A DNA stretch of 64,000 bases from Caecitellus pseudoparvulus (Eukaryota; Protista; Bigyra: Bicosoecida). Below, piece by piece: positions 1 through 64,000 of this stretch. The DNA lies in contig CBFFRQ010000054.1 of the NCBI GenBank assembly GCA_965644315.1, positions 248,001 to 312,000 on the forward strand, in the 5' to 3' direction. The position numbers were made by a program, and so were the translations under genes. The notes under the pieces are model-generated. The model did not search any database, was not told where the DNA came from, and was given only the letters and a program-made list of their open reading frames with translations. Every line of letters begins with the position of its first letter. The first letter of the stretch is position 1.

Positions 1-1861
1 GCTGGCGGCCCCGGGGGCGCAGGAACACACCCCACAAGTCCGCCACGAGGGGTGTCGCATGGCGCGACCTGTGATCGCGCATGACGTGCACTGCGTCCTG
101 GCGGTTAACCCACGATGCCACCGCGACGGCTTCTCGCCAGGTCGGAATGGCCGCGGGCGACCGGAACACCAGCCGCTGCACATTGAAGGCTGGCGCTTGA
201 GACAGCGCAGCCAGGTGCCCTGCGCCCACGGGCCACCCCTGCACTGGCAGCACTCGCACCAGGGGCAGCGAGTGCAGCGCGTCAGGCATGGAGGAGTCAG
301 CTGGCAGGGCGTGCTGCGTTGCAGCGGCCAATTCGGCCACGCCCCCCCCCTGCGCCGCTGCCGCCAGCACCTCTTGCACTGTGACTTCTGCCAGACGCAG
401 CAAGGGTGGCGTGGCGTACAGCCACAGCTGCCACCGTGGGTACATGATTGCAGTGCTGGCCAACGCAGCACGCACTGCAGCGAGCATCGTAGTGGACTCG
501 TGCGTTTCAGGCAAGGACATGGCCACGGCCCCCGTGGTCAGGGGCTCCCCCATCGCCTCTGCTGCCGCCACCACCTCGGCCAGGGCCTGCTTGAGGGGTG
601 TCAGGGGGGGGTGCGGCGCCAGCCACCCCTGCACCTGGGGCAGGCTTGACTCGTTCAGGGGGGCCTGTGGGCGCAGTGGGCGGGGCAGGCGCCGCGCGAC
701 GTCCACGACGGTCCTCCAGAACGCATCAGGGCGGGGCGACCGAAGAAACGCCCGCAGCATGCCCTGGCCTTGTCGCACCAGCCGAAGCATTGTGCGGCAG
801 TCGCCGCCGCGTGAGGAGTACCGCTGCCCCCACCCCGTCGTGTGGTCCACCACAACGCCATGCGTTACGCCGCCCCGCATGCCGTACACGTGGGACACCC
901 AGTCGTCTGTGAACCACGTGCGCAGCTGGTGGGGGTAATACGCAGGGAACACCTCCAGGTGAGTGGCGTGTGTGAAATCGTGCGTTAGAATGGCCGTGTT
1001 GCCGTTGTCGTGTTTCGGCCCAGTCATGCCCACCAGCGGCGGCCAGCGGCGCAGCAGCAGTTCCTGGACCATGGCCCCCGCCCAGCCGCCGCTGACGAAC
1101 GATGTGTCATCGTTGATGCGGTACAGGAAGTCTGCACCCGCTGCAGCCCCCGCCGCCATGGCAGCTGCGTGTGCCAGGCTGGGTGCGTGGTGGGAGCCAG
1201 ACGGCACCAGCAACAGCTGCACGGCCAGGCCAGGGCGGGCACAGTGTGCGAAGGCGGCAAAGCTTGCCTGCAGCATGGCCCGCTGTTCCGGGCTGGCCAG
1301 CACTGGGTCGTCGTCGTCAAACGCAGCCACAACGCTGTACCGGAAGCCGTCCTCGGCAGTGATGAAGAGAGTCGGCACCACCACCTGCATGAGGGGCAGG
1401 TCTGTCAAGTGTGCATCTGCACGCACCTCCACGCCACGGGTGGTGGTGCCGAACCCCACTGCGATGTGCAGCTTGTCGTGGCCTGCGCCGCTGAACGCTG
1501 AACGAATTTCCGCAGGTGACCTTGCTGGCCGCCGAGCTGCCGCTTCCAGGCACTGCACAATCGTCCGCCCGTTGCTCCCGGGCAAGGACGGGTCTCCTAG
1601 GTGTTTTTGCCAAGCCCGAGCGCGCTGCAGTGACGCTGCGGCTGCACCAGGGCCGCCTCCCGCCAACATGCTCCACACCGTCCACACCCCGCCCACAACC
1701 GCGGCCACGCAGCTCAGCACGACGCAGGCAGCCAAGGACAGGCGCTTGCCACGCTCCATTCGCCGAATGCTACCAGCCAGGCGCCCTGCATGTCTCCGGA
1801 AAGCCCTGCTGCACGGCCCGAGGGTATGCGCTGCGCTGCCGTTGCGCTGCGCACCCAGCAT
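1..1861 (-). CDS. Type II membrane two-domain putative glycosyltransferase (3' end runs off window start)
   Basis: Manual translation from ATG at 1861 is open to position 1, so it is absent from the ORF track. It has an N-terminal TM (LAACVVLSCVAAVVGGVWTVW), a GT-A-like domain (IAVGFGTTTRG...AFDDDDP...FLYRINDD...ILTHDF...WFTDDWVSHVYG) and a second domain (YPRWQLWLY...WREAVAVASW...HVMRDH...LWG). Confidence 0.7.
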   Translation of the reverse strand, partial: MLGAQRNGSAAHTLGPCSRAFRRHAGRLAGSIRRMERGKRLSLAACVVLSCVAAVVGGVWTVWSMLAGGGPGAAAASLQRARAWQKHLGDPSLPGSNGRTIVQCLEAAARRPARSPAEIRSAFSGAGHDKLHIAVGFGTTTRGVEVRADAHLTDLPLMQVVVPTLFITAEDGFRYSVVAAFDDDDPVLASPEQRAMLQASFAAFAHCARPGLAVQLLLVPSGSHHAPSLAHAAAMAAGAAAGADFLYRINDDTSFVSGGWAGAMVQELLLRRWPPLVGMTGPKHDNGNTAILTHDFTHATHLEVFPAYYPHQLRTWFTDDWVSHVYGMRGGVTHGVVVDHTTGWGQRYSSRGGDCRTMLRLVRQGQGMLRAFLRSPRPDAFWRTVVDVARRLPRPLRPQAPLNESSLPQVQGWLAPHPPLTPLKQALAEVVAAAEAMGEPLTTGAVAMSLPETHESTTMLAAVRAALASTAIMYPRWQLWLYATPPLLRLAEVTVQEVLAAAAQGGGVAELAAATQHALPADSSMPDALHSLPLVRVLPVQGWPVGAGHLAALSQAPAFNVQRLVFRSPAAIPTWREAVAVASWVNRQDAVHVMRDHRSRHATPLVADLWGVFLRPRGRQ

Positions 1862-2270
1862 GACAACTGGCTGGTGCTGGTGCGGGCAGTTTGGGCGGCC
1901 GAAGGGCGACCTGCCACGCCCTGGAGATTCAGGCAAGGGGGTCTGGGCAAGGGCACTCGCTGGGTCGTCAGTTGGGTGGGTTTTATTTGCCATTGGCGTG
2001 CACTGAAGCGAAATGTGGGAGATATTCGTACTTGCGGAAATTCGTTTACAGCACCTGTCGGAAGAAAGCACCTGCAACCTGCACCGGGATAGGACCAACA
2101 ACTCGATCCAAGTGCACTAGTCCACACATCACACATAAATTCAATCCCCACCACACCAGCACAGGACGCACGCCTGAGAGAGCCCTCCCCATTTCGCCCG
2201 GCAAAGGCTGGGCGGACCCGCTGCCTGTTTGGTGCTGCTTACGGCACTGCTCTTGCGCCACCACGCCGAC

Positions 2271-4838
2271 ATGGCTGTTGCTGCACCCGCGGAAACGACG
2301 GCAGCAGGGCCACCTGCCAGCGTAGAGGACGGAAAGGACGCACCCATGGCGCCCGCGCGTACATTCTCGGAGTCTTTGGCAGCAGCAGAGGGCGGCGACG
2401 CTCAGGCGGCGTTTTCTGTCGGCTCAGCTTTCCTTACCGGGAGCGACGGCGCGCCGACAGACCCCCTGCGAGCCTGCAAGTTCCTGCACATGGCCATGGA
2501 GGCAGAGGTGGAGGGCGCTGCAGACGCGTTTGAAAAGGCGATGTTGATGGATGCGGGAGATGGGCCGACTGTCGCTGACACGTGGGACTGGCTGGAGGCC
2601 GCTCAGTCCTCGGCCGATGCCAACGCAGCTCTGGCTCTGGCGGCAGTGTACCGCGACGGAGCAGGGGCGTTGCCAGTGGACCCGGAACAAGCCGAGGTGT
2701 TCCTGCGCCTCGCCTCCAAGCACGGCTCAGGGGAAGCGTCTCTCTTGCTGGGGCGAGCTGGGCTGACGCCGCCGCCGCCGGGGGTGCCTGCCTGCAACGT
2801 GTCACCGGCTGACAGCCTGGCCTTCTTCAAACGCGCGTCCGTGTCGCTGGAGCCCGGCATCGCCCGAGCGGCGGCTGTGGACATGGCACACCTCTTCAGC
2901 CGTGGCAACCCGCCCACCGCGCCGGATGGGGAGGAGCTGCCCCCACCAGAGGAGGGCGTGGATGCGGTGGCGGAGCTGGGCCGGGTCCCCGTGGACCCCC
3001 TCCGGGCCGTGCAGTGGGCCCGGGCCGCAGGGGAGCTTGGCGCAGAGCAAGGCGCGGACCTCCTGCGGCAGTGTGAGGAAGCACTGGGGCCGGACCAGGC
3101 TGGCCTGTGGCGGCTGGCGCAGACAGCGACAGGGGGCGGGCAGACGGCACCTGACGCGGCATTCGAGCTGGGCGTCAAGTACTACTTTGGGCGGGGCGTG
3201 CCGAAGGACATGGCGGAGGCGGTGAAGTGGTTTCGTATGGCGGGCAGCGCGGGGCATGTGCGTGCGTGTGGGCAGCTGGGGTTCATCTACGCGTCAGGCA
3301 AGCCCGGCGTGCCGGCGTCTGACGGCGAGGCGTGTGCGTGGATGGAGCAGGCGGCGGTGCTGGGCGACATGAACGCAGCGTACAACCTGGGCCACATGCT
3401 GTCCAACGGGCGTGGGCCGAACGGGGTGGATGGGCCTGGCGCGCTGAAGTGGTTGTCGAAGCCGGCGGCACGAGGCGACGCCAAGTCCATGAACGCCATC
3501 GGGCGCCTGTACCACGCCGGCATCGGCATGGAGCGGGACTGGGTGCAGGCAGCCAAGCACTACGAGGCTGCAGTGGAGGCCGGCCACGACACCGCCGCGT
3601 GGAATTTGAAGGTCATGTACGAGCACGGCGGGCACGGCCTGGAGGCGGACGAGGCGCTGGAGGGCAAGTGGGCCCACGTTGCGGCCAAGCGGGGGTACTC
3701 CTCTGCCATGACCTTCATGGGCGCTGCGTTTGAGAGTGGCACGCACTCCTTCCAGCGCAACGCCCGCGCCTCACGACACTGGTGGTTGAAGGGCGCAGAG
3801 GCGGGAGCATCCTACTGCATGATGCGCGCTGGTCTGATCTATTCCATCGGGGACGGCGGTGTGTGGGACGGTGCTGCTGTGCGCAGGTGGTGGCTTGCAT
3901 TGCAGGAATCTGGCTGCGATGACTCCATAGCCCTGACATACCCAGCCCTTGTCCACCTGCACGGGTATGGCGGCCCGAGGGACGACGCGCAGGGCTATAA
4001 ACTGATGTCGGAGGCGTATGAGCGGTACGGCTGCATCCAGTCGGGATCCTACGCCGCCGTGATGATGTCGGAAGGGCGGGGGACGGAGGCGGACTTTGAC
4101 GGCGCAGTTGCCAAGGCAGTCGAAATCATGGACCGCGCGGCAGCCGATGAGCAGGACGAGCTGCTGGAACTGCACTTTTTGGTGGGCTTGGCCCACTGGC
4201 GAGGTGCCGGCGGCAAGGCGGTGGACGAGGAAGCAGCCCTGGAGTGTTGGCGGCAAGCAGCTGCGTATGGCCAGACTGGCGCCGTGCTGCTCATCGAAGA
4301 GGTCACGGCCACCCGTGACAGCAGCCCCTTTGACGCCAGCGCCATGCTGGAGGCAGGGGAGGCCGCCAATGCCGAGACGCTGTTCCGGCTGGGCCTCAGC
4401 CACATCCTCGGCACAGACGAGGGTGTGGAAGCGAGCTGGCCCGCGGCGTTCCAGTGCATGGTCCGGGCAGCTGACCTGGGCCACCCCCTTGCAGCCTGTG
4501 CCGAGTGCTGGATGCGTGAGGAGCTGCACGGGGGCGCCGTGGACGCTGCCGAGCGGGAAGCAGACCTCATTCGCTCAGCTTCCGAAGCTGGCGTTCCCCT
4601 CGGGCACCTGCACTACGCACGCCTGCTGGGAGCTGGGTGTGGCCAGCAGGAGCCAGACCTGGCACAGGCCATGCGACTCCTGGCACTGGCGAGTGAAGGA
4701 GGGCTGGAGGAGGCAGCCGTGCACAAGGCGCACGACATGGTGGCGTTTTCGTACGGCCGCGAAAGCGACTTGGAGGCGTTGCCAGAGGCCATGCGCCAGG
4801 CAGTGCTGAAGCTGCTGGCAAAGAGCACCGATGAGTAG
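2271..4838 (+). CDS. SEL1-like repeat protein (full-length copy)
   Basis: Multiple SEL1 motifs (AAFELGVKYYFGRGVPKDMAEAVKWFRMA; AYNLGHMLSNGRG; AIGRLYHAGIGMERDWVQAAKHYEAA). First ATG is at 2271. Confidence 0.9.
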   Translation: MAVAAPAETTAAGPPASVEDGKDAPMAPARTFSESLAAAEGGDAQAAFSVGSAFLTGSDGAPTDPLRACKFLHMAMEAEVEGAADAFEKAMLMDAGDGPTVADTWDWLEAAQSSADANAALALAAVYRDGAGALPVDPEQAEVFLRLASKHGSGEASLLLGRAGLTPPPPGVPACNVSPADSLAFFKRASVSLEPGIARAAAVDMAHLFSRGNPPTAPDGEELPPPEEGVDAVAELGRVPVDPLRAVQWARAAGELGAEQGADLLRQCEEALGPDQAGLWRLAQTATGGGQTAPDAAFELGVKYYFGRGVPKDMAEAVKWFRMAGSAGHVRACGQLGFIYASGKPGVPASDGEACAWMEQAAVLGDMNAAYNLGHMLSNGRGPNGVDGPGALKWLSKPAARGDAKSMNAIGRLYHAGIGMERDWVQAAKHYEAAVEAGHDTAAWNLKVMYEHGGHGLEADEALEGKWAHVAAKRGYSSAMTFMGAAFESGTHSFQRNARASRHWWLKGAEAGASYCMMRAGLIYSIGDGGVWDGAAVRRWWLALQESGCDDSIALTYPALVHLHGYGGPRDDAQGYKLMSEAYERYGCIQSGSYAAVMMSEGRGTEADFDGAVAKAVEIMDRAAADEQDELLELHFLVGLAHWRGAGGKAVDEEAALECWRQAAAYGQTGAVLLIEEVTATRDSSPFDASAMLEAGEAANAETLFRLGLSHILGTDEGVEASWPAAFQCMVRAADLGHPLAACAECWMREELHGGAVDAAEREADLIRSASEAGVPLGHLHYARLLGAGCGQQEPDLAQAMRLLALASEGGLEEAAVHKAHDMVAFSYGRESDLEALPEAMRQAVLKLLAKSTDE

Positions 4839-5461
4839 CAAAGGCACCGTGTGCCCCCCCGCATACCCACACAAAGTGGAAGGTGGGGGGGTCATTGCAG
4901 GTGGCAAGAATGCAACCTCCGCTACAGATGTCCGTGTTCATGCAGGCAGCCAAGCCAGGGGGCGGGCAAGTTTGCTTGGCTGGATGGGGGTGACGGGGGG
5001 GGGGGCGTTGGAAAGGGGTGTGGAGTCGTCCGCTAGCGTCGGAAGGCGGCAGAGCTTGGGGTCGGCATCTCGTCGGGTTCCATGTGAGGGGGGGTCGCCG
5101 CGCGGGGTTGGGCGTTGGCCTCCCGAGCAGCTTGGGACGCCATGGTGTGCGGCAAAACGCTGAGATGGCTGGTGGAGGTGCTGGTGAGGTGGGGATGCCT
5201 GGGTGAGGTCAGTCCAGCACGCCTCGGGAGCACAGTGCTTGAGCAAGTTTGCATGGATGGGCGTGAGTGAGCCTTGAAGCAGTGATCTGCAGGTAGGTGT
5301 GGCACTGTCACGACTGTGTCACAACAATCGTCCACGACTTCTTCCTGCATTGGACAGTGAGAAACATCCACACTTGAGATTCCTTTTTTGAGCCGCTTGT
5401 GTAGCTGTGCAGGTGAGGTGTTTGGCGGCAGCACTTGCGCCATCTGCAACCCCACCACGCC

Positions 5462-8400
5462 ATGGCTGATGGCAGGGGCAGTCAGTCGGTGGAGGGGCGA
5501 TGGAAGGCTGCATGTGACGGTGAGCAAGAAGATGTATTGCTGAGCATACTTGAGAGGTGCGGTGGTGGTGCGGGTGTGGGTCTGGGAGGCTTGTCAAGCG
5601 GGGAGACGTCAGCTGGCTTTTTGGTGGCGTGCAAGAAAGGACACGTTGCGCTGCTGCGTGGGCTGTTGGCGTTGGAGGGGGATCTTGTTGTGAACGTGCA
5701 TGCACAAGATGAGGATGGGCCCGAGGCTGGCTTCCGACTTGCCTGTGCGAACGGCCACGTGGATGTGGTACGTGAGCTGCTGGCTCTGACGGGTGATCGA
5801 GCTGTGGATGTGCATGCAGGGGTCAATGGCGACCCTGAGTATGGCTTCTTGCTTGCCTGTGAGAACGGCCACATTGACGTGGTGCGTGAGCTGCTGGCGC
5901 TGAGCGGACATCGAGCCGTGGATGTGCATGCAGGGGTCAAGGGCGACCCTGAGTGGGGCTTCCGTGCTGCCTGTGAGAACGGCCACATTGACGTGGTGCG
6001 TGAGCTGCTGGCGCTGACGGGTGATCGAGCTGTGAATGTGCATGCAGGCTTCAATGGCGACCCTGAGTACGGCTTCCGACTTGCCTGTGTGAACGGGCAC
6101 ATTGATGTGGTGCGTGAGCTGCTGGCGCTGAGCGGACATCGAGCCGTGGATGTGCATGCAGGGGTCAAGGGCGACCCTGAGTACGGCTTCCTGGCTGCCT
6201 GCCAGAACGGCCACATTGACGTGGTGCGTGAGCTGCTGGCTCTGACGGGTGATCGAGCCGTGGATGTGCATGCAGGGGTCAAGGGCGTTCCTGAGTATGG
6301 CTTCCGACTTGCCTGTGCGAACGGCCACATTGACGTGGTGCGTGAGCTGCTGGCTCTGACGGGTGATCGAGCTGTGGATGTGCATGCAGGGGTCAAGGGC
6401 GACCCTGAGTGGGGCTTCCTGGCTGCCTGCCAGAACGGCCACATTGACGTGGTGCGTGAGCTGCTGGCTCTGAGCGGACATCGAGCCGTGGATGTGCATG
6501 CAGGGGTCAAGGGCGACCCTGAGTGGGGCTTCCGTGCTGCCTGTGAGAACGGCCACATTGACGTGGTGCGTGAGCTGCTGGCGCTGACGGGTGATCGAGC
6601 TGTGAATGTGCATGCAGGCTTCAATGGCGACCCTGAGTACGGCTTCCGACTTGCCTGTGTGAACGGGCACATTGATGTGGTGCGTGAGCTGCTGGCGCTG
6701 AGCGGACATCGAGCCGTGGATGTGCATGCAGGGGTCAAGGGCGACCCTGAGTACGGCTTCCTGGCTGCCTGCCAGAACGGCCACATTGACGTGGTGCGTG
6801 AGCTGCTGGCTCTGACGGGTGATCGAGCCGTGGATGTGCATGCAGGGGTCAATGGCGTTCCTGAGTATGGCTTCCGACTTGCCTGTGCGAACGGCCACAT
6901 TGACGTGGTGCGTGAGCTGCTGGCTCTGACGGGTGATCGAGCTGTGGATGTGCATGCAGGGGTCAAGGGCCACCCTGAGTACGGCTTCCGAAAGGCCTGT
7001 GAGAACGGTCACATTGATGTGGTGCGTGAGCTGCTGGCGCTGAGCGGACATCGAGCCGTGGATGTGCATGCAGGGGTCAAGGGCGACCCTGAGTGGGGCT
7101 TCCTGGCTGCCTGCCAGAACGGCCACGTGGATGTGGTGCGTGAGCTGCTGGCACTGACGGGTGATCGAGTCGTGGATGTGCATGTAAGGGTCAATGGCGA
7201 CCCTGAGTACGGCTTCCTGCTTGCCTGTGAGAACGGCCACATTGACGTGGTGCGTGAGCTGCTGGCGCTGACGGGTGATCGAGCTGTGGATGTGCATGCA
7301 GGGGTCAAGGGCCACCCTGAGTGGGGCTTCCGTGCTGCCTGTGAGAACGGCCACATTGACGTGGTGCGTGAGCTGCTGGCGCTGAGCGGACATCGAGCCG
7401 TGGATGTGCATGCAGGGGTCAAGGGCGACCCTGAGTACGGCTTCCTGCTTGCCTGCCAGAACGGCCACATTGACGTGGTGCGTGAGCTGCTGGCGCTGAG
7501 CGGACATCGAGCCGTGGATGTGCATGCAGGGGTCAAGGGCGACCCTGAGTACGGCTTCCGACTTGCCTGTGAGAACGGCCACATTGACGTGGTGCGTGAG
7601 CTGCTGGCGCTGACGGGTGATCGAGCCGTGGATGTGCATGCAGGCTTCAAGGGCGACGTTGAGTACGGCTTCCGAAAGGCCTGTGAGAACGGCCACGTGG
7701 ACGTGGTGCGTGAGCTGCTGGCGCTGAGTGGGCATCGAACCGTGGATGTGCATGCAGGCTTCAATGGCGACCCTGAGTATGGCTTCCGAGCTGCCTGCCA
7801 GAACGGCCACATTGACGTGGTGCGTGAGCTGCTGGCACTGACGGGTGATCGAGCTGTGGATGTCCATGCCGCTTTCAAGGGTAGTCCTGAGGCTGCCTTC
7901 CTGGCTGCCTGTGTGAACGGACACTTTGCTGTTGTGCGTGAGCTGCTGGCGCTGACGGGTGATCGAGTCGTGGATGTGCATGCAGGCTTCAAGGGTGACC
8001 CTGAGTATGGCTTCCGAAAGGCCTGTGAGAACGGCCACATTGACGTGGTGCGGGAGCTGCTGGCTCTGAGCGGACATCGAGCCGTGGATGTGCATGCAGG
8101 GGTCAAGGGCGACCCTGAGTGGGGCTTCCTGGCTGCCTGCCAGAACGGCCACGTGGATGTGGTGCGTGAGCTGCTGGCACTGACGGGTGATCGAGTCGTG
8201 GATGTGCATGTAAGGGTCAATGGCGACCCTGAGTGGGGCTTCCGTGCTGCCTGTGAGAACGGCCACGTGGATGTGGTGCGTGAGCTGCTGGCTCTGACGG
8301 GTGATCGAGCCGTGGATGTGCATGCAGGGGTCAATGGCGACCCTGAGTATGGCTTCCGAGCTGCCTGCCGGCACGGCCACGTGGAGGTGGTGCGCGAGCT

Positions 8401-8626
8401 GCTGGCTCTGACGGGTGGTCGAGTCATCTCACTGCAATCATGCCTTGAGGCTGGAGAGTTGGCTAGGCAGGCAGCCAGAGATGCCGTTTGGCTCGGCACC
8501 AGCACTCGGCAGGGTCGCATGGCCATGATACTGCTACGGAGCGCAAAGAGGGCAAGGAAGCGTCCACGGCCACAGACCGGCGCAGCGTTGGTGTCTTCAT
8601 CAGGGAAGGCTGCACGCTCTGACTGA
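5462..8626 (+). CDS. Capped 38-aa atypical ankyrin-repeat protein, ANK-A (24 repeats, 1054 aa)
   Basis: 87-aa N-cap, 23 full repeats E[YWA]GF[RL][LAK]AC[AEVQ]NGHIDVVRELLAL[ST]G[HD]RAVDVHAG[VF][KN]GDP, then a terminal repeat and C-cap DAVWLGTSTRQGRMAMILLR. ACxxGHxDVVRELL matches the ankyrin core AAxxGHxxIVxxLL. Confidence 0.9.
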   Translation: MADGRGSQSVEGRWKAACDGEQEDVLLSILERCGGGAGVGLGGLSSGETSAGFLVACKKGHVALLRGLLALEGDLVVNVHAQDEDGPEAGFRLACANGHVDVVRELLALTGDRAVDVHAGVNGDPEYGFLLACENGHIDVVRELLALSGHRAVDVHAGVKGDPEWGFRAACENGHIDVVRELLALTGDRAVNVHAGFNGDPEYGFRLACVNGHIDVVRELLALSGHRAVDVHAGVKGDPEYGFLAACQNGHIDVVRELLALTGDRAVDVHAGVKGVPEYGFRLACANGHIDVVRELLALTGDRAVDVHAGVKGDPEWGFLAACQNGHIDVVRELLALSGHRAVDVHAGVKGDPEWGFRAACENGHIDVVRELLALTGDRAVNVHAGFNGDPEYGFRLACVNGHIDVVRELLALSGHRAVDVHAGVKGDPEYGFLAACQNGHIDVVRELLALTGDRAVDVHAGVNGVPEYGFRLACANGHIDVVRELLALTGDRAVDVHAGVKGHPEYGFRKACENGHIDVVRELLALSGHRAVDVHAGVKGDPEWGFLAACQNGHVDVVRELLALTGDRVVDVHVRVNGDPEYGFLLACENGHIDVVRELLALTGDRAVDVHAGVKGHPEWGFRAACENGHIDVVRELLALSGHRAVDVHAGVKGDPEYGFLLACQNGHIDVVRELLALSGHRAVDVHAGVKGDPEYGFRLACENGHIDVVRELLALTGDRAVDVHAGFKGDVEYGFRKACENGHVDVVRELLALSGHRTVDVHAGFNGDPEYGFRAACQNGHIDVVRELLALTGDRAVDVHAAFKGSPEAAFLAACVNGHFAVVRELLALTGDRVVDVHAGFKGDPEYGFRKACENGHIDVVRELLALSGHRAVDVHAGVKGDPEWGFLAACQNGHVDVVRELLALTGDRVVDVHVRVNGDPEWGFRAACENGHVDVVRELLALTGDRAVDVHAGVNGDPEYGFRAACRHGHVEVVRELLALTGGRVISLQSCLEAGELARQAARDAVWLGTSTRQGRMAMILLRSAKRARKRPRPQTGAALVSSSGKAARSD
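5723..8422 (+). repeat. Coding tandem array of 114-bp units (24 units)
   Basis: Unit starts at GAG 5723 and recurs every 114 bp to 8345. Confidence 0.95.
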
Positions 8627-9075
8627 AGGGCAGAGTAGGTGTGGGCTCCACGCTCCACCGCGCAGGTTGCCAAGGCCATTGCCAGGCTCTGGGGTGACCA
8701 ACGTGCGTAAGCTAGATAATGCACGTGAGCCTTGCATGGTTGGGGGCGTTGGCCTGGAAGCCATCCCAAGGATGCGCAACATCTGCACCGACAGCGTGGC
8801 AGGTCCGTGGCGAACTGGCGAGGCTGTGGAAGGTCATGCTGGTCTTGTGATCATCTGCGCATCACCCTTGCAGCAGTGAACAGGCGACGGGCAAGTTTTC
8901 CGCTAGGGGCGACGCGTTTGCACTTTGCTCGGGGCAGTGGCATACATGGGGAGGTTCAGAGTCAAGGCAGCAGCAGCTCCCCTGCTCGCTCAAGCGGAGG
9001 CAAAAGAACCGGGTGGAAGACTTCCAGGGGACGCGGACAATGCATTGCGAGGGGATTCCGGGAAAGACTTGGGTC

Positions 9076-9457
9076 TCAGCGCTCAGACGTGGTGGGGGGC
9101 TCCTCGCCCTCGTCGCCGCCCTGCCGCCCCGACAGCAGGCGCACGTTGAGGAAGTCCCGTGTCTTGGCCACCTTCACCGCCCCTTCGCGCTGCTTGCGCT
9201 GGGCCAGGTCGTCCGCCAGCATGACCCGCAGGAGGTCACTCATGGTGACGACGCCCAGGACGGTGCGGCTGTCTCCAACGACGGCCAGGTGGCGCAAGCC
9301 CTTGCTGAGCATGTACTCGGCAGCCCGTGCCAGGGTCCAGGATGGCCGCCCGCACTTGACGGGGCGGACATGGCATCTGTGATGGGGGTGGTGGTGGCGT
9401 CGGGTCATACCTGAGCCGCGCGTGAAGCGGCCAGGCACCGCAGCAGGGTCAGGCCTG
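9076..9457 (-). pseudogene. Remnant of CBS-domain gene (3' end plus a 52-bp 5' piece; internal ~1.19-kb deletion and 1-bp frameshift)
   Basis: C-terminal VKCGRP...TTSER is identical to 16181 onward. GACGGGGCGG here versus GACGGGGGCGG at ~16463 shifts the frame. The sequence jumps from the equivalent of 16512 to 17702. Confidence 0.85.
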
Positions 9458-9461
9458 CACC

Positions 9462-11501
9462 GTGTCACTGGCTAACAGCCTGGCCTTCTTCAAACGCGCG
9501 TCCGTGTCGCTGGAGCCCGGCATCGCCCGAGCGGCGGCTGTGGACATGGCACACCTCTTCAGCCGTGGCAACCCGCCCACCGCGCCGGATGGGGAGGAGC
9601 TGCCCCCACCAGAGGAGGGCGTGGATGCGGTGGCGGAGCTGGGCCGGGTCCCCGTGGACCCCCTCCGTGCCGTGCAGTGGGCCCGGGCCGCAGGGGAGCT
9701 TGGCGCAGAGCAAGGCGCGGACCTCCTGCGGCAGTGTGAGGAGGCACTGGGGCCGGATCAGGCTGGCCTGTGGCGGCTGGCGCAGACAGCGACAGGGGGC
9801 GGGCAGACGGCACCTGACGCGGCATTCGAGCTGGGCGTCAAGTACTACTTTGGGCGGGGCGTGCCGAAGGACATGGCGGAGGCGGTGAAGTGGTTTCGTA
9901 TGGCGGGCAGTGCGGGGCATGTGCGGGCGTGTGGGCAGCTGGGGTTCATCTACGCGTCAGGCAAGCCTGGCGTGCCGGCGTCTGACGGCGAGGCGTGTGC
10001 GTGGATGGAGCAGGCGGCGGTGCTGGGCGACATGAACGCAGCGTACAACCTGGGCCACATGCTGTCCAACGGGCGTGGGCCGAACGGTGTGGATGGGCCT
10101 GGCGCGCTGAAGTGGTTGTCGAAGCCGGCGGCACGCGGTGACGCCAAGTCCATGAACGCCATCGGGCGCCTGTACCACGCCGGCATCGGCATGGAGCGGG
10201 ACTGGGTGCAGGCAGCCAAGCACTACGAGGCTGCAGTGGAGGCTGGCCACGACACCGCCGCGTGGAATTTGAAGATCATGTACGAGCACGGCGGGCACGG
10301 CCTGGAGGCGGACGAGGCGCTGGAGGGCAAGTGGGCCCACGTTGCGGCCAAGCGGGGGTACTCCTCTGCCATGACCTTCATGGGCGCTGCGTTTGAGAGT
10401 GGCACGCACTCCTTCCAGCGCAACGCCCGCGCCTCACGACACTGGTGGTTGAAGGGCGCAGAGGCGGGAGCATCCTACTGCATGATGCGCGCTGGTTTGA
10501 TCTATTCCATCGGGGACGGCGGTGTGTGGGACGGTGCTGCTGTGCGCAGGTGGTGGCTTGCATTGCAGGAATCTGGCTGCGATGACTCCATAGCCCTGAC
10601 ATACCCAGCCCTTGTTCACCTGCACGGGTATGGCGGCCCGAGGGACGACGCGCAGGGCTTTAGACTGATGTCGGAGGCGTATGAGCGGTACGGCTGCATC
10701 CAGTCGGGATCCTACGCCGCCGTGATGATGTCGGAAGGGCGGGGGACGGAGGCGGACTTTGACGGCGCAGTTGCCAAGGCAGCCGAAATCATGGACCGCG
10801 CGGCAGCCGATGAGCAGGACGAGCTGCTGGAACTGCACGTTTTGGTGGGCTTGGCATACTGGCGAGGTGCCGGCGGCAAGGCGGTGGACGAGGAAGCTGC
10901 CCTGGAGTGTTGGCGGCAAGCAGCTGCATATGGCCAGACTGGCGCCGTGCTGCTCATCGAAGAGGTCACGGCCACCCGTGACAGCAGCCCCTTTGACGCC
11001 AGCGCCATGCTGGAGGCAGGGGAGGATGCCAATGCCGAGACGCTGTTCCGGCTGGGCCTCAGTCACATCCTCGGCACAGACGAGGGTGTGGAAGCGAGCT
11101 GGCCCGCGGCGTTCCAGTGCATGGTCCGGGCAGCTGACCTGGGCCACCCCCTTGCAGCCTGTGCCGAGTGCTGGATGCGTGAGGAGCTGCACGGGGGCGC
11201 CGTGGACGCTGCCGAGCGGGAAGCAGACCTCATTCGCTCAGCTTCCGAAGCTGGCGTTCCCCTCGGGCACCTGCACTACGCACGCCTGCTGGGAGCTGGG
11301 TGTGGCCAGCAGGAGCCAGACCTGGCACAGGCCATGCGACTCCTGGCACTGGCGAGCGAAGGAGGGTTGGAGGAGGCAGCCGTGCACAAGGCGCACGACA
11401 TGGTGGCGTTTTCGTACGGCCGCGAAAGCGACTTGGAGGCGTTGCCAGAGGCCATGCGCCAGGCAGTGCTGAAGCTGCTGGCAAAGAGCACCGATGAGTA
11501 G
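9462..11501 (+). CDS. 5'-truncated SEL1-repeat gene copy (open frame; first ATG 9546; gene or pseudogene)
   Basis: About 30 substitutions over ~2 kb versus 2799-4838 (manual count). No stops. Lacks roughly the first 173 codons and the native upstream region. Confidence 0.75.
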   Translation: MSLANSLAFFKRASVSLEPGIARAAAVDMAHLFSRGNPPTAPDGEELPPPEEGVDAVAELGRVPVDPLRAVQWARAAGELGAEQGADLLRQCEEALGPDQAGLWRLAQTATGGGQTAPDAAFELGVKYYFGRGVPKDMAEAVKWFRMAGSAGHVRACGQLGFIYASGKPGVPASDGEACAWMEQAAVLGDMNAAYNLGHMLSNGRGPNGVDGPGALKWLSKPAARGDAKSMNAIGRLYHAGIGMERDWVQAAKHYEAAVEAGHDTAAWNLKIMYEHGGHGLEADEALEGKWAHVAAKRGYSSAMTFMGAAFESGTHSFQRNARASRHWWLKGAEAGASYCMMRAGLIYSIGDGGVWDGAAVRRWWLALQESGCDDSIALTYPALVHLHGYGGPRDDAQGFRLMSEAYERYGCIQSGSYAAVMMSEGRGTEADFDGAVAKAAEIMDRAAADEQDELLELHVLVGLAYWRGAGGKAVDEEAALECWRQAAAYGQTGAVLLIEEVTATRDSSPFDASAMLEAGEDANAETLFRLGLSHILGTDEGVEASWPAAFQCMVRAADLGHPLAACAECWMREELHGGAVDAAEREADLIRSASEAGVPLGHLHYARLLGAGCGQQEPDLAQAMRLLALASEGGLEEAAVHKAHDMVAFSYGRESDLEALPEAMRQAVLKLLAKSTDE

Positions 11502-12124
11502 CAAAGGCACCGTGTGCCCCCCCGCATACCCACACAAAGTGGAAGGTGGGGGGGTCATTGCAGGTGGCAAGAATGCAACCTCCGCTACAGAAGTTGGTGT
11601 TCATGCAGGCAGCCAAGCCAGGGGGCGGGCAAGTTTGCTTGGCTGGATGGGGGTGACGGGGGGGGGGGCGTTGGAAAGGGGTGTGGAGTCGTCCGCTAGC
11701 GTCGGAAGGCGGCAGAGCTTGAGGTCTGTACCTCGTCGGGTTCCATGTGAGGGGGGGTCGCCGCGCGGGGTAGGGTGTTGGCCTCCCGAGCAGCTTGGGA
11801 CGCCATAGTGTGCGGCGAAACGTTGATATCGCAGATGAAGGTGCTGGTGAGGTGGGGATGCCAGGGTGAGGTCAGTCCAGCACGCCTCGGGAGCACAGTG
11901 CTTGAGCAAGTCTGCATGGATGGGCGTGAGCGAGCCAGGCAGCAGTAATCCGCAGGCAGGTGGGACACTGTCACGACTGTGTCAAAACTATCGTCCACGA
12001 CTTCTTCCTGCATTGGACAGTGAGAAACATCCACACTTGAGATTCCTTTTTTGAGCCGCTTGTGTAGCTGTGCAGGTGAGGTGTTTGGCGGCAGCACTTG
12101 CGCCATCTGCAACCCCACCACGCC

Positions 12125-15100
12125 ATGGCTGATGGCAGGGGCAGTCAGTCGGTGGAGGGGCGATGGAAGGCTGCATGTGATGGCGAGCAGGTAGATGTAT
12201 TGCTGAGCATGCTTGAGAAGTGCGGTGGTGGTGCGGGTGCGGGTCTGGGAGGCTTGTCAAGCGAGGACATATCAGCTGGCTTTTTGGTTGCGTGCAAGAA
12301 AGGACACGTTGCGCTGCTGCGTGGGCTGCTGGCGTTGGATGGGGGTCTTGCTGTGGACGTGCACGCGGAAGACCAGCACGGGGCCGAGGCTGGCTTCCGG
12401 CTTGCTTGCATGACTGGTAACATTGACGTGGTGCGTGAGCTGCTGGCCTTGACCGGGCATCGTGAGGTGAATGTGCATGCTGGTCCAGAGGGCCGGCCTG
12501 AGGCTGGCTTCCGACTTGCCTGTGAGAATGGGCACATTGATGTGGTGCGTGAGCTGCTGGCGCTGAGCGGACACCGCGAGGTGGATGTGCATGCTGGGTC
12601 TGAGGGCAGGCCTGAGTTCGGCTTCGCGCTTGCCTGTCAGAATGGGCATGTTGATGTGGTGCGGGAGCTGCTATCGCTGAGCGGACACCGCGAGGTGGAT
12701 GTGCATGCTAGACCTGAGAGTAGGCCTGAGGCTGGCTTCGGGCTTGCCTGTCAGGAAGGGCACATTAACGTGGTGCGTGAGCTTCTGGCGCTGAGCGGAC
12801 ACCGCGAGGTGGACGTGCATGCTGCTTTCAGGGGTGATCCTGAGTTCGGCTTTCGAGTTGCCTGTGAGTTCGGGCACATTGACGTGGTGCGGGAGCTGCT
12901 GGCATTGAGCGGGCACCGCGAGGTGGACGTACACGCTGGGAATGAGGATGGGCTTGAGGCTGGCTTCCTGGTTGCCTGTCAGGAAGGGCACATTGATGTA
13001 GTGCGTGAGCTGCTGGCATTGAGCGGGCACCGCGAGGTGGACGTACATGCTGCTTTCAGGGGTGATCCTGAGTTCGGCTTTCGAGCTGCCTGTCACGAAG
13101 GGCACATTGACGTGGTGCGGGAGCTGCTGGCTTTGACTGGGCACCGCGAGGTAGATGTGCATGCTGCTTTCAGGGGTGGTCCTGAGGCTGGCTTCCTGGT
13201 TGCCTGTCAGGAAGGGCACATTGACGTGGTGCGGGAGCTGCTGGCATTGAGCGGGCATCGAGAGGTGGACGTACACGCTGGGAATGAGGATGGGCTTGAG
13301 TATGGCTTTCGAGCTGCCTGTCGTTTCGGGCACATTGATGTAGTGCGTGAGCTGCTGGCATTGAGCGGGCACCGCGAGGTGGACGTACATGCTGGGGATC
13401 AGGATGGGCCAGAGGCTGGCTTCCGAGTTGCCTGTCAGGAAGGGCACATTGACGTGGTGCGGGAGCTGCTGGCTTTGACTGGGCACCGCGAGGTAGATGT
13501 GCATGCTGCTTTCAGGGGTGGTCCTGAGGCTGGCTTCCTGGTTGCCTGTCATTTCGGGCACATTGACGTGGTGCGGGAGCTGCTGGCTTTGACTGGGCAC
13601 CGCGAGGTGGACGTACACGCTGGGAATGAGGATGGGCTTGAGTATGGCTTTCGAGCTGCCTGTCAGGAAGGGCACATTGATGTAGTGCGTGAGCTGCTGG
13701 CATTGAGCGGGCATCGTGAGGTTGAGGTGCAAGCTGGGAATCAGGATGGGCCAGAGGCTGGCTTCCGAGTTGCCTGTCAGGAAGGGCACATTGACGTGGT
13801 GCGGGAGCTGCTGGCTTTGACTGGGCACCGCGAGGTAGATGTGCATGCTGCTTTCAGGGGTGGTCCTGAGGCTGGCTTCCTGGTTGCCTGTCATTTCGGG
13901 CACATTGACGTGGTGCGTGAGCTGCTGTCGCTGACGGGTGATCGCGAGGTGGACGTACACGCTGGGAATGAGGATGGGCTTGAGTATGGCTTTCGAGCTG
14001 CCTGTCAGGAAGGGCACATTGATGTAGTGCGTGAGCTGCTGGCATTGAGCGGGCATCGTGAGGTTGAGGTGCAAGCTGGGGATCAGGATGGGCCAGAGGC
14101 TGGCTTCCGAGTTGCCTGTCAGGAAGGGCACATTGACGTGGTGCGGGAGCTGCTGGCTTTGACTGGGCACCGCGAGGTAGATGTGCATGCTGCTTTCAGG
14201 GGTGGTCCTGAGGCTGGCTTCCTGGTTGCCTGTCATTTCGGGCACGTTGACGTGGTGCGTGAGCTGCTGTCGCTGACGGGTGATCGAGAGGTGGACGTAC
14301 ACGCTGGGAATGAGGATGGGCTTGAGTATGGCTTCCGAGCTGCCTGTCAGGAAGGGCACATTGACGTGGTGCGTGAGCTGCTGTCGCTGACGGGTGATCG
14401 CGAGGTGGAAGTGCATGTTGGGGACCAGTACGGGCCTGAGCAAGGTTTCCGAGTTGCCTGTGCGAATGGCCACGTGGATGTGGTGCGTGAGCTGCTGGCA
14501 CTAACGGGGCATCGTGAGGTGAATGTGCATGCTGGGGATGAGGATGGGCCAGAGGCTGGCTTCCGACTTGCCTGTCGTTTTGGGCACGTTGACGTGGTGC
14601 GTGAGCTGCTGGCTTTGACCGGGCATCGAGAGGTGGACGTGCATGCTGGGGATGAGGATGGGCCTGAGGCTGGCTTCCGAGTTGCCTGTCAGGAAGGGCA
14701 CATTGACGTGGTGCGTGAGCTGCTGGCATTGAGTGGGTGTCGTGAGGTGAATGTCCGTGCAGCTCTCAAGGGTGATCCAGAGAGTATCCTCCAACATGCA
14801 TGCCGGAAAGGGCACATTGACATGGTGCGTGAGCTGCTGGCGTTGACGGGTGACCGTGCTTTGGACGTGCATGCTCCGGACAATTTGGGGCCTGAGGGTG
14901 CCTTTCGAGCTGCCTGTCAGGAAGGGCACATTGACGTGGTGCGGGAGCTGTTGGCTTTGAGCGGACACCGCGAGGTGGACGTGCATGCTGGGGACCTGTA
15001 TGGGCTTGAACAAGGTTTCCGAGTTGCCTGTCAGGAAGGGCACATTGACGTGGTGCGTGAGCTGCTGGCTTTGACTGGGCATCGCGAAGTTGATGTGCAT

Positions 15101-15664
15101 GCTGCGTTCATGGGAGTTCCTGAGCAAGGCTTCCGGATTGCTTGTGTGAGAGGCCACGTGGATGTGGTGCGTGAGCTGCTGGCACTGACGGGGCATCGTG
15201 AGGTGAATGTACATGTGGGATTTGACGAGAGGCCTGAAGCCGGCTTTTGGGCCGCCTGCCAGAAAGGACACGTGGGTGTGCTGCAGGAGCTCCTGGCGTT
15301 GACCGGGCATCGTGAGGTGGACGTACATGTTGATGGGGAGTACGGCTTTCGAGCTGCCTGTGAGAATGGCCATATTGTTGTAGTGCGGGAGCTGCTGGCT
15401 TTGAGTGGTGCTCGTGAGGTGGACGTGCACGCTGCGTTGGACGGTGTTCCTGAGGCTGGCTTCTGGCTTGCCTGCAGGAACGGGCATGTGGAGGTGGTCC
15501 GTGAACTGCTGGGGCTCACAGGTCATCGAGCCATTCCCCTCTTGGTCAGAGTTGCCGCTGAAGAGGTGGCTGTGCAGCCTGCCAAGGATGCCGTTTGGAT
15601 CGGCACCAGCACTCGGCAGGGTCGCATGGCCATGCTGCTGCTGCGGAGCGCAAGGAGAGAGTAG
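12125..15664 (+). CDS. Capped 38-aa atypical ankyrin-repeat protein, ANK-B (28 repeats, 1179 aa)
   Basis: Homologous 87-aa N-cap. Repeats are ExGFxxACxxGHIDVVRELLAL[ST]GHREVDVHAxxxxxx, one of them 34 aa. C-cap DAVWIGTSTRQGRMAMLLLR. Confidence 0.9.
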   Translation: MADGRGSQSVEGRWKAACDGEQVDVLLSMLEKCGGGAGAGLGGLSSEDISAGFLVACKKGHVALLRGLLALDGGLAVDVHAEDQHGAEAGFRLACMTGNIDVVRELLALTGHREVNVHAGPEGRPEAGFRLACENGHIDVVRELLALSGHREVDVHAGSEGRPEFGFALACQNGHVDVVRELLSLSGHREVDVHARPESRPEAGFGLACQEGHINVVRELLALSGHREVDVHAAFRGDPEFGFRVACEFGHIDVVRELLALSGHREVDVHAGNEDGLEAGFLVACQEGHIDVVRELLALSGHREVDVHAAFRGDPEFGFRAACHEGHIDVVRELLALTGHREVDVHAAFRGGPEAGFLVACQEGHIDVVRELLALSGHREVDVHAGNEDGLEYGFRAACRFGHIDVVRELLALSGHREVDVHAGDQDGPEAGFRVACQEGHIDVVRELLALTGHREVDVHAAFRGGPEAGFLVACHFGHIDVVRELLALTGHREVDVHAGNEDGLEYGFRAACQEGHIDVVRELLALSGHREVEVQAGNQDGPEAGFRVACQEGHIDVVRELLALTGHREVDVHAAFRGGPEAGFLVACHFGHIDVVRELLSLTGDREVDVHAGNEDGLEYGFRAACQEGHIDVVRELLALSGHREVEVQAGDQDGPEAGFRVACQEGHIDVVRELLALTGHREVDVHAAFRGGPEAGFLVACHFGHVDVVRELLSLTGDREVDVHAGNEDGLEYGFRAACQEGHIDVVRELLSLTGDREVEVHVGDQYGPEQGFRVACANGHVDVVRELLALTGHREVNVHAGDEDGPEAGFRLACRFGHVDVVRELLALTGHREVDVHAGDEDGPEAGFRVACQEGHIDVVRELLALSGCREVNVRAALKGDPESILQHACRKGHIDMVRELLALTGDRALDVHAPDNLGPEGAFRAACQEGHIDVVRELLALSGHREVDVHAGDLYGLEQGFRVACQEGHIDVVRELLALTGHREVDVHAAFMGVPEQGFRIACVRGHVDVVRELLALTGHREVNVHVGFDERPEAGFWAACQKGHVGVLQELLALTGHREVDVHVDGEYGFRAACENGHIVVVRELLALSGAREVDVHAALDGVPEAGFWLACRNGHVEVVRELLGLTGHRAIPLLVRVAAEEVAVQPAKDAVWIGTSTRQGRMAMLLLRSARRE
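12386..15529 (+). repeat. Coding tandem array of 114-bp units (28 units, one of 102 bp)
   Basis: Unit starts at GAG 12386. A 342-bp super-period is also visible as recurring antisense ORFs at 12828/13170/13512/13854/14196. Confidence 0.95.
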
Positions 15665-16180
15665 GCATGGCCTCGGCCACAGACCGGCCCAGCATAGATG
15701 TCACTAGCAGGGAAGGATCCACGCACTGATAAGTGGCGGGGGAGAGGTGGGCTCTGCCCTGGACCATTCACACAGCCACAACCACGGTCAGGTTGGGGAT
15801 GACCAGCGTGTGTGAGCCAGGGAATGCATCTGAGTTGCGTATCGTCGGGAGCTGCCAGTTGAGTGCGAGCACGGGGATGCGCAACGTCTGCAACCACAGC
15901 GTGGCAGGTCCGTGGCGAGCTGGCGAGGCTGTGGAAGGTCATGCGGGTCTTGTGATCATCTGCACATCACCCATACGGCAGCGAGCAGACGACGGGCAAG
16001 TTTTCCGCTAGGGGCCACGCGTTTGCATTTTGCTCGGGGCAGTGGCATACATGGGGAGGTTCAGAGTCAAGGCAGCAGCAGCTCCCCTGCCCGCCCAAGC
16101 GGAGGCAAAAGAACTTGGCGAAAGACTTCCAGGGGACGCGGACAATGCATTGCGAGGGGATTCCGGGAAAGACTTGGGTC

Positions 16181-17750
16181 TCAGCGCTCAGACGTGGTGG
16201 GGGGCTCCTCGCCCTCGTCGCCGCCCTGCCGCCCCGACAGCAGGCGCACGTTGAGGAAGTCCCGTGTCTTGGCCACCTTCACCGCCCCTTCGCGCTGCTT
16301 GCGCTGGGCCAGGTCGTCTGCCAGCATGACCCGCAGGAGGTCACTCATGGTGACGACGCCGAGGACGGTGCGGCTGTCTCCAACGACGGCCAGGTGGCGC
16401 AAGCCCTTGCTGAGCATGTACTCGGCAGCCCGGGCCAGGGTCCAGGAGGGCCGCCCGCACTTGACGGGGGCGGACATGGCGTCTGTGATGGGGGTGGTGG
16501 TGGCGTCGGGTCCGGTGGCTGTGGCGCCGTCGCCCCCCGCGCCGCCCTCCCCTGCCACCAGGCGCCACAGGATGTCCCGGCTGGTGAGGATGCCCACTGG
16601 CTTGCTGCCCTCCACCACGAGCAAGGACATGATGCCGGCTTCGGCCATCTCGTTGGCGGCGTCGGCCACCGTGACGTCATCGCCCACGTCTGCGTTCAGG
16701 AGGAGCTTCTTTCCAGCTGCATGCTGCCACTCCAGCACGTCTTCCAGGTCCTTCGTGAAGGCGGCGTGTGGCTGTGGCAGGGACTCGTCTGGCGTTTCGG
16801 CAGTGGAGCCCTCCTCGCCGTCTACCACGTCCCCCTTGCCGGCGGACGCGCCTGCCTCCAAAGCAGCGACGCGAGCCGCGTCCTCTTCCTGCAAGACACG
16901 CAGGACGTGCTGCAGCAGTGTGCGGATGGAGACGACGGCTGAGATGGAGGCGGCAGGCAGGTCATCGCCGGGGGGCGCTTCAGATTCCGCAGCAGCGTCC
17001 CCTGCGCCGCCATGCAGCACGGGGAATGACTCCTGGCCTAGCACAGGCATGTGCCGCACTTTGTGTGTCAGCATCCACTCGATGGCACTGCGCAGGCAGG
17101 GAGCGGCGGGCTGAGTGAGCGAGCGCCAGCGGCAATGCAGCCGTGCCGACGCACTCCAACACTGGCGTGTCCACGCTGCAGGAAACGAGCTTGGGGGTCA
17201 TGATGGATGAGGCGACGATGTCGGAGGGACAGAAGGCGCCGTGGTCCAGGTTCATGATGTAGTCCTTTTCCGACAGCAGGCCCTTCACCTTGTCCTCTGT
17301 GACGCACGAGCGTGGCCAGGAGGGAGTGTGGTCTGGTAATACCCTGTTGAGCTCAACGCCAGGGCCAGCGCATCCGACCCCTGTGCAGGCCACCTGCCGC
17401 CAGGCTCACGCACCAGCCGTCACAAGGATGCTCCCCACTTGTCCACTCTTCATCATGCGGATGGCTTCAGGCACAGGCGTCTGGGTCGGGTAGCAGCGCC
17501 GCGGATTGCGGTCGGCATGCGGAATTGGGACAACACGCATCACTCACGTCCACGAGGCAGCTGTGCACCGTCTTTGCCCGGCTGGCCTGCTCATCCTGCA
17601 GCACATCTCGCAAAGTACTGTCAGACACTGGCACCTGCGGCGAAGGCAGGTCTCATGGTGCTTCGCGGTGCACTGTCGAGGGGTAGAGCAGAGCACCTGC
17701 ACATACCTGAGCAGCGCGTGAAGCGTGCAGGCATCGCAGCAGAGTCAGGC
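16181..17750 (-). CDS. CBS-domain protein (two CBS pairs), multi-exon; start uncertain
   Basis: AIRMMKSGQVGSILV; KVKGLLSEKDY...IMTPKLVSCSVDTPVL; intron 17088-17154 joins VLD-AIEWM; TVADAANEMAEAGIMSLLVV...VGILTSRDIL; GLRHLAVV...LGVVTMSDLL. Confidence 0.8.
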
Positions 17751-18402
17751 CTGTAAAGCACAGGGATAGTGAATGTAGATGCGCCTGCATGTGCCAATGG
17801 CACGCTTGTACTACGCACGCAGCTGGCGAGAGCTTGCCGGCACCAGGCTGGACGAATGCGAAGGGTTGGCCGCCGTCAGAAACCTGCGCTTAGACAGAGG
17901 GCGGGAGCGGGCAGTGCAAAGCCTGCTAAACATCAGAGGAACAGGCCACCTTTGTGGTGTTCAGCGTCGCTGCACGCACCGGCTCCACATGCTGGCGCCT
18001 GGATGAGAGCCTGGTGTGCTGCGAAGGCGAACGGCGGGGTGGCTTCGACGCCTTGGCAAGCTTTGCAACGGTTGGCGGTGTCTGGAAGGGCCGTGGGCAG
18101 TGTGGGACGTTCGCTGCCGGAGTTGGTTGACGAGAGTGGATTGACCCGCACTTCAGTCATCCCTGAGCAGCCCGTGCTCGAGCGCAAAGGAGCGCAAGGG
18201 GGTGTGGAGTTAGCCTCAGGGGTGTCAATGGGGGGGTCGATCTTTACCCACCATTTCCCCATCCCACACAACTTTCTCTCTTCTCACGTATCTTTGTGCC
18301 TTTGCCAGCTGTGTAGCATTCCTGCCTACATAGGTTTCATTCGCGTCCTCATCGCGCGTGTGAAGCCCATTTTCGCTCCCGTCACCCAACCCAGTACCAA
18401 CA

Positions 18403-20228
<1,826 letters not shown>

Positions 20229-20295
20229 ACTCGCTCCCCTGCCGCTCCTGCAGTGAATGAATGCATTCCGGCTGCGACAGGTTGTCATTTCATGC

Positions 20296-21900
20296 TCACG
20301 TGACGTAGGTGTAGAGCGGCAGGGTCCAGGCTTTGCCAAGCACCCACTGCGCATAAGCGAGGACGCGGGAGGAGCGCTCCGCTGGGTACTCGCTGGCATA
20401 CAGGTGGGCGATGAAGTCCCCTGCTTGCCACCGGAAGCCGCCCATGAAGCCCGCCTCCCAGGAGTTCAGTGCACAGGGGGGGTGCACGGCCACGCGGGTC
20501 GGGTGGTTGGCCGGGTGTGCGTGTTTGTTCAGGAGAGGCTGGTCCATCCAGGTGGGGAAGGCGGTGCGCAGGGAAAAGTCGTCATCCTCCCACGCCTGCA
20601 CCAGCAGGGCCACCGTCCACGGGTGGCGCGCCAGCAGCATGACGCCCGAGTTGAAGGCGAAGCCAGGCATGGGGTCCTCTGCCGCGTGAAGGAGCGCTGA
20701 CGGTGCAGCGGCCATCAGCTGAGCCACCGGCGTGTCCTGCCCCGTCACGACAGCATCGCGATCCAGCAGCAACAGCAAGTCGCAGGTTCGCCCGCCGCTT
20801 TCGGACACCGGCGCCTCACCGGACAGCAGCCAGTGCGCCAGGGCCAGCTTGGCCATTTTGGGGTTGTCGCGGCGCAGCTGCTGCCATGCCGTCTCCAGCG
20901 GCGTCGCCACAAGGCTGGTGTTCCAGGCTGGGTACTGGCCTTGCGTCTTGACAAGGCTGGTGGCCTGGTCCACCACCAGGCTGTACCCATGGCGGGTGGC
21001 GTAGGCCTGGGCGGTGTCACGCACGGCAGACGTGACGTCGCTCGGCCACCCAGTGCCCAGCACGAGCAGGACGCACGTGTGGCCTGTCCAGTCCGGCACC
21101 TGCCCCTGCCACGTCGCAGCTGCCGACACGGCAGGGTGCATGGCCAGGGCGGTGGGTGCGGCACCGGCATTTGGCAGCGCCGCCAGGAGATCTGGCTGAG
21201 TCTGGCTGTATGTGAAGGCCGCCATGGGGGGGCGTGCGAGGGATGCGTTGGCACGCTGCGTTGCCCAGGTGTGACTCAGGCGGCCGCTGGCGGGCGACAT
21301 AACGCTGGGCCCCGTAACACGGTCCTGGGACGCAGGCCCCAGCGCGATGGGGTCTGGCAGGGGGGCGTACCAAGCTGCAGGGAAGCCTGCCGCCACGGCG
21401 CCCACTGTGTCGACACGCCGGCTGTACCGCGTGCAAGGCGCTAGCCCAGTGACGCGGTCCAGACGCAGGACATAGGAGAGCACCTGCACGCCGTACACTG
21501 CGACGAGGCAGGCTGCCAGCAAGGCCGCGCCCCGGGTGGCCCAGCGAACGAGGGGGGGGTCGTTGTGCCGCGCCTGTGTCGGGAAGCGGCGCAGGACCAG
21601 GTGGCACGCCAGCACCAGGACCACGCCCAGGACGATGGCCAGGGCAGTGTAGTTGTCCCCCATGGCCTGGGTGCCCACCAGGAAGTGCCGGCCGCAGAAC
21701 GTTGCACAGGCAGCCGCCACACGTGCGTGCATGCGGAGAGCAACGCCAGCTGCGAGCAGCAGCCCCAGCCACATGAGAAGCCGGCTGGCAGGGGAGGCAG
21801 GCTGGCAGCAGCGCCACGGGCGTGATATGCTGCGCTTGGCGCACACCTGCTCGCAGGGGCTGCTGAGTGCATCAGTGGCAGCCCTGCGTTGCGCTGCCAT
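20296..21900 (-). CDS. Glycosyltransferase, GT34 (galactosyl transferase GMA12/MNN10)-like; start uncertain
   Basis: YATRHGY, KLAL, LLLLDRDAVV (DxD), FNSGVMLL, WMDQPLLN, LNSW, WQAGDFIAHLY; N-terminal TM segments. Confidence 0.8.
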   Translation of the reverse strand: MAAQRRAATDALSSPCEQVCAKRSISRPWRCCQPASPASRLLMWLGLLLAAGVALRMHARVAAACATFCGRHFLVGTQAMGDNYTALAIVLGVVLVLACHLVLRRFPTQARHNDPPLVRWATRGAALLAACLVAVYGVQVLSYVLRLDRVTGLAPCTRYSRRVDTVGAVAAGFPAAWYAPLPDPIALGPASQDRVTGPSVMSPASGRLSHTWATQRANASLARPPMAAFTYSQTQPDLLAALPNAGAAPTALAMHPAVSAAATWQGQVPDWTGHTCVLLVLGTGWPSDVTSAVRDTAQAYATRHGYSLVVDQATSLVKTQGQYPAWNTSLVATPLETAWQQLRRDNPKMAKLALAHWLLSGEAPVSESGGRTCDLLLLLDRDAVVTGQDTPVAQLMAAAPSALLHAAEDPMPGFAFNSGVMLLARHPWTVALLVQAWEDDDFSLRTAFPTWMDQPLLNKHAHPANHPTRVAVHPPCALNSWEAGFMGGFRWQAGDFIAHLYASEYPAERSSRVLAYAQWVLGKAWTLPLYTYVT

Positions 21901-22057
21901 GGTGTGCCTGCGGAAATTGGGTCGAAGCCACCCAGCGCGCATGGGCTTTGTTTCTCAGTAGGTTTGCAGCGGAAGCCCTTGCTGCACAGGGACATGAGCC
22001 AAGACCGGCGAGGTCTGTCTCGTGGCACATGCAGCTGTCTCAGGCTTGCATTGTGCT

Positions 22058-23594
22058 TCAGAAAGGCACTTCCACACCGTCCCCTGCCAAGCTGTCGTGG
22101 TCTGGGAACGCCGGCTGGCCCAGAGCGCCGCCGTAGTCCATGAGGAGCTCCTCCCGGGCGGCATGGTCAGGGACCAGGAGGTGCTTGGGAGAGGGCACCG
22201 TGGGGCCCGCGCCGTCACCCGTTGACTGGTGTGAGCTGGCGAACGCGGGGCCTGATTGAGGCGTCGCCGTGCTACTGCCACTGTCAGGCGGGGAGGGCGG
22301 GGAAGACGCCGGGGACGGGTGCTGGTGTCCTGGCCGCGCCTCCACACGGCTAGAGCTGGCGCTGAAGTCTGCAGGGGGCATGGAGGCAGCTGCAAGGGGG
22401 GGTGGCGCGTGGGCCGTGAAGGGCGCCACTGCCGCGGGGCCGTGTGTGGGCACTTGGGAGGTGTGTGCGATGTCCTCGCCACCCGACAAATCCATCAGCA
22501 TGCGTGAGAGGGCAATGTCCAACACAGGCAAGGGGGGCACGCGGGAACTGCGGGGCGGCAGCAGGTCAGGCCGGTGCGCTGCCACCAGCCCAGAAACGGT
22601 GTGCTGCAGCGTTGACGTGAGCAGGTCAGGGCTCTCTGGCGCCTTGCCGGGGCTGGCGAACGCACGTGCTGCCAGGGCTGCCGACATGACCTGTTTCAGC
22701 GCCAGCAGAGCTGACTGGGCCATGTCTCGGCGCTCGCCTTCGTGGCCGGCCCTGCGTTGCCGAGCTCCCTCTGGCGCCTGCGCCGCTGACTCAACGGGCA
22801 CTTCGCGCACAGTGGGGCCCCCCTCCCCGTCTGTGCCGCCTGCGACGTGCTTGTGTCCGTGCTCCTCCCCAGCCCCACGCCGCTTTGCAGCCCGGCGGCG
22901 AGAGATGAGGGGCAGGTTCTCCGGCGAATCTGTACAGCGGGCGCCTCCTGCAAGTGCGGGCAGGCAACCTGCAGAGCTGGGCAGCTGACACACCTTTGCG
23001 AAACAGGTCGTGTTTGAAAATGGCACGCTTGTTGTCAGCTTTCGACCAGGAGTAGCCATTCAACTGCGCAGAGCATGGGCAGGTCCGCGTGCAGCGTGAG
23101 TGTGAAGTGGTGCGGCTTTGGCACAAGCGAAACGCCACTGCAGCAGAAGCGAGCACACAGGGCGAAACTGGGCGCTGAAGGATCGCAAGTCGCACCTGTC
23201 GCACAAATGAGCAGAACCTGCGCACACCGAGGATGGGGCTGGTTTGCCTCGCTCGTGCTGGGCCCAGCGGACTCGCTTCCACCACTGGCGCACTGGTCTG
23301 CCACTCACGACTGGGAATTGCAGAGGCGGGGCAGCACTTGCGTCGAGAAGTCGTCGATCTTGTGCACAACAAAGGCATCTTCGCCCTCCCAGTCAATGAT
23401 GTGCTTCACCTCTGGGTCGTGCAGCACCTCTGTGCCGCGTGCGGGGCTCGGACAGTGCGGGGCAGTTGGCGCAGCTCATCGGCCCAGCAGCCCCCACGCG
23501 TTGGCGCGCGTGTGCTGCTGGGCCGACGGGGCCACGACGCACCCCACATGTTCTGCACGAAGGGGGCTGTCTTGGGCTTTGCTTTGGGGGGCAT
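22058..23594 (-). CDS. HSF-type DNA-binding domain transcription factor, multi-exon
   Basis: Exon pieces MPPKAKPKTAPFVQNMW / VLHDPEVKHIIDWEGEDAFVVHKIDDFSTQVLPRLC / FCSFVRQ / LNGYSWSK...FKHDLFRK / DSPENLPLISRR match the HSF DBD (SFVRQLNxYGF). The C-terminus is the 22058 ORF. Confidence 0.78.
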
Positions 23595-24064
23595 GGCGGT
23601 CGCGTGTGGCGGCTTGTGGCGGGGTAAGCGTTGCCGGAGCGCGGGCTGAGGCACAAAGGGTTTGAGGTGGTGCAAAGTGTCCCTTGGACTACTACTGACC
23701 TATGCGAGTGGGGTGAAAGAGTTTTGTTTTGGGCGTGTGGTTTGTATCTGGTGCCTTTCATCCGCGGTGGTACATTGGTTGCTGGTGTCGATTGTGGCCC
23801 CCCCCAACAGCGACCTGCTGCACGGCGAGGCATTCGTAGCAAAACAGAGTCACTGAGGGTGAATTCAAATTGCACATCAAGTTGCTCAGATTGCACACTC
23901 AGCCCACTCGAGCTGGACTGAAGGAGTGGGAGTCAACGTGGCGTTTCAACCCGCAAGGCCGTCGCGAAACGCGCGCCGGCGCAGACTGCACAGCTCCGCG
24001 CCTGAAGAGAAGAGGAAGCCTTCTTCCAAGTGCTTGTCCCTGAAACCCAAAGCCAAGACTGACC

Positions 24065-26755
24065 ATGGCCACGACGGCTCTCATGTCGGCTGTGCAAGGC
24101 GGGACGAAGGTGCTGTCCAACAGGACTGGGCTTGCTCGGGAGCGTGAGAAGGACCGCCTGTTGCAGGCCATTCCCACCGCCGACCGGCGCAAGTACCAGC
24201 GCTGGTTCTCCACAATGGACCGGTACAACCTCGGGTACCTTGAAATCGAGGAGGTGGAGCATGCTCTGAGCTCGGCAGGCTTGCGGCGGGCAAGCCAGGA
24301 AGTTGACTTGGTGGCGTCCGAGCTTGACACGGACGGCAACGGCATCGTGCAAGTGGAGGACTTTGCCATCATCATGGGCTGCTTGCATGCCATGGCGAAA
24401 GGGCGAGGCATCAGCGCGGAAGCCCTGGATGCCGCCGGCAGCGCAGACGCAGGGGAGAAGGAGCAAGCGGCCACGCCTGCATCAGCCTTCCGACGCCTGG
24501 TGTGGCAGACCCTGGAGGACCCGACCACGTCCCTCTTCGCACAGCTGCTGTCCTGGTGCCTGGTGGGCATGATCTTGCTTTCCACAGTGACGCTGGTGGC
24601 GGAAACGGAGCCCAGTCTCGGCTTGGGAGCCCACGCCGCCATTGAAAGTGTGGAGCTGGTCGTGGTGCTGGCCTTCACCGTCGAGTTCGCGCTGCGCGCG
24701 CTGAGTGCGCCGGACTACACAGCCTTCGCCCTGCACAGCATGAACTGGGTGGACTTCTTGGCCATCTTGCCCTGGTACTTGGAGCAGGCCATGGGCGCGG
24801 AGGCGACGAAGGACGCGCAAGGCCTCCGCGTCTTGCGCGTCCTGCGTGTGCTGCGGGTGTTCAAGCTCACCCGGTACTTCTCATCGCTGTCCCTGCTCAC
24901 GCGGGCCTTTGCCAAGTCCCTCACGGCCATGGCCATGGCGCTCTTCCTCACCGCCATCGGCATCCTGCTGCTCTCCTCCATCATGTACTACATCGAGCGC
25001 GGCACGTGGGATGGCGCGCGCAGCATGTACGTCAGCCCGGGCGGCGCGCCCTCTGCCTTCCAAAGCATTCTGCAGGCGTGCTGGTGGTGCATCATCACCA
25101 TCACGGCGGTGGGGTACGGTGACATTGTCCCGTCCACTGCCTTGGGACGCGTGGTGGGGGGCCTCATCTCCCTCTTTGGCGTCGTGCTGCTGGCCTTCCC
25201 GATTTCCATCTTCTCCGCCAACTTCGCCGACATCTACGCCTCCTCCCGCAGGCAGCGGGCACTGGCTGCAGAGTTGGGCAGCAACGACGACTTTGGCAGT
25301 GTGGCCTTTCGTGGCGCTGCGTGGCAGGACGCCCTGCCGCGCTTCCCCATGCTGGGCCGCCTGAGCCTGCCGGCTCCAGCACTCCAGCGCCTCAGCAGCG
25401 TGCACAGCCCCAACGGACGGGGCGGCACACCCCTGTCTCGGCAGCAAACTCTATCGGGAGCCAGCGTCGCAGGGCAGGCGGGCAGCCCAGCGGTGTGGGA
25501 GGCCCACCAGCGCAGCGAGCGTGTGACTGCGTCACCCCCGCGCAGGTCGCGCTTCCACGCAGTGCCCTCCCAGCTGCTGCGGGAAGGCACGGGTGCTGAC
25601 ACACGCTCCACGTCCTCAGGACTGCCCCTGGGCAACCGCTGCGCAGAGGTGCGGGCTGATGACGCTCCGCCGCCGCAGTGCTCCCGCACCCTGCGGCGGG
25701 GGGACAGCTGGCACGAGAGCCGCAACCCCGCGAACCACTTCGCCAACTCCACCAGCACCTCACACGCCGTGAACCTCCTCACTGCCAGCCACCCAGGGCT
25801 GCTGGGCCAAGTCCCCGTGCCGCTGCACAACACGGCCCGCGGCACAGGGCGCTCCCGCCTCGGCACGCTGAAGTTTTCCCTGTCCGACTCAGACCTCGCC
25901 TCTGCCACCCGCCCGCTCTCCGACGTCCTTTCGCACGTCGGCGGCATTGGCGTCGCGTCTGCCTCCCACAAAGACACCAAAGCAGGAGCAGCTTGCACCG
26001 AGGCGCAGGACATGGTGCTCACTGCCGCCTCCTTCGGCGGCATGGACCTGTCCAAGGCGCCCCAACTCGCCGCCGCCCTCGCCGCCCTCCTGCGAGATGC
26101 GCGGAAACGCCTGCAAGCCCGCATTCGCCGCAGTGAACTCCGCTGCCGCGACGCCCTCAGCATTGAGCTGGCTCGACGGTGGCGGGCTTGGTTTGGCGTG
26201 CACGCTGGGCCAGTGGTGGCGGCGGCGCGCCCCTTCTGCATTGACCGGGTGCGCATGGCGTTTGAAGTGCGCAATTGCCGCCTGAACCCCGCCACAGTCG
26301 CCGCCATCTCAGTGCTGCCCCTGTCCACCCTACCCCTGCAGCCTGTCACCCCTGGAGACCGAGTGCTGCTCTCTCCACCTGCGAGGACTGCCCACAGTGA
26401 CGGCGGTGGCATGGCCGGGCCCACACCCACCCCGCCCACAGAGCGGGACGACGACCCCACGCCCCACGGCGCCAAGACGGGGGCAGCACCCGCCACGCCC
26501 GCGGCGCAAACTACCCCACAAGAGAGCAGGCGCCGGGGCAGCAGCAGAAGCGACGGCACCACCAGCAGCGGCGGCGGCGGGTCGGCGGACGAAGGCACAA
26601 GCAGCGAGCGCGAGTACGTGTACAGCAAGCGCGTGACGACGGTGACGCGCCGCACGGCCGAGGGCGAGGTGACGGAGACCAACACCCACATCACGCGCAA
26701 ACACGTGCGCCGCATTCTGCGCGGCGCCTCCGCCTCCGAACTGCCAGAGACGTAG
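24065..26755 (+). CDS. Voltage-gated K+ channel-like 6TM subunit with N-terminal EF-hand pair
   Basis: EF loops DRYNLGYLEIEE and DTDGNGIVQVED; NWVDFLAILPWY; S4 LRVLRVLRVLRVFKLTRY; filter TAVGYGD; LAFPISI. Confidence 0.88.
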   Translation: MATTALMSAVQGGTKVLSNRTGLAREREKDRLLQAIPTADRRKYQRWFSTMDRYNLGYLEIEEVEHALSSAGLRRASQEVDLVASELDTDGNGIVQVEDFAIIMGCLHAMAKGRGISAEALDAAGSADAGEKEQAATPASAFRRLVWQTLEDPTTSLFAQLLSWCLVGMILLSTVTLVAETEPSLGLGAHAAIESVELVVVLAFTVEFALRALSAPDYTAFALHSMNWVDFLAILPWYLEQAMGAEATKDAQGLRVLRVLRVLRVFKLTRYFSSLSLLTRAFAKSLTAMAMALFLTAIGILLLSSIMYYIERGTWDGARSMYVSPGGAPSAFQSILQACWWCIITITAVGYGDIVPSTALGRVVGGLISLFGVVLLAFPISIFSANFADIYASSRRQRALAAELGSNDDFGSVAFRGAAWQDALPRFPMLGRLSLPAPALQRLSSVHSPNGRGGTPLSRQQTLSGASVAGQAGSPAVWEAHQRSERVTASPPRRSRFHAVPSQLLREGTGADTRSTSSGLPLGNRCAEVRADDAPPPQCSRTLRRGDSWHESRNPANHFANSTSTSHAVNLLTASHPGLLGQVPVPLHNTARGTGRSRLGTLKFSLSDSDLASATRPLSDVLSHVGGIGVASASHKDTKAGAACTEAQDMVLTAASFGGMDLSKAPQLAAALAALLRDARKRLQARIRRSELRCRDALSIELARRWRAWFGVHAGPVVAAARPFCIDRVRMAFEVRNCRLNPATVAAISVLPLSTLPLQPVTPGDRVLLSPPARTAHSDGGGMAGPTPTPPTERDDDPTPHGAKTGAAPATPAAQTTPQESRRRGSSRSDGTTSSGGGGSADEGTSSEREYVYSKRVTTVTRRTAEGEVTETNTHITRKHVRRILRGASASELPET

Positions 26756-26769
26756 GCTGGTGGGGGGCT

Positions 26770-29700
26770 CTACGTGCCCGGCCCCGCTGACTGCCGCGCC
26801 GCAGTGCGCACCGCCAGCACGGCGGCCAGGGCCACGTCCACGTCGCCGCCTGCGGCGCTGAGGAGGTCAGAGGCCGCCTGCACCACGTCACGCGGCGGCG
26901 ACGCGGTGGGTTCGGCGGAGGAGCCAGGCACTGTGCCGCCCGGCCCGCCGCCGCCGCCCACCCCCCACACGCTGCCCACCACCTGTGCCATCCACGACGC
27001 AGTTGCCGCGGGGGCGTGGAAGAACCGCCCTGCTCCGTTTGGTGCCCGGCCCGGCGAGGGCGGGGGCGCCTCCAACGCCATGCCAGGCGTCTGGACGACC
27101 TCTGCGCCGCCGCTGCCACTGCCGCTCCCAGGGAGACCAGGCACGCCTCCCCCCACCGCGGCCGTGTCCAGTGTCACGCCACCCTTGTCATCCAGCCCCA
27201 GCGCCGAGCCGAAGGGCGAGAAGCGGTCGCCCCCCCACTCTGCCAGGGCCTGTCGCAGGGAGATGCGGGGGGTGAAGGGTGCCAGGCGCCTCTGCAGTGG
27301 CCCCACGTGGTCCACCCCGAACACGCCTTCGCGGAACACCAGATGACCCTGGCCCCCCACGCTGCTGCGCAGGGACCCCCCCTGCGCCCCGCCGCCACCT
27401 GGCAGGCCCCGGAAGGAGGCGCTGCCTGGTGCGAAGGACAGGCGCCCAGGACGGGGTGTGCGCAGGGGGGGGGCGCCGCCTCCGCTTGCCCCCTCCCCTG
27501 CAGGGTGGCCCGCGGACACCCCCTGGTGCAGGGGCATGAGCCCGGGGACATCGCCCCACGCGGGGGCGCCGCCTTCCCCACCGCCACTCCCAAGTGCCTC
27601 GCCGCCACCCCCCCACTCCTGCGCCACCGGTGGCAGGGCTCGGATGTACCCGTCACAGGCTGGCGCCAGGCGAGGCCTGGGGGGGGTGTCCAGACCCGTC
27701 ACGAACACCCCCCCCGGCGGCGGCTGGATGTGTGGGCAGGGCAGCAGCCCCGCCCGCAGCACCGCCTCCAGGCGTGCCTGCCCTAGCAGTCGCAGGCCCC
27801 GTGTCCACAGCGCCGCGCACAGCAGCTCGCGGCCAGGCAGGAAGGTGCTAGCGTCCTGGCCGCTGGCGTCGTCCTTCCCCGGCTCCGGCAGCATGCCCAG
27901 GGAGTGCATGGCAGCGGTGACGCCAGAGGGCATGCTGGCCAGCAGGCGCTGCCCGGCAGAGGTGGGTCTGCTGGGCGGGCGAGGGGTGGGGGAGGTCCCT
28001 CGGGAGGCGGTGCGAGGGGGGGTGGGGGAACCCCCCCGCCCCACCTGCACCACCTGCACCGCATCAGCGCCCTCCTCCTCTCCCTCCCAGCTACTCGCGC
28101 TGTCCTGGCCCGCTGCCCCCTGCAGCAGTACGGCAGCTGCCCTGGTTGCCTCTGCCTGTCGAGCGCGGTAGGCGTCTGCCCAGGGACAGGGGGGGGCCAG
28201 GAGGGCGTGGGCCAGCGGACCCCCCCCCTGCACGGCCTCCTCCCACGCGCTGAGCACGTCATTGCGCACGATGGAGGTGGTGGAGACGAGGGTGACGTCC
28301 CGCCCCTTCTCGCTCGCAGCCTCCTCCCCGTCGGCATCCTCCTCTGCCCAGGGCGGGACCAGGGTGGACTCCGCAGCGGCAGCGCTGGGCAGCGCAGGCC
28401 CGGCCCACACCTCCGAGGCCCGGACACCCTTCAGCTGCTTCACAGACCGCTGCGCCAGCAGGACGGTGGACACTGTGGAGCGGAGAGACATGCTGGAGCG
28501 GGGAGTGGGCCCATCCCCCTCGCCCGCCCCCAGGCCCGTCCTGCAGCGCAGAAACAGGGGCAGTGTGCGCACGAGGGTGTACCGCCCATCCAGCACGTCC
28601 AGGCGCTCAAGCACGCCGTCCTGCACCTCCTCAGGCAGGCGGGAGCTGCGCAGGAGCTGGATGAAGGAGTGGCGCAGCATGGTGCGGCGTTTCAGGAACA
28701 TGAGCCGCTCCAGCTTGCGGTACTGCTGCTCCTTCAAGTTCTCACGGTACTCCAGGAAACCCGTGGAAATCACTGCGGGGGGCAGTGTGAAGAAGATGAT
28801 GCCGAGGAGGGCTGCAAGGGAGCCGAACACGCGCCCGAGGGGGGTGATGGGGGTGATGTCGCCATACCCCACCGTCGTGAGTGTGACGATGGCCCACCAC
28901 AACGACACCACCATGTTCGGGAAACGCTCTGCGTTGGCGGAGCGTTCGGCCACGAACACCGCCACCGCCACCAACATGACAGAGGTGGCGGAAATGATGA
29001 CAGCCACCGTGAGTGTGTCTAGTTTCAGCCAGATCACCTTGCCTAGGATGGTGACTGCCGGCGAGTACCGCGTGAACTTGAACATGCGCAGAGCCCGCAG
29101 GATGCGCAGGAAATTCGCCGCCACAGAGCTGCCGAAGATGTCCACGACTCCCAACAGGAACAGCAGGAAGGGTGCCAAGCACAGTGCATCGAGGAGGGTG
29201 GCAGGCCAGAGCAGGAACGCAACACGGGCGGCGCACGCGCTGTCCACACTGGCGCTGTGCAACTGACTGCAGTTGAGCGAGCAGGCCGGCGCAGCAGTGG
29301 GGCGCACGCCACCCTTTGCACTATTGGAGAGTGATGCATGCCCTGTGCCTGCAGTGGGGGCTTCCCTGTCTCCAGTGGACCCCTCCTCTGCGCCGTGTGG
29401 GTGGAGGTATGTGCGGCGGCCGAGCCCGCCACAGTGCACGCAGCAGCAGCCGCCACAGGCGTCCACCTCATCCCACAGCCCCCGGCCCTGGCGCTGGGCC
29501 TCACGGCGGATGCGTTCCAGGGTGCTGAAGGACTTGTCCAGGGGCGCTGTCCACAGACGGCACAGGAACTCGGCCGTGTGCAGCAGCACCATGAGCACCT
29601 CCACGACCTGCACGCCCACCTGTTTTGGGTGCTCCAGCACACGTGTGGAAGGCGACTCGAATGTCACAGTTTCAGACATGACAGAAAACTGTGCAGGTGG

Positions 29701-30413
29701 GGTAGGACTGTGTGTGTGAGCGCTGTGCGGTGGTGCGCGTCGCCGTGTGCCCCACGCACCGTGGAGAAGTACAGCATGAATATGAAAAACGCGCGCACCA
29801 GCCCCTCCGCTGCGCCGAAGGCCTTGCCGTCGATGACCAGCGCCTTCAGGCGCCGCTGAGCGCGCCGACACCGCCCTGCCCACGAACTATCGGGCCTGCC
29901 CTGGAATGTGTGCCGTGTAGGCTGGTGGGCGCGGCGAGCGGCTTCGAGCAGGCGCTCGGCGCTTGCGACCAGCGCTGACTCGGTGCGCTGCACGTCGGAC
30001 ATGGTGCGCACGCTGGCAGCCGCGGTGAGGGTAGGCGGCTCGTACGGTGCGCGCAGGGCGGGGGCCGGCACAGCCTCGGCACTGCGCTTGCCCTCTCTGG
30101 CCGGCGCGTCGGCAGGGTGCACTGCGCCAGACCGGCTAGCGCCAGCGCCGAAGGGAGTGACGGGCACGACGCCTTCCTCGTCAGACTCCGAGCTGCTGCA
30201 TGAAGAGGAATCAGGGGGGAGGTCTTCCAGGTCCAGGGACTGCCAGCCCAGGCGGGGAGACAGCTCGATGCCGCTGCCCTCAGCTCCTGTCGCGGATGCT
30301 GTTGGGACAGAAACGCCCTCTGCATCTGTGGCCCCTGCTGCTGCGCCAGAGAGAGCCCGTTCGCTTTGCGCCCCCCCAGGCGATGGACCTTCACAAGTTC
30401 CCTCGGAGGACAT
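26770..30413 (-). CDS. Second voltage-gated K+ channel-like subunit (intron 29689-29759)
   Basis: S4 LRILRALRMFKFTRY; WWAIVTLTTVGYGDITP; FTLPPAVI. The N-terminal exon from ATG 30413 splices FST to FSVMSET. Confidence 0.85.
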
Positions 30414-30966
30414 GCTGACACGGCGTGTTGTAAGGATCTGCCGTTGCCAGGGGGTGTTGGAATGCACTCGACCTTGCTGCCTTGCCGTCACCTCACAGAC
30501 GCTTCAAGGTGCCTTGCATGCCCTCTACGCATGCCAGCTCCGGGAGTACTGGTGGGAGGAATCCAAACGTGGATGCGTGCTTGGTGCACCTGTTCCACTC
30601 CGCTCCTGCTCTGAGCAGGCGGTGCAATGCAATGTGGTGAAGGGCTTGGGCAGGTGGGTCGCAGCGCCGTCTGCTGTGCTGGGAGGGGGCAAGGCAGTGC
30701 TAGGCATTCGCAACTCAAGGGAAAATGCAAAAATTCAAACGATAGGTAAGCTTCAAACCTCTCCCACGTGGTTCTGAGCACGCTCGCATCCACATTTGGG
30801 AGCAGCAGGCGTGTCTGAGGTGCGGTAATTGGTCCACATCACACCCCCCGAGGCTGCCTCTGTCCTCTGCGAGCTGGAAAGCCGCACTGCTGCCCTTCGG
30901 CTACCCCCAGTCCACCTCATGCATGCATCTGCATTCCTGGCGCCGAATCACACAGCGCTCCCCACC

Positions 30967-32058
30967 ATGCAGCCTCGGGAACGCGGCGAGGTGGCAGCCG
31001 CCCAGGCCCGGGACAGAAACGCCATGGAGCGGTACCTTGCACAGGCTACGCTGCGCCTTTTGGAGGGAATAGACAGGAGGGCACATGGGGCTCGCCACGA
31101 AACGTCAGGAAGGCGCTCCACACGGGGCCGACGGCGGATCGGCACGCCCCTGGTGACACTGCGTGGGCCAGCGGTGGACTCTGCTGGGTTGGCGCGTGAG
31201 GTGGCGGCGGCGCGCAGTCAGGCCCACGCCAGCTCGCGACCCAGCCAGCCACCCCCCAGCCCACACCAAGCAGACGACGGGCCACAGTACAGCGCCAGTG
31301 TGACCCACAAGCGGGGTGCATTTGGGGACGGCGCACCAGCTCGCACCGCCGCGCCCGGCCCCCGGCTCGCCGCCACACAGCATGAGGGCGTTTCTCTGGC
31401 CGCCGCCGCGCCACCGCTGTCTCGCACGGCCGTCCCGAAGCTGTCTGCTTTCGACGCATCGCGTTTCCAGGCGGCGCTGGCCCGCCTGGCGTCGGAGCGT
31501 CCTGCTGCGTTTCACCGCGAGGACCTGAGAGGCTGGCCTGCCTCCGGGCGGGTGGCCACGCCGGTGGAAACGCAGCAGGTATTGACACCTGACTCCCCTC
31601 GCAGTCAGTTTATGGCGAGCACTCTGCCGGTGTGCGGTGGAGAGGGGGCCGTGCCAGCGCCTGCTGGGTCAGAGGGGGGTGGGGGGGGGCTGGAGGCACT
31701 GCGGGCGAGTGGGCCCATGGTGGTGGTGTCACCGACCGAGTGGGGGACAGGCGTGGGCCCACCCCCCGCGACATGCGCCCACTCCCCCCCACGCCCCAGC
31801 CGGACTCACCGCCCCCCCTCCCGCGGCATTCGTTCCAGCACTGCTGCCAGCTGGGCCAGCCTCACCGGCGTACACCCCTCCAGCGGCGGAGGCGGTGACA
31901 GCAGACCAGGCGTGCCTGCTTCACGCCGGGCGCCGCAAACCGCCACTGAGCGACTGAGCTTGCAGCAGGGGCGGGGCGCGGCGGCGCTACGAAGGTCACA
32001 CCCCGCCGTGGACAGCACCCGCCGTGATGCGTTTCTCCGGCGAGGCAGTGGGTGGTAG
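30967..32058 (+). CDS. Hypothetical low-complexity protein
   Basis: Long ORF with ATG in CCACCATG context. It sits head-to-head with the channel gene and fills the gap before the ankyrin gene. No recognisable domain. Confidence 0.45.
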   Translation: MQPRERGEVAAAQARDRNAMERYLAQATLRLLEGIDRRAHGARHETSGRRSTRGRRRIGTPLVTLRGPAVDSAGLAREVAAARSQAHASSRPSQPPPSPHQADDGPQYSASVTHKRGAFGDGAPARTAAPGPRLAATQHEGVSLAAAAPPLSRTAVPKLSAFDASRFQAALARLASERPAAFHREDLRGWPASGRVATPVETQQVLTPDSPRSQFMASTLPVCGGEGAVPAPAGSEGGGGGLEALRASGPMVVVSPTEWGTGVGPPPATCAHSPPRPSRTHRPPSRGIRSSTAASWASLTGVHPSSGGGGDSRPGVPASRRAPQTATERLSLQQGRGAAALRRSHPAVDSTRRDAFLRRGSGW

Positions 32059-33036
32059 GGGCGTGGCTGGCTTTGGGCGGACCTGGGCAGGTGCGGGGGG
32101 GAGACAGGCGGCGGGGTCCAGAGCGGACTCGCCCCCCCCCCGGACCAGGGGTGCCATGGACCCGCGGTCGAGCAGCCACTCTCGAGCCGCAGCGCTGCCA
32201 GCCACATCGATAGGCCGCAAGCCGCGGGTGTCCGTCGGCGTAACGCATGGCGTGGCGGCACCCTGCAGCAGGCAACGCATGACACCCACATGCCCGGTTG
32301 CCGCCGCCCAATGCAGTGCCGTGCGTCCTGCAGCATCCACTGCACCCGGGCCAACGCCGTGAGTCAAGAGGAAACGCACCACGTCCTCAGCACCCGCCGC
32401 GGCTGCCGTGTGCAGCGGAGGCACTTCGCACCGGTCCGAGTCAAGCGACCATACGAGGCGCAAGGCAGTCACATGGTTGCCCTGTGCAGCATAGTGTGCC
32501 AGGGTCCAGCCACCTTCAATTTCCAGACGACAGCTCGGCAGGAGAGCCGTGAGGTCTCGCACGGCTGCTGCGTTTCCTGCCAACGCAGCAGCTGCGGCGG
32601 CGACGTGAAGCAGGTGCGCCCCGCGTTCTGGGTCACTCTCCAGCAAGGCATTCAGCACGTGCATGTGCCCCGCCACACCCGCTGCCGCCGCTGCTGCAGT
32701 GCTGGTGGCTGGGCCAGCCTCGCTCTCGCCCATCGCTGCCTGGCACAGCAGGCGCACGATCTGCTCCTGCCCGGCACCCGCCGCAGCTTCCAGGGCGCTG
32801 GTCAATTCAGCCTGTGTGGCGCTCGCCAGGGCCAGGGTGCGCTGCACGGCGGCGGTGTCGCCCAGCATGGCCGCAGCCGCCAGATCTCCATGTTTCAGCA
32901 CCGCTTGCTCTGCACCGTCCTCCTGGCTTGGTGGACAAGGCAAGGCTTCGACTTGGGCCACCTCCAGGACCTTGGCACTGCCAACTTCAGTGCTGGGCGG
33001 GATGCCAGAGGGTGGGGGCCGCGGAGCAGCAGCCAT
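31996..33036 (-). CDS. Conventional ankyrin-repeat protein
   Basis: GWTLAHYAAQGNH, PPLHTAAAAG, GRTALHWAAATGH, GLRPIDVA. Confidence 0.82.
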   Translation of the reverse strand: MAAAPRPPPSGIPPSTEVGSAKVLEVAQVEALPCPPSQEDGAEQAVLKHGDLAAAAMLGDTAAVQRTLALASATQAELTSALEAAAGAGQEQIVRLLCQAAMGESEAGPATSTAAAAAAGVAGHMHVLNALLESDPERGAHLLHVAAAAAALAGNAAAVRDLTALLPSCRLEIEGGWTLAHYAAQGNHVTALRLVWSLDSDRCEVPPLHTAAAAGAEDVVRFLLTHGVGPGAVDAAGRTALHWAAATGHVGVMRCLLQGAATPCVTPTDTRGLRPIDVAGSAAAREWLLDRGSMAPLVRGGGESALDPAACLPPAPAQVRPKPATPLPPTASPEKRITAGAVHGGV

Positions 33037-33444
33037 GGCGACGAGAATTTTGCCGGCGTTTCGTCGTTTCACGCGCAAAGCTTCGTCTTGAAAAGGCCAG
33101 GGCCAAAGCAAGGGCTGCCTGCGACAGTCTGCACGAGGGCCGCGGAGTTCTCGGTGTACACGTATTGAAATAACGACAGCCTTTGTCCAAGCAGCGCGTG
33201 CCACTTTTCGTTGGAGCAAAGGCCAGGCGTGCAGTAGCGTTGGCAATTCTTGCGCGAAGCTACATTTGCTCCCCTCGGCCACCTTCAAAATGACAGGCTG
33301 AGTGCCTGTCAAGGACGGTGGTGGAATGTGACATGACCGCCAGTCCTTTCCACGTATTGGCGAGGCCGCGATTCTGGCACTGCAGCGCGGGGGCCGGAGT
33401 CAACGTTCTGGCGGCACCGCACAGAGGCGAACCACACAGCAAGC

Positions 33445-36107
33445 ATGAAGGCGAATGGGATGAGCCAGAGATACATCCGACGGCGTCGTGCTTCAGCGTT
33501 GCAGCCACTACCAACCGGATGCTGCGGCGTCGTGCACGGCTTGCTGAGGAGCCGGCTGGTCTCCGTGGCTCCAACTTCCGCAGACAAACGGGACGCCGAG
33601 CAAGCAGCCTCTCACGCGCGGTACAGGACTGCCGCCCAGCAGTCCGTAAAGGAGTTCCACGCACGAGACGAAGCATGTGGGCTGATGATGACGAGCGGCT
33701 TCGTCATTGACCCCGACTCCATCCTGAAGACCATTTGGGACATCCTTCGTGAGCAGCCGCGTTTCTTTCACCGGGCATGGGCGCAGCTGGCACCCTCGCT
33801 CACTTGGTGCCACTCCTCCGCGCAGTGACCCCCATCATCCTGTACACTGCCACGGCCATGCCGTATCAGATCTTCTTTGAGCTTGAGGAAACCAGCGCCT
33901 GGAAGGCACTGGACACGTGCGCGACGATTCTATTTGTGGTGCGAGGCTGCGGTCCGCGTTGCTGCCTGCGCAGGGTCACTGGCCTCCTCCACCTCTGCAG
34001 GCCGACATGGTTGTGGAGTTTAACACGGCGTACTACTGTGACTCCACGCGGGCCCACGTGGAGACGAACCGCTTCAAGATCGCGTGGAGGTACATCACGA
34101 CGTGGTTCATCTTCGACTTGGTAGCGGTGCTGCCGGGAGGTGTGTGAGCCGTGCGCCGACGCGGTGAAGAGCATCACGCGCACTCGCAGGGGCGCTCCCT
34201 ATGCAGAGTGGCTCTTTGGAGTGGACCAGGGCGGCGAGGGGACGAAGTTCGCCAAGCTGGCCCGCATCTCCCGCACCTTCCGCCTCCTGCGCGCCTTCCG
34301 CATCTTCAAGATGGCAGCTTCCCGCACGATGCGGGACGCTGTCATGTGGCTGCAGCACTCCCTCGCCATCTCCCCCATGTGGAACCCTCTCCTGCGGGAC
34401 TTCTGGGTGTCTGCGCTGGTCATCCACATGGGCGCGGGGCTGTGGCACTTCGTGGGGTTGCGGGAGATGGAGGCAGGGCACGCCTCCTGGATCACGCGGG
34501 CGGACATGGAGTCCTCCCCCGCTGCCGAGAGGTACGTGACGTCCCTGTACTGGACCATTTCCACCCTCACCTCGGTGGGGTACGGGGACGTGGCCGCAGA
34601 GACGCCCAGCGAGGAGCTCATGTCCATCGCGTACATGCTGCTGGGCGTGGTGGGGGCGGGCGTCATCGTCGCAGACATCCTCACCATCAAGGAGCGCATG
34701 GCCAGCGTGACCAAGGTGCAGGCGGACCGCACTGCGGCCGTGGACCGGCTCATCCACCGCGTGAGCCCCCCCTGGGCCCTCAAGGTGGGCTTGAAGAACT
34801 GGGTGGAGGAGGCCAACTCCAAGCTGCACGAGACGTACGACGTCCTGCCCCAGCTGCCGCCGGCGCTGCGGCGGGACGTCATCCTGCACATGCGGTGGGA
34901 GGTGGCAGCCACCGTCGGCCTCTTCCAGCTGCCCGAGATATCGGACGAACTCACCGCCGACTTCCTGTGGTTCATGAAGCGCGTCAGCGTGAAGGGCGGC
35001 GAATTCGTGTACATGCAGCACACGCCAGCGGAGTTCATGTACTTTCTCATGTCAGGGGAGGTCGTCATCATGAAGGAAAAGGAGCGTGAAGTGGAGCCCA
35101 AGACAGCCGGCGGGCGGGAAAGGGCCCGCGAAGGCATCCTGTCCCGCGTGAACGTGGAGCCCATGTACGCGCTGAACCGTGGCGACAATTTCGGCGACTC
35201 GGACGTCCTGTTCTCCGACCGCCACACCGTCAGTGCATTCTGCTCGCGCAACGCAGAGCTGTACGCCATGGAGCGCCGGCACATTGAGAAGCTGTGCCAG
35301 GAGAACTCCTCCCTGTACTTCCTGCTGCGGCAGAAGGCGCGCGACGACGCTCGCAAACGCCGCCTGCAAATGCCAGCGGCCATCCTGGCGGAGGTCACTG
35401 CCCAAGCAGACGGCACACGGACACTTGCAGAAGACGACGCAAAGCAGGGCGCCGACGAGGTGACGGGCACGGTGTCGGCCATCAAGGCGGCGTTGCAGCC
35501 GCCTGCGCAGCCCACCTTCACGCAGCGCCTGCGGGACAGTCTGACGTGGAGCGCCCGCAGCCCCGGCTCCGTCAAGCCGTCCACGCCAGAAACTGCAGTT
35601 GCAGTGCCCGAGGAACGCGGCGGCGGTGGCGAGGCGCCTTCCACACCTGCCCAGGGCGGGGAGCAAGCGCGCCGCCCGTCGGGCGCTGAGGGAGAGGAAG
35701 AAGGCACGGAGGACTCCCCCACCACTGCCACTGGGCTGAGTGGGTGGCGCAAGGCCATCCAGTGGGCTCAGCTGCGGAACTTGGACGTGGAGGCGGAAGA
35801 GGCGGCGGAGGAGATGGCCATGGACATGGGCGCCGTCAAGACTGGCCGCTTCGGGCGCATGAGCGACCACCAGGTGGCCAACTTGCCCTCCGTCCAGCGT
35901 GTCGCCGAAGTGGCCACCAAGCGCGTCAAGGCACGGTGGAAGTTTGCCGCCACAGCCGTGCTGCATGGCCTGCAAGGCAACACGGCGGGCGCGGGAGCGG
36001 CGAAGTCGCCGGCGGATGAGGCTGCCCAGCCGGCAGCAGACGAAGCGGCAGCGGCTACCGCTGTTTCTGCCCAGCCTGCAGCGCAGACACACCAGCGTGA
36101 AGAGTAA
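33445..36107 (+). CDS. Cyclic-nucleotide-binding-domain cation/K+ channel (KCNH/HCN/CNGK-like), multi-exon
   Basis: FVIDPDSILKTIWDIL; DMVVEFNTAYY; IAWRYITTWFIFDLVAVLP; S4 RISRTFRLLRAFRIFK; YVTSLYWTISTLTSVGYGD; C-linker LPPALRRDV; CNBD GDNFGD. Confidence 0.87.
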
Positions 36108-36134
36108 TGCACCCCTAGATGCTGCCGCCTGCCG

Positions 36135-36956
36135 TCAGTCTTGCAGCCACGCTTCTGTTGCATGCGCGTTGCAACGACGCCTGCACGGCGCCAGCAGCAG
36201 GTCATAGGGACTGCAGGCCGCCACAGTGTGCGTGGCACCATCTTCCTCTGCCAGTGGCGACAGGGCTGGCCACGCCCCCACCTGGCTGAGCGCTGCTGCC
36301 TTGCAAGCATCACCACCGGCGCAGGAAGGGGGGGGCGGACCTGCCACGTGAGCCGGCAACTGCGCCGCCAACTCGCGCAGCAGATGAGCCTCACACGCCA
36401 GCATGGCAGCGTCGTCTTCCTCCGACTCGTGGTCGTGCCCCAGGCAGTGCGCCAAGCCGTGCGCTGCCACGCGCAACAGCTGCGTTGCTGGCGAGCTGGG
36501 CGGGTGCATGCCTCTGGCGTCCTCTACCACCACGGAGTGGGCGATAAAAATGTCGCCCAAGTCCTTGAAATCAGCAGTCAGCAAAGCTGGTTCGGCGCCG
36601 TCTCGCAATTCCTGGCGAGGGGGGGCGGGTACGTGTGCGGGACTCTGACCAGCGGCAGAGGGATGCAGCCGAACTCGCTGCTCACGGGGTACACCGGGAA
36701 TGAGAGAACGTCGGTTACTGCATCTTTTCCCCGGTATGTGCCGTTCAGCTTCTTGATCTCCCCCAGGCTCACCAGGGAAAGGCTCATGTCCCTGCGACAC
36801 GGCGCGGCAGTCTTGAATAGGTGCAGGCCGAACCAATTTCCGCTGCACGCACCAGTCTGCGCGGCCGCCTGCGGCCTTCATCAACCGCAGGCACTGGGCG
36901 AGTCCGAACAGATCTAACCGAGTCTGCGAACACTGCAGGCGCACGAGCGTGCTCAT
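36135..36956 (-). CDS. ybeY: YbeY endoribonuclease (organellar rRNA maturation), multi-exon
   Basis: IKKLNGTYRGKDAVTDVLSFP, DLGDIFI, HGLAHCLGHDH (H-x3-H-x5-H). Confidence 0.88.
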   Translation of the reverse strand: MSTLVRLQCSQTRLDLFGLAQCLRLMKAAGGRADWCVQRKLVRPAPIQDCRAVSQGHEPFPGEPGGDQEAERHIPGKRCSNRRSLIPGVPREQRVRLHPSAAGQSPAHVPAPPRQELRDGAEPALLTADFKDLGDIFIAHSVVVEDARGMHPPSSPATQLLRVAAHGLAHCLGHDHESEEDDAAMLACEAHLLRELAAQLPAHVAGPPPPSCAGGDACKAAALSQVGAWPALSPLAEEDGATHTVAACSPYDLLLAPCRRRCNAHATEAWLQD

Positions 36957-37204
36957 CTCCGTCCTGCCGTGTCCACGCCCAACGCTAGGCAGTGTTTGCG
37001 AGAAGCGCGTCGCCTGCCTGGCCAACGCTCTGCCGACTGTCAAGCGGTCCGTGCAAAATCCAAATGCTGAGCCATTGCCACCCTACGTGGCTGCCGTCGT
37101 ACTGCGTGCGTGGGACCGGGGCTCACGAGTGGGGCTTCGTTGAGAAGTGCCAAGGTGTGCAAGCTGCCCAGGATATTCGCCGCTGGCTGCACGGAGCTGA
37201 CACA

Positions 37205-38305
37205 ATGGGAGACGGAGCCAACGCCAAGGCGTGGCGGCGGCAGTGCCTTGGGTGGGACAAGTGCCAATTGTAAGCTTGACAGCTGTTGGCTGGCGATTCC
37301 CCCACGCGCGCGTGCCACCCAGGAGGCCCCTCCTTTGCCTGCAGAGCATTCACGGTGCTGTGCTCCATTTCCGCATCGATTTTGCTGTTGCTTCTGGTGC
37401 AGTGCAGGTCAGAGCAGTCTGCGGAGCAAGCCAGGCACTCAGAGAAGCAGGCTCTACAGCACATACCTGGTGCGCTGTCTGGCGCTTCCGGTGCACAGCT
37501 GCACACGCCGCCCAGCGTCAGGGGGGGTGCGCAAGCAGAGTCCGAGCCCGGCCGGGAGCGCAACACCTGCGCCTGGCTGAAGGAGCCCGTGGACCCGCCC
37601 TCCCCCGAGCACTTGACGTACTTCAGGCAGAACTCACAAACCCAAAGCGGTGAGGACCTCACCCTTCTCGAGCGCTACCCCGCTGTGGCGTTGCGGAAGG
37701 GCGGAGTTATTCTGGAGTCGGGAGCCTTCGACGGTTCAAAGTACAGCTCCTCCTGGGCCTTTGAGCGCACGTTGGAGTGGACAGCCATCCACATCGAGGC
37801 CAACCCCCGCACGTTTGAGAAACTCAAGACCAACCGCCCGGCCAGCAAGCGGGTGATCAACCTGAACGTGGCCCTGTGTGCGGAGCCGCGTGAAGTGCAC
37901 TACGTTGACCACGCCGAGCCCTTCCCAGCGGCGGGCATTTGGCAGTTCATGAGTATCCGCCTGCGCCGGGCGTATTTCTCTGACATCCCGCTGTTTGCAG
38001 CGAGCCCAGTGGATGCCAAGACTTCCCTGGTGACGCCGCTGCAGTGCCTGCCGCTGGCGCAAGCCTTGCCGCCTGAGCGCCACAACATCCACGTGTGGGT
38101 GCTGGATGTCGAGGGGGCGGAGGTGGAGGTGTTGAAAGCCACAGACTTCAACGTCCTCAGCTTCGGGGTCATTGTCAAGGAGACTTCCGATGACATCATC
38201 AAGGAAGCGCAGGCCACTGACATCCTGCGGCGCAACGGGTATGTGAAAGTAAGCGAGCTCGACCGCTCCACATGGTACATAAATGAGTGCCTTCTTGACG
38301 TGTGA
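37205..38305 (+). CDS. FkbM-family methyltransferase with N-terminal membrane anchor (intron 37261-37344)
   Basis: ILESGAFDG...SSWAFERTLEWTAIHIEANP, NVALC, LDVEGAEVEVLK. The spliced N-terminus carries a hydrophobic VLCSISASILLLLLV. Confidence 0.83.
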
Positions 38306-38567
38306 TGTCTTGTCAATGCACTGTGCGTCGTGGCTGCGCAAGTGCAGCGAGGGTGCCCATCAGCGGGGCCAGCCGCGACTGCCGAGCAGTGGGCAAGCGC
38401 TGGCACACTTGCCAGAAGCACAAAAACTGTAAATGAACTTCAACTTGGAATGGATTGTGTTCTGAAGTTCACTTGAGATGTGTGCATAGGTGCTGTGTGT
38501 GCTGATTTGGCTGGGGATTCGCGACCGTCACGTGGCTGTGCGGGCTCCAATTTCCGCGCCAGCTGCC

Positions 38568-40937
38568 ATGGCGCCGGCCGGTTGCCGGCGCCTGCTGCCC
38601 AGGCAGCGGGTTGCCATAGCTACGGCTGCCGTCGCAGTGTTCGCCTGCCTTGTAGCGTACTCTGGGAACGTTCTCTCTCGAGAAAGCCGAGCAGCACTCT
38701 TTGCTGCTCTACCGCAGTCCGCTGAGGGTGTTCACTCACCCCCCAAGCCACCTCAGCCAGCCCACCCGGACCTGCGTGCAGCCTGGGCAGCGGCCTTTCC
38801 AGATCAACCCAGTGTGCAGGTGATGGTGTTCACGCACCGCCGCGCCGCTTCACTGGACCGACTGCTGCAGTCCCTGGCCACAGCCGACTACTCCGGCTTG
38901 CCCCCGCACGACCTGAGGGTGTGTGTGGACAGCAAGGCAGACTCACCCCCCAACCCTGCAGTGCTGGATGTCCTGGCAGGTTTTTCGTGGCCCCACGGGC
39001 AGTTCGAAGTCGGCGTGCACAGGAGCCAAGTGGGCCTGGCAGGGCAGTGGTTGCACTGCTGGGCCGGTGACACACTGCAACCCGTGCCGAGTCTGAAGGC
39101 GGCAGCCCCCACCTCGGACGAACGGGCAGCCCTCGGCGTGATGCTGGAGGACGATCTGGAGGTGTCTCGGCACTGGGCGCAGTGGAAAGTGCGGGCTGCA
39201 CTGGCGTACAGGCAGCACCCTTCCATTCGCAGCTTCACACTGCAACGGCCCCAAATCCGTGCCACTGACGCCAAGAGCATCGCACCCCAGCTGCCCCTGG
39301 AAGGCACAGTGTTCGGGTACAGGCTTCTCGGGTCGTGGGGCTTTGCTGCGTACCGTGACATGTGGCGGGATTTTGTCGCGTGGCAAGCCGACGTGGCAAA
39401 AGCCGGGCCCAAGGCGGCGGTGGTGCCTGGCTTGATCATGAGCGACTGGTGGATGGGGGCGGTGAAAGCCGGCAGTATGAGCAGCATGTGGACCATGTGG
39501 TTCATCAAGTTTGCGCAGGCACGAGGCCTGTTCACGCTGTACGGCAATTTCGGCGGCGACTTGGCCATGAACGTCAACTGGCTCGAACCCGGCGAACACT
39601 ACGCCGGAACACGGGGCAAGCCCCGCAGTGACTCCACCCTGGTGCGCTGGTGGCGTGACGAGTACGCCCTGATGCCCGCCCAGCCCACGCTGCTGGACTG
39701 GGATGGTTCCGTCATTCCTGATAGCTCATCTGCAGCGCGGCCAGCAGCGGATTTTGCCGCACTTGTGAACGCCTTGCGCTTCGTCACACCCGAGCACAGT
39801 GGCGCCTTCCCAGGCCTGATTATTATCAACTCGGGGTATGTGGACATGACCCTGTCTTGGCTGTGCAACACCGCCGACATGCCGGGTGTGCACCGCCGCA
39901 CAGTCATCGCGTGCACTGACCTGCAGTGCCTGGGCGAGCTGCGCAGCCACCCTGTTGCAGCCAGGGTTGGGTGGATCACTGGGCTCGACTTGTTCGGAGC
40001 TGTCGGTGATCTACGGCAGGCGTTTGGCCTTGCTCGCACCGCACAGGGCGCACAGGCAGCCGCGCTTTCCTACGCCACACCTGACTACATCCTGATGATG
40101 GTGGCACGCCTGCGTCTCCTGCGGGACCTGGTGCTGGCCGATGTGCCCTTCCTCTTGTTCGAAACCGACGCAGTGTGGGCGTCTGACGCGTATGCCTGGA
40201 TGGATCGGTACATGAGCCAGCAGCGTGCGGAGCTGGCACACCCCGCGCCCACCTTTCCCATTGACATGCTGGCGTATGTGGATTCCCCACCGCAGAACCT
40301 GGGAGGGGGCTTCTTCTTGGCGCTGCCGACACCCGCTTCAAAGGCGTTTTTCAGCGAGTGGCTGGGCATTGTGGAGGCAGATGTCAAAGCACGGGGCTTC
40401 GCAGCCATTCGCGCGTCGGGGCTCGTCTCAGACCAAGTTGTTCTTGGAAACCTGTTCAAAGCCCGCCGGAACAGCACCAACATCCACCTCATGCCGACGC
40501 GTGCGTTCCCATCCGGAATCTGGTTCCGCAGCCACACACCGGCGCAGGGCCCCCTGGCGCAATTGCACAAGGCTGGCGTCGTTGTCTTGCAGAACAACTT
40601 CATTCTAGGAAGTGTGCACAAGGTTGTGCGCGCACAAGTACACGCGCAGTGGTTCCTGGATGCGAGGCAGGCGACATGCACGACGGGAGAAGCGGCCGCT
40701 AGGCAGGCCGCTCGAGTTGACGCGTTCGTGAACAGTTTCAGCGCCCTGGCGTGGATCGGGCTAGTGGCGACAGCGTTGTATCTTGCACACATAACTGGTT
40801 GGACACAGAGTGCGGAGGGTTTGCTGCGAAGGTGTGGCGCGGGGCCGTGTGTTGACGCAGGCAGGCGGGCATGGGATCGGCTGGCGCTGCGCCGCTGGCG
40901 GCCACTGTGCGGTGGAAAGTCGCGTGAGGCCCCATGA
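38568..40937 (+). CDS. Two-domain glycosyltransferase: GT-A domain plus nucleotide-diphospho-sugar transferase (GT77-like)
   Basis: N-terminal TM; VFTHRRAASLDRLLQSLATADY...MLEDDLEVS...SWG; then WLCN...LLFETDAVW...GGGFF...SDQ...FPSG...QNNFILG..KV.R; also a C-terminal hydrophobic segment. Confidence 0.8.
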   Translation: MAPAGCRRLLPRQRVAIATAAVAVFACLVAYSGNVLSRESRAALFAALPQSAEGVHSPPKPPQPAHPDLRAAWAAAFPDQPSVQVMVFTHRRAASLDRLLQSLATADYSGLPPHDLRVCVDSKADSPPNPAVLDVLAGFSWPHGQFEVGVHRSQVGLAGQWLHCWAGDTLQPVPSLKAAAPTSDERAALGVMLEDDLEVSRHWAQWKVRAALAYRQHPSIRSFTLQRPQIRATDAKSIAPQLPLEGTVFGYRLLGSWGFAAYRDMWRDFVAWQADVAKAGPKAAVVPGLIMSDWWMGAVKAGSMSSMWTMWFIKFAQARGLFTLYGNFGGDLAMNVNWLEPGEHYAGTRGKPRSDSTLVRWWRDEYALMPAQPTLLDWDGSVIPDSSSAARPAADFAALVNALRFVTPEHSGAFPGLIIINSGYVDMTLSWLCNTADMPGVHRRTVIACTDLQCLGELRSHPVAARVGWITGLDLFGAVGDLRQAFGLARTAQGAQAAALSYATPDYILMMVARLRLLRDLVLADVPFLLFETDAVWASDAYAWMDRYMSQQRAELAHPAPTFPIDMLAYVDSPPQNLGGGFFLALPTPASKAFFSEWLGIVEADVKARGFAAIRASGLVSDQVVLGNLFKARRNSTNIHLMPTRAFPSGIWFRSHTPAQGPLAQLHKAGVVVLQNNFILGSVHKVVRAQVHAQWFLDARQATCTTGEAAARQAARVDAFVNSFSALAWIGLVATALYLAHITGWTQSAEGLLRRCGAGPCVDAGRRAWDRLALRRWRPLCGGKSREAP

Positions 40938-41416
40938 AGGCGCGGAGGGCGGCTGTTGAACGTATGCGGCTGGTGCACGCCGGGAAGTGTGATTCGTGCG
41001 GTGTGGTAGGTTGCACTTCTGTTCGTCGTGCACTGCGCTGTGCTGTGTTTGAAGGGCGGTGCAGGGAAGCATGAAGGTCCCCAAGCCAGGCGGTGACCCC
41101 ATTATATCTGGCCTTGGATTGACGTGATGGGTGAAGCTGCTGGGGAGGCCGGGCGCCAAGGTGCGGCCGGGTCAGCCTGCCTTGGTAACGCTGTGCTTGA
41201 GCTTGGTTGTATTCAGGTGCGAGTGGACCAAGCAGGAATGCACGCCAAGCAGATTGGTGATTGAGGGGCCTGTGTCAAAAACAACTCCCATGTCCTAGTC
41301 TTCATCACGTAGAACAGATTAATTGACACTTGTGGTAGTGTATCGTGCTGCCCGTGCTGCTCTGCAGGCGAGTTGGATTGCGTGGGATCAAGTGCGGAAA
41401 CTGGTGCCACCACGCC

Positions 41417-42214
41417 ATGGCAGATGACAGCGATAGCCAGTCAGTGGTGGGTCGATGGCGGGCAGCGTTTGATTCTTTCGAGCCGGAAGTCTTGCTGAGC
41501 ATACTGTCTGAGTGTGGCGATGGTGCTGGTCTGGAGCTGAGAGGAGTGTCAAGCAAGGAGACAACGGCTGGGTTTTGGCTTGCTTGCAGGCTGGGTCACC
41601 TTGAATTGCTTGACAAGATGCTGGCCTTGGAGGGGGGCCTTGCAGTGGACGTACATGCAGAAGATGAGGATGGGCCTGAGGTTGGATTCCTGGTTGCCTG
41701 TGAGCACGGCCACATTAGTGTGGTGCGCGAGCTGCTGGCTTTGACCGGGCATCGTGAAGTGAATGTGCACGCAGGAGATTGGCGTGGGCCTGAGGTTGGC
41801 TTCCAGGTTGCCTGTCGATTTGGCCACATTGACGTGGTGCGGGAACTGCTGGCGCTAACAGGTGACCGTGAAGTTGATGTGCATGCTGTGTCTGAGGCTG
41901 GCTTCCGAGCTGCTTGTGAGGAGGGTCACACTGATGTAGTGCGTGAGCTGCTGGGCTTGACGGGGCATCGTGAGGTGGATGTGCATGCTGGTTTTCGAGG
42001 TGTTCCTGAGTACGGCTTCCGATTTGCCTGTAAGAATGGCCACGTGGGTGTGCTGGTGGAGTTGCTGGGCCTCACTGGCCGTCGAGCCATTCCGCTGCAG
42101 ACACGCCTTGAGGCAGGAGAGGCATCTGTACAGCCGGCCAAGGACGCTGTCTGGGCTGGCACCAGCACGCGGCAAGGTCGGAAAGCCATGCTGTTGCTAC
42201 GAGCAGCTCAGTGA
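41417..42214 (+). CDS. Capped 38-aa atypical ankyrin-repeat protein, ANK-C (4 repeats, 265 aa)
   Basis: Homologous 87-aa N-cap (MADDSDSQSVVGRW...), 4 repeats (one 34 aa) and C-cap DAVWAGTSTRQGRKAMLLLR. Same CCACCACGCC-ATGG start context as ANK-A and ANK-B. Confidence 0.88.
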   Translation: MADDSDSQSVVGRWRAAFDSFEPEVLLSILSECGDGAGLELRGVSSKETTAGFWLACRLGHLELLDKMLALEGGLAVDVHAEDEDGPEVGFLVACEHGHISVVRELLALTGHREVNVHAGDWRGPEVGFQVACRFGHIDVVRELLALTGDREVDVHAVSEAGFRAACEEGHTDVVRELLGLTGHREVDVHAGFRGVPEYGFRFACKNGHVGVLVELLGLTGRRAIPLQTRLEAGEASVQPAKDAVWAGTSTRQGRKAMLLLRAAQ

Positions 42215-42487
42215 TCATTTTGACGATAGTTTACTGTCTACCACCACACTGTGAAGGTTTACTGGCGACTGAGTGTGTGTCGTGCGTTGCAGTGGGGGCG
42301 GCCGTTGAGCAAGAGCGTGGACATACATCGATCAGACTGGGCCAATTCAGACATGTGAGCCCATGTTTACGGGCTGAGTGCTCATACACAACGCACTCCG
42401 TGCCATGTGTGCCCTGCTGGGTGGCATTTGCCACTTGCTGTCTCGAAACTGTCCCATCTATCTTTCTTGGTGAAGCAGGCTGCTTGC

Positions 42488-43336
42488 ATGGCGGGCGCAG
42501 ATGGCTTCGTGGACCTGGGGGAGCTGGAAGTCAGGCAAGAGGAAGGAAGGAGCTGTCTGGTTTCTGAAGAGGAGTGGCCTGACGTGGCGTGGGGGCGCAC
42601 TGCTTGCGAGCCTGCCTATCACGGCGCCCGTGTGCCAATCGCCAGCGAGAGAGCACAAGTGGTCGGTGCCGTTGATCATGAAGCCCAGGGCCAGCCACGG
42701 GAAGCCAGCTCCAAGCCAAGCAAGATGGGCTCACATGATATCGAGGGATCAGACCTTCTGGCGTTGTTGGATGCGTCTGGGACGCAGGGCGGGCCTCAGC
42801 AAGGATGTGCGGTAATTGAGACACAGCCAGACGCGGAGTGTGATAGTCAAAGCACGGAGATTTCGCGCCCAGCAGGGGCCCCGGCACAACCAGCGACCAC
42901 GCCATCATGCCTTCGTTCTTCAGCAGTGTCTACGACTGCAGGCATCGCTGCGGAGGCAAAGCGTGCAGCGTCGACGCAAGAGGAATCAGTGGAGCCTGGC
43001 CAAATATGCGACACTTCCTGGCCGCTGGAAGCCCTATTGCCTGCAGCAGATTGCGAGGCAGCCTTTGACACGGTGCCTGTAGACTTCATTTCAGTGTCAC
43101 AGGCGCAGCAGCCTGCCGCTGCCGCTGTGGCCAAGCTCTGCCGGCAGTATGAGGAGGCGGGCGGCAGCGTGCCCTCTGCAGGCGCACTGCTGCAGTCTGT
43201 GGGGCACGCGATACGCGCTGAGGATGGGCAGCAGGGTGCCTGCCGCAGCTGTGGTGGCGAAACTGGTGCCACGGCTGGGAGTAGGGTCCAGGGGGCACAC
43301 GCACTGCGCGCTGTGTTGCAGGCATACGCAACGTGA
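42488..43336 (+). CDS. Hypothetical protein
   Basis: 282-codon acidic ORF convergent with CENP-S. No recognisable domain. Confidence 0.4.
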   Translation: MAGADGFVDLGELEVRQEEGRSCLVSEEEWPDVAWGRTACEPAYHGARVPIASERAQVVGAVDHEAQGQPREASSKPSKMGSHDIEGSDLLALLDASGTQGGPQQGCAVIETQPDAECDSQSTEISRPAGAPAQPATTPSCLRSSAVSTTAGIAAEAKRAASTQEESVEPGQICDTSWPLEALLPAADCEAAFDTVPVDFISVSQAQQPAAAAVAKLCRQYEEAGGSVPSAGALLQSVGHAIRAEDGQQGACRSCGGETGATAGSRVQGAHALRAVLQAYAT

Positions 43337-43466
43337 AGCGGCGATGAAGATGGCGAACCCAGCCAAGAACAGCACACAGATGAGGCATAGTCATGAACAT
43401 TCAAGTCCGTGTCTCGCCGTCACATGCTGGCGTTGGGGCGCCGCATTTGGTGCGAGGGGACGGAGG

Positions 43467-43989
43467 CTAGAATCCGCCTGCCGAGCCTAAGCCAGTGGAG
43501 CCGCCTTGGCCTGAGGTCTTCGGCCGCCTTTTTGCTTTGGGGATCTGAGACTCGACTGCAGTCAGTTGTTCGACCTGCGGCGGGCGCTTCGGGCGCACAC
43601 ATGAGGCCAGCACTCGCTTGGAAGGGACCACGAAATGCCATCGCCGCACAAGTGATTTATCACGCCTCGCGAGCAGTTTCACATCATCTGGGACGACAGT
43701 GCTGCGCCTTGCGTGCTGCCTAAATGCATCGAGGTCATCCAACATGGGGCCTGTCCAGAGAAGGCCGGCGTGTTATGCAATGCGCCTCAAAGAAACCCCC
43801 GTCAACAGAGCCGAAACACCAGCGAAACGCACCTGTCAAGTACTGGTGCACAAACTCCGCCAAGGAGGCAGCAGCCGCGGGCGAGACATCCACACCGCAG
43901 AGAGACGCCTCTGATTCACAGACCTGCGCGACGCTGTAGCAAATGGATGCCTTGAGGTCTTCATCCGTTCGTGCATGTGCTGAAGCCAT
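43467..43989 (-). CDS. CENPS: CENP-S/MHF1 histone-fold protein, multi-exon
   Basis: LKASICYSVAQVCE...AASLAEFV / DLDAFRQHARRSTVVPDDVKLLARRDKSL. Confidence 0.85.
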
Positions 43990-44291
43990 GGCTGGGCAAG
44001 TGCGCTTGCAAAGCAGGCGGGCCCACGAGCACCGCGATGTTGCAGCGCTGTGAGGGGGTGACAGACCATGCTGTCGCCTTTACAAGACGCCTGCGCAGTC
44101 TGTTTGGTGGGAACGTGAAGTTTGCCCTGGCTGTGTGCCAGAGAGAGTCTCAAATGCGAGACCAGCAAAGTCGTGTGCCACTTTATCCTTTGCGCTTTGG
44201 CAAAACAGGTGCACCAGATGCACACTCCACGTGATCCCAGCAGCTTCGCCCAAACCGCCGCCTTTCAGCTTACTTGCTCTCCGCGAGCGCC

Positions 44292-45713
44292 ATGGACCAC
44301 AGGCCAGCCCGTGGAAACGCAGCGAGCACCGAGGTGCCATGTGTCAGCTACCGCAAGCTGGGCATGCTGGCTTTGGCGGCTACTTTCGTGGGTTTGGTAC
44401 TGTGGGGTACACAACAGTCTAGCTCTGATGCAGTCCTTGCCCAGGAAGGGATGAAAAGCAGTGTGCAAGGGGGGAGCACAGGGCGAGCGTCTGGGATTTC
44501 CGCGGGTGCGCAGCACTCTTCTCTGCGCAATGCCCAGCCTGGCCTTGGTGAAGAGGGAAAGAAATCAGGTGGAGAGACGTCACCTTCTGCAAATAAGGCA
44601 CCAGCGGTGCAGCAAGTGGACCCTCCCGCGACAGGCCCTGTTCGCAGTGCAGTGCTTGACTTTGATCTGGCAGTGACACGGGCGTTGCCTATGCAGAGCA
44701 AAGCTGATGGTCCTGGTTTCGTTCGCGCGCCCGCGTCTGCTTGTGGGGACTGGGGCCGAAGCAGCCCATTGAGTGGGCACACAGGGCCGTCAAACGTCCC
44801 TCGGCTCTTCAAGTCCAACTTAGAAATGCCTGGGACGCCGCACCCATACGTGAAGCACGGCGAACGCACTGCCTTCCTGACGCAAGCAGCCGCTGAGAAA
44901 GGGGAAGCGGCACCAGGGGCCGACATTGGAGCCCTCGCAGGGGACGGCTTGGTGGTGGCCAGCGAGGCTGCGCATCAGAAGTGCCCCAAAGGCGTGCAGA
45001 TGGATGATGGCGAGATCGCAGCCATGCACAAGTGGATGGCAGAGGGCGCGGCTGCCCACGGGCACTCCCACCTCACGTCCATGCACATGGAGTGGGGGAC
45101 GGGGGGATCGACGCTGCTCAACGGGCTGCGTGCCGGCCACATCTTTGCCGTGGAACACCACCCCGAGTGGTGCGCACTCATCAGCCGCTGCTTCGAGTCG
45201 CTGGGGTGGAACCACATCACGGCAGTTTGCGCTGCTGTCGACCTGCAGCAGCATGATTGGTGCCCCTCCCCCCACAGCAACACAGGGCTGTCAGAGGGCG
45301 GAATGGGTGCCTTCCACGCGTACGTCAACGCGCCGCTGTCCGTGATTCCCCTCCCCGGGCAGCCTGCCCCCGTGCTGGACAGCATCCTGGTTGACGGGCG
45401 AGCCCGCATCGCATGTGCTCTGCGAGCGTATGCCTTCATGGACATGGACACTGCCCTCATGATCCACGACTCCAATCGCGAGTACTACACCCGCCACCTG
45501 GCGCCTTATTTCAACTTCAACAAGGCCCGCGACTGCACGCTTCCATCGCGCGGCATCTGCCGCCTGTACCCCAAGAAGGAGTTTGTCGGGCGAGTGCTCC
45601 CTGAGGACTTCATCGCCAGGGTGGCCGACCTATACAATGATCGGACGTGGCAGCCAGTGCCGCCCCCCCCTGTGGAGTCCATGCCGCTGCTTTCTGAGCT
45701 GCTGGCAGCCTGA
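44292..45713 (+). CDS. Type II membrane class I SAM-dependent methyltransferase (probable glycan O-methyltransferase)
   Basis: TM LGMLALAATFVGLVLWG, a stem region, MEWGTGGST, AVEHHPEW, DSILVDGRARIACAL, MIHD..RE.Y. Confidence 0.75.
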   Translation: MDHRPARGNAASTEVPCVSYRKLGMLALAATFVGLVLWGTQQSSSDAVLAQEGMKSSVQGGSTGRASGISAGAQHSSLRNAQPGLGEEGKKSGGETSPSANKAPAVQQVDPPATGPVRSAVLDFDLAVTRALPMQSKADGPGFVRAPASACGDWGRSSPLSGHTGPSNVPRLFKSNLEMPGTPHPYVKHGERTAFLTQAAAEKGEAAPGADIGALAGDGLVVASEAAHQKCPKGVQMDDGEIAAMHKWMAEGAAAHGHSHLTSMHMEWGTGGSTLLNGLRAGHIFAVEHHPEWCALISRCFESLGWNHITAVCAAVDLQQHDWCPSPHSNTGLSEGGMGAFHAYVNAPLSVIPLPGQPAPVLDSILVDGRARIACALRAYAFMDMDTALMIHDSNREYYTRHLAPYFNFNKARDCTLPSRGICRLYPKKEFVGRVLPEDFIARVADLYNDRTWQPVPPPPVESMPLLSELLAA

Positions 45714-45935
45714 CCCGCGGTGTCAGCGTACGCGGGATAATTCACAGAAATCCCAGACCTGCTGCTCTGTGCCAGGTGATTGGCGCCTGTTTGTCTGTGC
45801 GACTGTGCCAGGCTTTGTACTTCTACCCTTCTCGGCTTTCTGCTGAAGCACAACACTGCGTGCCGCCAGGTGCAGGCCAGAGCCAGGGCCCGGAGCCAGT
45901 GCACGTGCCAGGGCTCTTGGCGCTGTCACCTCAGC

Positions 45936-46675
45936 ATGCCGCTGCGTGTGCTGCTGGGAATTTGCATCGGGTACACACTGGCATGGCTCGAATTCGGGCA
46001 CTTGCTGCATCAAGCCAGCGGCGTGCTGCTGGACGCTCTGCTGAATGTGAGGTGGTCGGCATGCGCTGCATCCGCTCACCCGAAAGTCCTGGAGCCTGCC
46101 CCTTTCCCAGAAATGGGTTCTGGTCTCCATAGTGACATTACTAGCCTTTTTCTTCTTGGTGGTGCTTCTGCCTTTGCTTTCATCTCACGTCAGCGGCACG
46201 GTGGGTTTTCAGAGCGGCGTTTCACTGGCGTTGCGGCATGCCGGAGACTTGCTTTCGCGTCCTCCTCCATTCGCAGGGGGTGCTGGGAGTGCACATGATG
46301 GACACCGTGGAACCCATCACAGGGCGGAAGTTCTCCACCAGCACTTTCGACGACAATCTGCGACGCCGGGGCAGCTTCGACATGTCCTACCTTGCCGATG
46401 TCATGGATGCGGCTTTCCTGCGCCGGCACGCAACGAGCTACCTGGCGCCAGCCCGCACCAGGCTCCCCATGAACGGCGCCCTCAGTCGGACATTTGGCGC
46501 ATCTCACTCCTCTCCCTCCTTGCCTGCGCTCGTCCTCCCGGCAGCTCACTCCAAAGCGTCTCCGGCAGCTGGCGCCGCGCGGCCGCCTCTGGCCCCGCCA
46601 CAACAGCGCAGCAACCAGCCGAACTCCGGCGGCAGCCACGGCAACCTGGCCGCCAGCACATTCCCGCCAGGCTAA
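45936..46675 (+). CDS. Small hypothetical membrane protein (3 exons)
   Basis: In-frame GT-AG splicing joins MPLRVLLGICIGYTLAW...LLN / KWVLVSIVTLLAFFFLVVLLPLL...GT / GVLGVHMMD...FPPG*. Confidence 0.5.
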
Positions 46676-46731
46676 AGTGTAATGCATTCCAATGTCACAC
46701 GCGCCGGAGCCGCCTGCTCCGCCGGGGCACC

Positions 46732-49700
46732 TCATTCCCTTGGAGAGCTGGGCATCTGTTCAGCTGCAGCCGCCGCTGCCTCTGCCGCCCGGTTAGCCAA
46801 GCGCGCAGCGGCCTCGCTGCCCATTTGGGCCAGCATGCCGGAAAAGGCGCCGCCTTCATTCGCCAGCAGCTCGGCGGGGCGCCCTGCCTCCAGCACCTTG
46901 CCTGCCCCCATCACCACCACCACGTCACAGTCGATGACGGTTTCCAGGCGGTGTGCGACAGTGATGACAGTTGCACCGGGGAACGCCTCACGAATGGCAA
47001 GTTGGATCTTGGCATCGGTGTCTGCGTCCACGGCGGCCGTGGGCTCATCCAGCAGTGCCACTCGTGTGTCCCGCAGCGTCGCGCGAGCCAGGCACAGCAG
47101 CTGCCGTTGGCCGACGGAGAAATTCCCGCCGCCGTTCGCGACCGGCACGCCCAGTCCACCTCGCGCACGCACGTCGTCGTCCAGGTGCACAGCGGCAAGT
47201 GCTTGCCACAAGCGCTCGTCCGAGTGCTGTGCAAAGGGGTCCAGGTTCCGGCGCAGGCTGGTGTTCGCGAAGAGAATGGGGTCTTGCGGGATGACGCTGA
47301 TGGAGGCTCGCAGCTGGGCAAGCGGAACAGTGCGCGTGTTCCGGCCGTCCAGCACCACGCCACAGTCCTCCGACCCCTCATGGCGAGCCTGGTCGGGGAT
47401 CTCGTCGGGTGTGGCGGGCGCGACAAGGCGCAGGATGCTTGCGACCAGGCTGCTCTTGCCGGCCCCTGTGCGACCCACGACACCCACGCGACTGCCAGAC
47501 GGCAAGGCGACATCCACTCCCTGCAGCACCCACGGCAAGTCATGGCGGTACCGCAGCCACAGCTGCTTGAAGTGCAGGGCGCCGGAGGCGGGCCAAGTGG
47601 GCGGCACGTCGCGCGTGACGAGTGTGGAATCTGCGTGAGGGTCGGCAGGCGCCTCAAGCACACTGGAGGCAGCACAGCAAGCCTCGCCCGCCCAGCCACC
47701 GCATGTAAGCGCGAGGCCGCTGTCAGGGGCCGGCAGTGGTTCTGTGGGCACTGCCCGGGCGTATTCCAGCAGGCGCTCGACGGAGACGAGGAGGTTTTCC
47801 GTTTCGGCGCTCTGCCGCACGGCCCACTGCAGGCCGTCGATCATGCTCATGACGTAGACGAGGGAGAGGCCGATGGTGGCGGGGTCCAGGGGCAGCATGC
47901 CTGTGGCCGATGCCATGACTGACAGAAACGCCGTGCCTGCCAGCATGGTGATGGTGACGCAGGAAAGGTAGAAGCCCAGCCAGCGGGAAGCGGCGAGGAA
48001 CCAGAAATAGTACGTCGTGTTCACGTTTGCCAGGGCGCTGAAACGCTGCAGCAGGCTCTGCTGCAAGCGGAAGGCGCGAATGACGGGCAGCCCCGCTGCC
48101 ACTTCTGCCAACATGGCGAACATGGGGGATCGGGTGATGGCCTCACGGCGTTTCACCTCGCGGGCTGAGTCCAGGAAATACGCGCGTGTAACGCGGAAGG
48201 TCCACACGAGGGGCAGCACCACCAGCGCCGTGAAGGGGTTGGCAATAACGCTGATGATGATGGCACCGATGACGACCGTGATGAGGGTGACGGTGTCGTG
48301 GAATGTCACTGGCAGCAGGTCATCCAGCACACCGACGTCCTTGCTGAGCCTGTTCAGGATGCGCCCCGACGGGTTGGCGTCGAACCACCACTGGGGCGCC
48401 CGCAGCACATTGCCAAAGGCAGAGTTGTGCAGGGACGAAGCAGACGCCAGGCAGGCGAAGAAGAACAGAGCCGAGCGCACCACAGCCAGCAGAAACGTGA
48501 CCGCCACCAGGGCCACGAAGGTGATGAGCCACACATCGCGCTGTTGTTCGGCAGCGCTCTGCGCCGCCCACTCGGCAAGCCACCACTGGGCCAGGAACAT
48601 GATGGCCTGGGCCACAGCGATGAAGCCGCCGAGGTATACCAGCACGAACCACCCCCCTGCGGCGCGGAAATAGGTGGTGTATGTGGACAGGCCCACCGTC
48701 CCGGCTCCGCTCCCTTCCGCATGCACCAGCTGCACAGGGGCACCTGCATCCCCGGCACCCGCCTCTTCGCCAGCACTGGCGGTGGACGGCTGCGTCACAA
48801 CGCTTTGTCCCCCCGCTGACTCCGCTCCCGCCTGCATCACCACCTCATCCACCGTCAGACCATCACCGCCACCCTCCTCACCTTGGATGCGCTGCCCAAC
48901 AGACACCAAGTCAGGTCCGGCGTCCGGTCTCGCTGCAGCCTCGATGATCTCCGCAGGGGGCGCCGTGAGCAGCACCCGGCCCGCTGAGAGGATGGTCACC
49001 TGGTCGGCGTGGTGGGCAAACTGCAGCTGGTGCGTGACGAGCAACACGCCCACAGCATGCTGGCGGGCCAGCTGCAGCAAGCAGCCGTGGAACAGCTCAC
49101 GCGCAACTTTGGTGTCCACTGCAGCGAGGGGGTCATCCACCAGCAGGGTGACATCCTCGCCGGTTTGACGCCGCACCAGAGCGGCGTACACCGCCCGTGC
49201 GAGACTGAGGCGCGCCAGTTGCCCCCCTGACAAATTCACACCGCGCTCGCCGAGCAGCGTGGCGTCGCCACCGTCCAGCAGCTTCAGATCAGGTCGCAAG
49301 CAGCACATGTCCAGCACTTGCTCGTACAGCGCTGCATCTTCCACGTCCAGCTGCACGTTGTACTTGAAGGAGCCGGTGATGATCCAGGCGCTCTGGGGGG
49401 AGAACGCCAGCCCCCCCCGCAAGAACAATCGCCCAGAGCGCAGGGGCAGCTCCCCCAGCAGCATGCTGAGCAGGGAAGTCTTACCCGCCCCCACACGCCC
49501 AGCCACGAAGTGCAACCCCCCGCGGGACACTGACAGGGACAGGTCTGACAAGCCAAAGGCGCCCGACGTGTCAACTGCCGTGTGGGGGGCGGGAACACTC
49601 GTGGAACCGACGCTGGCACCCCACTTTGCAGATGCCCCTTGTAGCTGCACCAGCACATCCTCTGCCTCAGGCAAACCCGCAGCGGCCACAGGCGCCGGCG

Positions 49701-51160
49701 GGGCGGACTCCCCTGCGCCCACCGGCACGTCACGAAAGAGGGTCTCGTCCCCGCTGATGTTACATGCGGCAGGGCGCAGCAGGAACTCCTGAATGCGCCG
49801 CACTGAGATGAAGCACTCTGCCACAGCCTCAGCTGCCATGGGCAGAAACTTCGTCACCATCAGCTGCAGCACCGCCACCAGAGCCAGAGTGGTGAAGACG
49901 ATGCGAGGGGACAATGTGCCCCCCGTCAAGTGGAACGTCACATACGCTGCGCCTCCGATAAGCACGGGAGCCACCAAGAACAGCGCCTCGTTCACCGCCT
50001 TGAGCAACACTGCTTGCCGCACGATGGCGACTTCCGCACGGCGTCGTGCCTGCACGCGCTTCGCAAAGGGCCCCTCCCAGGAGTTCTCCTTGATGCCCCG
50101 GATGCCGTTCACGATCTGCGACACCAACTTCACGCGCTCGTCCGACGCGTGTGCCCCGGCCGACCGCAGTTGGCCGAAACGCCGCGAGAATGACGTCTGC
50201 AGTGCGAACAGGCACAGCAACATGCCGACAGCGGCCAGGGACGCAGCACCCAGCTCTCGCCACAGAAAATAGCACACGACAATGGACTCCAACGGCCCCG
50301 TCACGACGAAGGCTGCGAACTGGCCGATTTTCTGGAACCGCTCAATGTCCGTGCCCACCAAATTGTTCACGTCCGCTGCCATGGGCTTGGCGCCCTTCGC
50401 AGGTGCCCCCGCGCCGCCCTTCCCAACGAGCGGCTTCTCTGCTCCTGGGCTACCCGGCTGTGTGGCGTCGGCGGCCGGCGCAGGCCCTGCTCCGTCAGGG
50501 GTGGACTTCCCGCTGACCTCCGCCTCTTCCGCCTCCTCCGCCGGAGCGGTTTGCAGCTCTGCGCTCACCTCCAGGCTCTTGGCAAACACCAAGCTGGTGG
50601 TGGCGATGCGCAGCTGCATGCCCAGGCGCCAGCCCATGAAGAAGTAGTTGTGGTGGATGGCGCCGCTCATGGCAGCAGACACGACGAGCCACGCGGCGAA
50701 GAGCAAACCAGTGGACACGTCGGTGGGGGAGTCCAACCACGCCACCAGCGATCCCAAGGCTTGCGTCATGCTGATCTTCGCTGCAGACTGCACCAGTAAC
50801 ACAGAGGCGCGCAGCATGTAGGCGGAGAAAAAGGTCCTGTTCATAGCAGTCAGCAGCGAGGGCTGCCGGCGCGATGCCTGCGCGTCTGCGACCTCCTCCC
50901 GCCAGCTGCTCTGCAGCCGCCTGCTCAGAGACACTGCTTCGTCATCCTCCGAAAATGCAGGCATGTCCTCTACATCCAGGGCCTTACCGCGCTTGGTGAG
51001 GAAGGGGAACACCCACCTGCGGAGGCGTCGGGTGCCAGGGCGGTGCGGAGAATGGTTCAATTTCCGCAATTCGCTGGACCTGAGCGTACCAGAATGTCAG
51101 CGAAGAGCAGCAGTTCGCCCGATCAAAGGGGCTCTCCGAGTGGCGTGCAGTATCAGCCAT
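46732..51160 (-). CDS. ABCC (MRP-type) full transporter
   Basis: N-terminus SPFDRANCCSSLTFW; NBD1 GRVGAGKT, LSGGQ, DDPLAAVD; GRILNRLSKD; NBD2 GRTGAGKS, FSVGQRQL, LDEPTA, AHRL. Confidence 0.93.
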
Positions 51161-51511
51161 GTTGGGCCCCGGGGGTGTTTCGTTGCAAGTCTTCGAACCA
51201 CGCTTGCACGCGTGTTCGAGGTGCTCAACCGACTGGCTTTGGCAGCGATGCCTCGACGAAGGCGTACCGCAGCTGCCAAGCTGCAAATGAGAGCAAAGCT
51301 GAGAGCCCCGCCCAAGCTTTCCGCCCAGCACTAGGTGTGAAAAAGTGTGCCTGTGGCCCCGTTTGCCCTCAGCCGCGTCAGGCGAGGCGGAGTCAGACAG
51401 ATCCTCCCGGTTTGACCACCCGCAAGAGGCCGCCCTGCTCTCCAGCTCTCGCAGCAACATCTGACATACGGCGCTCAGTACGTGCATTAGCGCCCCTTCT
51501 CGGTGTCACAT

Positions 51512-54500
51512 TCATGAACCAGCGGTGGCAGCTCCGCGTGAGCCTGCGATGTTGTCGTCCAGCTCAGCGTCGCTGGACGTCATGGTGGCCTGGATGCTGT
51601 GCGTGCCGACGCCGTACTTCCGGTTGAAATCCTGTGAAATGAGGGCAAGTGGCATGTGTGCACGCAGGAATAGAGGGCAGGGGGCGTAGAGGCTCACGAA
51701 CCTTGATCATGCTGCCGACGATGCCAACGCCTTGAATGGCGTCCTCAGGCATGAGCAGCACTGGGAAGGGGGAGAAAGGGAGAGCAGTGTGCAGGAATGC
51801 CGCACATTGCATCGGCAGGCACACTTACGCATGCGGCGGATTCGCTTCTGCTCCTCGTCCATTCGGGTCAGCACGCCACTGGCGAGGGCGTAGTGCACGA
51901 TCCACAGAAACACCGCCATCGAGATGCCAGCCAGGGTGCGCAGCGTCAGGTATGCGTCGATTTCTTCCTGGATCATGTCCTGGCGCACGGTGGTCGCTCG
52001 GCTGAGGGCCGCGGCCCCAAAGCCCTGCGAAGCGGTGAGCAAGGCCTCCACGAGGTCCGACAACATGTGGCCATCGGTGACTTCCACATTGTGCATGATG
52101 GGCATGGTCGTGTTCCCCGCCGCGATCGATGCGTTGGCCGTGAGCTCTGCAATGGTAAGGATGCTGAGAGCCGTTGACTGGATGCTCAGCACTGCAGCTT
52201 GTGCCCCTGCGCCCAACACGCCGTTCATGAAGAGGTAGCAAGCGGTCATGTTCCCTTGGTGATTTTTCCCGAAAAACCAGTCAGACTTCACCCCGATGGG
52301 AATGGTGCCAGCGGGGCAGCCATCCACGACGAAGAGCTCCTCCAGCTCAGGCCGTGTGGAGAGCCCCGGTGGGATGCTCATGCCCAGCAAGTCGTCGCTG
52401 CCGTACAGCAAGCCATTTTGCAGGTTCATGAAGCTTTCAATTCGATCCCTGCAAAATGCAGAGTACTTGCGCACCTCGGCGGGGGTTGGCTTCAGGGCGG
52501 CCTCCAGGGAGCAGTGGGAGATGCGGTGGAAGGCAGCCGAGCGAACAATGCTACCGAGGGCGCCACCCCCCAAGACACGCACCCGGAACACCAGATCGCG
52601 ATCCCAGAAGTACACGAGAACCAAATACACCGACATGAGCAGGAATGGGGACAAAAAGATGGCGCTGGGCTTCACGACAGAGAGGATGCTTTTGTGCAGT
52701 ACGCGGCCTCGTCGTTTCAGCTTGGCCATGCGCCAGCCAGCTGCCCGAGTGGAGTGCTTGGTGGCATGCTCAACTGCCTGGTCTGCTTGAGACTGGGGAG
52801 ATGGTCCTTTCTTCGAGTCTAAGCCGGACTTCCCAGCCACCAAATCTTCAGCGGAGGCGTCCTGCGCTTCGTCAGATGCCGACTTTACGAGCCCCTGCTC
52901 CCTCCCTTGCCCCTGCACAGGCACAAGGGCCGATTCTTCCTTTGCTTGAGAATGGTCCACCACCACATCTTCTTCAGGGGCGGCTTCCTGCAGCGTTTCG
53001 TCCCCCAAGATTGCCGCCGCTGCCCGCTTGTACCGCCGCGTCGACTCCAATCGCAAGGCGCGTACGACAGAAAGCGGGACGTCCAGAAAGATGCGGAAGA
53101 TGAAGTTCTTGCTCTCTTCGTTACTTAAAACTGTAGGAATGATGCTCAAGGTTGCGACGATCAGGATGCAGGCCACGGCAGCGCCGAGCACAATGTCCTG
53201 GATGAGCTGAATGTCTGACAGCGCAGCATCGCTCACTTGCAAAGACTGCGTAATGACGTCGTCCAGTTCCGGTGCCATGATGCCAGCACCATTACGGAGC
53301 AGGGTGAACTCCTCTGCTGTTGAGTTCTGCCACTCTCGCATGGGGGTGCTGGCGGCCGTCATCGCAGCGCTCACCATTTCAATGCCAGCTGCCAACAGGG
53401 AAGCGGTCCTGTTCCGGTTGGATGTGCCGTCAGCTCCCAGCAGCGATGGTGGCACATCCAGTTGAAGAGAGCCTTCCTCAAAGCGTGCGAGCATGTCTGG
53501 GTTCAGCTTCAGGCCTTGCATCAAGTCCTGCTGCACTGCTTGGTACCGCATGCCGGCATCCAGCAAGAATTGGCCTGAGGCGTTGAACACAGCTTCAGAT
53601 GACCGAATGGCCGTGGATGTCGGGACGAAGTACACGGTAAACGTGAGCATGTCCCTCGCTGATTCGCCAGCGATCTGGGCGAGTTCCAGCATGCTCTGCA
53701 GGTTCATCTGTAGGTGGCCGCAGGTCTGCGCCAAATCCACAGCTGTCGTGTACATGTCGAGAAAAATGTACGGTAGGATGGCAGCGATCAACGCTACTGC
53801 ACTGGCGACAGCCGTAACCATGAACAGCGCCCAATGGAGGCGCTTGAGGGCGGGCTCCATGGTCTTGTCGGTGGCTGCGATGAGCGCTCGCAGGCGCACC
53901 ATGGCGCCGGCCGTGGAGGAGCTGGAGCTGGAGCCCCCCACGGACTTCCCCATCGTTCCAAGGTCGGCGCTGTTTCCCGCAGATGAACCACCGTCAGACC
54001 CCGCGTCGCTGTCCGCTTGAGATTGGTGCGTCAGGCCAGCAATGACAGCTTGTGAAGGCTGTCTGCTCATGCTCTTGCCTGCGAGGACACCCGGCGTCTC
54101 TCCTTCCCCCTCAGAACCTGACGCAACATCGGATGATGCGCCTGTTGTGGTGGACTTGCCCTGGCTGTCGACGCTGTGTCCGTGCGAAAGGGACGAACTC
54201 GCAACGGAAGGGTCCTTCAAGGCGATCATGGAGCGAATGTGGGAGGGCATGGCGGGTTTCCACGCGACCATGGCCACTCGATTGCTGGGGCGGGGCTCCC
54301 CATTCGACAGAGGGGGCAAGAAGCGGGACACATCGTATGGCGTAATCTGCACCCTCACAACCACCTTCATCTGGCAGGTTGCAGAGTGTGCGCCTGCTGC
54401 CCCTGGACCATCGTCAGACACTGTCAGGACGTGCTTGAGCACCTCATCCAGCACGCCCTTCTCAGCGTCTGTGCAGAATTGTGCGACGATCCGCCGGGCA

Positions 54501-57152
54501 ATGGAAAGTGGCACACTGGGAAGCACACTGTCCACCACGAACGTTCCACGCAAGCCCATGCTCGCCTTGCTCGCCGTGGCTCGACGAAGCGATCGGGCCA
54601 CTCCCGCCTTGGGCTGCCCGAGGTCGGCAGAGGCAGTGACCTTGCCTTCGCGCTTATCCAGCTCGCTGGCCAAGGCTGGCAGCACGTTCATCAGTGCGAC
54701 GTGCTCCCCCATGGCCATGCGGCGGCCGTCAAGGCTGAGCGCGGCGAGGGTGTCCTTGTCAGCCCCAGTGATCAGTCGCGGCCCGAGAGCGACGATGAAG
54801 GCCTTCTCCAAACAGTCTATGGCTTCAAATAGACTGCCGAAGCCGCCTTGCATGGACCGAACGTGCTGGACCAGCGGCATGATGTGCCCTTGGCGGTGCA
54901 CCCCGAAGACGGTGCGGTGTGTGGAGATCACGCGCTCAATGCCAGTTTCCAGGTACCTGAGAATGAACTTGTCATGGATGCTTGCAAGGGGCTGGGGAAT
55001 GAGCTCTGAGACGTTTAACGTCAGCAGCTCACGCTGAGAGTACCCGAACAGGGCAGCTGCAGCGGCATTGGCAGACTTGATCATGCCTACGTTTGCCTCC
55101 CGATCGGATGCCACGATGACGGCAACAGTGTCACTGGACGAGTCCAGCTTCAAGCTTGTGCCCATGAGCTCCAACTCATGGCTGGCTTGCCCTTTGTCGC
55201 CTGCAGCCTCATCGTCAATGGCGTTGGCGTGGGCCAGGTACTTCTCAGCGCGGATGGGGTTGTTGGTGATATCCAGCAAAAACTCCGCGTATGTGCGCAG
55301 TACCTGCACGCTGCGAGGGGCAATGCGGACCATGGCTCGATAAGCTGCGTCGCCGCGAGCCACAGCTTCCGCGAGTCCAAGGCCTGTCTTGTGCAGCTGG
55401 CTGATGGCGGGGGCCTTGGCTGCGAGCTGTTGCCAGAACTCCATCTGCAGCTTTCGTGCCTTGAGCTTCATACTCGACGCTTCCTTCTTGTGCTTCTCGT
55501 ACTTGACACGCAAGATCACGTTGCCAAGGCCGCCATCACCAGAGTCGTTGTCTTCCAGCTGTCGTCGCCGTTGAAAGACAATGAACGCCTCATCGATCGC
55601 AGGTTCGTGGGCTTCTGCTTTCGCGAGGTGCTGCAGCTCAAGGTGGCGGTTGTTTCGATACGTTCTCATGTACTGGGCGATGAACAAGTGCATCATCGAC
55701 GAGTTGGGAAAGCTTCGCTCAGCGGCTTGCAGGATGCTGCTCACAGCGGCGAAGGCTCGCTTGGAGAGCTCTTTCCCGTCCAGCTTTTCGTCGCTGAAGT
55801 AGCCCACCTCCGCCTCCTCTTCCACCATGTCTGTGCCCTGCTGCATGCTGGCGAGGTCCACGGCCAGCGTTGACACCGCAGCTTCAGGCTTGTCGGCGTG
55901 TGCCAGCAACCGACGGCACAGCAGCTCCACCATGTAAGGGGACGAGAGCCGTGCTGAGGCCATGGCTTCATGCCACGCCCACCTCCTGTACGACATGAGC
56001 GCGCCGAGTGCGGCTGCAAGGAGAGCACCCGCTACAAACACGCTGCCTGGCATGCCGGTGTTGCGGAGATGAGAGCTAGATGCCAGGCCGATAATTGCAC
56101 TGAGCCCAGCCCACAGGTGCACGGCGCCGAGCGCGACCTTGAGGTAGTTCATCCACATGTGGTACATTGGCAAGTACGTCCAGTACAGGCCGATCCACAG
56201 GAAGGATGTGATGATGGATGCAGCGATCATGAGCCATCCAGGGAGCCAGAATGTCTGAGTGTACAGCAGTGTGAGGGCCAGCTTGGCCAGGAGCATGAAC
56301 ACGGAGATGCGCCCGTGGGCAGAGGCAGTGATGCTCTTGGAGCGCGGGTCCCGATCAAAGAACACCGCAAGGACCAAGGCAGAGAAACAGGCAAAAGCGA
56401 TGAGCACAATGATACTGTTCAGGGCAAGCAAAATGTGCGCCCAGCTGCCGCAAGCCGTTTGGGGCAGCACAAGCAGCGAGCCACCTGGCGGGCAAGCAAA
56501 CACCTGCATGAGCATGGAGCACAGTGGGACGAAGAGGGCTACGCTGGTAACTTTGGCTGTCCCGCGCAGGAACTTGAGAGGCCAGAGGACATTGAACTTG
56601 TTGTTGATGAACGCTGCTCCAACATATACCGAGCAGCCCAACGTGAGGAGAATCCACCCTAGGGAAGCGAAGTACACGGCAGCTGCCACTGCTGCACCAC
56701 CGAGCTTCACTAGAAACCCAAGCTGCAGAATGCCCAAGGCTTGCGCCACTGATCGAACCATGGGCACGTCTTGCCATGGCAGCTTTGGGTCCGTGCTCAG
56801 GGGAAAGGCAAGCATCTGCGCACCGCAGCGGCGCGGGCTGCCAGAAGCTCACATTGCGCTTTCAGCAGGCCAAGGGGACCGCACCTGAACAAAGTCAATG
56901 ACCACAAGAGTGATGGGAAGAGTGTTTCCCTTTGAAGCCTGGGGACGGAGCGTGGAGCGGCTATGTTGGCTTGCGTTGCAGCCGTGTCTGAGCTAGTGAA
57001 CGCACTTTCTTGCTCATGACGAAGAGCACGCCAAAGACGCCACGGCGGAGCACTTGCAGAGCAGCTTCCACCCCACCTTGGCGCGCTTGACGGGCTCTAC
57101 GTCGTACTGAGCTTGTGCCGGTCTGGGCAGTGGTCACTGTCTTGGAATCCAT
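51512..57152 (-). CDS. TmcB/TmcC (tiny macrocysts)-like multi-TM protein with TPR-like region and PAS domain, multi-exon
   Basis: N-terminal TM bundle; VLRTYAEFLLDITNN; PAS ANAAAAALFGYSQRELLTLNVSELIPQPLASIHDKFILRYLETG; two further TM-flanked extracellular regions. Terminal exons were inferred from GT-AG splicing. Confidence 0.75.
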
Positions 57153-58122
57153 CGTGCGGTGTAGGCGTTGTGCGGATTTTGCTAGTCACCACTTCCCCTT
57201 GCGTTCAAGGGAACGCTGTACCTCTCTCGAAGCCCAGCGAACTTGATGCAATGGGGCGTGCGGGGAGCAGTTTTACGAGAGCCCGCAGTGTGACGCGGGT
57301 CCAGCGGCTGCTCAAAGATTGTAAGGGAAAGGCGTGAGTGCTTGCGAGTGCCCTTCGCTCGGTACTGAAGTTCCGCACGGAAGAGGCCACACTCCCCCTA
57401 CTCGGCTTTGGTACTCTTGAGCGCATCAAGAGCTCATCACACCGACTTCATCTGCTTGTTGTGCTGGATAACACTGGACGTGTCGCGCCTTGCTCCAGCT
57501 TGCCTGATTCCGCCCCCAAGCCCCTTGTCAGCTGATCGTGCGCACTGCACCGCACTTCACTCCACATCTCTCACCCAAACCATTTAGAGGCCAACGGCGC
57601 GAGACTGCGTCGTTTCGGGACAATTTCTGGGGGCTCTCATTCTGACGACTGCTGCCTTGGTCCACGTTGGCGACGTTCCCCGTTCAAGAGCTTGACGGAG
57701 GCACCCAAACGCCGCGACAGCAAAGCAGGCCGACAAGCGCATTCAACACACAGGAATATAATTCTTGCTCGTGGGACAACTACGTAGGGAACTGCAGTGG
57801 CATAGAGGCCAGCGATGGAAGCAGACACACCGCGAACTGAAGCTGCGCTACGCTATTGACCACCCAAGCTGGCCGAGAGTCGCCGAGCTCAGTACATTCA
57901 AACCCCCCAAAAGGAAAAGGCAACCACCAAATGATACGGGTGGTGCGGAAGTTGTTCTGGTCCGCCTCGTCGCGTGGCTTCTGGCCGGCAACACCGACAT
58001 GCGATCGCGACTGGGCAAGCCAGGTCTTCAACAAAGGCGGATGACCCACCCAGCTCCAAAGCAAGCAGCCAATCATCAGCACGCCCCAACCACTACGAGG
58101 CCGCCCACGCTTTCGTGGAGCG

Positions 58123-60107
58123 CTACGCCGCCTCTTGCTCGCGAGATAAGATGCCGCGGATGGCTTCAATCTTGGCTTCAACTGCTTCGCGATGCGCACT
58201 TTGACTGCGCAAGAAAGCCTTCACCGAGCACACTGCAGATGCAAGCGCAATGGTGCCAAGCAACACGTACATGGGTGCAAACGCCTCGTGCCACAGCCCA
58301 CTGTCCAGGTTGGACGGCATGGAGACGACCGTCAGTGACGTGGCGAAGGCTATGGAGCAGAAGTGGAAATACACCATTGGCCACCGAGTCCCGGGCACAG
58401 CGTACATCCACGGGGTCGAAAACAGCCCCACGCCAGCAGCGACCCACAAGCCAGAGAGGCCGACCGCTGGCGAGCCGACTCCCTCTCCCTGATTCTGGAA
58501 CACACTGCCGCCTACAACAGCAGAAAGACACACACCCCCACCCTGAGTGAACAGCGTACACGCTCCACACTCCCCTGGTAAGTCGAATCGGAACTGCGGG
58601 TCGTCTGTCATGCCACCCAGCATGACTGCCAGCATCCAGCAGCCCACGCCCACCATGATACAGGCAAGGATCGCAAACCACGTGGGGGCGGACACGGCCG
58701 GCTCCGGAGGACCTGCCAATGATGTCAACTTGACCTCCCACAAGCTGGGGAACACTGCGAGGCAGGCCCACCCGGCCACGTAGAAGCCAAGGGTCAGCGT
58801 TGCCAAGTGACACGGGTTGGTGTCTGGATCCCTGCAGCAGCCCTCTGGCATGCCACCCCGCTGGTCCGCGGGAGAGTTGAGGATGTACGCGTTGTCAAAG
58901 AGGCCCTTGGAGAAGTAGCCCCAAGGATGGTGTACCTCCTGGTCTGCGAAGCCGTGGCAAGCCCCCGGCATGGCCTCGTCAGGTCGCTGGGCACGGCCGA
59001 CCAATGCCACCCCCAGCACCAACACATGGGAGGCGGCGATGGCGACGACAGTTAGGTACAGGGGCAGGAATACATCAGAATAGGAGAGAAAAGAAGGACC
59101 TGGCTGCAGCATGGCGCTGCCACCGTCTGCACCTGTGCCTGACGTTGCGTTGAACTGCGCCGCGGCGTGGCGGTAGGCAGGCAGTTTGTTCCACTTCTCG
59201 GCGAGGAGAACCAAGAACCACAGCATCAGGCAAGCAGGGGCTAGCCCTCCAAGCCACCAATGGAATGCTGTCACGAGGCCACGCAAGAGCGGCATGCTTT
59301 GCAGCGTTCCGACCGCCGCGTGGTAGTCTGCCTGAGCACCTGTTCGGCGCGCTATCAGGGCCGCTCGTGACGCCGCCCGCTGCTGGTACTGCCGGCGCCA
59401 GTGCCCAGGAGGGTACCACGCTGCTTCGCTGCCGCCTAGACCATGCCGAATGGAGCCGCCTTGTCGCAGCGACCTGTTCCGGGCCCGCGCCTCTTGCACA
59501 GCTTTGTCGCTGTTGGAGCGGCGCAGGGGAGACGGCACACTGCTGCCGCTGGCCTGCCCCCCCCTCCCAGCACCTGGCTGCAAGAGCCTCCCACTCTCTG
59601 TCCTGTCTGGGCCCTCAGTGGGAGCCCCCCGGAAAAGGCGCCGGAGACTCGAGCCAATGCCTGTTTTCAGCCCAATCCCCGCCCTGGCCGTTCCCCGCTG
59701 CGCGGGGCCTACACCCGGCAGCGAGTGAGACGAGGAGCTGGATCGATGCAGCTCGCTGTGGCGGGCCGTGGGCATGTGGAAGTCTGCAAGGAATCGCCGC
59801 TTCCAGAATGCGTTCTCTCCCAGTTCGGCGTGCAGGGTGCGGCAGGTGGTGCCCAGTGCGAGGACTTGAGGCACGCGCAGCAAGTCGACAACCCCCTGTA
59901 GGGCATCTGCAAACAAACGCGTAGATGGGGTGTGGTGAGCGTGCCGTGCCCAGCGTGCCCGGCAGTGCGGTCGCAGAGGCTGCTGCCGTTTCAGCACGCA
60001 CCAGGGGGCAAATCCAGGAAACTTCGCTGTGAAACTGGGGGCAGAGGGGATCCAACAGCCAACTGCACGTAATTCGCATCTGCAGTGCCATGGCTTTCAA
60101 AGGCCAT
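58123..60107 (-). CDS. F-box protein with multi-pass transmembrane C-terminus (intron 59907-60001)
   Basis: Spliced FLDLPPDALQGVVDLLRVPQVLALGTTCRTL...FWKRRFLADF, followed by several hydrophobic segments. Confidence 0.72.
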
Positions 60108-60334
60108 GGCTGCACTCGTCTTCGTCGACGCTTCAGCGACGCGGGCACACCCTCAAGTCGCTGCTGGGAAGTGCGGAAATCGAACTTGCCGAGCTGGCGA
60201 AGTGCGCCTCAGACCGCCCTGTGCGCTGGCAGCAAGGCCTGTAGGCCGGCAAAGTATTGTTTGCCTACGCAAAAGTGCGTTGATTGTAAATTTGGGGCAA
60301 TGGCAGGCTTGACTGGCGGCGCGTGCAGTCCAAC

Positions 60335-62325
60335 CTACAGGAGGCCTTGCCGAGCCAGATCCTCGTACGTTTTGCGATTCATGACGTTGCCGACGGAGTC
60401 TTCAAACTCCTCGTCAGCCGCAGCGTTCCACTCGGTCTCCTTCATCTCGGCCTGCACGCGGGCCCACAGCGCCTGCACATCTGCGATCTTGCTCAGTCCG
60501 TGAAAGTGAGCTGAGTTCGGGATGCCCAGCCTTCGCATGCCTTCGGCGTGCGTGCGCTGGGAAAAGTGCTGCTGGAAGACCTTGGGCCCATGGTACGTCG
60601 TGCCGCCGCACACCTCGCAGGGAAATGCAAAACGCAGCCCGTGCAGCTTGTACAGCCAGTAGGGGATGGGCTTGCCGTCCCAGTCCAGGGGCACTTTTTT
60701 TGGGTTGTAAATGGGCGCCTCCTCCTCAGAGTCACTGTCGTCCAGCAACGCAGCCTGTGCCATGGCACGGGCCTCGGCACCCCCCGCATGCCCCTCTGCC
60801 TCCGCCTCCGCATCCGCCCGCAGCTCATCCAGGGTGCGGGTCTGCTTGCGCTGCACCCTGGCGAGGGTTGCGGAAATTGAATCGGACAGCACCTCCGCCA
60901 TGCCCCGCACTACTGCCTCATGCCAGCGCGTGGACGCCTCACCAGCAGGAAATCGATGTTCGTGGGGGATGTCCAGCGTGTCAGAGACGAAGTCCAGGGC
61001 TGCCCCTGCGTCAGCGGCGTCCCCGTGAGTCACCTGCGCTGCCTCCCCATCCGCGCCCTCGCCCCCCTCCTCCTCGTCCCCACTGCCAGCGGCCCTCTCT
61101 TGCGCCGCTGCTGCAGCCGCCTGCACTGCTTCGAAGTTCTTCCCCCTGTGCTTGGCAGGGATATCGGCGGGCGCCAGACCCCGCACGGCTAGCAGCCTCG
61201 CAGCACGCTGGGCGACGCTGCCACCCGCCTTCAACCCGCGCCGGCTGAGCTCCGCCTTCAATGCGTCGCCGCCCAACGCCTCCAGCGCGCCGGCGTCCGT
61301 GTACAGCCCCAGGTCCAGGCCGGGGTCGCTTCCACTGGACGCCGCCGCGGTACCCGCGTCACTTGGCAGTCCCTGCTCAGCTGAGCACGTGTCCGCCAGT
61401 GGCTGCAGAAGATGTGCCACGGAGAGGAGGGGGGCGGCGCGGCGGTGGAAGTCGACGAGGTACGATGCGAGGTCGCGCACATAGGCCTTGTAGTGCCGCG
61501 ACTTGAGCAGTGTGTCTGGGTCCGTCAGGGCGGCGCCCTCCACGCTGGATGCCGCCGTGCGCGTTTCATGGAAGGTGCGGAGAAACGCCACGTAGGGCTG
61601 GGCGGTGGGCGGTGCCTCCACGGTGTTCAGCCAGCGCGTGTGAAACGCCACGAGGTCCAGGCAGCGGCCATGCACCTCCTCGCCTGAGAAGCGCACAGTC
61701 GGCTGCAGAGAGGCCGTGATGGGGTCCTGTGGCGCCGGGGGAAGGGGGGTGGGTGGTGCTTGTGAGCAAGTGTGGTAGCGCTTCAGGCGCGAAACGCACG
61801 GCTGGCGGCGGGTCAGGGTGCCGTTTGTGAAACTCGGTCATGCTGGCAATGGCAGCGTCGAAGGATTCCAGCATGCCGGGACCGGTCATGCTTGCCAGCT
61901 CTTGCCGCCGCAAACTGTGCCGGGGAGGGGGGGGGGATGAGCCTGTGCAGCGCCAGACCAGCCCGGCACTTGACCACGCACCCGTCTGCGTCCCTGTGGG
62001 CCACGAGGATCCGACTGGCTGTCTGCTGTGCAACGACGATCCCTTTTGCCACAACGTGCTCGTTCAAAATGGCATGCTTCTTCTGCACAGGGGCAGGGGG
62101 CAGGCGCAGCGTGCGCGGCAGTGTGGCAAATGTAGCAGCGGAAAATGAACTGCGCACCGTCGCTGGGCGCATGCCAATTGTGCCTGCTATGCCCATCTCC
62201 AGCGCATCCAGGTCTTCGTACAGCTGTCGCATCTGCGTGGTTTCATAGAACGGGGCACAGTGTGTGTGCGCGGCCAGGGCCGGGCCGGCGTCTGCGCTCA
62301 CCGTTTCGAGCGTCGTGCTGGCCAT
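60335..62325 (-). CDS. SF3A3: Splicing factor 3A subunit 3 (Prp9/SF3a60), multi-exon
   Basis: FSGEEVHGRCLDL, SAP-like LEALGGDALKAELSRRGLKAGG, NPKKVPLDWDGKPIPYWLYKLHGL, matrin Zn finger CEVCG...HF...H, C-terminal KTYEDLARQGLL. Confidence 0.95.
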
Positions 62326-62681
62326 GGCTGGTGCTGTGCTCCTGCTTCCCACGCAGCGACACCTGACCGGCGCAGCACCTACAGGTGCCAACACAATGCA
62401 TGCAAACTCGTGAACACTGTGAGTGCCGATCTTTTCATTTTGCCTGCGGCTGGAGCTGTGCTGGCAGTGGGAGTGAGACAGGTATCATCGCAGGACCAGC
62501 GCCGACGGCAGTCGCCCTCAGTGGCCCTAATTCCCCCACACTGCGCCAAGCACGGGAGTGCAACCCTGGCTATAGGTGGTGCGCTGCCCACTCACCCTGG
62601 TCTTCCTTCTTGCCCCCATTTTATCTCGGACCTGCCAGCACCCCCTCCGATTCCTCTGCCTCCGTGCTCTGCTGCGGCACA

Positions 62682-64000
62682 ATGCAGGGCAGCCACGCCA
62701 CGGGAAGCCCCCGCTTCCACGGCGCAGACTTCTACAGGAGCAGTGCTGTTGGTGGGCCTGTGCCATGCCAGCCCGCTCCCATTACTGGGCAGGGGCTGCC
62801 ACGGGCAGCAAGCGCCAGGAGCGCGGATTTTGCAGCTTCCCAGCGGCCTTGCGGGCACCTCTTGCAGCTTCAGCCAGGTGCGTGTTGTTGACGCAGGGTG
62901 CATGGCACGTAGACGTGCTGAAGTTGCTTGCTTTGTACATGTCGACGTGTCCCTGGCGCACTGCCCAGCTGCCGTCGAGGGGCGCTTCGCCTGCCTTCAT
63001 GCCGCATGCGACCACGCAACGCAGATGCCGTGTGCTACTTGACCTCGTTCCAGTCTCTGAAGGACACCAGCGCCTTGCGTAGCACTTGCAAGCAGCTCAA
63101 TCAAGACCTGAACGATAGCATGTTTTGGTCAGAGCGCTTCCGGCAGGACTTCGGGCTGCCGGGCGAGCGTGAGGCGACGTTTCATGGACTTCGCCCGACG
63201 GCCCCCGCGCACTGGCTGGCGGAGGTGGGTGGCCCTGGATCCCGGCGCCTGGCCAGGGCCTCTGCCAGCGCTGAGCAACCACGCTCCTTTGCAGTGGGTG
63301 GGCGCAAGCTGCTGGGACTGTCCCAGCGTCTCGGCACCTCCATGGCACGCATGTTCACACAGCCGGCAGTTATGCCAGAGCAGTCGCCGGCCGGGGGTGG
63401 CGCTGCCGGCACTGCGGGACACCTGCACCGAAGTGCGAGTTTCCACGGCGCCTCGGCGCCGAAAGTGCCCCGCACTGACTCCGCCTCCAGTGCAGCACTG
63501 CAGCCGTCGCGCAGCAGCAGCGCTCGCCCGGGTGCCGCCGCCGTGCACCGCCCTCGCCTCTCCACATCCCTGCGCATCCCCCCCTCGTACTCTGGGCGTG
63601 GTGCAGCGGATGTGGACATGGCCAAGTGGCTGCCACCTGGCTTCTGGCGCCGCAAGTATATGGAGGCCCTCGCCGATGTCCGGCGCGCACGGCAACAGCA
63701 CTCCATGCAGGAGGGTGGCGCCAATGCGGCGGTCGCCAGCGTGCTCCGAGGGGTCCAGCTGCGGTATGCACTGGACTGCTTCCACTGGCTGTGTGGGGCT
63801 GGCATGCCAGCCCTGGCGTTCCTTGCGGCGCTGCTGCTGCTGGGGGAGCGCTGGAACTTCGAAGGGGAATACCCCCTGCGCATCCAATCTCAGTTCAACT
63901 CCAGCACCAACATCACCACCACATTTGTTTCCAACGCAGACCGACCAGTGGAGCCCATCTCGTACTCTGCTGTGTTTGGAACGGCTTACGTGGGTTTTGC
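62682..64000 (+). CDS. Second F-box/multi-TM paralog (3' end runs off window end)
   Basis: Manual splicing gives LLQLQP-DAVCYLTSFQSLKDTSALRSTCKQL...FWSERFRQDF, then WLPPGFWRRKY, FHWLCG, LLLGERWN and SYSAVF, all parallel to the 58123-60107 gene. Confidence 0.7.

Follow-up and report, generated by a model that had tools for sequence, protein, structure and literature searches.

Closely similar flanks and strongly diverged ankyrin-array genes in a tandem duplication of a marine protist

Clusters of plant NLR resistance genes evolve by birth and death, combined with sequence exchange that forms chimeras. The closest published analogue of the locus described here is the group of fungal NLR genes with internally conserved repeats (HIC WD40, ANK or TPR repeats, for example in the Podospora HNWD genes het-d, het-e and het-r; PMC4986451, PMC12222747). 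We analysed a window of 64,000 nt from Caecitellus pseudoparvulus, a marine eukaryote with a genome of ~30 Mb and 65% GC, which contains two ankyrin-array genes, ANK-A and ANK-B. As in the fungal genes, the units appear near-identical apart from a handful of hypervariable sites on the face predicted to bind, alleles differ in the number and order of their repeats, assembly of the genes is difficult, and the repeats appear to evolve in concert through unequal crossing-over and exchange within and between paralogs. Unlike the fungal proteins, ANK-A and ANK-B consist of caps and an array; Pfam returned ankyrin and weak spurious matches, with no NACHT, NB-ARC, N-terminal effector or other signalling domain. 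The unit has 38 residues instead of 33, the host is a marine protist, and the block putatively exchanged here goes beyond the repeats to include some of the N-cap as well as the 3'UTR. The likeness to plant NLR clusters lies in tandem duplication adding members, mosaic paralogs, divergence concentrated in the repeat sensor, and presence/absence and copy-number variation between haplotypes; the sensor here is made of ankyrin repeats instead of LRRs, however, with no nucleotide-binding switch and no known link to a pathogen.

A tandem duplication that cuts both flanking genes

BLAST and MAFFT comparisons revealed a tandem segmental duplication at 2790-17753. Positions 2790-9406 align with 9453-16512 and positions 9407-9457 with 17703-17753; 1,190 bp of copy B (16513-17702) are absent from copy A. 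The duplicated segments, the flanking genes and the junction are as follows.

2790-9457, no strand: copy A of the duplicated segment (period 6,663 nt), its last 5 nt (GCCTG) being the start of copy B
9453-17753, no strand: copy B of the duplicated segment, 8,301 nt
2229-4838, plus strand: SEL1-A, full-length Sel1-repeat gene (open reading frame, first Met at 2271; Pfam Sel1, E=2e-37), with the breakpoint 2790 inside it
9462-11501, plus strand: SEL1-B, 5'-truncated ('headless') SEL1 copy, still an open frame (first Met at 9546)
9076-9406, minus strand: truncated 3' fragment of a CBS-domain gene in copy A, with a 1-nt deletion at 9360 (Pfam CBS, E=2e-9), aligning to 16181-16512
16181-17074, minus strand: intact CBS-domain gene with two CBS domains (Pfam CBS, E=1e-19) and a possible further exon at 16980-17393
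9407-9457, no strand: junction piece with its homologue at 17703-17753, from which it differs at 5 of 51 nt, and with the joint of the 1,190-bp deletion on its left, between 9406 and 9407

Since the SEL1 and CBS genes are both cut by the duplication, the only complete gene gained is the ankyrin-array gene. The upstream part of SEL1-A (2300-2789) has a counterpart only on contig C157, a third, ~92%-identical collinear copy of C54:235-256 kb that carries a full SEL1 gene and an A-type array, and the 5' part of the CBS-domain gene has no second copy elsewhere in the genome. The SEL1 parts of A and B differ at ~29 of ~2,050 nt (~98.7% identity), in keeping with the ~30 of ~2040 counted in the first-pass annotation, which had also called the CBS-side flank similarly close; the CBS coding fragment is ~98.5% identical, with four synonymous and no non-synonymous differences. 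Between SEL1-B and SEL1-A, dS is 0.039 and dN 0.0046 (dN/dS 0.12). Changes private to SEL1-B lean towards synonymous, 4 of 11 being non-synonymous where 75% would be expected (binomial P about 0.008). In three-way comparisons of SEL1, 38 sites group A with B against C157, 14 are private to B and 14 to A. The right flank (8775-9406) differs at 26 of 632 nt, 20 of them in the non-coding stretch 8775-9016 and 6 in 9017-9406. Letters private to the CBS fragment of copy A were absent from all four runs searched (Logan contigs); they could be strain-specific or consensus errors. No RNA run contained the locus.

The microhomology GCCTG occurs at 2790-2794, 9453-9457 and 17749-17753, and the deletion joint forms a second breakpoint 46-51 nt from the GCCTG joint. 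The edge pieces of the duplication differ at 8 of 77 nt, against ~1.3% in the interior, and three B-private changes lie inside the left boundary at 2790. FoSTeS/MMBIR is a microhomology-mediated, replication-based route of copy-number change. Its marks are present here as a 5-nt microhomology at the joint, an extra breakpoint nearby and an excess of point changes within ~50 nt, although sequence alone cannot show a replicative mechanism and the edge excess could be age without conversion. A microhomology-mediated, error-prone rearrangement would account for the GCCTG joint, the adjacent 1,190-bp deletion and the cluster of point changes, and the same event would have severed SEL1 at one end and the CBS gene at the other. 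Both joints are spanned by X5 record 20, a contig of 609 nt that stems from an independent marine metagenome (2019) and covers 8885-9490. It differs from the window by ~3%, more than A and B differ in the coding flanks; A-type and B-type 3'UTR contexts both occur in the same sample.

Two ankyrin arrays with different units

The ankyrin-array genes and the family-homologous stretch around the first of them are as follows.

5462-8626, plus strand: ANK-A, coding sequence of 1,054 aa, in which an 88-aa N-cap is followed by 23 units of 38 aa and a C-cap unit (together 5726-8461) and then by a tail (Pfam Ank_2, E=1.4e-84)
12125-15664, plus strand: ANK-B, coding sequence of 1,179 aa, with an N-cap and 27 units plus a C-cap (12389-15568) (Pfam Ank_2, E=5.5e-100)
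5166-8775, plus strand: ANK cassette A, the extent of family homology, which starts ~250-300 nt before the ATG and goes on for ~150 nt beyond the stop

Pfam Ank, Ank_3, Ank_4 and Ank_5 also match both proteins. One ANK-B unit is shortened to 34 aa. The tail of ANK-A bears an NLS-like KRARKRPRP motif, found in ANK-A only of the pair; ANK-B has a short tail closed by a premature TAG, which cuts the motif off. The repeat period of both arrays is exactly 114 nt (38 aa), compared with ~33 residues in canonical ankyrin, and the extra residues sit in the loop. An AlphaFold2 single-sequence model of ANK-B residues 1-316 (pTM 0.69) has two helices per unit, with loops at pLDDT<50; the top Foldseek hits of this region in the PDB are all ankyrin or DARPin structures (probability 1.0, target-normalised TM up to 0.68). 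Both are ankyrin-repeat proteins by profile, and ANK-B also by the predicted solenoid fold. The modelled fold is that of DARPins and natural ankyrin scaffolds, in which the framework is fixed and the residues that vary sit in the loop and where helix 1 begins. The loop is five residues longer than in DARPins, giving the 38-residue period, and is modelled at low confidence; and whereas DARPins form a synthetic library, the family here is a natural genomic repertoire. A protein search with ANK-B returned only marine-metagenome proteins of 57-61% identity, plus hits labelled Symbiodinium sp. KB8.

No identical unit is common to the two arrays and the best between-array unit identity is 85%, as the first-pass annotation had maintained for identical units; the array motifs it quoted for each gene also recur in the units. 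Within an array, units share on average 0.877 identity (A) or 0.775 (B), and several fixed synonymous codon differences set the arrays apart. Variation appears concentrated in codons 1, 4, 5, 8, 9 and 33-36, where dN/dS is 0.96 (A) and 1.45 (B) as compared with 0.05-0.17 at framework codons; the ratio of hypervariable dN to framework dS is 1.4-1.8. The ANK-A array contains a higher-order repeat of 570 nt that holds a 383-nt perfect copy, the ANK-B array one of 342 nt, and the arrays of A and C157 are not collinear. The perfect internal repeat, the differing higher-order repeats and the A/C157 non-collinearity indicate that the arrays turn over quickly. Unequal crossing-over would keep building and homogenising higher-order repeats within each array, with about nine surface codons per unit free to vary.

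Divergence profile and the origin of the cassettes

Identity between A and B is 98-100% at 2812-5058, about 90% at 5059-5326 and 100% at 5327-5517. It then drops from 96% to 88% within the N-cap, where 15 of 88 residues differ (15 of 87 in the first reading). The arrays show a mean unit identity of 73% (74-77% by BLAST), followed by about 58% in the C-cap (8400-8470), about 94% in the conserved tail motif (8470-8550) and about 65% in the 3'UTR (8550-8775; up to 71% in other 3'UTR comparisons), the latter matching the high divergence reported earlier after the stop. The profile, ranging from 100% (5327-5517) to about 58% (C-cap), is far from the flat course that would have spoken against a divergence peak on the ANK gene; it is patchy, however, and forms no single smooth peak. 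The flank is itself a mosaic, in which tracts diverged by 0-1.4% (4839-5058 and 5327-5517) contrast with tracts diverged by 8-10% (5059-5326, 8775-9016 and 9407-9457).

The divergent zone, about 5059-8775, coincides with the family-homologous stretch, in which family matches start at 5166-5178 and stop at about 8763-8813. No other part of the duplicated unit than this cassette, which runs from promoter to 3'UTR, has >150 paralogs elsewhere in the genome. Silent divergence of the framework is deep: dS is 0.65 between A and B, ~17-fold that of SEL1 (0.039), while it is 0.17 between A and C157 and 0.45-1.23 between B and every other array tested. The B array is nearer to other arrays (81-82% in nucleotides; 88-89% by consensus) than to A (73-75%). 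An A-type array is also present on contigs C50 and C23, and C89 and C79 match it at about 85% over one 140-nt unit. The 3'UTRs of A and B are 69-71% alike mutually and each 72-74% identical to other paralogs, and the 3' end of A is 79% identical to four other paralogs and 75% to B. The donor search covered whole-genome match lists and ~135 kb of fetched paralog-bearing sequence, which holds part of the paralogs; it revealed no near-identical donor for either cassette in the assembly, the best array match of B being 81-82% and its best 3'UTR match about 74%. All copies examined in the fetched sequence, about 20 arrays and 18 N-caps, resemble complete genes that each possess caps, a tail and an upstream region; an in-frame stop is present in about 14 of roughly 150 N-cap matches listed genome-wide.

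Along the sequence, the tree order flips inside the N-cap from A with B to A with the haplotig C157. At 5328-5497, 23 consecutive sites group A with B against C157, and from 5548 on sites mostly group A with C157 against B (permutation test on site-pattern run lengths, P<5e-5). Among the N-cap sites at which B stands apart from A and C157, the B letter was seen in other paralogs at 18 of 19, and at six of them in at least 10 of 13 paralogs. Tree incongruence along the sequence, with boundaries that match the family-homology limits, points to cassette replacement. The A/C157 non-collinearity, the recent higher-order repeats, the N-cap mosaic and a 171-nt patch 95% identical between two neighbouring arrays likewise point to repeat shuffling and exchange. 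A parallel mosaic lies upstream, where C54:242072-242872 and C54:246850-247650 are 97.6% identical and adjoin diverged arrays.

The A and B units would combine flanks of recent, allele-level ancestry with cassettes from different family lineages, and we infer from this combination that one cassette was exchanged as a block. The block would begin within the N-cap (about 5518-5548) and run to about 8775, where family homology ends. It could have arrived by non-allelic recombination or gene conversion involving another member of the family, or the duplication could have captured a chromosome already bearing the swapped allele. Cassette-level exchange or divergent-allele capture, followed by unequal crossing-over inside the arrays, is to our mind the probable explanation. 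Of the options raised in the first-pass annotation, replacement is favoured for a whole cassette over the array alone: in addition to the array, the block would include a portion of the N-cap, as well as the C-cap and 3'UTR. Its second option, that two old alleles were captured, draws support from the truncated flank genes, whose differences are allele-like and for the most part synonymous, with an indirect hint also in the A-type and B-type 3' contexts that occur in one metagenome; its flank-homogenising gene conversion may fit the mosaic flank tracts.

Alternative explanations and meaning for the family

The best surviving alternative, although we consider it rather improbable, is that the tandem pair is old, A and B having been distinct genes since early in the radiation of the family, with flanks that conversion keeps homogenising and a cassette too diverged to join in. 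It would explain the patchwork of flank tracts and the about 10% divergence at the duplication edges, as expected if conversion rarely reaches the ends, and it agrees with a junction contig that is further from the window than A is from B in the coding flanks. An aged truncated SEL1 should decay, however, and SEL1-B is open over 2,040 nt with synonymous-biased private changes; the edges, moreover, are not diverged by the >40% expected from the age of the arrays. Contig depth ratios of ~100 (collapsed) versus 31-47 (single-copy) fit three flank copies in all, which would leave one for the other haplotype, a weak argument as Logan contigs collapse variants. The state of that haplotype was read indirectly from these depths, C157 ending inside its array.

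A head-to-tail joining of two haplotypes of a single-copy locus by the assembler is very unlikely, because the marine-metagenome contig crosses the junction; the first-pass annotation would have taken a lack of reads there, together with half coverage on each copy, as a sign of such an artefact. A joint that combines microhomology with a 1,190-bp deletion and clustered mutations is not something assemblers create; the role of second haplotype, for SEL1 as well as for the A-type gene, is already filled by C157; and in run X1 the depth of the A/B-type contig is about twofold that of the C157-type (92 versus 47). The assembly does contain haplotigs at ankyrin clusters, C157 among them, the right flank has no second contig, and the evidence at the locus consists of Logan contigs rather than raw reads, with no single molecule spanning a whole copy.

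Divergence of the arrays in place after a recent duplication, whether by hypermutation targeted at the repeats or because strong positive selection acted on them, would fit the elevated dN/dS of the hypervariable codons, but is hardly credible given the ~17-fold excess at silent framework sites, the fixed synonymous codon differences, a non-coding 3'UTR just 65-70% identical, the 'private' letters of B that mostly equal the family-majority letters, and the recurrence of the A array type on other contigs. In-place hypermutation was rejected on the silent-site and 3'UTR divergence; a process like that of diversity-generating retroelements was considered and set aside. We give just as little credence to programmed diversification, in which silent donor cassettes would be copied somatically or at high frequency to sites of expression, much as VSG switching and the assembly of lamprey VLRs work: the many clustered members, conserved cassette ends that could guide exchange and the mosaic genes suit it, as do the patches in which neighbouring genes are 95-98% identical, but the fetched copies look complete (in-frame stops in some listed N-cap matches aside), A and B have no near-identical donor, and variation among molecules is not evidenced within a sample.

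The locus, with probable cassette exchange or divergent-allele capture at its centre, illustrates the birth and then the diversification of one member of a large, fast-evolving repeat-protein family. In one possible order of events, duplication opened a slot, block exchange with other family members installed a different sensor and unequal crossing-over remodelled the array. Fungal HIC-repeat NLRs and plant resistance clusters follow the same logic, which would here operate in an unrelated marine protist on proteins that are ankyrin arrays only. In duplicates of this kind, the similarity of the flanks makes the genes inside seem far younger than they are. The immune or self-recognition label given to the ANK pair at first reading is an analogy only, and it seems doubtful that the unit is a dedicated exchange cassette in a germline repertoire of >150 hypervariable binding proteins, a protist recognition system of capped 38-residue ankyrin arrays with no NLR-type switch, in which loci would exchange entire sensors and take up divergent alleles in tandem. 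If the family is indeed a recognition repertoire, the pair would be a good natural experiment, with an identical promoter and first codons, different sensors and an NLS-like tail in ANK-A alone.

Anatomy and authenticity of the duplication

Self-BLAST and pairwise MAFFT alignment mapped the duplication and confirmed what the first-pass annotation had described, a tandem pair with near-identical flanks and divergent ankyrin-array genes (ANK-A and ANK-B). Positions prefixed C54 are those of the contig CBFFRQ010000054.1, of which the window is C54:248001-312000.

Features of the locus and its surroundings
2790-9457, copy A of the tandem segmental duplication
9453-17753, copy B of the tandem segmental duplication
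18534-20228 (region 18.5-20.2 kb), + strand, alpha-tubulin gene; the ORF is exon 2 onward (MPSDK... to ...GDEY), with intron-like sequence before it
41345-42214 (C54:289408), + strand, short ankyrin-family member of three units; array consensus 0.85 to B versus 0.76 to A, with a VQPAKDAVW-class C-cap

The window is eukaryotic, as indicated by the alpha-tubulin gene with its intron; the assembly comprises 30.6 Mb in 215 contigs at ~65% G+C. Each breakpoint carries the pentanucleotide GCCTG: 2790-2794 on the left, and 17749-17753 where the original segment ends on the right; the joint has a single copy, 9453-9457. A 1,190-bp stretch equivalent to 16513-17702 is missing from copy A, so that 9407-9457 represents a remnant of 17703-17753. 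The edge pieces at the joint are ~10% diverged between the copies (3/26 and 5/51 nt). Rearrangements of the FoSTeS/MMBIR type provide an analogy to this joint. The breakpoints interrupt a Sel1-repeat gene (+ strand) and a CBS-domain gene (- strand); copy B therefore begins with a 5'-truncated SEL1 (SEL1-B, the full-length gene being SEL1-A) and copy A ends with a CBS 3' fragment. The ankyrin-array gene is the sole complete gene gained.

It is highly improbable that the tandem arrangement is an assembly artefact. Evidence was taken at the contig level from Logan contigs of public sequencing runs; those with the locus were one labelled 'organism A' and marine metagenomes. Record 20 of the run X5, an independent marine metagenome, is a 609-nt contig that spans 8885-9490 (19 mismatches, 3 gaps) and extends at least 38 nt beyond each of the two joints; X5 also contains an A-type 3'UTR connected to 8914 and B-type 3'UTR context. 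This contig argues against an artefact, as do the microhomology, the deletion beside it and the cluster of point changes. In the run X1, contigs end exactly at 9406 and 9453, and their loose ends lead into the intact CBS gene and upstream SEL1-A, as true branch points would. The X1 contigs resemble a majority consensus drawn from three copies of the flank. Their depth was ~100 where copies collapse versus 31-47 where unique, and at 9656-9843 an A/B-type contig had depth 92 and a contig of the type of C157, another contig of the assembly, had depth 47; as weak evidence, these depths fit one haplotype with two copies and a second with a single copy.

The CBS fragment carries letters private to copy A at 9214, 9256, 9328, 9343 and 9375 (substitutions) and 9360 (1-nt deletion). 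These were found in none of four runs, all of which, including the junction-crossing metagenome contig, show the copy-B letters; the private letters may be strain-specific changes or assembly consensus errors. Two odd joints were also recorded. One X1 contig (depth 38, just 30 nt on one side) connects the downstream flank of ANK-A (8813) with the spacer ahead of ANK-B (11914), leaving out 3.1 kb, and one X5 contig returns from 10029 to 9383 with 12 additional letters. They may be further structural variants of the locus, or chimeras.

The divergent cassette and its family homology

Pairwise alignments of the two copies gave a strongly uneven identity profile.

Identity between copies A and B (copy A positions)
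2812-5058: 98-100%
5059-5326: ~90%
5327-5517: 100%
N-cap: drops from 96% to 88%
Arrays: mean unit identity 73%; 74-77% by BLAST
C-cap, 8400-8470: ~58%
Family-conserved tail motif, 8470-8550: ~94%
3'UTR, 8550-8775: ~65%
8775-9016: 92%
9017-9406: 98.5%

The elevated divergence occupies 5059-8775. Other family members are homologous from 5166-5178 to ~8763-8813; by comparison, the assembly holds three copies of SEL1 (A, B and C157) and two of the duplicated CBS part (A and B). The divergent block is thus essentially that portion of the duplicated unit with partners elsewhere in the genome, and this match of boundaries is the strongest argument for an exchange of the cassette (N-cap part, array, C-cap and 3'UTR) with other members of the family. 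The counts given previously hold: ~29 differences in ~2,050 nt between the SEL1 copies (about 30 had been claimed), 15 differing residues of 88 in the N-cap, no unit common to both arrays, and the motifs quoted for each array. As a correction, the unit in both arrays is 38 aa (114 nt) long and not the canonical 33 aa.

Each unit has a fixed framework, with variable codons 1, 4, 5, 8, 9 and 33-36 and semi-variable codons 22, 24, 26, 32 and 37. Framework dS was 0.17 both within A and from A to C157, 0.51 within B, 0.65 from A to B, and 0.45-1.23 from B to every other array tested. Compared with SEL1 dS, silent-site divergence of the arrays is ~17 times that of this flank. At several codons, among them 10, 21, 23, 25 and 31, A and B are each fixed for a different synonymous choice. 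The closest matches of array B are arrays at other places (81-82% nt; consensus 88-89%), its identity to A being 73-75%; units of the A type are present on contigs C50 and C23 too, and C89 and C79 match A-type at ~85% over one 140-nt unit. The C-cap classes differ (QAARDAVW in A versus VQPAKDAVW in B). The 3'UTRs are 69-71% identical between A and B and each 72-74% to other paralogs; the 3' end of A is 79% identical to four other paralogs and 75% to B. Arrays and 3' ends of A and B belong to different family lineages. The silent-site, 3'UTR, C-cap and array-type data largely exclude that the copies diverged in place following a recent duplication.

Flank variation and a breakpoint in the N-cap

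C157, a 19.7-kb contig, aligns collinearly to C54:235285-255853 (~92% identity) and is read as the other haplotype. Its SEL1 is complete, with the stretch that precedes the breakpoint, and matches SEL1-A at 96%; it also has an ankyrin gene with an A-type array inside which the contig stops. Part of C54:242.9-245.5 kb is seemingly absent from it, and array lengths differ. No second copy of the right flank (the CBS gene and beyond) was found in the assembly.

Eighteen N-caps (two of them duplicates) from the retrieved subset of the family were aligned, and A, B and C157 were compared against the 13 remaining paralogs. Along the N-cap and its upstream tract, 11 A-private sites in succession (5249-5322) are followed by 23 successive sites at which A and B agree against C157 (5328-5497), and from 5548 to 5720 sites uniting A and C157 against B predominate. 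Label shuffling matched these run lengths in none of 20,000 trials. The reversal between tracts places a recombination breakpoint between 5497 and 5548. In 5328-5497, C157 is ~13-15% diverged from C54 and, at several of the sites at which A equals B, has the letter most common in the family. The 'private' N-cap letters of B recur among other paralogs at 18 of the 19 sites (at six, in at least 10 of 13); from ~5548 rightward, A and C157 thus have derived states in common, and B has kept the family-typical ones.

In the SEL1 part, 38 sites group A and B against C157, 14 are B-private and 14 A-private. Nei-Gojobori estimates of dS, dN and dN/dS were 0.039, 0.0046 and 0.12 (A-B), 0.076, 0.0112 and 0.15 (A-C157), and 0.067, 0.0119 and 0.18 (B-C157). 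Outside the edge cluster, 4 of 11 B-private SEL1 changes are non-synonymous versus 75% expected (binomial P ~0.008), and between the CBS fragment and the intact gene there are four synonymous changes, no non-synonymous one and a 1-nt deletion. The truncated SEL1-B and CBS fragments, presumably dead, hence differ from their intact partners as functional alleles do. This synonymous bias indicates that functional genes were the source of most flank differences, which could be captured allelic polymorphism or later conversion imports and are unlikely to reflect post-duplication decay.

Array replacement, allele capture and flank-homogenising gene conversion had been proposed as mechanisms. Of these, the best supported is cassette replacement or allele capture, which is on balance probable, given the homology-limit coincidence and the lineage data. 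The cassette may have been swapped with another family member after duplication; alternatively, the swap may have occurred earlier in one allelic lineage, that allele then being captured in tandem. Whole-assembly match lists contain no near-identical donor, making a very recent swap less likely. The main rival, an old tandem pair whose flanks were homogenised, is rather unlikely.

Family dynamics and possible function

The ANK-B N-cap matches at least 162 genome places, many clustered. For the ANK-B protein, the best matches overall are marine-metagenome proteins (57-61% identity). The nearest named public relatives are labelled Symbiodinium sp. KB8: P0005 (44% identity) and P0050 (annotated 'YCF1, partial'; 57% over 9% of the query). 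These suggest related protists, or contaminant contigs in the KB8 assembly. A domain search of the ANK-A and ANK-B proteins returned ankyrin repeats and no other domain. Residues 1-316 of ANK-B, modelled by AlphaFold2 from the single sequence (pTM 0.69), show two helices per unit and low-confidence loops, and every top Foldseek match to the model was an ankyrin or DARPin chain. ANK-A ends in an NLS-like tail (8546-8626, KRARKRPRPQTG...RSD) common to at least six other paralogs. In ANK-B (15640-15730), a premature TAG at the matching place removes this tail, remnants of which are readable past the stop; short tails are seen in several further paralogs.

Within array A lies a higher-order repeat of 570 nt (five units) that includes a 383-nt perfect copy (5900-6852), a sign that five units were duplicated very recently through unequal exchange; array B has a higher-order repeat of 342 nt (three units). 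The A and C157 arrays have unit types, not unit order, in common. dN/dS is ~1-1.45 at hypervariable codons versus 0.05-0.17 at the framework. Two other family genes nearby share ~800 bp at 97.6% identity (C54:242072-242872 and C54:246850-247650; window -5928..-5128 and -1150..-350) through C-cap, tail and downstream sequence; their arrays are ~78-80% identical, with a 171-nt patch at 95% (C54:240527-240697 and 245761-245931). This second mosaic pair, at C54:242-247 kb, indicates that patchwise exchange is a general property of the cluster. Plant R-gene clusters offer an analogy to the locus.

In fungal NLRs, highly internally conserved WD40, ANK or TPR repeats evolve in concert through unequal crossing-over and exchange within as well as between paralogs; diversifying selection acts on a few binding-face positions, and repeat number and order vary among alleles (PMC4986451; PMC12222747). 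These HIC-repeat NLRs are the nearest published analogue and have the shuffling and exchange of repeats in common with ANK-A and ANK-B, which, however, have no NOD or effector domain, the defining feature of fungal NLRs, and differ also in unit length (38 aa) and host. By analogy, the ankyrin genes may have an immune or self-recognition role.

Follow-up and report, generated by a model that had tools for sequence, protein, structure and literature searches.

Capped arrays of 38-residue ankyrin units in Caecitellus pseudoparvulus: a large lineage-specific family with rapid array turnover and variation on the predicted binding face

Gene content of the locus

The window, that is, the whole stretch of 64,000 nucleotides analysed here, carries three genes for capped ankyrin-array proteins, designated A, B and C, the last being a short solitary member (Table 1). 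Translation of their open reading frames bears out the initial annotation, in which the three genes were described as sharing an 87-aa N-cap and a C-cap around 24, 28 and 4 units, respectively. In gene A the units follow the N-cap at an exact spacing of 38 aa and the final one merges into the C-cap, and one of the four units of gene C measures 34 aa. Tandem Repeats Finder detected a 114-nt period in genes A (score 3733, 23.6 copies) and B (score 2635), with an extra higher-order period of 342 nt, or three units, in gene B. All three proteins are recognized by the Pfam model Ank_2, with E-values of 1.2e-80, 5.9e-94 and 1e-16 and bit scores of 266.6, 309.2 and 61.7 for A, B and C, respectively, against a cut-off of 27.3. 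Apart from Ank, no Pfam domain scored meaningfully above its cut-off in the three proteins, and neither F-box nor PRANC gave a match at E below 0.01. No hydrophobic segment is present either (Kyte-Doolittle maximum of 1.47 over 19 residues), in line with the earlier reading, in which no catalytic domain or transmembrane segment was visible. An exact-protein look-up of gene C returned no record.

Table 1. Positions of the genes, their parts and the duplicated segments within the window
Feature	Position	Strand	Content or basis
Segmental duplication unit 1	2790..9452	+	Sel1-repeat gene 3' part (ORF 2229-4838), intergenic, gene A, about 0.8 kb downstream
Gene A, capped ankyrin-array protein, 1054 aa	5462..8626	+	translation, unit register
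Gene A, N-cap	5462..5722		
Gene A, 24 units of 38 aa	5723..8458		
Gene A, C-cap and basic tail	8459..8623		
Gene A, stop	8624..8626		
Segmental duplication unit 2	9453..16480 (right end approximate)	+	5'-truncated Sel1-repeat copy (ORF 9462-11501), intergenic, gene B, downstream
Gene B, capped ankyrin-array protein, 1179 aa	12125..15664	+	translation, unit register
Gene B, N-cap	12125..12385		
Gene B, 28 units (one of 34 aa)	12386..15565		
Gene B, C-cap	15566..15661		
Gene C, capped ankyrin-array protein, 265 aa	41417..42214	+	translation, unit register
Gene C, N-cap	41417..41677		
Gene C, 4 units	41678..42121		
Gene C, C-cap	42122..42211		

Fold of the repeat unit and location of its variable sites

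Despite their non-canonical length and motif, the 38-aa units are true ankyrin repeats; the canonical unit of 33 aa with TPLH is typical of the ankyrin superfamily, and membership is possible without it. The replacement of TPLH by xGFx and the longer unit, both pointed out in the initial annotation, are seen in an alignment with human ankyrin-1, where xGFx falls on TPLH and the excess over 33 aa is mainly a 4-residue insertion after helix 2. An AlphaFold2 model of gene C (pLDDT 81.7, pTM 0.82) shows two helices plus a bridge in each unit, and a Foldseek search with this model returned DARPins and FEM1B with a probability of 1.00. In a structure atlas, ankyrin solenoids superpose on residues 2-263 of gene C, caps included, with TM-scores of 0.6-0.72, and phmmer matches were to ankyrin-1, NOMPC and DARPins. 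Each family protein is a single continuous ankyrin solenoid, in which the N-terminal capping region is degenerate and the C-terminal cap is family-specific. The suggestion of a new kind of repeat was therefore abandoned, since the units are ordinary ankyrin by Pfam and the whole protein superposes on ankyrin solenoids.

Variation at individual sites was examined across 240-371 units, with entropy being computed on 240 unique ones. Positions A8, C9, G12 and L21 are invariant in the 240 unique units; A8 and part of the scaffold are imposed by the anchor pattern, whereas C9, on which no constraint was placed, is nevertheless found in 240 of 240. Seven further positions (F5, L20, L23, G25, V29, V31 and H32) are near-invariant, in agreement with the essentially invariant scaffold reported from the first inspection. 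High entropy (2.1-3.3 bits) is confined to unit positions 3, 6, 7, 10, 11, 35, 36 and 38, which correspond to residues 2, 5-6 and 9-10 and the inter-repeat loop that had been singled out as the places of change. As helix 1 spans unit positions 3-11 in the model, the variable sites within it follow an i, i+3, i+4, i+7, i+8 pattern, so that positions 3, 6, 7, 10 and 11 lie on the same side of the inner helix, with positions 35, 36 and 38 at the hairpin tip. The residue pair that precedes GH is matched by positions 10-11, and the expectation that positions randomised in DARPins vary here is thus confirmed for this pair. The outer helix 2 is conserved, and variation is held to one contiguous binding face and does not extend to every exposed position. 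Nearly all amino-acid variation therefore appears to lie in the groove by which ankyrins canonically bind; the surface exposure of the variable sites was deduced from secondary structure and homology. The same groove is used for partner binding by ankyrin proteins and DARPins. On the other hand, surface positions are, to our knowledge, the least conserved ones in any ankyrin family.

Array turnover and genomic distribution of the family

Genes A and B belong to successive units of a segmental duplication. The segments upstream and at the start of the genes (2790-5700 and 9453-12360) are 96-100% identical and their downstream counterparts share 94% identity at the protein-frame level, whereas identity between the two arrays is only about 75%. 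A third copy, on contig C157 (L038), has flanks that are 95-99% identical and an array of about 19 units that is 88-93% identical. Across the three copies, flanks of 95-99% identity thus enclose arrays of 75-93% identity with 24, 28 and about 19 units, a comparison between paralogues or haplotigs and not between proven alleles. Blocks of units that are 99-100% identical occur inside both gene A and gene B; in the former, units 3-6 equal units 8-11 at 99-100% of nucleotides. Mean amino-acid identity between units is 0.81 in gene A and 0.73 in gene B, and two units of one gene resemble each other more than units of different genes do (0.76 versus 0.70). The arrays have been remodelled quickly, through duplication of multi-unit blocks within genes and through shuffling of units and change of their number between copies. 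A functional link between the Sel1-repeat and ankyrin genes was considered and rejected, as this pairing occurs only in the three copies of one segmental duplication; 11 other ten-kb stretches surveyed contained ankyrin arrays with no Sel1 gene. One metagenomic protein (P0029) is a fusion of Sel1 and Ank.

The host of these genes is a GC-rich and intron-poor marine protist, and its eukaryotic genome of 30.6 Mb contains at least 81 genes with the family N-cap, each with 3 to about 45 units, which substantiates the family of cap, variable repeats and cap that was proposed from the window. The N-terminal 50 aa gave 81 matches, 77 of them stop-free, in ORFs of 157-1867 aa, and at least 264 segments of the genome match the family. 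In the survey, which covered 42 loci and the window, family genes were distributed over about 25 contigs in head-to-tail tandem arrays, among ordinary cellular genes such as those for tubulin, ion channels, an ABC transporter and SF3a60, the last being only 35-50% identical to its best named relatives. These observations support a family that is large and lineage-specific and whose arrays turn over fast. A signalling or effector domain attached to members was found neither in the three window genes nor in genome-wide searches: NACHT had just six weak matches in the genome, none of them fused to an array, NB-ARC had no match, and in the lists compared no kinase match shared its frame with a family member. 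A P-loop ORF adjoining a member on contig C62 was considered as a fusion and turned out to be a separate gene. With neither a NOD nor an effector domain detected on the members, signals, if there are any, would need to be relayed by the caps or by separate partners.

Selection on scaffold and variable sites

By NG86 counting, which is rough for a GC-rich, codon-biased and recombining family, the scaffold has an omega (dN/dS) of 0.07-0.27 and is under strong purifying selection; the proteins are therefore maintained. At the variable sites omega was 1.4-1.7 (95% CI 1.10-2.55) for pairs defined by neighbouring units, 0.8-1.1 for whole-unit nearest-neighbour pairs and 1.07 for pairs of 4-repeat paralogues. 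An all-pairs calculation was dropped as uninformative because synonymous sites were saturated (pS 0.55), and pairs picked by scaffold similarity were discarded, as this ascertainment inflates omega. The difference between variable sites and scaffold suggests, but does not prove, positive selection at the former, and the same picture would be expected from full relaxation at exposed positions. The earlier notion of a family under diversification is thus weakly shown, being favoured by the neighbouring-unit design and not by the two others.

It is possible, although we regard it as somewhat unlikely, that an ordinary structural or adaptor ankyrin family was amplified by unequal crossing-over, in which case the variable sites would be unconstrained, there would be no repertoire, and many copies would be redundant or decaying. 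The very recent block duplications could then be seen as mechanical array growth, but decay is hard to reconcile with intact frames in all but four of the 81 N-cap matches, the longest ORF reaching 1867 aa, or with the low omega of the scaffold. Likewise, the variable-site values from nearest-neighbour and 4-repeat paralogue pairs fit unconstrained sites, whereas the confidence interval above 1 for context-defined pairs and the restriction of variation to a single contiguous face, with helix 2 conserved, do not. Also in favour of this reading, the run search yielded no RNA run containing the locus. A read comparison with 5901 letters, which found only contigs of relatives or paralogues, matching on the repeat part, in runs that are labelled metatranscriptomic and were flagged as probably DNA, is no evidence on transcription in either direction.

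Viral relatives and the polymer-code question

Searches with the C-cap among 1.84 billion representatives identified nine relatives and matched only its own family, and relatives with the same cap came exclusively from marine metagenomes. Giant viruses encode ankyrin proteins that resemble the arrays in other respects. A protein of the giant-virus MAG GVMAG-S-1103017-74 is 58% identical in its best segment and has in common the unusual scaffold ELLALTGDRxVDVHA, which runs from helix 2 to the hairpin; protein P0007, labelled as viral metagenome, is 46% identical, and several ankyrin genes accompany it on its contig, of which 79.5 kb were examined and for which lengths of up to 179 kb are recorded; and the nearest feature and shape clusters of the structure atlas are mostly ankyrins of Nucleocytoviricota. 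As in the protist, the viral genes are multi-copy, on GC-rich viral contigs, and neither group has a detected F-box or PRANC-like end. From these similarities it might be argued that the genes were gained from or exchanged with Nucleocytoviricota and represent captured viral host-manipulation factors or host decoys, not a general repertoire. We consider this improbable, however, as the viral units are of 33-35 aa and lack both the family N-terminal 50 aa and the DAVWxGTSTRQGR cap, and as the protist genes lie amid cellular neighbours and are spread over so many contigs.

The family proteins are predicted to be acidic, soluble and cytosolic, with net charges of -42, -86 and -14 for A, B and C and pI values of 5.2-5.7. 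Among 371 units there are 272 distinct combinations of the five helix-face residues and 86 dipeptides at positions 10-11, so that neither the small specificity alphabet nor the basic polymer-binding surface of a modular code was found. Acidity and the lack of a small residue code argue against the repeat-coded polymer binder raised in the initial annotation; although long near-identical arrays with few variable residues per unit, at which polar and aromatic residues (N, Q, E, R, Y, W and H) are common, recall TALE, PUF and PPR proteins, in which each unit reads one monomer, such reading of nucleic acid or glycan is very improbable for what is a standard ankyrin solenoid, a protein-binding fold.

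Comparison with known systems and proposed role

Conserved ANK repeats with a hypervariable concave face and a variable repeat number are a pattern already known from fungal NLRs, whose hypervariable ANK domain is the closest known kind. In these STAND proteins, internal conservation of repeats is high, recombination between repeats leads to differences in repeat number, and about five positions per repeat, on the concave-face inner helix and the hairpin, are variable or positively selected (Dyrka et al. 2014, PMC4986451). The protist family is similar in its repeat conservation, repeat-number variation and variable inner-helix and hairpin sites, but its members are stand-alone proteins of cap, array and cap in which no NACHT, NB-ARC or N-terminal effector was found, and it differs in the 38-aa unit, in xGFx in place of TPLH, and in numbering at least 81 genes, whose arrays reach about 45 units. 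DARPins, the best structural matches, likewise consist of identical internal repeats between caps and vary in the residues before GH and in the hairpin; however, they are man-made, with 2-3 internal repeats of 33 aa in which TPLH is kept, whereas the natural family also varies the equivalents of T and H and the next residue. Long uninterrupted solenoids of 24-29 units are also seen in the best PDB sequence hits, namely the membrane-binding domain of animal ankyrins, with its 24 repeats, and the 29-repeat spring of NOMPC. In these, however, each repeat has diverged individually and is conserved across species, other domains are joined to the solenoid, and there is no multigene repertoire.

The best explanation, which we hold to be probable though by no means certain, is that these ankyrin proteins, which stand alone, are soluble and acidic and are encoded by a lineage-specific family of at least 81 genes, constitute a germline repertoire of protein binders. 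Such protein-binding modules could have many specificities, each long array presenting an extended binding groove with an individual pattern. A role in recognition, be it of virus, prey or self, may be envisaged; the most likely use would be cytosolic recognition or sequestration of variable protein targets, for example in conflicts with giant viruses, a link for which the viral relatives described above speak, or with other biotic partners, by a mode of action perhaps like that of the hypervariable ANK sensor in fungal NLRs. A more specific scenario, in which an intracellular, germline-encoded protist repertoire of natural DARPin-like binders, its arrays reshuffled by recombination, detects or neutralises variable proteins from giant viruses or from other biotic partners with no NOD switch of the type that plant, animal and fungal NLRs employ, and in which giant viruses captured relatives as counter-measures, is offered tentatively and seems unlikely in this full form.

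Were the family merely the product of neutral amplification, it would still provide a clear case of rapid array turnover, with identical flanks around reshuffled arrays. Should it prove to be a functional set of binders, a single-celled eukaryote that is neither fungus, plant nor animal would possess a large, diversified recognition set built on the ankyrin scaffold without the usual NLR architecture, and its genes would be a source of natural ankyrin scaffolds that have 38-aa units and a lengthened variable groove.

Architecture and turnover of the ankyrin arrays

The translations of the three ankyrin-array genes A, B and C agree with the repeat numbers and common caps described in the initial annotation (see table). 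Locating the units by an anchor on the AC..GH core revealed exact 38-residue spacing between a common 87-aa N-cap and a DAVWxGTSTRQGR..LLLR cap, and Tandem Repeats Finder reported a period of 114 (scores 3733 and 2635), with a 342-nt higher-order period in gene B. The encoded proteins are acidic (pI 5.2-5.7; net charge -42, -86 and -14) and, in line with the earlier remark that no TM segment is visible, the sequence-property computation detected no hydrophobic segment; they are probably cytosolic and soluble.

Features of the window discussed in the text
Feature	Position	Strand	Description
Sel1-repeat gene	2229-4838		869-aa ORF; Sel1 E 2e-37; directly upstream of ankyrin-array gene
Gene A	5462-8626		24 units of 38 aa; final unit merges into C-cap
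Sel1-repeat gene copy, 5'-truncated	9462-11501		679 aa; 99% identical to the 869-aa ORF; directly upstream of ankyrin-array gene
Gene B	12125-15664		28 units of 38 aa, one of them with 34 aa
Ion-channel gene	24065-26755	+	Ion_trans + EF-hand
Ion-channel gene	26770-29883	-	Ion_trans
Canonical ankyrin-repeat ORF	31996-33312	-	438 aa; Ank_2 E 4e-19; outside the 38-aa family
Ion-channel gene	34140-36107	+	Ion_trans + cyclic-nucleotide-binding domain
Gene C	41417-42214		4 units of 38 aa, one of them with 34 aa
TPR ORF	51707-56815	-	1702 aa; TmcB-type TPR region E 1e-23; weak PAS match
Antisense ORFs over arrays	5482-8769, 12671-15526	-	up to 923 aa
Sequence immediately 5' of start codon	5590-5625, 12253-12288, 41380-41420		kept in A, B, C and paralogues

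The arrays change much faster than their surroundings. Window segments 2790-5700 and 9453-12360, which run from the 3' part of the Sel1-repeat gene across the intergenic region into the N-cap, are 96-100% identical, and ~0.8 kb 3' of A and of B are 94% alike, whereas the arrays they enclose reach just ~75% identity. In a third copy on contig C157 of the same assembly, which may be a haplotig or a paralogue, the flanks are 95-99% and the array of ~19 units 88-93% identical, with unit types exchanged at equal ordinal positions. Units 3-6 of gene A repeat as units 8-11 at 99-100% nucleotide identity, units 10, 13 and 16 of gene B are identical, and unit likeness is 0.76 inside a gene versus 0.70 across genes. 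Together, the near-identical flanks, diverged arrays, block repeats and within-gene likeness indicate that the arrays evolve by block duplication, unit shuffling and exchange.

Ankyrin fold and location of the variable sites

The repeats score in Pfam as ordinary ankyrin repeats (Ank_2 E 1.2e-80, 5.9e-94 and 1e-16 for A, B and C). When gene C was aligned by phmmer to human ankyrin-1, NOMPC and DARPins, the G-F-x-x-A-C-x-x-G-H of the unit lay opposite (P)-L-H-L-A-A-x-x-G-H, with the T and H of TPLH replaced by unit positions 3 and 6 and four additional residues after helix 2; the TPLH replacement noted initially therefore holds, and the unit length, put at 5 aa above the canonical repeat, includes these four residues. 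By the same alignment, positions 10-11 correspond, as anticipated, to the two residues before GH that are randomised in DARPins.

In a set of 240 unique units, drawn from the window and from 30 paralogous loci, C9, G12 and L21 are fixed and F5, L20, L23, G25, V29, V31 and H32 nearly so, and entropy is 2.1-3.3 bits at positions 3, 6, 7, 10, 11, 35, 36 and 38; this profile bears out the earlier view of change concentrated at a few residues and a loop on a near-invariant scaffold. Gene C was modelled with AlphaFold2 from 15 paralogues (pLDDT 81.7, pTM 0.82); the model places helix 1 at unit positions 3-11 and the hairpin at 35-38. Mapping the variable sites on this model, as had been proposed, predicts from secondary structure that they occupy the hairpin and a single face of the inner helix, formed by the five helix positions (i, i+3, i+4, i+7, i+8). 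Foldseek matched the model to DARPins and FEM1B, and ankyrin solenoids of the structure-cluster atlas overlay residues 2-263 (TM 0.6-0.72); the caps are therefore degenerate capping repeats that belong to the one solenoid and form no separate domain.

The 371 units compared show 272 different combinations of the five helix-face residues, and 86 dipeptides occur at positions 10-11, in contrast to the small alphabets of TALE and PUF repeats. This large number, together with the acidity of the proteins, disfavours a nucleic-acid code and thus the repeat-coded polymer binder first suggested as an option; the fold and the site of variation point to protein binding.

Tests of selection on scaffold and groove

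All-pairs dN/dS counts were saturated (pS 0.55), and pairs picked by scaffold alone were biased and discarded. When disjoint nearest-neighbour pairs were selected on the basis of the whole unit, omega was 0.8-1.1 for the eight variable sites, against 0.08 for the scaffold. With pairs set only by the two neighbouring units, and hence independent of the scored unit, omega at the variable sites was 1.69 (95% CI 1.15-2.55) and 1.42 (1.10-1.85) in two context ranges with scaffold values of 0.07-0.09; in two smaller ranges the variable-site intervals include 1 and the scaffold gave 0.16-0.21. For seven independent 4-unit paralogue pairs, omega was 1.07 at variable sites, compared with 0.27 for the scaffold and 0.31-0.34 for the caps. 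The dN/dS comparison proposed at the outset thus indicates clear purifying selection on the scaffold, and at the variable sites its outcome depends on pair design; for the groove, these sequence comparisons suggest positive selection but do not establish it.

Family size, distribution and viral relatives

Gene C matched at least 264 genome segments. The genome-wide count that had been called for used the first 50 residues of the N-cap, which are free of ankyrin sequence, and located 81 places; 77 of these contain no stop, and the frames are 157-1867 aa long, equivalent to ~3-45 units. Head-to-tail arrays of two to seven family genes were found in twelve 10-kb stretches. Beyond this genome, two-capped proteins were identified in marine metagenome assemblies only, at 50-67% identity. 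The 44-aa C-cap had 9 matches among 1.84 billion representatives, all apparently from the same family: five belong to the ankyrin relatives identified in the preceding protein search, and the others are short fragments or a weak match. The ankyrin family described here is genuine, large and lineage-specific, and combines a fixed scaffold with a hypervariable binding groove.

A 395-aa protein of the giant-virus MAG GVMAG-S-1103017-74 is up to 58% identical to the family and shares its ELLALTGDRxVDVHA scaffold, but has 34-aa units and lacks the family caps. P0007, a protein labelled viral metagenome, follows the same pattern; its GC-rich contig of 79.5 kb (recorded at up to 179 kb) bears several ankyrin genes. 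Among the nearest clusters of the atlas, Nucleocytoviricota ankyrins predominate. These similarities hint at gene exchange between the host lineage and its viruses. The MAG loci are in IMG/VR (L052 723-1910, L053 3001-3885), and the P0007 contigs are L032 and L033 (79.5-kb ENA and 42-kb JGI). On these GC-rich giant-virus contigs, multiple ankyrin genes share the ELLALTGDRxVDVHA loop motif of the protist family but have 33-35-aa units and no family caps.

Genomic setting and expression

The assembly comprises 30.6 Mb in 215 contigs, and the window is its segment C54:248001-312000. In the window (GC ~65%), long uninterrupted ORFs encode tubulin, ion channels of the voltage type, an ABC transporter and the splicing factor SF3a60, and the organism is therefore an intron-poor eukaryote. 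SF3a60 is only 35-50% identical to its best named relatives, which leaves the lineage without a close named relative. The three ion-channel genes are clustered. A third copy of the Sel1-repeat gene, 97.5% identical, lies on C157, and in one metagenomic protein, P0029, Sel1 repeats are joined to ankyrin repeats of the A/B/C type. Since Pfam and the pattern of selection both favour the + frame, the antisense ORFs most likely arise only because the GC-rich repeats contain few stops. Some metagenomic ORF calls continue through the conserved start region (CACCACGCCATGGC) as ..HHAMAD...

In the run search the locus matched marine metagenome runs and no RNA run. When 5901 nt of it were compared with four runs, the repeat part (41576-42166) drew stacks of contigs from relatives or paralogues in two seawater runs; these runs are labelled metatranscriptomic yet flagged as probably DNA. 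No NACHT, NB-ARC or kinase domain was fused to family members in the sequence lists compared. At L049 (G000:C62:7982-11275, frame 1, ~1400-3294), directly downstream of a family member, an open frame of 801 aa encodes a P-loop (GPAGCGKT) and matches NACHT weakly (26.4 bits); being a separate gene, it was rejected as a fusion.

Relation to known recognition systems

DARPins resemble the family in layout; unlike them, the family occurs in nature, its unit is 38 aa long, and the TPLH equivalents vary too. The closest described kind is the ANK sensor domain of fungal NLRs, where ANK, TPR and WD repeats are highly conserved, polymorphic in number and subject to concerted evolution, with five positively selected ANK positions in the inner helix and hairpin (PMC4986451). 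The family is sensor-like, yet lacks the NOD domain and is therefore not an NLR. Neutral amplification is the main rival explanation. A recognition repertoire is the best reading and, its descriptive part included, a reasonably probable one: array variation on the ankyrin groove would provide a repertoire of protein binders.
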